A DNA stretch of 58,787 nucleotides from Guillardia theta CCMP2712 (taxonomy: Eukaryota; Protista; Cryptophyta): contig NW_005434597.1 of NCBI RefSeq assembly GCF_000315625.1, forward strand, positions 193,605 to 252,391, given 5' to 3'. Below the pieces are notes generated by a model. It ran no database searches. It was not told the DNA's origin and saw only the letters and a program-made list of their open reading frames with translations. Each line of letters begins with the position of its first letter. The first letter of the stretch is position 1. Below are positions 1-58,787 of this stretch, piece after piece. The translations under genes were made by a program, and so were the position numbers.

Positions 1-2637
1 CGTATGCTCGAAGCGTCTGTGTGCCATGTCAGCAGCTGATCCTTCTATTCCATCTCCTGCCCCAACTTTGCCATGCCCTGCAGCGATGTAGTCTGCCAGG
101 GACGCGTATCCTNNNNNNNNNNNNNNNNNNNNNNNNNNNNNNNNNNNNNNNNNNNNNNNNNNNNNNNNNNNNNNNNNNNNNNNNNNNNNNNNNNNNNNNN
201 NNNNNNNNNNNNNNNNNNNNNNNNNNNNNNNNNNNNNNNNNNNNNNNNNNNNNNNNNNNNNNNNNNNNNNNNNNNNNNNNNNNNNNNNNNNNNNNNNNNN
301 NNNNNNNNNNNNNNNNNNNNNNNNNNNNNNNNNNNNNNNNNNNNNNNNNNNNNNNNNNNNNNNNNNNNNNNNNNNNNNNNNNNNNNNNNNNNNNNNNNNN
401 NNNNNNNNNNNNNNNNNNNNNNNNNNNNNNNNNNNNNNNNNNNGAAGGAGAAGGAGGAGAGGGAAGATGAGAAGAGAAAGAAGACGGGGAAGTAGGCGGG
501 GAAGAAGGAGGCGAACAATGAACGATCGGAAGGGAAGGGCCTGAGAGAATGATTGAGTGGAAAAAGAATGTTGAAACTTGGAGTTGATGATCAACAAGAA
601 GGAGAAATGGGATAGAGGAGGAAGAGGAGGAGATGGGAGCTCCGAGCAGCAGGAGCTTCAGCAGCAGCAGCACGCTAGGAGAAGATAGTGAACAGAAGAG
701 GGAAAAGGAGGAGGAGGAGGAGGAGGAGGAGGAGGAGGAGGAGGAGGAGGAGGTGATGGTGGTGGTGGTTGGTGGTGGTGGAGACAGAAGAAGCAGGTGC
801 TATAGAAGCTGATGCTATAAGGAGGCAGGTCGCGCACGGGGAGCCCTTACCTCTGAGTGCCGCACAAATACGATGCCCGCGATCGGGGCTCTCTCAGCCG
901 AAGTTTCAGACATTCCCTATCAATACGTTTAGCACATCTCTCCTCCTCTACCACCTCTTCTCCTCCCAACCTCCTCTTCCTACATCTCCAATCACTCCCC
1001 CTCTTCCTCTTCCTCTTCCTCTTTCTCTTTCTGTTCCTCCTACTGCTGCTGGTGCTGGTGGTGGTGGTGGTGGTGGTGGTGCTATTGCTGGTGCTGGTGC
1101 TGGTGCTGGTGCTACTGGTCCTCCTCTTCCTCCTCCTCCTCCTACTTCTCCCAGTCCTCCTCATTCTCTGTCTCCATCTCCCACTTGTCCTCATCACCCC
1201 ATAGCATAATCATCATCCCCTAATTGCTTCAACTGCTCTTTCTGCCTCTGCTGCTGCTGCGACTCCTCTCCACCTCCCGCTTCCTTCTGCTGCTCTCCCT
1301 CTCTCCTCCTCCTCCGCTCACCGTCAGCATCATCTGTGTTGACTTCAACATCTCCATGATATTCTCGGGAGTTCCCCCCTGATCCCCCGGTCAGACTGTG
1401 AGAGCAGCAAACAACAAAAGTCGACTCACATTGCTCAGCGCCTCTCTGTACGACCTCGCCGCGTCTTCCCACTCCTCCTCAATCGTTTCATCCACCGCAT
1501 TCTTCCAAGCCACCTTCGGCTCATCCAGCTCCTCGTTCTCTGTTCCCTCCCGCTCCTCCTCTTTTTCCTACAGTCCCCACCGTCTGTCAACTCAACTTCC
1601 ACATGCTTCCACCCTCACCGCAACTGCAGGCAATTCCAGCAAGGAGGGCTTCATCAGTGCCACGAGCAGCTGGAGCGCTTTCTCCACGTCCTCTTTGCTC
1701 ACCTGCTGAGCAGGTCAGATCTGACACACCACATCTGCTCACGACGACCTCCTTCCTGCTGACGACTTGTCTGTCCGCCCAGTCGGCCGCGTTGGGATCG
1801 TAATCTTGTTTCAGGAGGAGCGGCCATGCTCCTGGTTGTGACTTTACCTGCAAAGGATGATGAGTATACCGGCACTTCTTCTACCTTCCTGCTCTCCCCC
1901 CTCCTGTTTCTCTTCCTCTTCCTTTCCATCCTTTCCTCCTCATCCTCTTTCCTCCTTCAATACGGCTATTCGATCTCCCGGCCTCCCCACTCCGACTCTC
2001 CCTGCCTGTCTGCTCGCTGCTTGCATTTCTCCCTGGTTCCCTTGTTCATTCCTCTCAGCTCACCAGGCGGATGACGATACAGCGATCGTATCCTCCATAC
2101 TCGTCGATCTCCCAGTAGCTGTCGTCCAGTTTTACACTTGACCACATCTCTCCGTCCAGGATGCTGCCCGACAGAATCAGATCTCTTGCAGATGAGGAGC
2201 GAGGCTCAGCAAACCGATTCCCGTTGACAGAGAGGAAGATGATGTTCTTCGTGATCTGCACAAGGATGAGGGGAGAGGGAAAGGATCCCACGAGATACCT
2301 CGCATTCGATGTTCCTGCTTTTCACGTCCTCCTCGATGGGCAGAACTACAAGACATCGCTCTGACGAGTCTATGAACTGAACTTCGTTCGTGCTAATATC
2401 TTTCTCTTCCATTCCGCTCTCTACAGCTTTGAGAGCAAAGGATCCTCCCTTTCGGCACAAAGAAATCCTCTTGCCAGCCCCGGCCGGACCCCGTAGCTTC
2501 AGCGGCATTCTGTGCAGCCCATGATGCGAGTTTGTCGACAATCTGCTCCCTCGTCCTGATAAGGTCAAAGAAGCTTGGAAGCCGTCTACTCCGCTCACCA
2601 TCACCATCACCATCACCATCACCATCACTCCCTTCAT
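1..2637 (-). CDS. CS (p23/NudC-like) domain protein with predicted bipartite plastid presequence; multi-exon, 3' end probably outside window
   Basis: ATG 2637 gives MKGVMVMVMVMVMVSGVDG-F (signal + F) then an S/R-rich transit-like region. Spliced CS-like domain: VVLPIEEDVKSRNIECE|ITKNIIFLSVNG...ILDGEMWSSVKLDDSYWEIDEY...IVIRL|VKSQPGAWPLLLK. Further GT-AG exons near 1620-1705, 1430-1540, 1322-1378, 851-916 and probably 1-110, across an N gap. Confidence 0.65.
113..443. other. Assembly gap (N run)
   Basis: Run of N next to low-complexity sequence. Confidence 0.99.
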
Positions 2638-2699
2638 CGCAATCCTTTCTTGCATGAGTCGCATATTATCCCTCATCCCTCCTCTGACCCCCCGTGTAG

Positions 2700-3650
2700 A
2701 CTCCGGGCCCTGCTCCGGGCCCAGCACTGCGGCACGATCACCGCCTAGCTTGTTAAATTGCAAAATGGTCTGCCTGCTCCGGGCCTGACTCCGGGCCCTG
2801 CTCCGGTCGCCGGGCTGCTCATGAGTCAGGCTCGCCGCGGCCGCCGGGCCGCTGACTCGCGGCTCGCCCGCCGGAGAAATCAAACTGATTTTTAACTTAA
2901 CTTTACAGAGTAATGCGGATTTCCTGATCACTGTTTGAAAAGTTTCAATCCGGGTCGGGGGTTATGATGCGGCCGGGGTGCCAGTCCGGGCCGGGCCCGG
3001 TGAGGCCCCGGCGTGCTACGGCCCACCGATAGGGCGAGTCACAGGAGCTCTGCCGCGGACGGTGCGCGGCGGCCGCTGTCACAGCCGCGGGCGCGCCGGC
3101 CTTGACTTGAAACCGTCCGAGCCAACCGTACCATATGATACCGCCCGGCCTGTTCACCGTGAGTCACTAGAGTCATGACCGCCGCGGCAGTGCCGCATCC
3201 GATCAGTGACCCGATCAGATCGGACACAGCCTGTTTCATTTACTCAAATTTAAGTTAAAAATCAGTACGAGGACAATCATGGCAGGAGCCTGAGTCGAGG
3301 AGGCTTGACCCTAACAGGCTGTCGCACAGGCCAAACGGCGAGAAGAGAAAGACAGCGAGAACCAAACCCAATCCTGCCGACTGCTGTTTCAGTGTGCGTC
3401 GCCGGACTCAGCCGCCGCGAGGGCCGGCCCGTCCCAGTCCCGGATCGGCGGGCCGGATCTGCCGGTCGGATGATCGGACCGGACTCGGGACGTACCGGGG
3501 CCGGAGTCCGCCGATCGGATCGGATGATCTGTGAGTTTGAGTCGAGTCAGTGCCGGGCCCTATCACCATGATCCATCTCATCGGATCCGGAAGGCCGCGT
3601 GCGGTCGTGTGACTGATGACATCACGACTCTTCGCGCACGCTTAAAGGCT
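2700..3650. other. GC/CpG-rich non-coding block with many GAGTC/GACTC motifs
   Basis: Dense CCGG/GGCC/CCGCGG; TGAGTCA at 2822 and 3160; no credible ORF. Confidence 0.6.
2884..3276. repeat. Inverted repeat ACTGATTTTTAACTTAA (2884-2900) / TTAAGTTAAAAATCAGT (3250-3266); part of a ~38-bp dispersed motif
   Basis: Perfect 17-bp inverted match; the reverse complement of 3239-3276 also matches 6857-6893 at 35/38. Confidence 0.85.
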
Positions 3651-3659
3651 GCCACACTT

Positions 3660-4045
3660 AGAACCCCCACCCCTACCCCCCTTCGAAAAGTTTCATCCAC
3701 CCTCCCGTCTCCCCTTGACCACCCCACCCCTCAATGAGTGATTGCTGTCAAGAATCTGCTAGTCGCCCCCCCCCCCCTCCTCCCCCGTGTTCTTGTTTCC
3801 CACCTTATAATGTTCTGATCCCCCTCATACCCCTACCCCTCCCTCTCCACCATCCTGGGTCAATTACCCCTGATTCTACCAGAATTACCCCACCCTCATG
3901 GAAGGTGGTCGCAAGCCTTTATTACCCGGCGGATTTCATCGAACTTGGGGATAAAGGGTCGGGGTGGGTTTTCTTGCAGGGGATGGGAAAGCTGGGGGTA
4001 GTGGGGGGTGGTATAGGGGGTGGTATAAATGAAAGAGGGTGGGTA
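3660..4045. promoter_or_regulatory. ACCCC/GGGGT-rich 5' flanking block
   Basis: Clustered ACCCC then GGGGT motifs directly upstream of the dehydrogenase; same block type precedes most genes in the window. Confidence 0.45.
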
Positions 4046-4307
4046 AATGAGACTAGCTTTGCAGGTTTCGCAAACCATGCAGAGAGCGTGGAGCAATGGT
4101 CGCACAGCGTTCGGATCCCTCGGTCGATTCGGGAGCGCCAGGTACCTGATGTTTGATGAACATGCTACTACGAGTTCTTGTTTGATGCCCTGAAGGCTCG
4201 ATGAGCTTCTGATGACAGATAACGTTCCGTTTCTTTCGCTCATAGGTTGTGATTGCAGGGATCGTGTAAAGGCGAGTTTGCCCTCCTGGTACAACCTCCA
4301 GCGAGCT

Positions 4308-5685
4308 ATGCAGACCACGGAGCACAAGAATGGCTACAACAGGTTCTCAAATCCGATCAGAGGAGTGGACAAGGTCTCGTGGCATCCCAACAAGCATGGA
4401 CAAGATCTTACGTGGCACAGTTTGGAACCAAGTGATGCTCGCGCTTCCATGATTGCTCCTCTCCTCCCCCAAGGCCTCCAGCACTCTGCTCGTGTCCTCC
4501 AACGATGGATCCCTAACCTCGGCGTTAACTTGATGATCGGAGCAGCTGCTGAGATCTCGCGATACCGTCCTGGCAACGGCGGTTTCCGCATTTGGGTGTA
4601 CTCGGACCCTCAAGCTGCAGAGCGAGAAGCTGTCGGCCTCGCGCAAGGCATGGAGGTCAAACATGCTACATACAATACTGGATTTGCTGGAGCAAAGATT
4701 GTCTGCGATGCCTCAGGAGCGGACAAGTCAGTCTTGAAAGTGAACAAGGAAGAGCTGATGAAAGCGACAGCAGCGTTGCTGCATGAGCTCAACGGAACCA
4801 TGTACACGGGTTGCGATCTCAACACAACAACCAGTGATATGGACTTGTTGTCCAAAGACTGCCCGTACGTTCTTGCAGCCATCGCCAATGAGTCTGTGAA
4901 CCCTAACGATGCGACTGCGTTTGGAGTGCTTGGTGCGGTGGAGAGTGTCCTCGAAAGTTTCAATGTGCGTTGCTTTACAATCCGTTTTGTTCATATGCTC
5001 ACAACTTCTGCAGGGCAAGACAGTTCTCGTCCATGGCTGCGGGTCTGTTGGGGGGACTGTGGCTAGAGAGCTTGTTCGATCTGGAGCGCGCGTGTATACC
5101 ATTGATGCGGTAGCTGCTAAGGCTGATATCGAGGGCGCTACCAACATTTCTAAGGGAACTCCAGAGTACGTGGAAGAGTTCTGGAAGATGAAGGTCGACG
5201 CTCTTGTCCCCTGCTCGATCTCTGGCCTCATCTCGATGGAGATCGCGCAGGAGCTTGGTTGCAAGGCCATTGTCGGAGCGACAAATCTTCCCTTCAGGTC
5301 CGTTGAGGTTCAGGAGCAGGTGGAGGCGTCAGGGATCGTCTTCGTTCCCGAGGGGGTCTCTTCAGCTGGGGCTGTCATCGTCGACTCCATTGAGCACTTT
5401 GACCTCAAGGCTTTCAAGGAGGCGCAGCCCAACGACATTTACGAGTTCTGCCGGCATGTTGTGCTGAACAAGACGACCGAGCTTCTGCTCACAGCCCGTC
5501 TCCGTGAGATCGTCACTTCTCAAGCAACCAAGCTCATCAGTGAGGAGTATGGAGCCTCTGAGGAGAACGACTGCCCAAAGATGCCCATAGGAAGAACTTT
5601 CAGGTTCTGGTCTCAAGGACGTGGCTCTGTGATCAATCCTGGCGCAGCGGGAGCACAAAGAGCCTTGTTGAGGCGCGGAGCTTGA
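4308..5685 (+). CDS. Glu/Leu/Phe/Val dehydrogenase family protein (Leu/Val/Phe DH-like); intron 4965-5013; start uncertain
   Basis: GGFRIWVYSD...LAQGMEVKH...GFAGAKIV (catalytic Lys region), YTGCDLNTT, TAFGV. Removing the 49-nt GT-AG intron gives ESFN|GKTVLVHGCGSVG (Rossmann GxGxxG), then DALVPCS, IVGATN, SSAGAVI. Confidence 0.9.
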
Positions 5686-6128
5686 TACTACCGTAAGCTG
5701 ACTCGGAGGATAAGTGACGGCCCATGATTTTGTACATATATCAATTCGAACAGTGAGAACTCAAGAACTTCGTGATGTTTGACGACTCACTCCAATCATC
5801 TCTTGGGGCCGATTTCCGAGTTCTTGTCAAATCATGTGAGTCCGAAGCCAAGCCTTGAAGTTCGGAAGTTACTTGACCGTGAACACTCGGCGGAGTCGGG
5901 AGCCTGTTCACTGGCTGCGTCTGCGGTGCCGCCGGTGCCCCGGCGGGCCGGCGGCCTGCGCCGGGCCCGGGGCCCCTGGCAAGCCAGGCTCCGAGCGCCG
6001 GAACTCGGAAGCTAAGTTCCTGGTTCAACGGTTCCGAAGCCTTCGGCACTGCAAAGCTGCGGCCCGGCCTGCCGGTCCGGCCCGGCCGTGTGCCTGGCGA
6101 CAGACTCTGGGCCGAGACTAACGTCCGT

Positions 6129-6593
6129 TAGCGTATCGCGAAAATATTGCGAACGCAACGAAACGTTTTAGAAATATTGTAAAACGTTTATAACTATTAT
6201 ACAATTTCCAAACGGTGTGTAAATTTGAAATAAGTGGGTTTATATATCTACAATGTCATTTATTAAATGTAAGCAGGCCTTGATCATCGTGTGGTAAAGC
6301 TGTGTTGTAATAAAGAGAATCGCGAACGACGTTCGCGATTCTCCGTATCCATGAGATTAAAACTGCTTTTTAATGTATTTGAATTTGTACCAAAAAAATA
6401 TAGGTCAAAACAGGATGACGAAATGGTTTGAAACGTTGTTGAAGGAAAATGTTTCCAAAATGGAATTGTTCGTGTCAGGTTGATATATATCGAAGCAATG
6501 CTTGTTTGACAGGGAAAGGGATATTTTTGGCAAAAAAGTTAAATCTATGTATGTCAAAAAGCGTTCGTTCGCTCATGGATTCGCGATACGCTG
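6129..6593. mobile_element. AT-rich non-autonomous DNA transposon (MITE) with hAT-like TIRs
   Basis: TIRs TAGCGTATCGCGAA (6129-6142) and TTCGCGATACGCTG (6580-6593); AT-rich interior in GC-rich context; internal 14+1+14 palindrome 6315-6343; 8-bp flanks ACGTCCGT/TCAGCCGT only partly match. Confidence 0.7.
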
Positions 6594-6699
6594 TCAGCCG
6601 TTAAACTCGGCCCTGAGTCGAGTCGCAGCCTTCAAGGACCGTCACGGACACCGTCGGAACTTGAGCGGGTCATGGCTACTAGTGTTTTAAGACGATGTA

Positions 6700-8180
6700 C
6701 CATGACCTGCCAGGACCCCTACCCCCCACCCCCCGTCAGTGTGACACCATCCTCTTGTTCTTTCGTTGACTGGGCGGGTGAGGTGCGGGTGGGGGGGTCT
6801 GACGGGGTGGGTTTCAAGGGCAAAAGTAGTCAGGCGGTACCAGTAGTAGGGTAGTCTTGTCCTCGTACTCATTTTAACTTAACTTTGAGTAAAGACGAAA
6901 AAGAAGATACTAGCCTAGGATGTCAGGGTCACCCCTTATCAAGTACGGTCAAAGTGAGGGGGCCAGGCGGGGGTGGTAACGGAGCTCGTGACATTGAAAA
7001 AAAGGCTCTCTCCATCCATAGCTAAAGGGGGTGGGGTAGTGTTTTCTTTCTTCAAAATCAGCGTCATCCACCCAAGGTGGTGGGTGAGGGGTACCGTAGC
7101 TGTAGGGGGAGAGGGGTGGGGTGGGTGGTTGCACAGTTAACGAATTTGACCCGAATGTGTCCCTACGCGATTCCTATGCCTCAAAATTGTTCCTAATACC
7201 CTGTCCTAGGACAGACAACCCTTCCTAGAAAGTTTCATTTTCAATAGTTGACTACCCGTCCCTGGACGATCTTTCAACCCCCATCTAGACTTGTACCCAC
7301 CGACTACCCCCACCCCCCTGCTCATGACCCCTTCAATCTTCGCATTCGCGTCAGCGTCCCCTGCATTTGTGAGGAGCTGTCATATCCCCTGCTAAACTGT
7401 GACTACCCCCACCCCTCTAGCAAATTCTTGTACTTGATGTGACCTTCTGTGAAGGGTACCTCATATTTTCCCTTGCATCACCCCCTACATTGACCTGACC
7501 CTCGAATAACTTTCTACCCCACCCCCTATGATTCCAGGGTCCCTGTTTCTACGTCCTGTACAGCCCGCCCGAAGTTTCATTCCATGGACCCGGTCCTAGG
7601 AAGGTACGAAAGCCCTACGGTAGCGGCCTCGGGACCTCTGAGTTTGACACTTGAGCCTTCACTCATTTGGGTACAGTTCAACAAAGGGTGGTAGGGTCAT
7701 TGATGAACCCCTACAGACGACATATTTTTACATAGTGAGGCATGGGTAGGTGGTGAGCGATCTGAGGGTGGGAGGGGGAGAATCGCAATAATCGGCGTCA
7801 CATCCCCGTCAAAAGGTACTGCGAGTACCCCACCTTTCCTCTCAGATTGCACCTCTTCGTAGGGGTACTGGCTACAAGAAAGGTATGACAACCCCTACCT
7901 ATACCACCCCCCACCTTGTTTTGTCAATAACCCACCCACATGTGGTTGTCATCGATCGCAGCACTACCCCCTACCATGTACTTTCAACTACCACCCCACC
8001 TGTTTCCAGTCACCCCACCACCCCCCTTTCCTCACACCCCTCCGTTTATCGTCAAACTACAGCAAATTTCATGTCAAGTTAACATCTCAGCATTTGACTA
8101 CCCTAGCTCAGGACTACCCCCCATGTCAATACAAATGAACCCTACCCACAACATGCGGTGCATTTTCTACCCCACCCCTT
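6700..8180. promoter_or_regulatory. Long ACCCC/GGGGT-rich 5' block upstream of TALE gene
   Basis: Dozens of ACCCC/TACCC/GGGGT motifs in both orientations; no coherent ORF. Confidence 0.45.
6857..6893 (+). repeat. Copy of dispersed ~38-bp motif TTGTCCTCGTACTCATTTTAACTTAACTTTGAGTAAA
   Basis: 35/38 identity to reverse complement of 3239-3276. Confidence 0.85.
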
Positions 8181-8459
8181 GTACCTTCCCGCCTGAGTTT
8201 GATGTTTCTCGGTTGTTCCATCCTTCCCGCCGCACCCTCCTTGTCCGCTTCTCTTCCTCCCCTCCCCTCCCCTTCTGCCTCCCCTCCCGTCCCTCTCCCT
8301 CTTCCTCCTGCCCTCCTCCATCTTCTCCCTTCGTCTGAACTTGCTCTCACTGCCGCCCTTCACGACTGTCCCTCACGAGCTCACAAAGATCCCTCGCACT
8401 AGGTATCAGCACGACATTTGACTGTGACAACGCCATCTTGTGAACAAACACCTTGAAAG

Positions 8460-10212
8460 ACGTTGGCGATGATGAAACCTCAGCGCAAAGAAAGAAAAAC
8501 TTCCCCAAGCACACCGTAGATGAGCTTCGGAACTGGTTTCAGGAACATATCATGCATCCTTATCCCTCGGACGTTGTTGTTGAAATGCTATCACAAAAGA
8601 CTGGCCTCTCGAGCTCGCAGGTGGTTTGACATTTGCTTTGAAGTTATATGATTGACTCTGTCATTCAGGTCAGTTACTGGTTTGTGAATGCGAGGAGGAG
8701 GATTTGGCAACCTATGCTTCAACAGAAACGCAATTCCTCCCTCACTGGTTACGCCAAAGTCACAGCAAACGAAGATGGTGATGGTGACACCGACTCCGAC
8801 AATCAGCTGATCGAGATAGATGAAGAGAAGAACAAGATCAAGTCGTCCGATGCTGAGAGCCACAGCCCCAAGGCGCCAGCAGATCCCTCCATCCGCATGA
8901 TTCAGCAAAAGCAGGCGGAGCTCCACAGGTTTCAGTTCTCCCGGTTCGACTCGTGGTTCGACAGCAACTTTGAAATCACCGGCATCGTCAGTGACAGCGT
9001 CGGGGATGTGCTTCTTCAGTACAGCAGGATGGACAGATCGGTCAGCCTTGACAACTTGAAGGAGTGGCTAACCCACAAGGGAGTCACGCTGCGCAAGCGC
9101 AGCGGGGACGGCGCGCTGGTTTGTTGTGGGATCAAGAGGAGACTTGAGCGACCTCAGTTCATGGAAGAGACGAAGCCGCTGGGAATCAAACGCAGGAAGG
9201 TTGTGCAAGTGAGCCCTTCGTCGGATGGAAAGCTTCCTGGAATCAAGGATTTGCTGAATACTGCTTCATCGTCGAGGAAAGATAAGGACCCTGCGGATCA
9301 ACGTACATTCTTACAGCACGAGCTGCTGGAGTTAAGCAAAGCAGGGCAGCAAGCTCTTGTAGCTGATGCGTATCCATTCAAAGATCTCATGGAGGGCAAG
9401 GCCGTCCGGGTTCACGCAACACCTTGTGTCCAAGACAACAGCCCTACATTGCCGAATTCCAACAAGGCTGCTGCACTTGCTGCCATCATGCAGCAGATCG
9501 CTATGCCGCATCATACCCAACACTTTCAGCAGCCTGTGAGCACCATCGTACATGAGCAGCATCCAGCGTCCTTTGCAATGAATGCGATGAATCCGTACAT
9601 GGTTCCCTGGGTCGGAGGCAACATGCTTGCTGGAATTCATTCGAGCGCCGCTGCAAATGAGTACCTGAGCAACGCTCTCCAAAACTCGGTCACAAATCTT
9701 GTCGGCTACCTCAACTCACAGACGACAGCGTCCAGCATAGACGAAAGGACTTATTGTTGGATCTGCTCACAAAGGCTAGGAAGATGTCAAGTCAAAAGGC
9801 CACACAACAGCAGACGCAGGAGATGGAAGAGGCTGCTCAAATCTTGAAGAGGACCAGCTCGAGCAGCGCAAAAGCGCCGAGCCAAGTAGCATCTACGGGC
9901 AGCAACGGGGCGGCGGAGCCAGTGTCGACAGGAGAGATAGTTCGCATCACACACAACGGAAGCACAAGGAAGTGGACAGGAGTGAAGTCGTTGGAGGACC
10001 TCAACGTGCGATGCCAGAACACCTTCGGGAGGAGCTCTTACGTGCTGAGGTACAAGGACGATGACAACACTATGATCGACGTGACAACAGAAGAAGAGTT
10101 CCGAGACTTTGTCGCTTGTCAGGGGGGTGGGGTCCTCTCGTTGGAGCTCGCAGACAGGCCGGAGGAGGCTGCTTCCTCGTGCGGGAAGGAGACCCCGAAG
10201 GACGAAGAGTAG
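8460..10212 (+). CDS. TALE-class homeodomain transcription factor with C-terminal PB1 domain; 5' end uncertain
   Basis: RKKNFPKHTVDELRNWFQEHIMHPYPSDVVVEMLSQKTGLSSSQ|VSYWFVNARRRIW (PYP loop; intron 8621-8668 at homeodomain 44/45). Probable intron 9689-9735 joins to IVRITHNGSTRKW...YVLRYKDDDNTMIDVTTEEEFRDF (PB1 OPCA motif). Confidence 0.85.
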
Positions 10213-10453
10213 GCTGGAAGTGTTGTGCCGTAACGGGCGTGCATCATGTTGGGAAAATAATGACAAGAATCAAAGATCTTGAAAACTTTGAGATGAATAA
10301 GATAAAGAATAAACAGTATACACGTGGAAAAGAGGTGATCACCAAGAGAGGGAGAAGTGTGATGATGGTAAAGGGAAGCGGAAGGTAGAGGATGAAGTCA
10401 ACAGAATGAGCAAGAGGAAAGATACAGCAAGCAAGGTGACGCTGGTTGGACTC

Positions 10454-12562
10454 TCAGCGCCATAGGTGGAGGGAGTAGGAGATAGCCGACCAGCTGGATG
10501 TGCTTGCTAGCCGCGAGCATGTGCAGACGGCTGGAGTGACACGGAAGAGGAGGGGAGAGGAGAGCCCCTGCAGCTGCCAGTCATCAACCCTTCTGAACTC
10601 CTGTGCCCAGCATCCCTTCAACTGACCCTCCTCCACCCTTCTTCTCCTCTTCCCCTTGTTCTCCTCCTCCTTCCCCTTGTTTCACTCCTCCTTGTCCTCA
10701 GCGGCGGGGGCAGCTCACCTTGACGTAGTCGGTAGGGATGAGAAGGTCGGCTTCCTTCCTCCTGGGCTCATATCAAGATCCTTGCTGACTCTCCTCCTCC
10801 TCTACCTCGACTCCTCGTGCTTCGTCGATCCGCTCGCATACCACATTCCTAGAGCATGCGGCCCAACCTCCACGCGTGCACACTGGATCGAAGAGATAGA
10901 AGTAAGGAATGAGGAAGCGAAGCTGGGTTCGAACACAAGGAGGACGTGGAAGAAAGCAGGCAAAAGCGGAACGAGTGAAAGTGAGAGTGGCTGAGAGTGA
11001 GGGAGAGGGGAGAGGGGAGAGGGGNNNNNNNNNNNNNNNNNNNNNNNNNNNNNNNNNNNNNNNNNNNNNNNNNNNNNNNNNNNNNNNNNNNNNNNNNNNN
11101 NNNNNNNNNNNNNNNNNNNNNNNNGGACAGAAGGAAGGAGAAGGAGAGGGAGAGGGAGAGGGAGAGGGAGAGGGAGAGGGAGAGGGAGAGGGAGAGACAG
11201 AGAGAGAGGGAGAGGGAGAGGGAGAGTGGGGTAAGGGAGGGGGAGAGGTGTTTTGGAGGCTCAGCGCTCATTTCATACAGGATGGAGGAGGGAGCCATGT
11301 GGAGTCATACCTGATCCTCCTCCCGGTAATCGAAGGTTCGTCTTAATACTAGGAAGTCTCCGTTGAGAACATCTGGAGCATCTGCAAGGTATGAGGGGAA
11401 GGAGGCAGTGGGGGGAGGAAGCGGATGAGAACGAAAGATTCAGACAAGATGGAGATGAGCAGGACAGGAGGGAGGATTGGGGTATGGGAGAGGGAGACGA
11501 AAAGGCGGAGAATAGGATGGGGAGGAAAAACATTACCTAAGTGAAACTCGATGACAAAAGGCCCTTTGAGGACAAGCTGAGTGGGCTGGTGGCAGAGGCG
11601 CTGGACAAGAGACTTTCTCTCCTCCTCTTCGGAGATCTGGAAGACGAAGTTCTCCACCAGATCGTCCCCGAAGGCCCAGGGAGATCTGCGAGGAAGTTCA
11701 AGTTCCATCCTCCTCGTCTCCCTCCGTATGCTCCAGCTGCCCCACGTCCAGCTGCCGTTTGAGTCAGCGTCGCCCAGCTTCTTCCTCACATCCTCCTTCA
11801 GCTCAATGGCCTCCTGCTGCTGCTGCTGCTGCTGCTGGCTCTCTTTCATCATCGTCATCTGAACGCGAATGGTGGAGACGTTGAGAAGTTCCACATGATA
11901 CTCGTGCTCCGCACGTGAAGCGGCATTCCCACAATGCAAACGATCAAGGAGGAAACGATCGCAAGAGACCTGCTCCTGCTCCTGCTGATGCTCCTGCTCC
12001 TGCTGCTCTGACGTCCAAAGCTCAAACCTCCCCTTTTTCTCAGCCTCTGCCACCCTCTTCTCATTTCTTCCTACGTAAAAGTACGTCAAGCTCCCGTACC
12101 AACCCTCTGCCTGGTTGCTCTCCTGTGCATTCAAGCTGTTCTGCACGCTCCCGTGCTCCAAGCTAGCGACGAGCTGATGGTTGAAGGTGATGGCGTCTGC
12201 GAGCATGAGACGATAAGTGTGCCAAACATGCCCTTCGTCGCTGTCAGGAGGAGCCATGTGGGGATGGCGAATGTAAGGCGCGCCGTGAAGGGGCAGAGAG
12301 AAGTTGGCGAGGGCGATGTAGCCGTGAGCCGCGTTGAAGAAGTCCTCCGTCCCTGTCTCGTGGATGCTCTCGCTCACCTGTCATGATGGGAGTGAACACG
12401 AAGAGGAAGGGAAGAGAGCAGAGCAGGTGGGGAGGAAGTAGGACTTTAGGAATGGGGAACACGATGCTTAGCGGGGGAGCACGAAGTGGGGATGGAGAGT
12501 GAGTTGAGGAAGACGAGGACGAGGACGAGGAGGAGGAGGAGGAGGAGGACGAGGAAGAGGAA

Positions 12563-12619
<57 letters not shown>

Positions 12620-12908
12620 AATGAGGAGTATGAGTCAGCTCACCATACAATCCATCCAGAAGCGGTAGTCACCCTCGTAGAAACTCTCTCCTGCTCTTCC
12701 TACTCGACTCGTGATCTCCTGCGATACCCCGACTACATGTCCCCACGATCCCCGGCGGCGGAGGAGCTGAAAATCGGTTCCCCTCTGCGTGGCTGAAGGC
12801 TCTTTGTAGCACGTGTGGAATGTGCCGACAAGGTTGGGAGCGAGCGCGGAGAGCCAAGGCGGGTCCTTGACAAACTGAACCCGAAGACCGACGCTGAGGT
12901 TTAGCTCT

Positions 12909-12957
<49 letters not shown>

Positions 12958-15150
12958 CGTTGTTGCTGCAGACGATTCTGATCTCTGCGGAGCTAAAAAA
13001 GGGCATTGGAAAGTGACTGTAGCCCAGGCGATCCTCATGGCCAACGAAAAGGGAGCGCGCGCGATGATTTTGCTCCAGCTGCGACCTTCTCGTCCAGAGG
13101 AAGAAGGCAGGAAGCGGAGCCTGTACTTGCGGCTCAGCTTCATCGTCGAAGACAATCTGGAGGAGGAGGTTCCAAGGATCCTCTACATCCTTGAGGTCGA
13201 TCTGGATCGATAGAATGCATCCCTTTCCCCTCTCTGCCCACAAGACCGACGAGGAGGCAGCGGGCAGTTTGCGATCATCATCGACGAACGAGGTCGAGGA
13301 GTTGACGACGATGGAGGGGAATGGCAGATGTACGGCACCGACGTGAGAGAGGAGGCGGAGCGAGTCGACGAGGGCCTTCCTGTGCTTCACGGCCTCCCTC
13401 ACGGCAACATTGATCGGCATATCCTCCTCCTCCTCCTTGGTGAGCCCGAAGCGGCGATAGTCTACATCCCAGTAGATCTGCGAGAGGAGAGAGTAAGACA
13501 GAGCCAGAACACCAGAAAAGGAAGGGGCAGAGAAGCGAGGGACGGAGCGTTATCGAGCCTCCTTTCATACAACTTCACCTTAGTAGAGCAGATGGTTTCT
13601 TCCTCGAGGCAGCGGACGGAGTCTTGAAAGATTTGCTGAGCATCGTAGGGAGGAGGAACAGCGAGCGACACTGTGCATCGATGGCGGAAGAGGATGGGAA
13701 CCATGGAAAGGAACCCGAGGGAAGGGTCGCCGTAGCCAGCCAGGGGGTGCGAGAAAGGGGGAAGGCTGAGGGAGGTGAGGGTCTCGAACGTCTCATCCAG
13801 GTATGTCTCCCCGTCAACTCTCATCCTCACCCTCCAGCTCGGCCCTGAGCCGTTGGGAGCATCGAGGAGGGGAATGAAAATGCGGGTGATGAGCCCTGGC
13901 CCGAAGTCATCGAACAGCACCAGCTCCATGCGCTCCGCTCGGAGGAAGTGACTGAAATCGGGCATCCTCGGCAATCCCGAGTCGGAAGACTGGTGCATTG
14001 AAATGCTCCTCCTCCTCCTCAGAGGCATCAGGTGAAGGTTGAGGAAGAGGTCAAGGCCGAAGAAGTCAGCTTTACCCTCTTTGGTGCTATCCTCCCCCAG
14101 GCCCTCCTCCTCCTCCACCTCGAGATCATCGACCATCACGCACTGTGTCGGATCTTGAAAGCATGGTTTCGTGATCTTGTTTTCCTTGTTTGCCATGAAG
14201 AGGAGCGAAGCAGCAGTGGTATGCTCTGCTCGCTCATTGACTATGACGATGGTGAAGTTGTACACTACTCCTCTTTCAAGCTCCACCGTATTCATCGAAA
14301 TGCTTCCTTTAGCATTCCAGATGTCAATGACATGCTGCCCGTTGAGCAGGACGCGGCCCGAGATGTCTCCCGCAAGATCTTCTATCCTGTATCCCACCCA
14401 CACATCCTCCTCCTCCTCGAACACGTGCAGGTTTGGGGGAAAGTCGAAGAAAACTTGAGGACCCAAAGGTTTGTGGGCCCTCTCGAAGTCGATGTCGGGC
14501 AGGGTTCGTATGCAATGACCGTCGTTGGCCCTGATGTCGAGGTACAACATCACCTGTCTGAGGGCTGATAGTAAGCAGCAACCATGAAAAATCCGCCATG
14601 GCATGCAGAGGCAGCATATGGTAATCAATGGTACCTGATCTTACGGTGTGGACCAGCGAGCTCATCCGAGTGAAGCTCGATCAACCACTTGTAGCTGCCC
14701 GGCGGGAGAGCACTAGTCTGCGCTACCCAAACAAGATCGTGGTTGAGGGTCAAGGAGAGCATCATGGTCCCGTACTCGATCTCTTTCGGCGCTCCACCTC
14801 CTGAGATCACCAGAACTTTCGCTGATGCCATGGTATGGACTTCTCTTGGTACACCATACAATGGCCTCATCGCTGTTCCATGACAGTCAGAGGAGGGAGG
14901 AGGTCATAAGACAGGAGCCATGGAAGGATCCCTCACCTATGAAGATGGCCTTGGAGGAGCACAGGACGCTATGATTGGACGGAAAGAGTAACTCGACCTC
15001 CTCCTCCTCCTCCTCCTGCGCCCCTGCCTTCCCTCCATGAAGTTCATCTCCCTCCTCCTCCAAGCTTCCTAGCGCTCCTCCATCAACCATTACGAGGAGG
15101 AGGAGGGGGAGGAGGAGGAGGGGGAGGAGGAGGAGCCGGCGGCGGCGCAT
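10454..15150 (-). CDS. Secreted DUF2961 / glycoside hydrolase family 172-like protein, multi-exon
   Basis: Signal MRRRRLLLLPLLLLPLLLLVMVDG; LFDDFGPGLITRIF, YSHFPMPFFSSAEI, GHVVGV, FYEGDYRFWMD, ETGTEDFFN, YRLMLADAITF...SLEHG; spans the N gap at 11025-11124. Confidence 0.8.
11025..11124. other. Assembly gap (100 N) within intronic GA-rich repeat
   Basis: N run. Confidence 0.99.
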
Positions 15151-15399
15151 GGCGCCCACCAAGCAGAAAGTTTGCGGCAAAAGTTTGAAGTTTGATTATT
15201 CCCGAAAGTCTCAACTTTACTTTTAAAGATAGAAAGTTCCGATGTTCCAGAGTTGTAGTCACAGTTATAGTACGGTCACGATCGGCGAGGCCCCCGGGCC
15301 CATTATCAGTACGGTAGAGTATGGTAGTACCGTTCAATGCCAGGTACTCGCTCTTTACGGCAACTCTCCTTCGCTGCTGCTACCCGGCCTCCAATCAGG

Positions 15400-16851
15400 T
15401 TCTTGCAGATGAGCAGCCCAATGACTGATGGCATGCAGACAGTCAGCCTCGCCGGGGTCACTCCCGGCTCTTGGCAGGGGTCTTCCGAAGTGGCACTGAA
15501 TACTGACAGTATTGAAGTTGGGGCGGCCCTTGAGAAATCCTCGAAAGGATACCTCTCCTCTCCTCTTCCTCAGATACCCGGAAACTCCTCCTCTCACATC
15601 TCATAGCTTGCAGTCGTTCTCCAATCCGATCGGACCAGGGGAGGAGAGTTGAGGTTGTGCCGCAAGTTGCCAGACATGTCAAACTTTCCCCCATCTTCAT
15701 TCATCCCTTCAATCTCTACACCTCCCTATCCTTCGAATCTCTCCCTCCCTCCCTCCCTCCCTCCCTCCCTCCCTCCCTCTCCTGATCTCCCTCCACTCCT
15801 TTCATATCACTGGCAGTGTCCCCCTCTCTATCCCTCTCCTTCCGCCATGCAGCAAGATCCAGATCCCTTGGCTCACCTCCCCGCGGCAGGGTGATCGGGC
15901 TCGACGTCTGAGAACAGGAGGAGATGAACGCCCCTCCTGCTTCTTGTTTGATCCCTCCTCGTTGTGCTGCAGCCGTCTGCCGTGCATGTCCAGCAGACGT
16001 CCAGAGGTGAAGCCGCCGAGGTGGGAAGGAAGAAGCAGTGTGCAGGCACGAAGACGATGGTTGAAGGCCCATGACAGCCAAGTCCTGTTCGTCATGCACA
16101 AGAAGAAACTTGAGAGATGGTCGAGATCGATCCAAGGTCTTCGTCCTCCTCCCAGTGTGCCTCCTCCAGCATCCCCTGCACCTCCCCCAGCAGAGCCCAG
16201 CTCCGGCTCAGCAAGTACGCAACGACCCCGCCCGCCCCCTCCTCGTGCCATGATCGCCTCGGCTGCTCCCACATCTCGAGCTCGTCAGGCAGCAGCGACT
16301 TGTGCGGGGGCTCTGGGAGAGGGTTAGCAATGTTTGCACCCTCGACCCTCACCTGACAAGTCCTCCCACGCGCCTGCCGAGTATCCTACCTCCCTGCACT
16401 GACACAAGGTGGTGAGGACGAGGAGAGGAAGCGATGGTTGTTCGAGCAAGGAGCAGGGGACTGGACGGCTCAACGCAAGGGAGGAGGGGAGCAAGAACCT
16501 ACCTCATGGCAATGCAGCCGAAACCTCAGTTGCTCCACCTCAGTTGAGCTCAGCAGCATGCCGTCCTGCCTGCTCCGTGAGCTTCATCGAGACAGATATG
16601 CTTCACCCTGACGATGCTTCGAAGCACCAGGTTCTCTCGTTGCACCCGCGCCAGGTCCGCCTTGACGTCTCTCAGATGCTGGTGTAAGCTCCCTACCCGC
16701 CTGCTAGCACGTTCGGCCTCGTCCCCCGCACGAAAGGCAGGAAGGAAGACGCGGCATACCTGCGCAGCATGATCGCCTCGCTCATGCTTCTCAGCTCCTC
16801 CTCTCTCCTCCTGTGCAGCAGCGACAGCTCCGTCTCTCGCGCCCCCGCCAT
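15400..16851 (-). CDS. Hypothetical multi-exon protein with N-terminal coiled coil; 3' end uncertain
   Basis: ATG 16851 MAGARETELSLLHRRREEELRSMSEAIMLR|RVGSLHQHLRDVKADLARVQRENLVLRSIVR..., exon VRVEGANIANPLPEPPHKSLLPDELEMWEQ; GT-AG junctions plausible. Confidence 0.45.
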
Positions 16852-16916
16852 CGCCGCCTCTCCTGTTTACTTTGGTAGACCCCCCTGCCTCAGGATCCGG
16901 TTCCCGGTTTATTTTC

Positions 16917-17276
16917 ATGCACCCCCTCCTCCTCCTGCTGCTGTGCGTGTCGAGCACCGAGGCCTTCCTCCCCCTCTCCCCAGCATCTCCTTCTCCTCCT
17001 TCTCCTCTGTCTCGCAGAGCCTGGACCCAGCGCGCCCTCTCGCCCTCCCACTTGCAAGATGTTGGACCGGCTGTTGCGACGCTACTGACATCGGCTGCTG
17101 TGGAGGACAAGCGCGTCTTGTACACAGCGATCTACACTGCAGGCCATTCTCTCGTGCTCGTGCCCTTCCTCTTCTTCTGGAAAGTTGACGCGGAGACTAA
17201 GACGAGGACGGGGCTCATTGCCCTGCCATTTCTCGCTGCATGGATCGCGCTTCTGGGAGGATGGATCCGCTTCTGA
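16917..17276 (+). CDS. Small intronless plastid-targeted two-TM membrane protein
   Basis: MHPLLLLLLCVSSTEA-FLPLSPASP... (signal + AF motif + S/P/R-rich transit), then two hydrophobic segments ending GGWIRF. Confidence 0.7.
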   Translation: MHPLLLLLLCVSSTEAFLPLSPASPSPPSPLSRRAWTQRALSPSHLQDVGPAVATLLTSAAVEDKRVLYTAIYTAGHSLVLVPFLFFWKVDAETKTRTGLIALPFLAAWIALLGGWIRF

Positions 17277-17416
17277 TGACAAGATGGAGGAGTAAGAATG
17301 AGGAAAGATGGAGGAAAGATGAAGAAGGGAGATGGAGGAGGAAGAAAAATCTTCTTGTGCGCGCAGGAGACATGTAGAGAAGTTTGACATTCCTTATTAA
17401 CTCAGTTGCTACTCCT

Positions 17417-19379
17417 TCACTTGCCCATTTTCTCACGAATGATCGCCTCCAGCTTGTTGATGTCTACAGAGAATCAGGATTGACAAGTGAAGGAGAACAT
17501 ACTGCCGTACCTGCTGCAAACTTCCTCACTCCCTCCGCAAGCTTCTCGGTAGCCATCGCATCCTGTAAGACACGGGCAGTCAGCGGGGAGCGAAGAAGTT
17601 GAGCTAGCGATGGAGCATGGAGAGCAGGGAGGAGGGGAGAGGAGCGTGGCAGAGGAGCAGACGAACCTGGTTCATCTCCCAGCGGAATTTCTTCTCATCG
17701 ACAAACACTTGCTGCATGTCCATACTTGTTGCCGTAGAGCTCTGCAGCTTCACAGGGACCTGGGCAAGCAGGTCAGATCCTGTCACTGCCCGCCCTTTCC
17801 GTCACTGTCTTGGCTCCTCCCTTCCTCCATCCCCACCTCATCGTTCATCTTGTCCATCTCTTGAAGCAGCGCAGGGCTGATCGTTAATCTATCACATCCT
17901 GTTAGCGCTAGGACCTGTGGACAGCAAGTTTAGAACCACCACCACCACCTCCTCCTCTTCCTCGTCCTCCTCCTTGCTTCCGTCCTTCGGATCCTGACCC
18001 TCATCCTAATCTCACCTCTCCCACGCTGCGGAAGGAAGCTCCCATGACTATAGTCTCATGCCCGAACTTCTTGTAATAGTTGAAAATCTTCTTGACCGAC
18101 AGGACCTGACAACTCTCACATCAGCAGACATCATCACAATTGCTTTCAACTCATCGCGCAAGGAAGCAAATCAAAAACAATTCCTCCCTCCAATCATTGT
18201 CTCTCAACCACCCAGCGCAATCTCCCCTATTACCCCGGGATCTTCATCGTGCGAATATTCCTTCTTCTCATTGGCCTTGTACCTGACCTGACGTCATCGC
18301 GCAGGCTTCACATGCTCCAACTTTACCAATCGAGGATGCGACCCACAAACGGAGAGATCAAAGTTGCCTTGGCCTGTGCACACGCAACGGCCTGATGAAA
18401 CGTCTCAGTATATGTGTCCTGTCCCGGGAATCTCCTGCGCTCCACCCCAACCTCCCCTCCTCAACCACATGACCTTCCCCATTCCCCTCCGCCCCCCCCC
18501 CCTTCCCCCAAAACCCCCACTCCTCTGCTCGCTGTCGCACCTGATAGAAGTTGAAGAGGAGCGTCATGTTGCACTTGACTCCCTGCTGCTCCAAGATCTG
18601 AGCCGCCTGTTCCGCAATGCCACGTCAGTCTTGCAACACTGAGGACTGGATCACACGGCCCCCACCTGAATCCCCTCCCACGTCGATGCGATTTTGATCA
18701 GAATCCTCTCCTTGGGCACCCCCTTCTCGGCGTAACTGCATCACCTCATGTTACAAAATATCCGACAACCTCCTCGTCCACGTCCTCGTCCACGTCCTCG
18801 TCCTCTTCCTCTTCCTCCCCTTTCGATCTGAAACACCCCAAACCTCTAAGGCTAAGGAGCCAGCCTCCATCCTCCTCTCCCAACTTACAGAGCGATAGTC
18901 TTGTGGGCTTTGGCAATGGTCCCCTGGACGTCGAAGGAGAGACGAGCGTCCACCTCCGTGCTCACGTAGCCCGGAACAATCTTGGTGATCTCCGTGCCGA
19001 AGGCAACAGCCAACCTGTCTGTAGCATCCGAAACCTTCGGAAGTTCAGGAGAGGAGGAGGCACGGGGAGCAAGACTCCCTCACAGACCTTCTCCTCCACA
19101 GTAGCTCCCTTAGCGCTCTTGATCGCTGCCTCCACCAGCGCGCTGTACTTGGGGTCGCTTACCTGCTTCAGGTCACTCCTCGCCCTCCTCCCTCCCAGCA
19201 TCTCACCGCTGCCAAGATGAGCGAAGGGTTCGTCGTCGCGTCCTCAGGCTGCAGGCTGCGGATGCTGCAAACCCCGTGAGACGCCAGGGAGAGGGCAGCA
19301 GCCATGGCAACCTGTCCAGATCGCCTGTGTCGGCAACGATCTTTGTGACTTTCGCGAGCTGCTCTCGGCACGTTGGCAT
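17417..19379 (-). CDS. TAL1: Transaldolase, many exons
   Basis: [104 protein letters not shown]. Confidence 0.97.
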
Positions 19380-19949
19380 GTTTAACTTGACGATGCACGA
19401 AGGGGGTTCTCTGCAAAAGGAGCACCCTTCAGGGAGATATTTCATACAATCGCCAAGATAGCATCTGAGAAGGATGCTGGAGGGGGATCCAGTGCATGGC
19501 CACAGATCGGTCCAGTCCCAACAACTTTCACCATGCACACCCACAATCCCATTCCCTTCTGCGTCTCATCGATATCCTCAACGATGGTTCAAGTAAACCA
19601 AGGCCCCCGTCTGCTTGTCTTCCCGAATTCCCTCTCTGCCCTGTCACCCCACCCAAAAGTACAGATCACACTACCTACGAACCTCCCTATCATCACGAAT
19701 CCCTCGAGTTTTCACTTCCTCCTTCTCCTTCTCTTGCTCCCAGCACCTTCGAGGCAGCTCTGTCCTCATCATCGACCTACCTATCCCTAGCTCACGCCCT
19801 CCTCCTCCTCCTCCTCCTCCTCCCTCCTCCTCCTCCTCCACGGGGGCCGATGACATCACCGTGACGCCTTTCGAACCTGCCCTCATCTCCGCCTAGTCCC
19901 ACCCGGGACAAACATCCTGCACGTTGCAACCCTCTCTCTCATCCTCTTC

Positions 19950-20560
19950 ATGTACACATATTGTTTTTACTTAGTACTCCACTTAAGAAAATACACAAGT
20001 AATCCACCCAGGTTTGTACTTGTCCCTGCCCCTCATCCCCAGAGTCCATTTTTGTTTTGTTTGAACTAAACTTTCTCTCCCCGAAATAGTAATCTAATTC
20101 CTACCCCACCACCGGTTGATACCCCCCAGTACCAGTACCATCCAAGATCCTACCCCACCACCTCAAATAGATTGTTTTGACCCAGAATATAACGGGTGCC
20201 TTCATGAGACTTTGGTTACCCACACCCACTGCAAGTCGCCCCCCACCCGAATTTTTTGAGGGTGGGGTCCACCCATACTCATAGCACCCCCACCCCCTAA
20301 AATCGAACATTTCAAACGCTACGCCCTGACATTTTTAGTACTGATTCACAGGGCGTTGACCACCCCCACCCTCAATAATCATTGAACATGTATACCCACC
20401 CTGACTAGCCGTAGGGGTACCCACCGAGGTACCCACCTGCTCCATTGAACAACAGGGCTATGAGGACTCTACTGCAAACTTCCAAGTTTTGAAATTCTGT
20501 TTCTCTTGTTGAAACTTTCTGTTTAAATAGAAAACTTTAAACTCAAGAGTTCACAGGAAA
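19950..20560. promoter_or_regulatory. Divergent promoter region: ACCCC block plus AAACTT/AAGTT cluster
   Basis: Lies between divergent transaldolase and oxygenase genes; clustered ACCCC motifs then AACTT repeats at about 20475-20555. Confidence 0.45.
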
Positions 20561-20572
20561 GAGAATTTGGCC

Positions 20573-23500
20573 CATGGCCATGCGAGGTGAGGCCGAGGAG
20601 GAGGAAGGAGGAGGAGGAGGAGGAGGAGGAGGAGGAAGCAGAGGCAGCCAGGACGAAATTAGGGGTGGAGGAACTGGAGGAGATAGGTATATGAGGAGGG
20701 ACCTGGGATACCAAGAGCATGGTGAGCAGCATGAAAGGCGTTGACTTCGTCGGACTTCGGAAGGAGTTCAGAACGTGCAATAGCTTGGGATATATCGGAG
20801 AACTTTGTAGTAATCAGACGACGGAGAGAGCTGTAGAGACCTCGATAGGTCAGACAAGAGGACTAGACATGTCGTATGCGGGCAAGTTAGGAATAAGGGA
20901 CATGGTTCAGACAGGTAGTTGATCTGACTTCGAATTTCCCGTAGGGCTGGCGACGCTCTTTTGCTGCCTCCTTGGTTTCTTGCCATGTCCGTGGCGCGGC
21001 GATCATCGAAGACCATTCGAGCACCTGGAACTCGGCGGGACTGAACGAGACGCTGGCAAGAGGCTTCGACGACGTCTTCCCGCAAGAACTTTTCGATCGG
21101 GTGGTCAACGAGGCCCTCGTGTTCGAGAAGTACGAGAAGGATGAGCGAGCAAAGGCTGCAGGAGGAGGATACATGCATGGTAAGGGCGGCACCTTCTGGA
21201 GGCCTCTGTTCAACGAGCATGGCGACTTCCTGAAACCGCGGTTCGCGATCGAAGCAGCGATCATCATGCTGTACAAGAACGACATCGGATCGTCGAGGCA
21301 CCCGCGGGTGACAGGAGGAGAGTGGTGGGTGCAGAAGAGGTCGTTGAAGGAGGACATCGGCTTCCACCATGACAAGGACGAGGCCATGGCGTCGCTCAAG
21401 AGCACAATGAAGTTCCCCGAGGTCTCGACTGTGACCTACCTGCGAGGGGAAGGGGCGCCTACGGTGATCTTCAACCAGACGACGCCCGACGGCAACGCGC
21501 AGGTCCCCATCTCACCTCGGGAGGGCTTCCTCTCCTACCCCAGGGAGAACAGGCACCTCATCTTCAGGGGGAACCTCCAGCACGGAGTCCCCGCAGAGCT
21601 CGCCCCTGAGAACGGTGAGAGCGCGGTGCAGCTGCGGGGGAGGGGAGGAGAGAGGATCACGTTCCTGGTGAACTGGTGGGGCACGAAGCCTCTGGGGCCA
21701 AACTGCAACACGGTGAGGAAGAGAGAACAGGAAAGGTGAAGAAGGGAAGAAGCAAGGGGGAAGTGGAGTGGGGATGGGGAAGGGGAAGGGGGAGGGGAAG
21801 GGGGAGGGGAGGGAGCATGAGAGGATCGGGGGGTTAAGTCCAGGGGATGCAGGTGGGGACGAAGCTGGTGAAGCAGCTGGGGTTGTTTGACAAGGAGGGA
21901 GTCCGCGAGCTCTTCCCTGTCGCTCGTCTACAAGCAGCACAAGTCTAAGGCGGATCCAGTGAAGAGATGAGGTGAGGGGAAAGGGACTGCGAACTGCTGC
22001 TGCTCCTGCTGCTTGAGGAGGAAGAAAAAGAAGGGGGGGGGGGCGCTTGGGGGAGGAGGAGCGGGGGGAGCAAGGATCAGGAGCAGGAGGAGAAACAGGA
22101 GCAGGGCGGGGGAGGGGGACGGGGATGCAGCTGCTGACCTTTGCCGCAGATCCCCGAGAGCCCCGAGCTCGTGAGCAAGCATGAGGTAGAGCTCTGTGCA
22201 CTGTTGAGCTAGCAGGGTAGGATGAAGTGTAATGGCTAGGTGGAGATTCCGGGAGGGGAGATGATTTTCTACACGCTCCCTCGGAGGAGGGAGCCAGGAA
22301 ACCTGTACAGCATTACATGGCCATGGCACACGATCTTCGGCAACCTCTGCCGACTGAACCTCCAGGTCTCCTCCTTCCTCTCCTCCTCCTGCTTCTTCTT
22401 CTTCTCCTCCTCCTCCTCCTGCTTCCCCTCTCCCCTCCCCCCCCCCATCGTGTTGCCTCTCCCCTTCTTCTCTTCCAGCTCCATCATTCTACTCCTTACT
22501 GCCCATCGAGCAGGGAAACATGGTCCGAGCGCTCTTCTTCGAACCCCGGCCTAAGGTATTCCTTCCCTCCCTTGCTCTCTCCCTCAGCAAACTTGATTCT
22601 CCTGGAAATTCCCTTCCCCGCTCTTCTTCCTTCCTTGCCGTGCTCGCACTGTTCCATTACCACACCCCTGGTCACTGCCGCCTTCACTAGCTTCCTCGTC
22701 ACAATTCTGAACCCTTCCATCTCATACCAGTTCCCCCCCCCTCTTCACCTCCTCCCTCTCACCTCCTCCGCACCTTCTGGCTGACCTCTACGCAGGTTCT
22801 CGTGTTCACTTATCAGGTCGAGCTTCGTATGCTGTCTCTGAGCTGCTGAGCCCCGAGGATCCAGGAGGAAAAAGTGTTGGAGTGGCTCAAGCCTCTCTCC
22901 AAGGAGCACGAGCAGGAGCTTCGATTCGTCATCGCCAACCCCTCCAAGACTTCGGTCATCTTTGTCCTCCTCTGCATATTCATCCTCCTCTCTCCCTCCC
23001 TCCCCCTCCCTCCCCACTCCTTCAGCCCTTCCTGCTTCTCACTGTTACCGACACCTCTTTCCTCTATCCGTCTTTTCCTTTCTGTCCTTCCCCTCAGTCT
23101 CCCAGCCTCCCAGTCTTCTCTCCTCTTCCTTCTCACCATGGCCTCCAGGATGCCCTCCGAGCCTTCGGGCTGACAGTTGCGGATGTCCCAATCGCCGTCA
23201 TCCACGTCACTCAACCGCAGGTCTGCCATGCTCAACGACGAGGATGAGGACGAGGAGGAGCGTCAGGCTTTTTACCTTGTTGTGCAGGAGAAGAAGTTCT
23301 TGATGCCGTACAAGGAGAAACGAGAGGAGGAGGGAGGAGGGAGGAGGAGGTATCCACCAGCCTCCCTAGCGCAAGCGCTGACCTGAGACATGAAGGATGA
23401 AGCCCTCGGCCAAGTCTATGAGGAAGATGATCAAGAAGTTCAAGGTAACACTGAGAATAGCAGACCTTCTTGCTCCTCCTTGCACGCTCTCTCCGTTTCT

Positions 23501-23645
23501 TGCTCCACATGTCTCCTCCTCCTTCCCTCTCACTTGCTCAACTTTCGAATCCTTCCTCTCGATCATTTCTCAACTCGTGCTGTCATGACAGGAGGGACGT
23601 CTGCCTCCCATGGGGGGACAAGATGCTGACGACGGAGACAACTGA
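20573..23645 (+). CDS. 2OG-Fe(II) dioxygenase-like protein with C-terminal thioredoxin-like (PDI b'-like) region; 5' end uncertain
   Basis: GGEWWVQ...IGFHHDKDE (HxD), PEVSTVTYL, IFRGNLQHGV (distal His), RITFLVNWW (2OG-binding Arg). Later exons LEWLKPLSKEHEQELRFVIANP..DALRAFGLTVADVPIAVIH..KKFLM. Confidence 0.7.
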
Positions 23646-23840
23646 AGTTCGTGCCCACATTATTCTTTTCAGCGTCATTCGACTCTCTATGTGCGTGGCG
23701 ATCGCCTCACGTCAGAATCCCAACTCTGCCTCCAACACCGTACGTCAAGCTCGTCTCGTTTCGTTTCTTTTGATTTTTCGAATCAATCCCTCATCTCACT
23801 CATGTTGATTATTCAAATTATACACAAAAAAACACGCCCT

Positions 23841-25410
23841 TCACTTGTCACGCCCCTGCCTTCGCCTTGCGGACATCCCTCCCTCCGCCGGCTTCCTAAC
23901 CTCCTCAAAGTTCTGTGACGGCAGTGAGTTGGAGCAGCAGTGGCAAGGGACTGAACCTGTAGGAGGAGTCTGGAAGCGAAGTCGTATGCATCGTCCACCT
24001 CTGCGACATCGTTCACCTTCTCAGCATCTCCCCGCGTTACCTCACACCTGCCCAGTTCACTGCTCCTGTGATGACTGTCTTGGAAGAGGGGAAGATGCCT
24101 GCGAGACCGTAAGGGAGGAAGGGGAGACTTGTCACAACAAAAGCAAGAGGAAGTGTGGAGGACCAGGAGTATCCAAAGTATCCTTGCATTCTCAAATCAT
24201 AGAAAAGCAGGCAAAAGGATGAGCATTGCGAAATTCGCAAGAAAAGAGAGAAGATGAATGGGAAACGGGCGGGGCAAAGACAACAAGAACTCATCTCACC
24301 GATAAAGACTTCTCTCTTCACATTCGTAGCGTCGGAAACAGAAGCGATCTGAGGAGGCTTGAAGAGGATCTTAACTCCAGCATACCTGTTCATCGTCAAC
24401 TCACCACACCCTCCCGTCATCGTTGACCTCTTCTCCGGCGTGTATTCTACACTTTTTACACAATGCGAGTATTCCGGCCGTGAAACAACATCTCTAAAAA
24501 CAAAGAACCAAAACAGGAGAGTGAGAATCATTTCATCATGGAAAGATCTGCTCTCACCTCAACAAGATTGGATCTAGAGTGTAGCCAACAAACGAGTACC
24601 CAGCATCAAACGTGCAGTTGATGTTGACAGTCTCAGGTGCTAGAACTTCCGAGAATTTAATCGGTCCATGGACTGCAACGTGCTGGCCGCTAGGCTCGCA
24701 AACGTGCCTGAGACAATTTCGTTACTCCTTCAAGCAAACATCCAAACAAGCAAAAACCGCTCGAAGACGGATGGGCCGTCGGGCACATGGTCGTATATGT
24801 TGTTCAAGGAATTTATCACGTGGCGCACAATCTTGTTACATGTTCCCTCATCCTTACATCCCGCGATTTGTAATCTCCCCGTCTTAAAAACTTTCACACT
24901 GATGTTTGGGTTGCATTGCATGGACAATCTCAGCTGAACTTGATGCGCGAACTGTCTCTTTGCATCCTTCACTTTCCCACGGCTGATGGACACGCTGCTT
25001 CCGTTCTCATCCTTGTACTGATACGACAGACCAACTATCCCCTCCTCCACATCCTCGTTCACGAAATCAGAGTCCATGAAGCACTCGCTGAACATCCTTA
25101 GATCTATTGAGCCATCATGCGGCGAGAAAAGATCAACAACAAACGCCATCATCGACACAACTGGCTCTCTGCAGGTCGGCTGCAAACCACCATCGCGCGT
25201 CTTGCGGGGGAAAAGCGCGAAATGCAACGAAGCTGCAGTGGATTCATGCTCAAGGGCCGAAGCGAGTCGCATCGTCCTCTCCTCATCCTCCTCGAAGTTC
25301 TTGAACAACCTGGAGACAATGAGCGTCTTGGAGGAGGCAAAAAACGCTGCACACCTCTTCATCTCCAGGTCCAACTGCTTTTCAATGTCTCGCGCATCGA
25401 TCTCCATCTG
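23841..25410 (-). CDS. Divergent TATA-binding-protein (TBP)-fold protein resembling NCLDV TBP-like proteins; additional 5' exons likely up to ~25950
   Basis: Repeat 1 KRQFAHQVQLRL...NISVKVFKTGRLQIAGCK. Repeat 2 after splicing: TVNINCTFD...EYTPEKR|YAGVKILFK...REVFI|GIFPSSKTVITGAVNWA|EVDDAYDFASRLL. Several GT-AG introns. Confidence 0.8.
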
Positions 25411-25959
25411 AAACCCTCGGTCAACTCACGGGCAGACATTCACACTGAAAGGATCATGTTTTGGCTGGCAACATATCTTAGCACTTTAGATTTGTGCATG
25501 ATCCATGTCTTGCTAGTCTAGTATCATTAGACCTAAAGTGTCCAAGCTCTCATCATGATATGGATACTTCGACCACAAAACGAGAGGCCGGCAAACCAGC
25601 GGGCCATGGACAAACTGCGCGCGGCAGCTTTCCCCCGATCCTCCTCCTCCAACACAAAGATGTCAACACCTCAACGGCAAATCTATCACTTCTTCTCTAC
25701 CAACACGCATCCTCTCATGCATCTGTCCGTGCTCATGAGCCCGCGCGCCGGACGTTTGCTCTGGTTCCTCCCACCCTACACCACTGGCTTCATCGAGCCT
25801 TCTCAAGTCGCTACTTCGTTTGGATTCTACCATTCACCTGCTATACCTCATCCCTGCCCTTGTACTGATCTTGATCCTGTATGCTGTCTTCCCCCTACTC
25901 CTCCTCCTCCTCCTCTCCTCGCCTGCCACGCCGGCCTCCCTGTCTCCGTCTCCATTTCG

Positions 25960-26800
25960 CCACCCACCCACTGATTGACCCCACCCCTCACAAAATCAGT
26001 AACCCCTCCATTTGTTGCTTAAATGGGTTGAAGAAGACCCTGGCTCGCATGTAGACAGAAATTAATTAGTAGTACAATCGATGAATATTGAATCTTTGAT
26101 ATTCATATTTCTACACACTGGTACCTCCACCCCCTAATACCCACCTCCGCTCAGACCCTACCCCTGCAGAATGTTATTAAACTATCGGCTCAAACTACGG
26201 TACCAAGACCCTGCAGGCCCCTCGTCTTTATATTACTCACTTCTCGAGATTGTACGGAGATTATTCTGTCTGGTACTGCCAGATACGATCTCTTTACTGC
26301 AGGACTGTACCACAGAACACTTTTGAAGTTATAGAGGGACCCTCATCCCTCCTCAAACACTGTAGGTCACGGGGGCGGGCCCGCCGTCGCATCACCGGAT
26401 CGGAGGCCGCCAGACCGTACAGTCTCGGCTGCGGCGGGACCGGCACAGTCACGACGGTGGTGCACTGGCACGGCACCCGGCCATCCTACAACTGCAATGT
26501 AACTTCCGTTGACTCAGTGAGCCTCAGGCCCGCCGCGCCTTGCCAAGTCACAGTCGGGCCCGGCTCGGCGGCTGCCAGTCGGGCGGCCGACCGGTGGCAA
26601 GTAGCCCGGGCTCGGTGGCAGGCCCGGCCGTACTACGGTAGTAGCTGGCGTACTAGGCTTGCCGCCTAAACCCTAACTTACTAAACCCTAAGGCTGTGCG
26701 GATGCCATCATGATGCCGCACCCCGGTGACCGTACACTACACTGACTACTGTGACAAGTACTTGAAACGGCGTGGGCCTCGAGTATCACGGTAAGTCAGT
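25960..26800. promoter_or_regulatory. Tandem-junction intergenic module: ACCCC block, then GC-rich GAGTC block
   Basis: ACCCC motifs 25960-26220; GC-rich 26370-26790; TGACTCAGTGAG at 26510-26521. Confidence 0.45.
26665..26691 (+). repeat. Two telomere-like AAACCCTAA (telo-box) motifs
   Basis: CCTAAACCCTAA ctta CTAAACCCTAA. Confidence 0.55.
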
Positions 26801-26845
26801 GGGAAAGTGAATACCGCGAAAGAGGCATGGCATTCAAAGTTGACA

Positions 26846-28014
26846 CTACTTCTTGCCCCTATTCTTAGCGAATTGACGAAGTCCGTTCTTCCAAACTTCT
26901 TCGGTCATTCCTAAGTAGCAGGTCAGTACCAACTTAAAGGGAAGCAGAGGTACGCACCTCTCGGAGTATGGATGCAAGTGACTCCCAAGGGCGCTACGGT
27001 GTGGCAATTATGGGCCTCGTTATCTGCGGGCTCCAGTCAACCTCCCGAGAGCGATCGCAGAGGGTCAACAAGGCCCGACCAAAGAAGATCATGTCTTCGT
27101 AGGGGATCCCTGTCTTCTTGTGAATGTTCCGGAAATGCGTCGACTTGGAGGATTTGAAGATTTCCTTGATGTCGACGACCTGTCGGCATGCCGGACATCA
27201 CAAAAAATCTTGGAACGACTGACATGTTCACTCACGGATTCGAGGGTCATTCCATCTCCAATCTCAAAGAGCCTCATGCATTCGTCCGCCCATGTGGGCT
27301 CGTCAGTGCACGAGCAGTAGGCTATCTGACCAACGCTCGCGTCAACCAAGATACGGAATAAACCTTGTTAGCACACTACCTTGGCTCCCTTCCACCTCGG
27401 GCTTGTTTTGATCTCTCGGAGGATCTCTGCAGTGTTGCCCATCAGATAGCATCGTGTTCCGGATCGATCGGTCAGAGTCTTGTCGTTGTTCTTCTTGAAA
27501 GGAGATCCTCCTCCCCATAGCTGAGAATCCCAGTCATCCCCAACCTTCCCTTGCCAGAAAACACACCTGATACATCTCTGGGTACCACAAGGTAGCATCT
27601 AGATCAAAGGCAACCACTTTAGGCAGGACTTCTGGGATGCATGACATCAGTGCTGAAAGCTTCCAGTCGGGACAGCTTTGAACCTTGCTTGTCTGCAGCC
27701 ATGGTGAACAGGGCCCTCTTGCCTTGGCAGCTCTCTTGGAAACTATTGCACTCCGATCCCTGGAACAATATCCATTATTTGCGGCAGAGAACCAGGAAGG
27801 AGATCAAATGTTGAGTTTTACAGTGTCAACTTGCTATTCGATACATCACACCGAACCCATCTCGCACCTTGGAAAGAGATGATAGCAGTAGGATTCCCAA
27901 AAAACTTCCTGCAGATGTTTCGGTGAATTTCCTGTAGTAGCTCGGAGTTATCGAATTCTTGAGCGCAATGGATGAGTGTGCAGAAAATGCTGCAACTGGT
28001 CTGCTCAAACGCAT
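26846..28014 (-). CDS. MDP1: Magnesium-dependent phosphatase 1 (HAD IIIC) family; core starts MAADKQ at 27702, possible N-terminal targeting exon from 28014
   Basis: LPKVVAFDLDATLWYPEM (DxD motif), IAYCSCTDEPTWA, KSSKSTHFRNIHKKTGIPYEDMIFF|DNEAHN, LGVTCIHTP. Confidence 0.88.
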
Positions 28015-28249
28015 TCAACCACGAAGCAGGACGGAGGCCAAAGAAACTTTGAGTAGGCGCGTGAGGAGAAAAGTTGACGAACCGTGGGCGTCTATAATCA
28101 AAAGAGCGGTGAGACAGGAGGTGAGAGGATAGGGAAGAAAAGGGAGGAGAGGAAAGCTTGAACTTGTCCAGATGGGAAGGAGGGAGGGGGGGGGGAGGGG
28201 AAAGGGGAAGGGCACCGAACAAGCAAGAGGCTGCTTGCTGCTTTGCAAG

Positions 28250-29300
28250 GATCCAATAATATTCCAAGGAACTTTGCAAACTTTGAACTTTAAGAAAATG
28301 TTCCGGGAGCCTCGAAGTTTCAGATTTGAAAAATATCTGAAATTTCAAAGCCCTCGTCCCCCCTCATCACCGATTTTCTATATCAGGACAAGTTTGTCCT
28401 GACGATCACGGGTGGTCAGCAGCCTTGAGCGGCTTACAACCAGGGGGTACACAAAGGGCTGCTAGCATCTGAAATCACCCTTTTTCGAGATTTTCCCACC
28501 CCCTTACTTTTCGGTTTCGGTTGGAACATCCCCACCATTCAGGTTACATCCACCCCACCCCCAGCACCACCCCCACATACACAATTGACCCACCACTTAA
28601 CCCGACCGATTGTAATGATAATGAAGATACATTCGGTGTACCCCCACCCCTGTATTTCAACATAAAATAACCCCTCCATAAGTGCCTTTGTTGACTTGGA
28701 GACTTTCACCCACCCCCCTCGTATGCACTAGGGCTAATAAATCCACAAAAAAGAATGTAAAAGACTTTTATGACGACTTCTGGGTTTACAAAAAGCGTGT
28801 ACGAAGTGAAAAAGTCATCTGGTACAAATAGACACGATATATGTGTATGAATTCAACACATTTTCATAAAAGACAGTAATAATGTACATAAATCTGATAC
28901 AAAATTACTAAAATAATAATATTTTAACATAGCTGGTACAGCCAATCTTTTTGAAAAATTGATTTTTAATGAATTCAACTTCCGGAACATGCAATCATGA
29001 TGGTCTCTGGAATCGACTACCCCTCCTCTTCTCTCACTACCTACCCACCCCCTGTAGTTAACCCCTGTACCCTTCGTGACCGACGCTATGCTGAGCACCC
29101 CATAGTTTAGCTGCACGGATTCTGTACCCCTACCCTGCAGGATCCCCTGCTTCACTACCCCTTGTTGCGACTTGACTACCCGTCCTTTGGACCGTGCCCC
29201 CTCTGGCTCCTTCATTGGTAATTCACTACCCCCCCGTTGTCCTCTCAAGAACAGAATGGGGGGGTAGGGGTCATGTCTCCCTCGGACGTTACCCATGCTG
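28250..29300. promoter_or_regulatory. Divergent promoter region with AACTT cluster, ACCCC blocks and an AT-rich island (~28735-28985)
   Basis: Composition and position between divergent MDP1 and kinase genes. Confidence 0.4.
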
Positions 29301-30015
29301 GAACCCAGCGCTTAGTGGCATTCTCGAACCAACCTGATGCTCTCAAGATTTCCTCCCTCCCACGCCTCCCCCCCTCTACGATCTGATTCCACCGACTTCT
29401 CTGTTCTTTACCTCTCCCTCCTGCCACCTCCCCCCCGAGGTTCTGACCCCCGAACATTTCTCAATAATTTATCACCAACAGCTACTTGTACTCCTCCCAC
29501 CCTCCCCTCTCACACACCTTTACCTTGCCCCAGCCTCCTCCTGACCTTCCGCCATCTTTCTGATATGATACATTCCATTCATCTTACAGCATTTCACCGG
29601 CTTTTGATCGCTTGAGGCGATCCAAACTCTTCAACATCGTGTGTCCTTGATCTGCCTGCCAACCTTGCTCTTGTTATCATGCCCTCTCTGTTGTCGCGAG
29701 CCCCTCTCTATCTCAAGTTCTCTCTTGTCTCTTTGGAATTCATCAAAGATTGCCGCTGCTGACAATGTTTTGGCATTCATTCTTCATGATACGACTCTTT
29801 GGAATGAAAGTGTTGAAAAGATAATTTTCTGCGCTGTCTGTCTCATCATGAATGGTCGTTGAAGTTGGCGCTAGTTGCCACCGCTTCGTCTTTAATCAAA
29901 GCACATAAGAATCAACCGCTATCGCTTCCCGCTGATTATTTAGCCTTCTTTTTATCATGGCTGTTCGGCTGGCAGAGGGGTTTGACCGTTGTGTCCAGGC
30001 ATCGCGCAGTCTGAG

Positions 30016-32385
30016 ATGGAGAAGTACGAGTTAGGAGCGCCTCTCGGAGAGTAAGTCGCGCATTCTCTCTCTCCTCATCCATCTGTCCCAACTTCGAACT
30101 CGATCCCCTCACTCTATCGCAGGGGAGCTTTTGCTGTGTGCAGGTTAGGGAAGAGCAAGGCCACGCCAGATCTAAAAGTGGCGGTGAGATGAGTGCGACA
30201 AAAGCGTTCGAACATTTTGATCTCGCAACAGGTCAAGACAGTCTTGCGATCGCATCCGCACTTTGACATGAAAGCGCTGAATCATGAGATCACAATTATG
30301 AGGGCAGCAAATCACCCCAAATGTATTGGGCTAATCGAAGTCATCGAAGACAAGCAGGCCGTTCACTTGGTCGAGGAACTGTGAGACAGAAGCTCGGTCC
30401 AATCTCTTGTCTGTCTTGACGTGAGGTTCTAGGGCTTCTGGGGGCGAACTGTTTGATAGGATCGTTGCTCTCGGCCGATTTACCGAGAAGGACGCGGTGT
30501 TCCTGGTGCACCAGGTATGGTAGTGGGGTCACGGTGGTTCGCCTCAACCGATCTCCAGGTGTTCGACGGCATCGCATACCTCCACTCGATCGACATCGTC
30601 CATCGCGACTTGAAGCCTGAGAATCTCCTCATGGTCGGCAGGTACTCAAGTTTACTCGTACTCTCCTTGTGGTCCTTGGCTTAGGATTCGTTGCCAGGGA
30701 TGAGTCGGACCCTTCATACATGCAAATCAAGATCGCAGACTTCGGGCTAAGGTGAGAAATGTGGTCCAGTCGGCTTGGAGGGCATACGTTGATGTTCATG
30801 CTCGTCCAGTGCCATGAAAGCCAACGCCAAGTCCGATGAGGTTTGCCAGCAACTTCGTTCTTGGTTCACTCGTGGTTGACTATTGTGGTTGTTGCAGGAG
30901 TGGAGCAAGGAGATGAGGGAATTCTGTGGTACACAAGACTACCTGGCACCGGAAGTCTTCAAGATTGGTCAGAAAGTCGAACGAGCCCTCTAGTTTCCTT
31001 ACACGTTCCTTTTCAGCTGCCCTTGGCAAGAAAGCTGGTAACTTACAGTACGACGCCAAGGTGTGATGGTCTGTCTTTTCCCTTCCTTGTCATGATCTGG
31101 ATTTGGACAGGTCGACGTTTGGTCGGTTGGAGTCATTTACTACATCATGTTGTGCGGATATCCTCCTTTCTACTCGGAGGACAACGACATGTTGAAGATG
31201 ATCCAACAGGTTGGAAAAGTGTCTGTTTGTGCCATGTCACCGCCATCTGCACCTGCTAACATGCAAACCTCTCAGATCATGCACGCGAAGTTCAAATTCC
31301 ATTCCCCCAAGTGGGACTCTGTCTCCTCTGACTCCAAGGATTTCATCATGAAGTGCCTGACGGTATGGATGAAACCCACGTCAACAGTTTCCCAGGGATC
31401 CTCATCAACTTGTTTCTGAACTCCTTACCTTCCTGCCTGATTGTTTGCTGCGCTTGCTCATCAGTGTACAGGTCGACACTTCAAAACGGCCGTCAGCTGC
31501 TGAGTGTATGAAGGATCCCCTCTTTGCTAACAATCATGTCTTCTCCGAACAAGCTCTTGACGTGTGTTCTGCTTCGCATGTTATTCTCATCTCAACACTT
31601 GTCCCTCAGGTCAAGGATGATCTGCGCGAGTTCTTGTCTAAGCGCAGGAAGAAGGTGAGAGATCTCTGCTCTTGCCGCAAGATTGTTGTCGGGTTTGACT
31701 CTCATGTGAAGGTGCTCGGAGCGGTCAAAGCTATCGCACGCATGGAGACAATCGCCAACTTCAAGTTCTTTCGGGTTTCCCTTGCTCTCAGTGCCCCAAT
31801 GCATCCGATTGACTCGTGGGGTTCAGGATCCGAAAGATCCTACACAGCGCGAGGCTGAGAGATTGTTCCGCACCATCGACAGCCTTGGTAATGCTGCGCC
31901 TTGGAGTGTGGCCCCCTGGTAGTGACGGCGATTTAAGGGAACAGCAACGGCTTCTTGGAGCTGTACGAGGTCATCTTGTACATCCAGGTGAGACTGAAGC
32001 AGAACAGGAGAAGGGAGGGAGGGAGGGCAACATAGACATACAAACTGACTTTCCGTGCAGGAGTACATGCAGCACATGTTCTACAAGAAGAACAGCATGG
32101 GGGACAACGTAGTGGATGAGAAGAAGCTGAAGGACTTTGCATCAAACCTGAGGAACTTGGTAGGGAGGAGGGAGGGAAAGAGGGGCTGGTTGAGGGCAGG
32201 AGGAGGGAAGGAGCTTGCATGACGGTGCTTCAAGGTTGACACGAACAAGGACGGAGCCATCTCCTTGGAGGAGTTTGTTCAAGGGTTCGTGACGTGGAAG
32301 CACTTCATCGAAGAGCAGGTGCTGTCAAGACTTGAGGAACAGGAGGAGGGCCGAGTTAACGCCATGGCAGGAGAAGGCTTCGTAA
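30016..32385 (+). CDS. Ca2+/calmodulin-dependent-type Ser/Thr kinase with C-terminal EF hands (CDPK/CCaMK-like), ~18 short exons
   Basis: LGE|GAFA, VA|[53 protein letters not shown]; basic segment KRRKK|[11 protein letters not shown]; EF loops DSL|[11 protein letters not shown] and [13 protein letters not shown]. Confidence 0.93.
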
Positions 32386-32771
32386 GCACTCGGGACGGGA
32401 TGACTCTAGACTCTGTACTATTGGCGTGTAATCTTTCATTTTGATTTTGTGCATAAATTAATGATTCCTCGGATCGAAGAGAAGAGAAGAGAAGAGAAGA
32501 GAAGATACTTTCCAAATTCGCCCACAGGAACATGACTGAAGATGGATGAGATGGATGGGGAAGGAGAAAGTTCCAAAAGCGATTCAGTGCGATCAAAGTG
32601 CTATACTCGGGTTGTTATCGCTTCCTCGATGCTCTCATCAAAATCTCCCTGCGTGCTCAATCTGATCCAGAAGCAAATGACTTGCAGAACTATTACACTG
32701 GTTTATTGAGAAAACTAGAGGGGGTGAGAGGGGAGCAAAGTGAAATGGGAAAAATTGGGGAAAACAGTCAC

Positions 32772-33608
32772 CTACTTCTTGGACGACTTGAGCAAAACTC
32801 TGTCGGCTTCTAGTCCATTATCGTGCAACTTCTTCTCAGCTCTTTCAACCCTCTCGACTTTCCTAGTCTTCTCCGTGTCCCACACATTCACCTTGTTAGG
32901 GATTTCACTCAGCTTGGACGTCTTGGCCTTGGTGATGCTGGAAGACTGCGTCTTCTTGGCCTCCATCCTCTTCCTGTATGCCGCAGCTTTCAACGTACTC
33001 ATCTTATCTTCTGCCTTGATGCTTTTTGGCACCGTCTCGGCCGCCTCCACATGCAGCTTATTGTAGTACTTCTCCAGATCATTGCGAGCGTTGAACCCAG
33101 TGAGATGCTTGGTGAGCTTGTCCTTCAGACGGTCGAGCTTGCGCTCCTGCATGTGCTCCTGCTCCCGCTCCTGCTCGTACACCTCATGGAGTGAGATGGC
33201 CTTGGTCTTGGCGCTCTCCGCCTCCTCGTCGAACTTCTCCCACTTGGCAAACGACTCGCTGGACTTCAACTTCAGCTCCGCAAGCTTCGCCTTGGTGGAG
33301 AGGATCTTGTCTTGGATTCTCCTGGTTCTTGACTCCCGCTTCTTCCCGTTCTTTGCATTCATGCTCTTCATCAGCTTCTCAATCTCCTTGTCGCTGACGG
33401 CTGGAGTAGACCTATCCGACTTATCCGCTTTCTTCCCTGCTGCAACCTTCTTCTGAGCAAGCACAACGCCCTCATCCTCGGAGGAGGAGCCATACAAGAT
33501 ACCGTCATCGCTGCTGATCACAACCACAACAACCATCGCCACCGCCAGTATCGTCATCTTCATCCATCCTGCCATTGCCCCCCACCGCATCATCATGCCC
33601 CTTCGCAC
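32772..33608 (-). CDS. Hypothetical Lys/Glu-rich coiled-coil protein with N-terminal hydrophobic anchor or signal
   Basis: 278-aa ORF, MTILAVAMVVVVVISS followed by long charged helical region; may have a short extra 3' exon near 32620-32650. Confidence 0.65.
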   Translation of the reverse strand: MRRGMMMRWGAMAGWMKMTILAVAMVVVVVISSDDGILYGSSSEDEGVVLAQKKVAAGKKADKSDRSTPAVSDKEIEKLMKSMNAKNGKKRESRTRRIQDKILSTKAKLAELKLKSSESFAKWEKFDEEAESAKTKAISLHEVYEQEREQEHMQERKLDRLKDKLTKHLTGFNARNDLEKYYNKLHVEAAETVPKSIKAEDKMSTLKAAAYRKRMEAKKTQSSSITKAKTSKLSEIPNKVNVWDTEKTRKVERVERAEKKLHDNGLEADRVLLKSSKK

Positions 33609-33609
33609 C

Positions 33610-34140
33610 GCCAGAACCCTCTACCTACCCTCCCAATGGGGGTACCCCACAACATTGTACCCCCACCACTGAATTTAATACCCCACCTGATGAATATCAA
33701 ATTCTTTCATATGAAATTTACCGGTAATCAAACGCAAATTGAAGTACCCTACCCATTATTATGGTATAATTCTTTGATGTACCCCTTCCTAATTGATGAG
33801 GACCATCATGTTTACACACCCCCCTTTTCCTCTGAGTATTAACCGGTGTGAATGACTCAAAACCACCCCCTCCAACCCCCTCCACACTACCCTATTTTTC
33901 GACTCCATCAACAGGGGTCATGGACCCCTATTATGGACCCCCCTCTTTCGAACGAAACTCACCGGTGCTAACAAAACCAATGAGGGTAGGGTAGAAGAAT
34001 TATACTATCTGTGGTAGGGTGATCGAGTCTCATGATACTAATATGGGTGGGTATATTAAGTATTTAATGGGGGTAGGGGGTAACACATCTCAGTCCTCGA
34101 TGAGGTAGGGTATCAATTGAGTAGGGGGGTGGGGTGAATA
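33610..34140. promoter_or_regulatory. Bidirectional promoter ACCCC/GGGGT block
   Basis: ACCCC-dominated left half and GGGGT-dominated right half between divergent genes. Confidence 0.5.
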
Positions 34141-34192
34141 ACGATTGAGTAACAATTTTTTTTTGGCGGCACGAGGCAAGGGGAAGGCGATC

Positions 34193-35220
34193 ATGTCGGA
34201 GAAGAGCTGCACGATCAGGACAAGGAAGTTCATCACCAACAGGCTCCTCGAGCGCAAGCAGTTCGTGAGTTCTTCCCTCCTCTCCCTCTCCTATCCTCCT
34301 CCTCCCTCTCCCGTTCTCCCCTGCTCTTGGCGCTGTCTGGTTGTGAAGTGGTGGGTTGGGAGTGCGGATTTCAGGATGGTGGTGACTTGTCCACTGAAGT
34401 CTATGTCTTTGCTGTGGACGGAGGGCTCTAAGCAGTTTGATGACGTGATAGAGAGTATGGAAGCAGAATTGCTGTAACTTCTTGAAAACCTTCAAAGCTT
34501 TCATTCGATAGTGCGAGCTTCTCGCTCCCGAATCTCTAGTTGACGTTGATTTTCGTTGCCTATTGGGGAGGGGTGTGAGGAACAATGGCGTCCAGTGCAA
34601 AAATGTGCATCAAACTTGCTGTGTCTTGGTTGACTTTCTCCTTGCGTAGTCTATAAGTGGTTGAATTGCGATGTACTTGTCTTTGTTGGTTGTTTGGTAC
34701 ATGTGGCACCGCCCTTTCCTGATGCATATCTCTCCCGCTGTCCTATCCTAAACGTCAGTTCTCAGGTCATCGACGTCCTGCATCCTAACCGCGCCTCCGT
34801 CTCCAAGGAGGAGCTTAAGGAGAAGCTTGCTAAGATCTATAACGTATGATGCTGGCGAGCTCGTGTTAGGTTTAGCTCATAGACATGCAGGTACAAGATC
34901 CGAAATGCATCTTCTTGTGGGGATTCAAGATTGCCTTTGGTGGACAGAAATCAACTGGTGAGATACGGAGCAGCTGCAGTAACGTGACGTACTCACGCTT
35001 GTGACCTGCAGGCTTCGGTGTGATCTACGATAACTTGAACGCCGCCAAGAAGTCGCTGTCTAAGCACCTTCTTCTTCGTGAGGGAATTATTCAGAAGCAG
35101 GCCGGAAAACTTGCTCGCAAGGCTGGCAAGGAAAGAAAGAACAAGGTTAAGAAGGTTCGCGGCAAGGAGAAGGCCGAAGTTCGCACTGGAAAGGCCGTCG
35201 CCAAGAAGAAGAAGGAGTAA
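34193..35220 (+). CDS. RPS24: 40S ribosomal protein S24 (eS24), 4 exons, 501-nt first intron 34265-34765
   Basis: [18 protein letters not shown]|[26 protein letters not shown]|[23 protein letters not shown]|FGVIYDNL...[12 protein letters not shown]. Confidence 0.97.
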
Positions 35221-35339
35221 AGATTTTTTATTGTTAGGCTCTGGTCGTGCTTCAATCCAGGTTTTAATGAAAACAACCAAAACCAATCATCTGTAATCAG
35301 ATTTTTGTTCACCAACTGACTCAAGCTGCTCTAGCAGTA

Positions 35340-36480
35340 GGCAACTTAAGGTCCGTTTCAGTGTCCCGCCGGCTAACTTAAGCCGTCAACTTGATCATCA
35401 TGTGACAAGCGCCGGGCCCCAGCATAGAAGGATTGGCATGTAGTACCGGGTCCGATCACCGTCACCCAAACGCCCGAGTTCGGTCACCTTGCGGCCCCAC
35501 CGTCACGGCCGGCGTGCCGCGTGTGCGGTCACGGTGACGAACTTCGGAAAGTCGGACTACTAAGCCTTAAACTTGAATGGCACTGAGTCAGGCCCACGGT
35601 ACGAGAATCAGAGATTGGCAGGGTGACCGTCGCCGGGGGGCGGGCCGCGGCAATCATGGCAGGACTCCGGTCCGACCGTCCGGCTCCGAGGCTCGGTAGA
35701 GGAGGCTCACTGAGTCAGTTCAGTGACCCTGCCGGCGCCGGGCCGGCCGCCGCGGCGGGCGGGCCCGGCACTGGGTCACGGGTTCCGGGCCCTCAGTATC
35801 ATGCCAGGGCACGCGGCCGCCGGTGACTGCGCCACTTGTCACGGTCGGCGGACTCCCAGCCGCTGAGCCGGGCCCGGCCGCTGTACGGTAACTGGCCGGG
35901 CCCTTGACCGTCGAGTCGGACTCTCACCATCATGCCACCGCCGGCCGGGGCCGGCGTGACAGCCTGAGTGAGCCCGGCCGCCGCGAGGCTAGCCTGGCCG
36001 CACTCCCGGAGTCCGACCGCCGCGCTGAGGCATCTGATCCGACGGATGCTGTGTGATCGGATAGATGTACCGTTACATATCGTTACATTGTTTTCTCCTG
36101 GTGAGTAGATGAGCAAACGCTAGTAAAAATGTAGGTAGGGGTGGGGCAGATAAGAGAAGGAAGAGGGGAAGGTGGGGGTACATTGCCTAGGATACGGAGG
36201 CTATTTGCACGGGTGGGGTAGTGGTAGGCTCGGGTATGGTAGGGTGGTGCATTCAGTTAGGTCGTTGATCTAGGCAAAGATCTGGGGTAGGGTTATGGAG
36301 ATGGGGGGGTTAAGGGTATTTTTGGTTGCATGTGTTGAAGCTAATGCACTGATATTGTGATTTTTATAATAAATATCATATGTAATATCGAGCATGTAGC
36401 AAACATAGCCTCCAGAAATGAAAGGGTTAAAAATTGCAAGGTGGGGTGATCATAAAAAGCAAGCTAACAGGTAGGGTGGG
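35340..36480. promoter_or_regulatory. Tandem-junction intergenic module: GC-rich GAGTC block, then GGGGT block
   Basis: GC-rich 35340-36060 with CACTGAGTCA at 35581 and CTCACTGAGTCA at 35706; GGGGT/GGGTAG cluster 36130-36480. Confidence 0.45.
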
Positions 36481-36894
36481 CTCGTTCTGTTGAAGATGCC
36501 AGGGATGGGGAAAAGGATGCGAAGTAGGATGGCGAAAGAGCATGGAAGAGCTTCCGGAGTAGAGAGAAAACTTGAGAATCAGGAGAAGAGTCGATTGTTC
36601 CTCTCAGTATCAGGACAGTGTTGATAGTTTAACACTGAAAGAAGCAGATACTTCTTGTTAGTCGCGAGCGTGTGCGCTCAAGGTCCACTTTTCCAGGGAG
36701 ATGGAGGTTGGAAGTGCAAAGGTTGTCCCATGAGCATCCGGAGACTTACATTGTATCCTTGTGTGAGGGTTGTAGAAGCGAGCAGAACCCATAAAGGGTA
36801 GAAGCCTTCTCCTCTTGACTGCTTTTGCGGGATTCTAGACCATTGCGACGTCCAGAACTCGAACTGAAAGCTTCCTTTTCACAGGGAGGATACG

Positions 36895-38965
36895 ATGACA
36901 GCAGGTCATGACTATCGGCCAGTGACAGTGTGCGGATCAATACGACCATCCGACATTGTACACCGCAAGAACCTGAAGACAGCTAACCATGAAGCGGAAG
37001 AGATGGATAGGAGGTGCCATGAAGCAGAGGTGAACGAGCAGATCCAAGACTTCGAGCACAAGCTCGGCTGGAAGATGAGGAGCAACCTGGGGCCACGATG
37101 GGAGGAGCGCCGTGCGATGGAGCTGGAGGAGGAGAGGATCATTGGGCTGAGGAAGCAAACCCCTCTTAGGCCACCGAGCCCCGCTGGCTTCTACGACTAC
37201 CAGATGCCGCAGACAGCAGGAAGTGCACAGCTCGAGCATGACATGATGGAGATCGCATCCTTCAGAGGAAGTGGAGGCATCGATGTACAGAGCTTCGACG
37301 GAGGAAACGTGATCCCCGATCGCCCTGACACAGGGTATGAGTCCGTCCGGTCGGTACACATCGTGACTCGCCGCTCCCTCCGCTCCTCCTCCCGCCACAC
37401 AGAAGCGAGCGGCTCTTTCTTGCGAACAGGGAGGACAAACTCTTACATGCTCGGCTCCGATACGCCTACTGCAAGGTGCCACCCCTCTCTTCTCCGAGAA
37501 GCCCCCTCACCCCTTCCCACCTTCCTCCTGCGTACCTCTACCTTCCCGCCTTCCCAATCCTTGGCTTCCCCCTTCCCTCCTCGTCTCATACCCTCTGCAG
37601 GGCCACTATCAAGTGGTGGACTTCGCAGAGCATGCTCGAGCCTATCTTCATGCCGGCATCGCAGACTCAGCGAGGTCTGTCCTTCTCCTCTCACGTCTTG
37701 AAGCTCACTCCCTCCTGCAGTCTTGCTCTCCCGCCTGCAGCCTGCCATGTTGTCGCAGACCAACGGATCGAAGCGAGCAGCCACGTGGGAAGGTGAAGAA
37801 AGTCCTTTGCTCTCTCTCCCCTCTTCCTCTTTGTTGCACTTCCCTCGTCTTCTCTTCCTTCCTCTCTCAACTAGTTGTCTGCTCCTCTTCTGTTCTACTC
37901 CTCGTTCCAGTCTTCCTCTCATCCATCCTCGTTCTGTTCGTCCTACAGATGGACCCGGCCGGCGCTTCTGGCGGGTACAGGAGAAGAACCTGCAGGCAGC
38001 AGTGAGGAGGACGGAGGCAGAAAACCAGCTCAACGAGCAGATGAAGGTGAGACGATCGTTGGTTGGAGGGAGCGTGTCTGATGTTGCATGTGTAGGGGGA
38101 CAAGCTAAAGAAAACCCATGACAAGATAGTCAACACGCTGAGGGTATCACTCCATGGCAGCTGCTGGCAGGTAACAGGCAGGAACGCAGGTGAGGCACAA
38201 CCGGGCGGTGAGGGAGGCGACGAATAGGAAGGAATACTACCCGAGGTCTGTCGATTGCAACGTCTCTGTCATGCATCCTTTGCTTCTTGTTCCCTTCGTC
38301 CTCTCTTTCTTCTCTTACATCGCACAGGGCCAAGATTTTTGCCGAGCACCGGTTCATGGAAGTTTTGAAGAAGGAGCAGGAGGAGCGGGAGCTCAGGGAG
38401 CTCAACATGGGTATGCTTCGCTCATAGTCCCTCTCAGTCACACATGACCGCTATATTCCGTTACATCTCCAGCTCAATGTTCATGTCTCTTCCTTGCTAT
38501 TTCACATTTCTCCTCCCTCACCTCCTCTCCCCTGCCACTTGTCTTCCATCCTCCCTCCTTGTCCCTTATCTCCTTTCTCTCCTGTCCTCCACTTCTCCCT
38601 CCCTCTCCTTCTCTCCTCCCATCCCATCTCTCTTATGGAAAGCAACATCAGGCATGAAGCCCGAAGAGCTGAAGAAGGAAGCTGTACTAGTCGCGTCGGA
38701 GACTACGAGGTTCCGCCTCCCCTTCCCTGCGATTGATCGATCGTCATACTTGCTCCTCTTCTACTCATGTGTCTCTTTCCTCTTCTCTATACGCCCCGCC
38801 CTCCTCCCCGCCCGTCCCCACTCCCTCCTCCTCTCCCCACAACCCAATCCCCTCTCCTTCCTCCTCCTCCCTCGCCGTACCTCTCCTCCTCCCCCCCTCC
38901 CTCTTTGCTCCTCCCCTGACATCTCTGGCAGTTTCGAGGATCGTCTTCGCTCTCTTCGCCGATGA
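36895..38965 (+). CDS. Hypothetical multi-exon charged/coiled-coil protein; 5' end uncertain
   Basis: Long exon RPSDIVHRKNLKTANHEAEEMDRR..., short GT-AG exons (RRFWRVQEKNLQAAVRRTEAENQLNEQMK; AKIFAEHRFMEVLKKEQEERELRELNM), ending FEDRLRSLRR*. Confidence 0.55.
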
Positions 38966-38989
38966 CTTTTTTTATTCTTTATGAACGTG

Positions 38990-41900
38990 TCATGTTGAAC
39001 CCACACGCTCCACCGAGAGGCTCAGCTCGAGCAGAGCTGGGCTATCAGCCGGCCCGACTGCTCGCCCGGCCGGGTCCAGCACGGGAAACCAGTCAGTATG
39101 CACCAACTTCTCCTTCATGCTCGCCTTCCAGCCCGCAGGCACGACGTGCGCAAGGAACAGCGTGACGATGCCTGTCGTCTGCCTCCCCGTCTGCATTCCC
39201 AGGTCAACGACGAGGACACGGATGACGGAGGAGGTGACGGAGGCAGTGAAAGAGTAGAAGAACAGCTGCTGCCCCCCCTCTCCCTCCCCCGCCCTCCGAG
39301 GGCTCTGCCGCCACCCGTCCACCTCGACCGAGATGCAGGACTCTTGCAGGATCTCGGCCGGGAGGTTGCGCGTGTTGACCACTTGTAGCTGTACTCGAGC
39401 TGAGGACTTGGTGAGGTAGAGCTGGAGCCGAGGAGGGCTGATCCAAGACTCCCTCTCCCCGCCCCTCTCGTCCTCTCCCGAGCGCTGCAGCATGCTGCTG
39501 GTGAGGGTGCTTGCCCTGCTGGAGGGGCTCTGGTAGCGGCTGCCGTCATCGAGGAAGTGAATGCTGCTGCTGCTCTTCTCCCGCCAGTAGATGGAGCTTG
39601 TAGCTCGCTGCAGGGCCGTCAACTTGTTGTCGACTCCCTGGATGTCGTACATGAAGTTGGACGTGTTGTAGTCCTCGATGCCCTTGGCTTGCCGCACCAG
39701 CTGCTCTATCAGCTCCTCCCAGTTCTCCTCGATCAGACTTGACAGCCAGCCGGCTGTCCCGTCGCGTCTCCCGGCGTCCTTTGAGGAGAGGATGGCCAGC
39801 ACGAGCTTATGGTAGATCCCAAGGAACTTGCACAGCACTGCGATCATGGCCCGAGCCTTGGCGAAGTTTCCCTTGAGCGTTACGTTCGCGTCCTCCTCCT
39901 CGTAGAGCTGGCGGGTCTGGCTCCGGTCCTCCAGGCTCGCGATCCTCTCCTTGGAGGCTGCTAGCGCTTCCTCTGCCAGCATCGCCCTCTTCGTCGCGTG
40001 CTCGGCGTTGCGATCGGCGGCAGCAAGTCGCACCTCGTACCGATCTCTCTCCTTCTTCCACTGCTCTCGGATCTGACATCAAACATCCCCCGTCAGCGGC
40101 AACGAGGTGGAGGACAGCTGGGACAGCTGCTCACCTGCGCGAGCTGGTCGTTGAGCTCGCTCAGTCGGAGCTCTCGATCGCGGAGGGACTTTTCCAACGC
40201 ACTCGCTCGGAGACCTCCCTTGACGTGCTCCTGGTCCTGCAGGGCCTTGAGCAGGTCGGAGGACAGCAGCCGTTCCCAGGACTGCACTTGGCCCTCGGCC
40301 TCGTGCACGACGAACTTGTGGAGCGAGGAGAGCTCCTCCTCCAGGAACGAGATTCTCTCCCTGTTCCTCCTCCAAGAAGTCCTCATCCTTTCGAACTTGA
40401 GCGTGTAGTCCTGAAGGTACCTCTGCTCCACAGCATCCTGCGCGCCCCTCCTGTTGCTCCACCCTAGACTGAACTCGTCAGGAGGACTTGCAGTGGACAG
40501 GAACAAGATGCCTGAGAAGCAGCTCCCCATCGATCGATCCGTTCGCTCCAAGTGCGAGGAGCTCGTCAACTCCTCTCCCTCCTCCTCACGGGACGAGGGA
40601 GACTGGGCCTGGTCGGGGAAGAATCAGCGGAGCCGTCCTCGGAGCTGCTGCTTACCTCATGCAAGTTCTCCATCCAGCATCGAAACATGGCTCTCTTCTC
40701 CTCCAGGGAGTCCCTTGCCTTCTGCTTCCAGTTCTCCTGCAGTGACAGAGTGAGTAGACAAAGAGGGAGGGAGGGAGGGAGGGAGGGAGGGAGGGAGGGA
40801 GGGAGGGAGGGAGGGAGGGAGGGAGGGAGGGAGGGACATAGGCGATTCTCCTCCTCCCTCACAATCATCTCAATCCATTCAGTGATCTCCTTGATCTGCT
40901 GGTGGACTTGGCGAAAACTTTCCTTCCTTTGCATCTTCTCCTTCTTCACAATCGATGCCTTCAGTTCAGGTCAGCCATCCCTCGCGTCAGAGGAACACAC
41001 ATACCATCTTCACGCTCCACACAATCTTCTTGACAACATCGTCAATGTCAGTGGCCTGACAGGCGCTGTCTGCCTTGGCTGTTCCCTTCTCAGCGCAGGC
41101 GGATGATACGGAAGCCGTGCTCTCATGGATGTCTTGATCGTTCTGCTGAGAGGAGGAGAGGAACTCCGAGTCGTCAGCTTCGGGTGTGACTTTGCTTCTT
41201 GTCCCTTGTGATTTGATCTCGTCGTTGAGGGAGGAGAACAGTTTCTGAAAGGACGTCGCTAGCTTCTTCTCGTTTCTCAGCGCTAGGTTGCAATCGTTGA
41301 GGACAGACGTTGTGGTTTTCAGCTCCTCTAACTGATCGTCAACAAGCTTACATGTAGTTGAGACTCAATCAGCATCGTCACCAGTGCCGGTATGATGTCA
41401 TCGCTGCTTGTCAGTTTGGACTCCAGCAAGTCTTCACCCTACATACGTTCACATCAACACATGTCAACGAGGTGCGCAAAAGGGGGAGGGGGGAAGGGGA
41501 GGAGAGGGAGAAGGGGAGGAGAGAGAGCCGAGAGTGGTGGTGGTGGAGGAGGAGGAGCAGGAGGAGGAGGAGGAGGAGGAGGAGGAGCAGGAGCAGGAAG
41601 AGGAGGAACCTTGAGGGGGGTTGTCCTCTTATCAGACCAAGAGGATATGCTGAAGGCCTCATCGTCCTCACTGCCCTCAGCATCGTCAAGGATGTAATTC
41701 TGCAGGAACTTCTCCCTCGATATCCGCGCGTCCTGTCACCAGTCATGGTCTCGACAAGGTGACTGAGCGTTGTGATACTGCTTTCCTTGACTCTAATCCA
41801 TGCTCACTTGCTTTGACTAACTAGTTTACTTCTTCGAAACTTTCCTTCTTCCTTCCTCTCTTCCCCATCTTTTCCCGACTCTCTCCCTCTCAGTCTCTCT

Positions 41901-42038
41901 CTCCTTCCTACCTCCCTTCACCTCCCTTCACCTCCCTTCACCTATCTTCTGCTCCTCTCCTTCCCTCTTCCTCACTGAGTCACTGTGACATGCCAGCCTC
42001 TCTCTCACCTCCAGCACAGCCGCTACCTCCCCCAGCAT
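38990..42038 (-). CDS. Coiled-coil protein with C-terminal C2-like beta domain; 5' end uncertain
   Basis: Long heptad exons (40093-40569, 38990-40033); tail VQLQVVNTRNLP...CISVEVDG...IRVLVVD...GIVTLFL...TDWFPVL...LELSLSV has a C2-like strand pattern. Confidence 0.55.
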
Positions 42039-42656
42039 GGCAGTAGGTGGACTGAAGAGGCTGATGGAAGTTGACGCCGGACCGTACGATACGCTCAGTG
42101 ACTACCATAGTACTACCACTGAAAAACTGCCGGGGACTCACGGCCCCGGGTGCCAGAGCCGGCGGGCCCGGGATCTTCCCGGTTTCCGAAGTTCATTTTA
42201 CTCAGCCCGGACGGTGAGAGAGAGACCGTACGGTCAGAAGTCGGCAGGCAGGTGAAGGCTAAGAGGACGGAGGAGAAGCAGCGAGCGAGCGCAGGGAAAA
42301 TGATGGACAACAAGACTTGGAGGACAGAGAGACACAGAGGAGGAGGAGGCCCGGAGAGAGGAAAAAGAAGGAACTACGGAAAGGGGATAAGTGTTGGCTG
42401 AAGCAGCATCGCTGCAAGGTAGAGACTGAGAGGAGGAGAGAACAGCAGGGAGAATAGAAACAGTCGAGTCCGACACGTCCATTCAGTGGATCCGTTCAGT
42501 GCTTTCGGTTTTCACTAGAGCTTAACAATAAATTGTTCGCCGATCTATCACGTTGTCTGTAAGAATTCACGGTCGCATGCACTCCCACTGGCATGCAAGG
42601 TCCAACATTTCTCCCTTGTTCTCTCCTCCATTCCTCCCATCCTTTCCTCTTTCACT

Positions 42657-44708
42657 TCACTTGTTGCCCGGTCCCAACTTCTTCGGAAGGCCATCGGGAA
42701 ATCTTCCCTCGGCAACCAATTTCGCCTTCGCCTGCAGTGCTTTCATGTTCTGGCCATCAACAAGAACAAGAGCGCAACCTTTCGCAGAGCTTGCCGTACA
42801 GCAGTCTTGATGTCGGGGATCGAATGTCCGAGCTGTGCCAGAAGTTAGGAGGGATGGAAGAAAGGGGAGGAAAGTGAGTTGACAGAAGATATGACTTTGC
42901 CTTGCAAGAATACCACATGAAAATGACATCAAGCAATAGAAAGTAACAATGGCAAGCGATCATTGAGAGCGGGGTTGGAACGAGCGAAGATAGAGTTGAC
43001 CTTGATAGCTTCATCTTCCAGCTTCTTTGTTTCCAAGAAGTTGTTGCTGCGCCCTGCCCCCAGAATCTTCGCCTGCTCTTCCACCTAGCGGTACCAAGTC
43101 AGACACACAAGGGAGCAGAGGGAGTTCATGGCTTCTCCCTACCGTGAAGTTTGACCACTCGAAGTTGGGATCAACTTCTTCCTTGTAGATTTGTAGAACC
43201 TGCCGCACAAATCGGCATCACCCCACAGGGTCCACTGGAGCACATGTCGAAATACCTCATTGTGCGAGATGGCACCAGGGTTGCAAAAATTGTAGATGCC
43301 GGTCAACTGCGCCCCGTCAGGACATCCTGTCGGTGTGGAAACCAGAGAACAAGCACCTTGGCCTCTGACATGGAGAGGGAAAGGGGCAGCAGCTCGTTGA
43401 GAACAGTCATGGAGTTCGGGATGTCCACAACCTTGTGATATCTGCACACCATGCGTTAGAGATTTGTGCGCCCGCTGCACATAGTACACGTACTTGGCTA
43501 TCTTCGTCACGAAACTCCTCTCGCTCAGATCGTCTGAGATTGGCATGCGGAGCTGTTGACACGACATGAGCAGGGCTTGCAGAAAACAACTGAATCTCAC
43601 CCTCAGAATCAACACATTCGAATACACTTTCAGCAGCTCCTCAACAATCGCCTTAGTTTTGCTAGCAGCAGCACCAGTCAGTATCCCTTTCATAATCTAC
43701 GAAACCTCTAACCTGTAAAATGACCCGTCGTAGTTCGGACGATCTTCCTCTGTGAACCCACGACCACCGATCTGACGAAGACAAGTCACCCACGACTGTT
43801 CACGCACACTATCCGACGACACTTCACAAGCAAGGGCATGTACCGGATGATCCTTGTCGTATTCGTAGATACATCCCGTGGCAAACAATGTAGCATGAAT
43901 GCCGCGCTGCCAGCAGGCGTCCACAATCCCAAGAGTTCCGATGACGTTGGTTCGGACCGTGGCTTCTTTGTTTGTCTCGCACCAATCGACATTCGGCCTT
44001 CCTGTGATGCCAGCCGCCTGTGTTGTGAGGAATGTCACAGATGCTGCTCAGCAGGGGAGGAAAATGTAGGAATTTCTTCTCACAATGAGGACCCTCGTTG
44101 GCTGGTGCTCATCGAGCTCCTTCTCGACTTCTTCTCTGTTCCTGCTCAAAGATAACTTTCCGGGTCCCCGACGCTCACGAAAACTCACTGCAAGCGCGCC
44201 TTGGCGACCACAACCTTCTTCCCTCCATCACGGAGAAGTCTGTCCAAGACGTCAGCGCAGACTGAGGCAAGATACGAAGCAGTTTACCCTTGTAGGATGC
44301 CTCCTATCCATCCAGTGGACCCCCACAAGAGATAAACCTGAGTTACGAAAATCGGTCAAAATCAAACAAGAACGAGCGGCATTTGCACGCTAAAGACAAT
44401 CGCAGGGTGTCGACATCACCAACTTCTTGGCCTCAAAACGAAGGCACACATCAAACCCTTCTTTTCTCACTACTTTTCATGCTCTCAAACGCAAAATCGA
44501 TGCGTCCCATCGCAACAAAGCACCAAAACATGGGCCATGCCCGTCCCCTGAGGCACTCCCAGGGTCCAAAACCCCAGTCCTGTGCTCACCCAACGGACAG
44601 CATCTTGTCTGTATCCTCGGCTTCTCTCCTGGTGCTTCCTATCGCTCGCAATGCCTCCCCCTCCCCCCTCCTTCTCCCCGACCATTTCCGCACCTCGTTG
44701 CTCGACAT
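42657..44708 (-). CDS. NDP-4-keto-6-deoxyglucose 3,5-epimerase/4-reductase (NRS/ER, UER1-like; NDP-L-rhamnose synthesis)
   Basis: MSSNE|VYLLWGSTGWIGG, AAGITGRPNVDWCE, TNVIGTL, FATGCIYEYD, GFTEED.PNYDGSFYS|KTK (YxxxK), LR|LRMPISDDL, IPNSMTVL, GIYNFCNPGAISHNE. Confidence 0.93.
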
Positions 44709-44789
44709 GATCGCAGCGTCGCGGCACCCACCCAGACTGAACCTTTCAGAAATACAAGAACCTTTCGACGACATCTCCCCCTTATCCTC

Positions 44790-45950
44790 CCATGAAAAAA
44801 TGAACTTCTTGTGCGAAATCTGCTCGAGTTACTCAAAAAGTTCATGTTCCATCACCCCCCGCACCCCCTAAACAGGCAATACCCTCAGATTCCACCACAC
44901 CCTACCCTTTCATCTATACCCTACCCTTTCAAGGTCAATAGAAATGCACTGAACATACCGGTACTGTATCGATCATAATCCACATTACCCCTGGTGTTTA
45001 CTACCCTCACCCCATCAATTCCATACACCTACCCTCTGATCTCAGACTTTTTATTCGGGATTCATGGGGGTGCCACATCTCCACTTGAAGACCACCCCTA
45101 CCCAGTCATTCCCTTATATGAACCAAAGTACCCCCAAGATAGGGGGTACAAACTCGTTTATTTGTACCAGCTTTGACTACCCTTACCCTATTTAAATACA
45201 CAACCCTACTCATTCGCTTCCCCCCCACTGCTCCAGCAGGCCTCAGGGCCTCGATCCTTGCAGTCTCCCTGGCGTGCGGCAGGAGGGAGGTAGGTGAGTC
45301 AACAGTACGGGTACTTTCCTACAAACTTAGTACCGTTATCGAGCAAAGCTGGGGGTTGGGGTCAGTACCCACCAGAGTTCCACGGCGGCCGTTGGCCTCT
45401 GCCCGCAGTGCGCGTCACTGACTTGAACGGCCGCACGGGCGCCGCCCGGGCAACCGTGGCCAGTGACGACACTAGGCTACTGCCAGCACTGATCGTCGGA
45501 CTCGGGGCTCCGTCAACTGGCCGGGCCCGGCGGCCGCAATGCGGCCCGACTCGCCGGTACGCGCGGCCGTGCAGTGCGGAACGGTTTCAACTTGCAAGGT
45601 ACTGACTCAGTGAGGTGACTTTCAACGGGGCCTCACTCCGAGCCTCAGCGGGCCCCCGCCGAGAGCCGCCGCATGATCCGACGCCGGGGGACGGGGCCCG
45701 GCCGCCCGCGGCCGCCCGGCAGCCGCGTCCTGGGCGGCGGCCCGGCCGCGCCCTGCACTGTTATCATACCGCTCAACTGGAGGCCCCCCGGCGTAGCTCA
45801 GAAAAATGCCACTGAATGATTGCCCCCGACTCGGATCAGATGCCGTTCACCCCGATCTCGGACTCCGGGACTTCAACGGCCAGTGACGAACTTCATTTCA
45901 TGATACTGATAGTAATCTTGAGACTAAGTTATAGTACTCCCGAGGCTGAG
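44790..45950. promoter_or_regulatory. Tandem-junction intergenic module: ACCCC block, then GC-rich GAGTC block
   Basis: ACCCC cluster 44850-45230; GC-rich 45380-45880; TGACTCAGTGAG at 45603-45614. Confidence 0.45.
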
Positions 45951-46003
45951 GTGACCTGCTGCCTATCTCACTGTCCTGAGCCTCCTGTAGCATAACCAGC
46001 TGG

Positions 46004-48616
46004 TCAGCGATAGTTTGCAAGGAGTTGCCTGAGGCTCCGAGGCTCACCGCGGGATCTTGACCTCGGACATGCGGACGATCCTCGAGGGAGGAGACTGAGG
46101 GGAGGGAGACTGCGGGGCTTCAGAGAGGTGCGAACCTCCTCGATCCATGCCAGGATCGTTGAGGTCGAGAGGACTGTCAAAGACGAAAGTGCGAGAGCTC
46201 GAGGAGAGAAAGGCGACATTGGCGGCATCGGATTCAGAATCCTCTGCTGCGTTGCCGAGCTGCCGATCGGCAAGAGGTGGGTGCAAGAAGGTAGCAGGAG
46301 CAGCGTCGAAATCTTCGAAGTCTTCTTCCTTCATGTGCTTGCTCATCACCTCCAACTGGGTTGCGGGGGGCAGTCAGAGCAGATCCGGCATGCCTCAGAA
46401 GAGCACTGGAGGAATAGAGAGGAGAGGAGAGAGGCAGGGGCAGGGGCAGGGGCAGGGAGAAAAAGCAGGTGGGGAAAGCCTGAGGGGTTGGGTGCTGGCT
46501 AGCTGTCGGGGGACAGAGGAGAGAGGGGAAGGAAGTAGCGTTCGATCCAAACCTGCGATAGGATGCAGGCAAAGAGATTCTCGTCCTTGAGCCGAAGCAT
46601 GAGCTCCGTCAGCACGCAGAGCTCAGCAACGCCTGCAGGAGCTTGACAGTGAGCCACTTGCTCCTTCCCTTGCTCCAAGAGGTCAGGCCAGCTCACCTTC
46701 CTCCTCGACGCTCTCCCTCGGGGAATCGAGCATGCTGCAGCAACAAATCAACAAGGGAAAGTTGCCCTCCGGCATCGGCCACCTGCAGAGCACGAATCCT
46801 TCCACAGCAATCACCACCAGAACCTTGCAAGCCCGTTGGATCCTGTCCATCCCGGGGAGTCTGACGACGGCGTGCTCAGCCGGAGGCCAGTCGATGTCGC
46901 GCAGGGGTCTTCTATGAGGACTCTCTCTGGCTGAAAGCTTCCTGCTCGTTCTCCACAGACCAAGAGCCTTTGATGAAGGTCAGCGAAACATCTTCCGTTC
47001 CTCTTCCCCCTGACCCTCCCCCGCCCCTTGCTCCTCCACCTCTTCATCCTTCCTCACTGCATCTCCTCCTCCTCCTCCTCCTCCTCCTCCTCCTCCTTAG
47101 TCACCCGCACGATGATGGTCACGTCGTCCATGGTGGAAGTGGGGAGATGTGAAACGATTGTCCCCCCCGGAGACAGCCCCTGGCACCCCGGGAACAAGAG
47201 GCACATGCCCAGGGGAAGCGAATATCTCGCTGACAGAAACCATTCAGCGACTCGCGCGCTCCGATCTGCAAACTCTCCAGCCTACCGGGAGGTTTGGCGG
47301 AGAGCGAGGAAGCCCGCAACCGCCTTGACTCGAAGGCCGACAAGATGTAGTCCAGCCTACCAAGATCGCAGAGGTCAGGAGGGGACGGCGCAAAGAGCTG
47401 CCGCAGCATCACCGGCAGTGAAGTTTGATGGAGACATCCAACGAAGGAAACGATACGCAGGACCCATGGATCTTTGCATCCACGGAAGAGCCAGGAAGCA
47501 ACAAAAGTTCTACCATCACGTTGCGGTGTGAGTCGACTTGATGGGGAGAGGGAGGAGGGAGGGTGTCGGAGAGTCGGAGGGGATAGACGGGAGGAGCAGA
47601 GGAAGGGGAAGGAAACAAAAGGGGGGGAGGAAGCTGCACCTTTCTTTGTGAGTGATTCATGAGAGATTGAGATTGAGGACTCAACAAACTGAGTCATCAG
47701 CTCATCGAGCGATTTCTGCAGTGCAACGTCAGCATGATCAAGATCCGGCAGCATTGAGATCACTGCACCGATGAGAATTCTCCCGCTATCGCATCATCCA
47801 GCAGCTTGCTGCATCGAACATCGCACTCCAGGCTCCAAGCATCGGACTTCTTCTCCAACAACCCACGGAGCTTTGCCAACCCCCGCGCTACCTGGGGCAC
47901 ATGGGTGATGCGGCAGCTGAAATTCCTCCTCTCCTCACCTCCAGGACATGTCTCGGCGTGCTGCAGGACGCGGCGACACAGAAGATCCTCTCATGATCGT
48001 GGCAGAAACCTGCAGAGGGTCACGGCCGACAGCCAAAGCAAACACCTCGCCCTCGACCAGCATGGAATTTCAGTCGAGACGGCGAATCCCAGAAATCTAG
48101 ATTCTGCAGCTCCTACCGAAGACAGGATCAGCGGGGCAGGCAGCTTGTTGGCATCGAAACAGACCTGTTTGTTGACGGTGATCGAGATGTCGGCCAGGGC
48201 AAGAAACAGGCCCTTGACTTTGAGCAAGTTGTTCTTCATGCGGTCTACCACCACTGCAAACATCCCCTTCATCAACATCCCTGCCAGAGAAATCGTGTCT
48301 GCTCACGTTGATCGGAAACTCCTTCAGGAGAGATCATGTAGAACGGCTGGAGAGAGAGAAGGAGAAAGTGAGTGGGCAAGAAGGCAGAGATCGAAACGCA
48401 TCGAAACCTCGCGCAGCAGGCTCTTGGTCTCGAACCATTCGACCTCATCCTTGCTAGACTTCTGTACAGCAGCTTCAGACGAGAGGAGCAGGAGGGGAGG
48501 AAAGACAGCGGGACCTTCTTCAGGATAATCGCCAACCAAAGGTCCCCCCTGCGATGAGCAGCGGACCCTTGCTCCATGGCGGAGTCGGAAGAGTCTGCCG
48601 CGTGCGGGTGGAGCAT
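46004..48616 (-). CDS. Hypothetical multi-exon, largely helical protein
   Basis: Series of non-repetitive open exons with GT-AG ends (e.g. MLMKGMFAVVVDRMKNNLLKVKGLFLAL; ISMLPDLDHADVALQKSLDELMTQFVESS; EVMSKHMKEEDFEDFD); no family recognised. Confidence 0.45.
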
Positions 48617-48838
48617 GTACTTTCAGGATGAATGGATGGCTATGAATCAGAGAAGGGACCAGATGAACATCCTTGAAGTTATTGAGGGTGAGGTAAGGGT
48701 GGAAAGAAGAGGAATGGGAGGAACGCGAGGGCGACGAAGACGGAGCAGGAAGAGAAGCAGAAGAAACAGAAACAGAAGAAGGATCAGGAGGATCAGGAGG
48801 ATCAGGAGGATCAGGAGGAGGAAGAAGAGCAGGAGAAC

Positions 48839-48915
<77 letters not shown>

Positions 48916-49331
48916 ACAAAATCTGGATCCGGGCGGAAGAGATCTGAGGTGGGCCTGAAAGGCAGAATTAAAATTTAGAATTTGATTCAAGCCACTATCT
49001 TGCTGTCTTTTGCGAGCCTGAGGATACAGACGAGGCAGGCTTGCTGATCCCATTTCTTGCTTCTCGGAGCAGGATCATGGCGATGGAGGGAGGTAGGGGG
49101 CAGGGAGAATGGCGGGTGAGGAGGATCTCAGGAGAGGAGGGTCAAGGTAGAGGAGGATACAGATAGACGATGATGAAGGAAGAGGATGCTTATCTACTTG
49201 AGAGGGTGGGCAGTCTTGTCCTGGTTGCCGATCGTGCATAGAAAGATCCAAGGACCAGCTGTCTCTGCTGTTGATCCAAGGGGAGGGAGCAGGAAGCGCC
49301 TGTCATGCGCGAACCACGTCGTTAGCACAGT

Positions 49332-54453
<5,122 letters not shown>

Positions 54454-54628
54454 GATCACCTCTCTCCTCTTCCGTTCCTCCTCATGCTCTCACCCTTTTC
54501 TTTCCCGTCTTCCCGCATCCCTCGCCCTCATGGCAGCTGCAGGTGGCTGGGACTGGATGATTCTCAGACGGTCCTCCTCTTCGACCTGACGGCCATGCCG
54601 TGAGCGAGCAAGGGGAATTAGCGAGAGA

Positions 54629-54630
54629 CG

Positions 54631-54666
<36 letters not shown>

Positions 54667-54750
54667 GGAGGAGGAGGAGGAGGAGGAGGAGGAGGAGGAG
54701 GAGGAGGAGGAGGAGGAGGAGGAGGAGGAGGAGGAGGAGGAGGAGGAGGA
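54629..54750. repeat. Compound microsatellite (GAT)n(GAG)n; representative of many SSR tracts, e.g. (GGAGCA)n 48840-48915 and (CTCCTG)n 54225-54320
   Basis: Direct reading. Confidence 0.95.
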
Positions 54751-54958
54751 CTGCGAGTTCTTCCGCATGCTCCTTTGGTTCTCGTCCTTTTAACATGCTT
54801 TTCTTGATGCATGAATTGTAGCAGTATGTGAGTAATTGTTTAGATTAGAGTAAAAACGCCCGCCTCAAAAACTTACTATATCTGAGAGATGGCACTGAAT
54901 ATCGATTAGGACTTCGCCCACTCGTCATACAAGACGCTGCCCTGCTCCCCTGTCGCAA

Positions 54959-57121
54959 ATGCGGCCTGTGGGCTTTGTGAGTATAGCGTTGACTGTGGCG
55001 AGCATGGCAGGAGGAGTAGGAGGAGAGGCGAGAGGAGGAGGAGGAGGAGGAGGAGGAGCAGCAGCAGCAACAACAACAAGGGCGGGGATGGGTGGTTGGT
55101 TGGACGCTGCCAACCCAGGAAGAGGAGTGGGATTATGGGGTTGGACAGCGCTGGGATCCGCCGACTTGGGGAGAGCTGGATCCGCGATTTTATCTCCCAG
55201 ACAAGGTAATGCATGCCTGCGTTTCCCTCCAACACAACCACCCTCCTACATCACCACATTCTCCAGCTCCAGCTCCAGCTCCAGCTCCAGCTCCAGCTCC
55301 TTCCTGCTCTTGCCAACTCCACCCTCGTCAAAAAGATTTGCCTTGAATTCTGCTCGCAGCCATCAAGGGCTGCCATTGCAGCTTTCTCGCTCCGCTGCAA
55401 ATGATGGCAGACGTCAAGGTAACTTTCGCCTTGCCTCGCGCTCTGCCGTGAGAATTTCTGCAAGAAACGAAGGTCGGTCGCTGAGAGGAGGAGGATACAG
55501 TCGCAAGTCCTTCCCCGAGTAAGCTGACGCTTCTCCTTCCCCTCCCTCCCCTTCGCCTTCTTTCCTACTTCTCTTCTCCTACTTCTCCTCTCCTGCTCCT
55601 CCATCTCTTGTTCTTGACATCTGGTGCAAGATTCCGAGGCAGTTCAAACAGTTGCAGTCAAGCTTCACTGAGGTCGAGCCAACGGCTCTGCTCCTACCTG
55701 ACGAGAGTAGCAGATACTGAGCAAGAAGGAGATGCCGAGCGGAGACGAACTCAAGGTCGCCCTACAGATGCTGGAGAAGAGCTCGAGGATAGGATACGAG
55801 TGGGCGTCTAAGGAGTGAGTATTGACTTCGCACTTGCTCCTGCTGATGGAACTGCGGTAGGAGGGCAGACTGGATCTTCGACATGTTGCGATCTTACCCA
55901 GAGTGAGGCTCTTCCCCCTTGTTTCTTCGCGCGATGATCAGAACTCAGCCAACCCGACGTGCAAACCTTGACGCAATACTTGAACGTCGTTGCCTCTCGC
56001 TCCTGGATGGTACAAGTGACTCAAGTCCTCCCTTTCCACGACTTATCCCGTCACTTCTAAGGGTGAAGTGACAAGAGACGATCTGCTAGCTATCGTAGAC
56101 CTTGTCTGCAAGGAGCCGATGGTCGAGGTATGCTGCTGCCCTGCTCCTCCCTCCCTCCTCAAATTCCCAGCTCCAGCTCGACTTGGAGATGTTCAATCTT
56201 CTGCTGGAGACGGCAGCTGGATGCGCACGATGTGACAACGGGGCCCGTCTGGAGGTCGGACGATGGGGTGGGAAGAGAGGAGTTGAGACTTGACTAGGAC
56301 GGGAGGATGATCTTTCATCTTTGCGAGGAGTCCGGGCTCATCCCTGTAGGGCAACTGCCGCGGTCTCCCCTCCCCTCTGACTTCACTCCAGGACCTCGTT
56401 ACATGGGCGGGGCTGCTTGACATCGTCGCCGGGTTGAGGAGCGGCGAGGCAAGGATAAGCGCTGATGCTGCTACTGCAGACTGGCCAAGAATGGTAAGGC
56501 GACTGGGAAGGAGGCAGGTAGGATTCCTCCATAGCCCGTGCGCTGCTGATAGTTGGCTGCAGCGGAGTTGTATCAGCAGTTCAGGTCATCTCGTCAGAGC
56601 AGGGTGAGGATGGGGTGAGATGTTCCTGTTGCCAGGGATGCCGGCGTAGCAAGTCCATTCATGTACAAGAGGCAAGTGAACGAGCGCGCGCGCGAAATGT
56701 TTGAATCGAGGCAGGTGGGAGCTGGATTTGCAAGATCTGGTCAGGGAGTCAGATCCTGTGAGTGCGCTTTGGACCTTTCTCATCACAGCTGACAACTGCG
56801 GACCTCAGGAAAACAAGGAGTTCAACGGAGCGACGAACTGGTTTACATTCAGGTAAGAGGGCAGGCATAGTGGATGATGCGGGTCATAAAGGAGTTCACA
56901 GGACTGAGATGAAGGGGAAGGGTTACTCCTTACAAGGTGACTGGCAACCTCTCCTCTCCCTCCTAAACGTGCTGGCAAGAACTTGGGCAGCTATGGACGA
57001 AGAGACGAAGTCAGATGGAGACGAAGAAAAGTCCACAAGGCGCCAAGAAGGAGAGAAATTACATCACGTTCGATTGAGATATTCATTGAATCGCTTTTGC
57101 AATGCTATGTACAGGGGCTGA
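54959..57121 (+). CDS. PPR-like helical repeat protein, possibly organelle-targeted; boundaries uncertain
   Basis: PPR-type starts QPDVQTLTQYLNVVA (~55950), LDLEMFNLLLETAAG (~56177), GLIP|DLVTWAGLLDIVAG (~56335/56392); hydrophobic N-terminus. Confidence 0.5.
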
Positions 57122-57976
57122 AGGATCATAACCGATTCGATGTTTGATTTCCCACTCTTGCTTCGAGTCTCTGCAAGGAGCATATCAACAAACAATCTCT
57201 CGAATCAATCTCAAGTATCACCTGAGGAAATCTAATTGCTTGGCAATTTCCGCGTCACCAACTCTGTTTGTCCATCCTCCACTCCCTCTTCGATGAATGA
57301 ACGCCTGGCTTTTCGTCGATTTCTCAGCGTTCTCGACGTATGATGTAGCATCGCTTGCAATCTTGGCCTCGCTTGCAATCGTTTCTTTTCCACGTCGTCG
57401 ACTGTTGGAAGTCTTATCGCGTTTGCTTGGCTTCTTGTCATCATACATCATCTTGACTTGGTGGATTGCATCATCCTTATCCGTGGTGTCATGAAGGATG
57501 AAGCTTTTTCTTATCCTCCTCATGAGCGAATTGAAGTTCCCTGGGCCTTGCGAGCTCGTTTCATTCTCTTGTACCCTCTCAATGTCCTGTCTCCCCTGAA
57601 TTTTGCGCTCATCACCATCCGACATGTACCCGTCGTTATCAGCGCCCCGTTGCACCTGAGGCTTCTTCTGAGCCTGTTGCCTAAATTCTGTCACGTTCAA
57701 AGAGTTTGAGAATTGTTTTTCAAGCAGGTGTCTATGTTGTGGACGTTCAGTGCTTTCCATCTTGTGCAAGAAGAGATCATCACGGTGCTTTCCCTCCCTC
57801 TTCTTCTGTCCCGCGTTCCTTCCATTCACTTTCCTCGCATGCGCTGTGTTCCTCTGAATTTCCCTCGAGTGATCTTTTGGATGGTATTCGGAGACAAGAA
57901 CTGTCGCCCCTGCTGTACAAGAAAGGCACACCAATGCCCCGATGTCTCCTGCCATCCCAAAACAGGCTGCCCCCAT
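57085..57976 (-). CDS. Hypothetical hydrophilic protein; further 5' exons possible
   Basis: 252-aa open exon 57218-57976 ending at a GT donor; probable last exon DSKQEWEIKHRIGYDPSAPVHSIAKAIQ*. Confidence 0.5.
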
Positions 57977-58787
57977 AATGCCTGCAACTATTCAATGCGC
58001 TTCTTTCCCTTGCAAGCTTTCGGAGCCCAAATGCATTACTAGACCTGCGATGAGCAAACTTGTCAATTCAAGGGCTCACACCTCCTCCTCTTTCAACTGT
58101 CTCTCTACTCTTGTGCACTTCTCGCTTCTGATCGCATTCCAATGATACGAGGTTCAGTGTGGGCACTTAAGACAGAAAGGCGTTGACACCTCTGCTCCTC
58201 AACATGGAAAGGAGCAGAAGGAGAGTACAGAGACGCGAAAGAGCAGGAGAGCAAGCAGGAGAGGAGGCGAAGATTCTAAGCAACTGACCCGATGAGCGGG
58301 TTGGCTAAGAGATAAAATCAAGAAGGGTGGAGGTAATGAGGGAGGAAAAGAGAGAAGAGATAGAGAGTGTATCAGGGATGAGAATGCAATGGAGGGAAGG
58401 AGGAGGAGGAATCCATGAGAAGGAGGGGTTGGTAACAGAGGGGGGGGGGAAAGAGAGATTACTGAGAGGGAGGTGGGGGGTGGGAAATATGGGGTTCAGG
58501 GCAGTAGGGGACAAATCCAGAGCTGAAAGGTCAGAAGAAGGACGGAAATAGTTCAAGGATGATGGGGTAATGTAAGGAGGGGAGCAAGGGCAGATAGAAA
58601 TCAGAACGAATCGAGAAGAGTCAAGTTTGAGAAGGAATGAGGAAAGAGGAGGGCGGAGAAAGGAGGATTTTTGAGCAATGAAGAAAGATCAGGGAGGGGG
58701 GCAGAGGGAAAGAGGAACCAAGAAAGCTGGGTGAGCTTGGGGGTTGGGGGGCGGGGGTGGTGAGGGAGGGAAGGGAGGGAGGGAGGG

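What the first reader, a model, noticed from the sequence alone, without database searches (positions are those of the whole stretch)
23841..25950. Intron-containing, giant-virus-like TBP paralogue in an algal nuclear genome
Seen: two TBP-fold repeats with the four DNA-intercalating aromatic positions plausibly kept (RQF, KVF; KRY, GIF), but far from canonical TBP (no NIV/YEPELFPGL/IFSSGK identity). It has insertions, a long N-terminal extension and multiple host-type introns. The signatures K..F..Q, KVFKTG.LQI.GCK, NINC.F, Y.GVKI.F and AY.F resemble my recollection of NCLDV TBP-like proteins; this is not verified by search. No other viral genes are nearby. Inference: a domesticated viral TBP-like factor acting as an alternative initiation factor, possibly linked to the unusual ACCCC-rich promoters here, or an antiviral decoy.
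Basis: partly seen in the sequence, partly recalled or inferred. Interest (0 to 1): 0.8.

Follow-up and report, generated by a model that had tools for sequence, protein, structure and literature searches.

The report
Algal giant-virus-type TATA-binding protein family
A cryptophyte alga has a spliced, strongly conserved gene for a TATA-binding-protein-like factor that resembles giant-virus versions more than its cellular ones, likely captured long ago from a virus and predicted to act in the nucleus as an alternative promoter-binding factor.

Summary
The gene (minus strand, CDS 25407-23841, 357 aa, seven GT-AG introns) is Guillardia theta GUITHDRAFT_114666, annotated 'hypothetical'. Contigs of five probable RNA runs from four studies splice it; the start is 25407, not about 25950, so the N-terminal extension is only about 60 aa. 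An orthologue's model is a two-lobed TBP fold (Z 14-15 to TBPs); the intercalating positions are F138, F159, Y275, F305. Orthologues (65-98% identical) span two cryptophyte orders, with two further paralogue groups, one fused to an HMG-box-like domain. Profile, language-model, structure and tree evidence link the family to Nucleocytoviricota TBPs (joint clade 100/99-100; grouping with canonical eukaryotic TBP rejected, p-AU 2e-6). It also shares their inserts and 11 of 28 diagnostic residues (2 with eukaryotic TBP). Direction is not shown: nesting among viruses is favoured but a sister position is not rejected (p-AU 0.35). Function is inferred. A separate canonical TBP in this genome, mirusvirus TBPs and TLF/TRF outgroups were not tested. 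ACCCC is enriched in the window, but nothing links it to this protein. No description was found in 10 literature searches.

The parts
23841..25407 (-). CDS of the TBP-like gene, 8 exons (25407-25355, 25309-24758, 24707-24558, 24493-24428, 24385-24300, 24098-24048, 24000-23957, 23912-23841), 357 aa; = G. theta GUITHDRAFT_114666 / XP_005826211.1 apart from intron 1
25408..25619 (-). 5' untranslated region (in-frame stop upstream of the ATG); covered unspliced by one contig (X3), while contigs of X2, X4 and X7 stop at the AG next to the ATG, hinting at an alternative 5'-UTR intron
25310..25354 (-). intron 1, 45 nt, in frame and stop-free; retained in the public gene model (372 aa), spliced in 4 of 5 contig runs (the fifth contig starts below it)
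24708..24757 (-). intron 2, 50 nt, GT-AG
24494..24557 (-). intron 3, 64 nt, GT-AG
24386..24427 (-). intron 4, 42 nt, GT-AG, inside the C-lobe stirrup coding region
24099..24299 (-). intron 5, 201 nt, GT-AG
24001..24047 (-). intron 6, 47 nt, GT-AG (also seen in one raw RNA read of X19)
23913..23956 (-). intron 7, 44 nt, GT-AG
24793..25182 (-). N-terminal TBP lobe (about residues 61-190) with F138 and F159 and the virus-type insert before F138 (66 residues between anchors against 29 in canonical TBP)
23895..24637 (-). C-terminal TBP lobe (about residues 226-340) with N230, stirrup T270/P271/E272, Y275, F305, T313
23844..23897 (-). basic C-terminal tail, a possible nuclear localisation signal (inferred)
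   Evidence: 17 of 19 family tails against 8 of 21 viral tails have 4 or more K/R in 7 residues

Best explanation
This is a spliced, conserved cryptophyte gene for a two-lobed TBP-fold protein of the giant-virus type, likely captured from a large DNA virus before the cryptophyte orders split, and predicted to work in the nucleus as an alternative TBP that bends and marks a non-canonical promoter element. Shown: gene structure, splicing, fold of an orthologue, conservation, three paralogue groups, and closer kinship to Nucleocytoviricota TBPs than to the canonical TBPs sampled. Inferred, in order: (1) a single old virus-to-host transfer (about 0.7), then gain of introns and a basic tail, and duplication; (2) nuclear import; (3) minor-groove binding and kinking through F138, F159, Y275 and F305, with changed base read-out because the first Asn is replaced (M71) and several flanking saddle residues are polar as in viruses (K157, Q165, N232); (4) recruitment of a TFIIB-family adaptor in an altered way, since only one of the two acidic stirrup residues is kept (E272; T270); (5) likely escape from Mot1/TFIIA/TAF1-type control, as most of the basic helix-2 patch is lost (residues 176, 181, 184 and 188 are not basic; R180 is).
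For: Splicing: 6 of 7 joints in 5 of 5 contig runs and intron 1 in 4 of 5, four studies; the DNA-type run X15 is unspliced. Constraint: 195 of 357 positions invariant over 10 orthologues, 39 of 46 in the N-lobe sheet. Orthologues in Hanusia 98%, Geminigera 84% and Cryptomonas paramaecium 77%. Fold: model of orthologue P0005 (84% identical), pLDDT 89.4, aligned to TBPs at Z 13-15, rmsd 2.0-2.7 A over about 180 residues. Viral kinship: of the best 150 hits among 1.84 billion representatives, 64 are family-like and 83 of the other 86 are viral-type; none scores above 45 bits on canonical profiles, where a canonical control scores 213 and 136. Family profile medians: viral 45.5 (n=80) and 44.8 (n=72, motif-sampled), eukaryotic 19.6 (n=26), archaeal 15.3 (n=50). 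ESM Atlas: the three clusters shown are 94-100% viral TBP, commonest Nucleocytoviricota, and all 30 hits share the TBP family set. The best BFVD hits are NCLDV TBPs, E 4e-15, against 2e-9 for PDB TBPs. Trees: family plus viral-type clade 100/99, 100/100, 100/100; family plus canonical eukaryotic TBP rejected, p-AU 1.8e-6. Shared inserts and 11 against 2 diagnostic residues. Paralogue B carries an HMG-box-like domain: the top 29 structural rows are HMG-box proteins, best Z 8.1. Orthogonal viral TBP-TFIIB pairs and the stirrup and helix-2 roles are from passages of PMC7221094.
Against: Direction is unresolved. In tree 1 the family is sister to the viral-type rows (93/84). In trees 2 and 3 it is nested only through two long unnamed rows, P0091 and P0109 (95/90, then 87/85), whose viral origin was not shown. 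Viral monophyly is not rejected (p-AU 0.35). The branch joining family and viruses is very long (1.8-2.3 changes per column), and the AU test shares the model's long-branch pull. No TLF/TRF2, dinoflagellate, kinetoplastid, Giardia or labelled mirusvirus TBP was in the trees. Part of the viral set was chosen by likeness to the family profile. At 15 of the 28 diagnostic columns the protein matches neither group. No DNA-binding, localisation or partner data exist. Yeast residue numbers and roles used as labels are recalled and were mapped through a fungal TBP (L087) by sequence alignment only.
Confidence: 0.5

Rival explanations
1. The family is an ancient eukaryotic TBP paralogue kept mainly in cryptophytes; it is the sister, or the source, of the giant-virus TBP rather than a capture from a virus.
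For: Sister position in tree 1; viral monophyly not rejected, p-AU 0.35; deep internal divergence into three named paralogue groups plus unnamed members P0034, P0038 and P0136; host-like GC and GC3 (0.51 and 0.61).
Against: All named members are cryptophytes, so many losses elsewhere would be needed. The broader trees nest it among viral-type rows, and only 1% of 200 bootstrap trees keep those rows together.
Confidence: 0.18
2. It was captured from a nucleus-replicating mirusvirus rather than from a Nucleocytoviricota virus; the role would be the same.
For: TATA-binding protein is a core mirusvirus gene (passages of PMC10132985 and PMC12768974), and G. theta's assembly holds mirusvirus capsid homologues of clade E03 (passages and table of PMC10827195).
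Against: All labelled look-alikes are Nucleocytoviricota. No IMG/VR relative of P0136 was confirmed. No labelled mirusvirus TBP was available to compare.
Confidence: 0.1
3. It acts against or upon viruses, either as a decoy that binds viral promoters or viral TFIIB, or as a regulator of endogenous viral elements, and has no role at host promoters.
For: It keeps a virus-type saddle and a changed stirrup. Viral TBP and TFIIB form orthogonal pairs (PMC7221094). A table in PMC5294986 appears to list a Mimiviridae-like VLTF3 in G. theta (column read from flattened text).
Against: It is spliced in all five contig runs that cover it, from four studies. Conservation is TBP-like rather than arms-race-like. 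It has a basic tail and an HMG-fused paralogue. Culture conditions of the runs are unknown, and contig depth does not measure expression.
Confidence: 0.1
4. It has replaced canonical TBP as the main nuclear TBP of cryptophytes.
For: Near-invariant beta-sheet and helix segments across two orders, also in Cryptomonas paramaecium.
Against: One acidic stirrup residue and most helix-2 basic residues are lost. From recall, cryptophytes are not reported to lack TBP. The genome could not be searched.
Confidence: 0.07
5. It is a fast-evolving duplicate of canonical eukaryotic TBP, drawn to viral TBPs by long-branch attraction and convergence.
For: The stem is very long; treekit's own simulations show such joins can be false; N230 and V311 match eukaryotic TBP.
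Against: Inserts fall at the same places with similar lengths: N1-F1 is 66 against viral median 62 and canonical 29; F1-F2 is 20 against 20 and 16. Residues are 11 to 2 in favour of viruses. The AU test rejects this grouping under a site-heterogeneous model, and non-tree methods agree.
Confidence: 0.05

Closest known systems
Nucleocytoviricota TBP-like proteins (e.g. Terrestrivirus A0A3G4ZLQ9, ChoanoV1 A0A5B8IQX1, HaV01 A0A1C9C511; ASFV B263R more distantly)
   Same: Two-lobe fold, insert before the first Phe, K157, Q165, N232, Y275-x-G-V-K pattern, long linker, third aromatic Tyr.
   Different: Nuclear gene with seven spliceosomal introns, host-like GC, far slower evolution, no Cys-rich C-lobe insert, a helical 60-aa N-terminal extension, a basic tail, and its own C-lobe insert (N2-F3 44 residues against 33-37). 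No close viral relative: 0 confirmed of 122 motif matches in IMG/VR.
Canonical eukaryotic and archaeal TBP (PF00352)
   Same: Fold (Z 13-15, rmsd about 2 A); three of four Phe, N230, T313, P271, E272.
   Different: 20-25% identity in the structural alignments; five inter-anchor segments longer; first Asn, one stirrup Glu and most helix-2 basic residues lost; grouping rejected by AU test.
Cellular TBP paralogues (metazoan TBPL1/TRF2, dinoflagellate TLF, Entamoeba TRF1)
   Same: Likely the same kind of role: a TBP-fold factor with altered DNA read-out (PMC7221094 passages on TBPL1; the others from search listings and recall).
   Different: Those are held to derive from cellular TBP, and TRF2/TLF lose intercalating Phe (recalled); this family keeps four aromatics and is virus-type. 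No sequence of these was compared here.
Virus-derived nuclear proteins of protists, e.g. dinoflagellate DVNP (recalled)
   Same: A gene shared with large DNA viruses that became an intron-bearing, duplicated host nuclear family.
   Different: DVNP is a chromatin-packing protein; this is a basal-transcription-factor fold. The comparison is from memory, not from a call.

Membership tests
TBP fold (PF00352) | Two pseudo-symmetric lobes forming a saddle | tested here: met
   Pfam two stretches above cut-off; orthologue model, Z up to 15.0 over 188 residues
TBP fold (PF00352) | Four intercalating aromatic residues | tested here: met
   F138, F159, Y275, F305; invariant in 7 of 7 group A and 7 of 7 group B rows
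Canonical eukaryotic TBP | High identity to the core and clade membership | tested here: not met
   13.8 bits on the eukaryotic profile against 212.9 for a canonical control; p-AU 1.8e-6
Canonical eukaryotic TBP | Both Asn of the saddle centre and both acidic stirrup residues | tested here: not met
   M71 and N230; T270 and E272 (roles from PMC7221094, and recall)
Canonical eukaryotic TBP | Basic helix-2 patch for TFIIA/Mot1/TAF1/Brf1 | tested here: not met
   1 of 5 mapped positions basic; sequence mapping only
Nucleocytoviricota-type TBP | Shared inserts and signature residues | tested here: met
   11 of 28 diagnostic columns viral, 2 eukaryotic, 15 neither; segment lengths within the viral range for 4 of 5 segments
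Nucleocytoviricota-type TBP | One clade with viral TBPs to the exclusion of canonical TBP | tested here: met
   100/99, 100/100, 100/100; long-branch caveat
Nucleocytoviricota-type TBP | Nested inside the viral radiation (viral donor) | tested here: inconclusive
   95/90 and 87/85 with two unnamed rows; p-AU 0.35 for viral monophyly
Recent endogenous giant-virus insert or contamination | Viral neighbours, no introns, foreign composition | tested here: not met
   0 viral families in 150 ORFs, seven introns, GC 0.51 against window 0.54
TLF/TRF2 and other divergent cellular paralogues | Clade membership | not tested
   no labelled sequences were obtained
Mirusvirus TBP | Clade membership | not testable with these tools
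   no labelled mirusvirus protein was available; only paper passages
Alternative initiation factor | Binds promoters, bends DNA, recruits a TFIIB-family protein | not testable with these tools
   needs ChIP/DAP-seq and biochemistry

The most novel reading that the evidence does not exclude
Cryptophytes domesticated a giant-virus transcription-initiation module: a virus-type TBP, expanded into three or more conserved paralogues (one fused to an HMG box) and possibly working with captured viral partners such as VLTF3, runs an orthogonal promoter system in the host nucleus beside or in place of canonical TBP, perhaps reading the C-rich intergenic motif.
Probability: 0.2. Interest if true: 0.9.

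Novelty: new variant of a known kind. Interest (0 to 1): 0.66.

Why it matters
TBP is among the most conserved eukaryotic proteins, and its known paralogues are thought to come from cellular duplications. A conserved multi-gene family of virus-type TBPs in a whole algal class would be a case of a basal transcription factor passing from giant viruses into a host nucleus; in the reverse direction, it would be a living cellular sister of the NCLDV TBP, which bears on where giant viruses got their transcription machinery. It gives a testable handle on the little-known promoter logic of cryptophytes and a slowly evolving stand-in for structural work on viral TBPs.

Tried and rejected
No whole genome was held, so a separate canonical TBP, TFIIB-like or VLTF3 genes and G. 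theta's own paralogues were not searched. No RNA holder is on record as RNA among the indexed runs; the spliced runs are 'RNA?' guesses. The one declared RNA run, X19, gave 21 reads with one junction read, and X1 showed no spliced contig. The long extension from about 25950 was rejected. Pieces of the loose 5' end of the X2 contig were not found in the window; this is unexplained. IMG/VR scans with the family alignment (0 of 122), P0091 (0 of 3) and P0136 (0 of 2) found no relative, and P0109 gave only 3 weak partial matches; the large-insert alignment was too divergent to scan. The last protein search found only group C relatives (6 hits, 7997 candidates scored). The bacterial promoter scan is uninformative. 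Earlier findings of this scan: none. Literature: ten searches, including the accession numbers (0 papers). PMC7221094 has no Guillardia or cryptophyte mention in its text or in 4 searchable supplements (one picture PDF not searched). PMC6672047 says nothing on cryptophyte TBP in the passages seen. A recalled 2022 survey of virus-eukaryote gene transfer was not held; it and other subscription papers may list this gene in supplements. No dN/dS was computed, as no orthologue DNA was fetched. Complex prediction was not used, as no partner was in hand.

Full report
Gene structure. The region holds a minus-strand gene. Contigs of five probable RNA runs (X2, X3, X4, X7, X10; four studies) skip the same GT-AG introns: six of the seven joints in all five runs, and intron 1 in four, the fifth contig starting below it. 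The DNA-type run X15 covers the stretch unspliced. The runs are guessed, not recorded, as RNA; the one declared RNA run gave 21 reads, one across intron 6. Joining the exons gives a 357-aa frame from 25407 to the stop ending at 23841. It equals G. theta GUITHDRAFT_114666 ('hypothetical protein') except that the public model retains the 45-nt first intron. An in-frame stop precedes the ATG, RNA-type cover ends at 25619, and the Hanusia orthologue starts at the same Met. The long extension from about 25950 is therefore not coding; about 60 helical residues precede the core.

Fold and key residues. Pfam TBP matches two stretches above cut-off. AlphaFold2 on an 84% identical orthologue (P0005, 82-row alignment) gave pLDDT 89.4. 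It aligns to archaeal and eukaryotic TBPs at Z 13-15, rmsd 2.0-2.7 A over about 180 residues. Mapped through a fungal TBP, the intercalating positions are F138, F159, Y275 and F305. The second saddle Asn (N230), T313, P271 and E272 are kept; the first Asn is M71, the first stirrup Glu is T270, and four of five helix-2 basic positions are not basic. The roles of these positions come from passages of PMC7221094 and from recall of yeast numbering.

A conserved family. Orthologues (group A) are 65-98% identical and include named Hanusia phi, Geminigera cryophila and Cryptomonas paramaecium proteins, that is two orders. Over ten group A sequences 195 of 357 positions are invariant, 39 of 46 in the N-lobe sheet. 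Group B (41-46%; Proteomonas, Baffinella, a Rhodomonas fragment) and group C (24-27%; Proteomonas) are paralogues; Proteomonas has both. Six long group B proteins share an N-terminal three-helix segment, modelled at pLDDT 78-93, whose top 29 structural matches are HMG-box proteins (best Z 8.1, a modest score; Pfam only E 0.21 in 1 of 6). P0034, P0038 (transcriptome records) and P0136 join the family with 100/99 but have no named organism.

Kinship with viruses. A family profile run over 1.84 billion representatives gave 896 hits at E up to 0.001. Of the 150 listed, 64 are family-like and 83 of the other 86 fit a viral profile at least 20 bits better than either canonical profile; none exceeds 45 bits on canonical profiles. 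That viral profile is partly circular, having been built from loci found with some of these hits. Those loci are IMG/VR contigs, 46 of the 80 kept named as giant-virus MAGs by my count, with topoisomerase II, MutS and Pox A22 neighbours among the four of five loci that had Pfam-matched neighbours. A separate motif-sampled viral set scored the same (median 44.8 bits, n=72) against 19.6 for 26 eukaryotic and 15.3 for 50 archaeal TBPs. The ESM Atlas returned Nucleocytoviricota TBP clusters for P0005 and P0038 (P0005's recognition value is below the tool's threshold, so this is weak alone). Foldseek ranked NCLDV TBPs first in BFVD. Three LG+C20 trees (59 of 87 rows, 64 rows, 42 rows; 209-218 columns) join family and viral-type rows at 100/99-100 (the bootstrap had not quite settled). 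Forcing the family with canonical eukaryotic TBP is rejected (p-AU 1.8e-6). Because this stem is long, characters matter: the segment before the first Phe is 66 residues (viral median 62, canonical 29), the next 20 (20; 16), the linker 61 (47; 33), and at 28 columns where viral and eukaryotic majorities differ the protein matches viruses at 11, eukaryotes at 2 and neither at 15.

What is not shown. Direction: the family is sister to viral-type rows in tree 1, nested through two unnamed long rows in trees 2 and 3, and viral monophyly is not rejected (p-AU 0.35). I prefer capture because all named members are cryptophytes while the viral type is widespread. Divergent cellular paralogues and mirusvirus TBPs were not sampled; mirusviruses have a core TBP and traces in G. 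theta (passages of PMC10132985, PMC12768974, PMC10827195). Whether G. theta has a canonical nuclear TBP could not be checked.

Context. Of 150 ORFs scanned (of 198 that passed a length and complexity filter), 9 hit Pfam, all cellular families. CDS GC is 0.51 and GC3 0.61, within the range of four neighbouring ORFs. This is an old, assimilated gene, not a recent insert or contaminant. ACCCC occurs 180 times against 132 +/- 11 expected, in clusters that look intergenic, including five copies at 25978-26164 upstream of this gene; nothing ties it to the protein.

Mechanism. Most likely (0.5 for the whole chain) the protein enters the nucleus (basic tail in 17 of 19 family members against 8 of 21 viral ones), binds and kinks DNA with its four aromatics, reads a non-canonical element through a more polar, virus-type saddle, and recruits a TFIIB-family adaptor largely outside Mot1/TFIIA control. 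All of these steps are inferred. Rivals are an ancient cellular paralogue (0.18), a mirusvirus donor (0.1), an antiviral or provirus-directed role (0.1), replacement of canonical TBP (0.07) and artefact (0.05).

Literature. Seen as passages: PMC7221094 (plus supplement search), PMC10132985, PMC10827195, PMC12768974, PMC12606086, PMC6559170, PMC12220804, PMC5825884, PMC5294986 and PMC6672047 (the last two plus supplement search); others only as search listings. PMC7221094 covers viral TBPs and animal paralogues without cryptophytes; PMC5294986 surveys five other NCLDV markers and appears to list a VLTF3 in G. theta. Ten searches, including the accessions, found no description of this family; subscription papers and unread supplements on virus-eukaryote transfer may list it.

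Verdict: a real, apparently undescribed variant, a virus-type TBP family fixed in cryptophyte nuclei, with origin direction and function still to be shown. Interest 0.66.

Noticed in passing
L001:42-1907 (IMG/VR contig): A canonical-type 186-aa TBP lies next to an NCLDV major capsid gene; it branches between eukaryotic TBP and the viral-type clade, suggesting a separate host-to-virus TBP capture.
   Followed up: partly
proteins P0003, P0031, P0033, P0048, P0242, P0243: Cryptophyte paralogue B fuses an HMG-box-like domain and a long Q/S-rich linker to the virus-type TBP.
   Followed up: partly
protein P0034: A family member from an unnamed transcriptome has a weak C-terminal UBX match (E 0.017, below cut-off).
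   Followed up: no
window 3663-4021, 6715-8178, 20103-20418, 25978-26164, 28444-29271, 33639-34135: Clusters of ACCCC, often preceded by CT, partly strand-biased, in regions that look intergenic; 180 against 132 +/- 11 expected over the window. Could be a cis-element or a decayed repeat.
   Followed up: partly
window 25409: Contigs of three runs stop at the AG just before the ATG, one with 39 extra letters not found in the window; possible alternative 5'-UTR splicing or a chimera.
   Followed up: partly
window 25310-25354: The public gene model GUITHDRAFT_114666 retains this in-frame intron; the RNA-type contigs remove it.
   Followed up: yes
window 23400-23912: Contigs of X3, X7 and X10 run 800-1800 letters past the laid stretch at the 3' side, so the transcript probably abuts or overlaps the convergent plus-strand gene that ends near 23640 (inference).
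   Followed up: no
window 8500-8700: Sequence that looks like a TALE-class homeobox split by a short intron (recalled motif; not matched in the Pfam scan of long ORFs).
   Followed up: no
window 4194-5682, 11352-13549, 27092-27367, 31096-31416, 49326-50567, 52834-53730: Neighbours: Glu/Leu/Phe/Val dehydrogenase, two DUF2961 pieces, acid-phosphatase family, protein kinase, DXD glycosyltransferase, weak methyltransferase.
   Followed up: no
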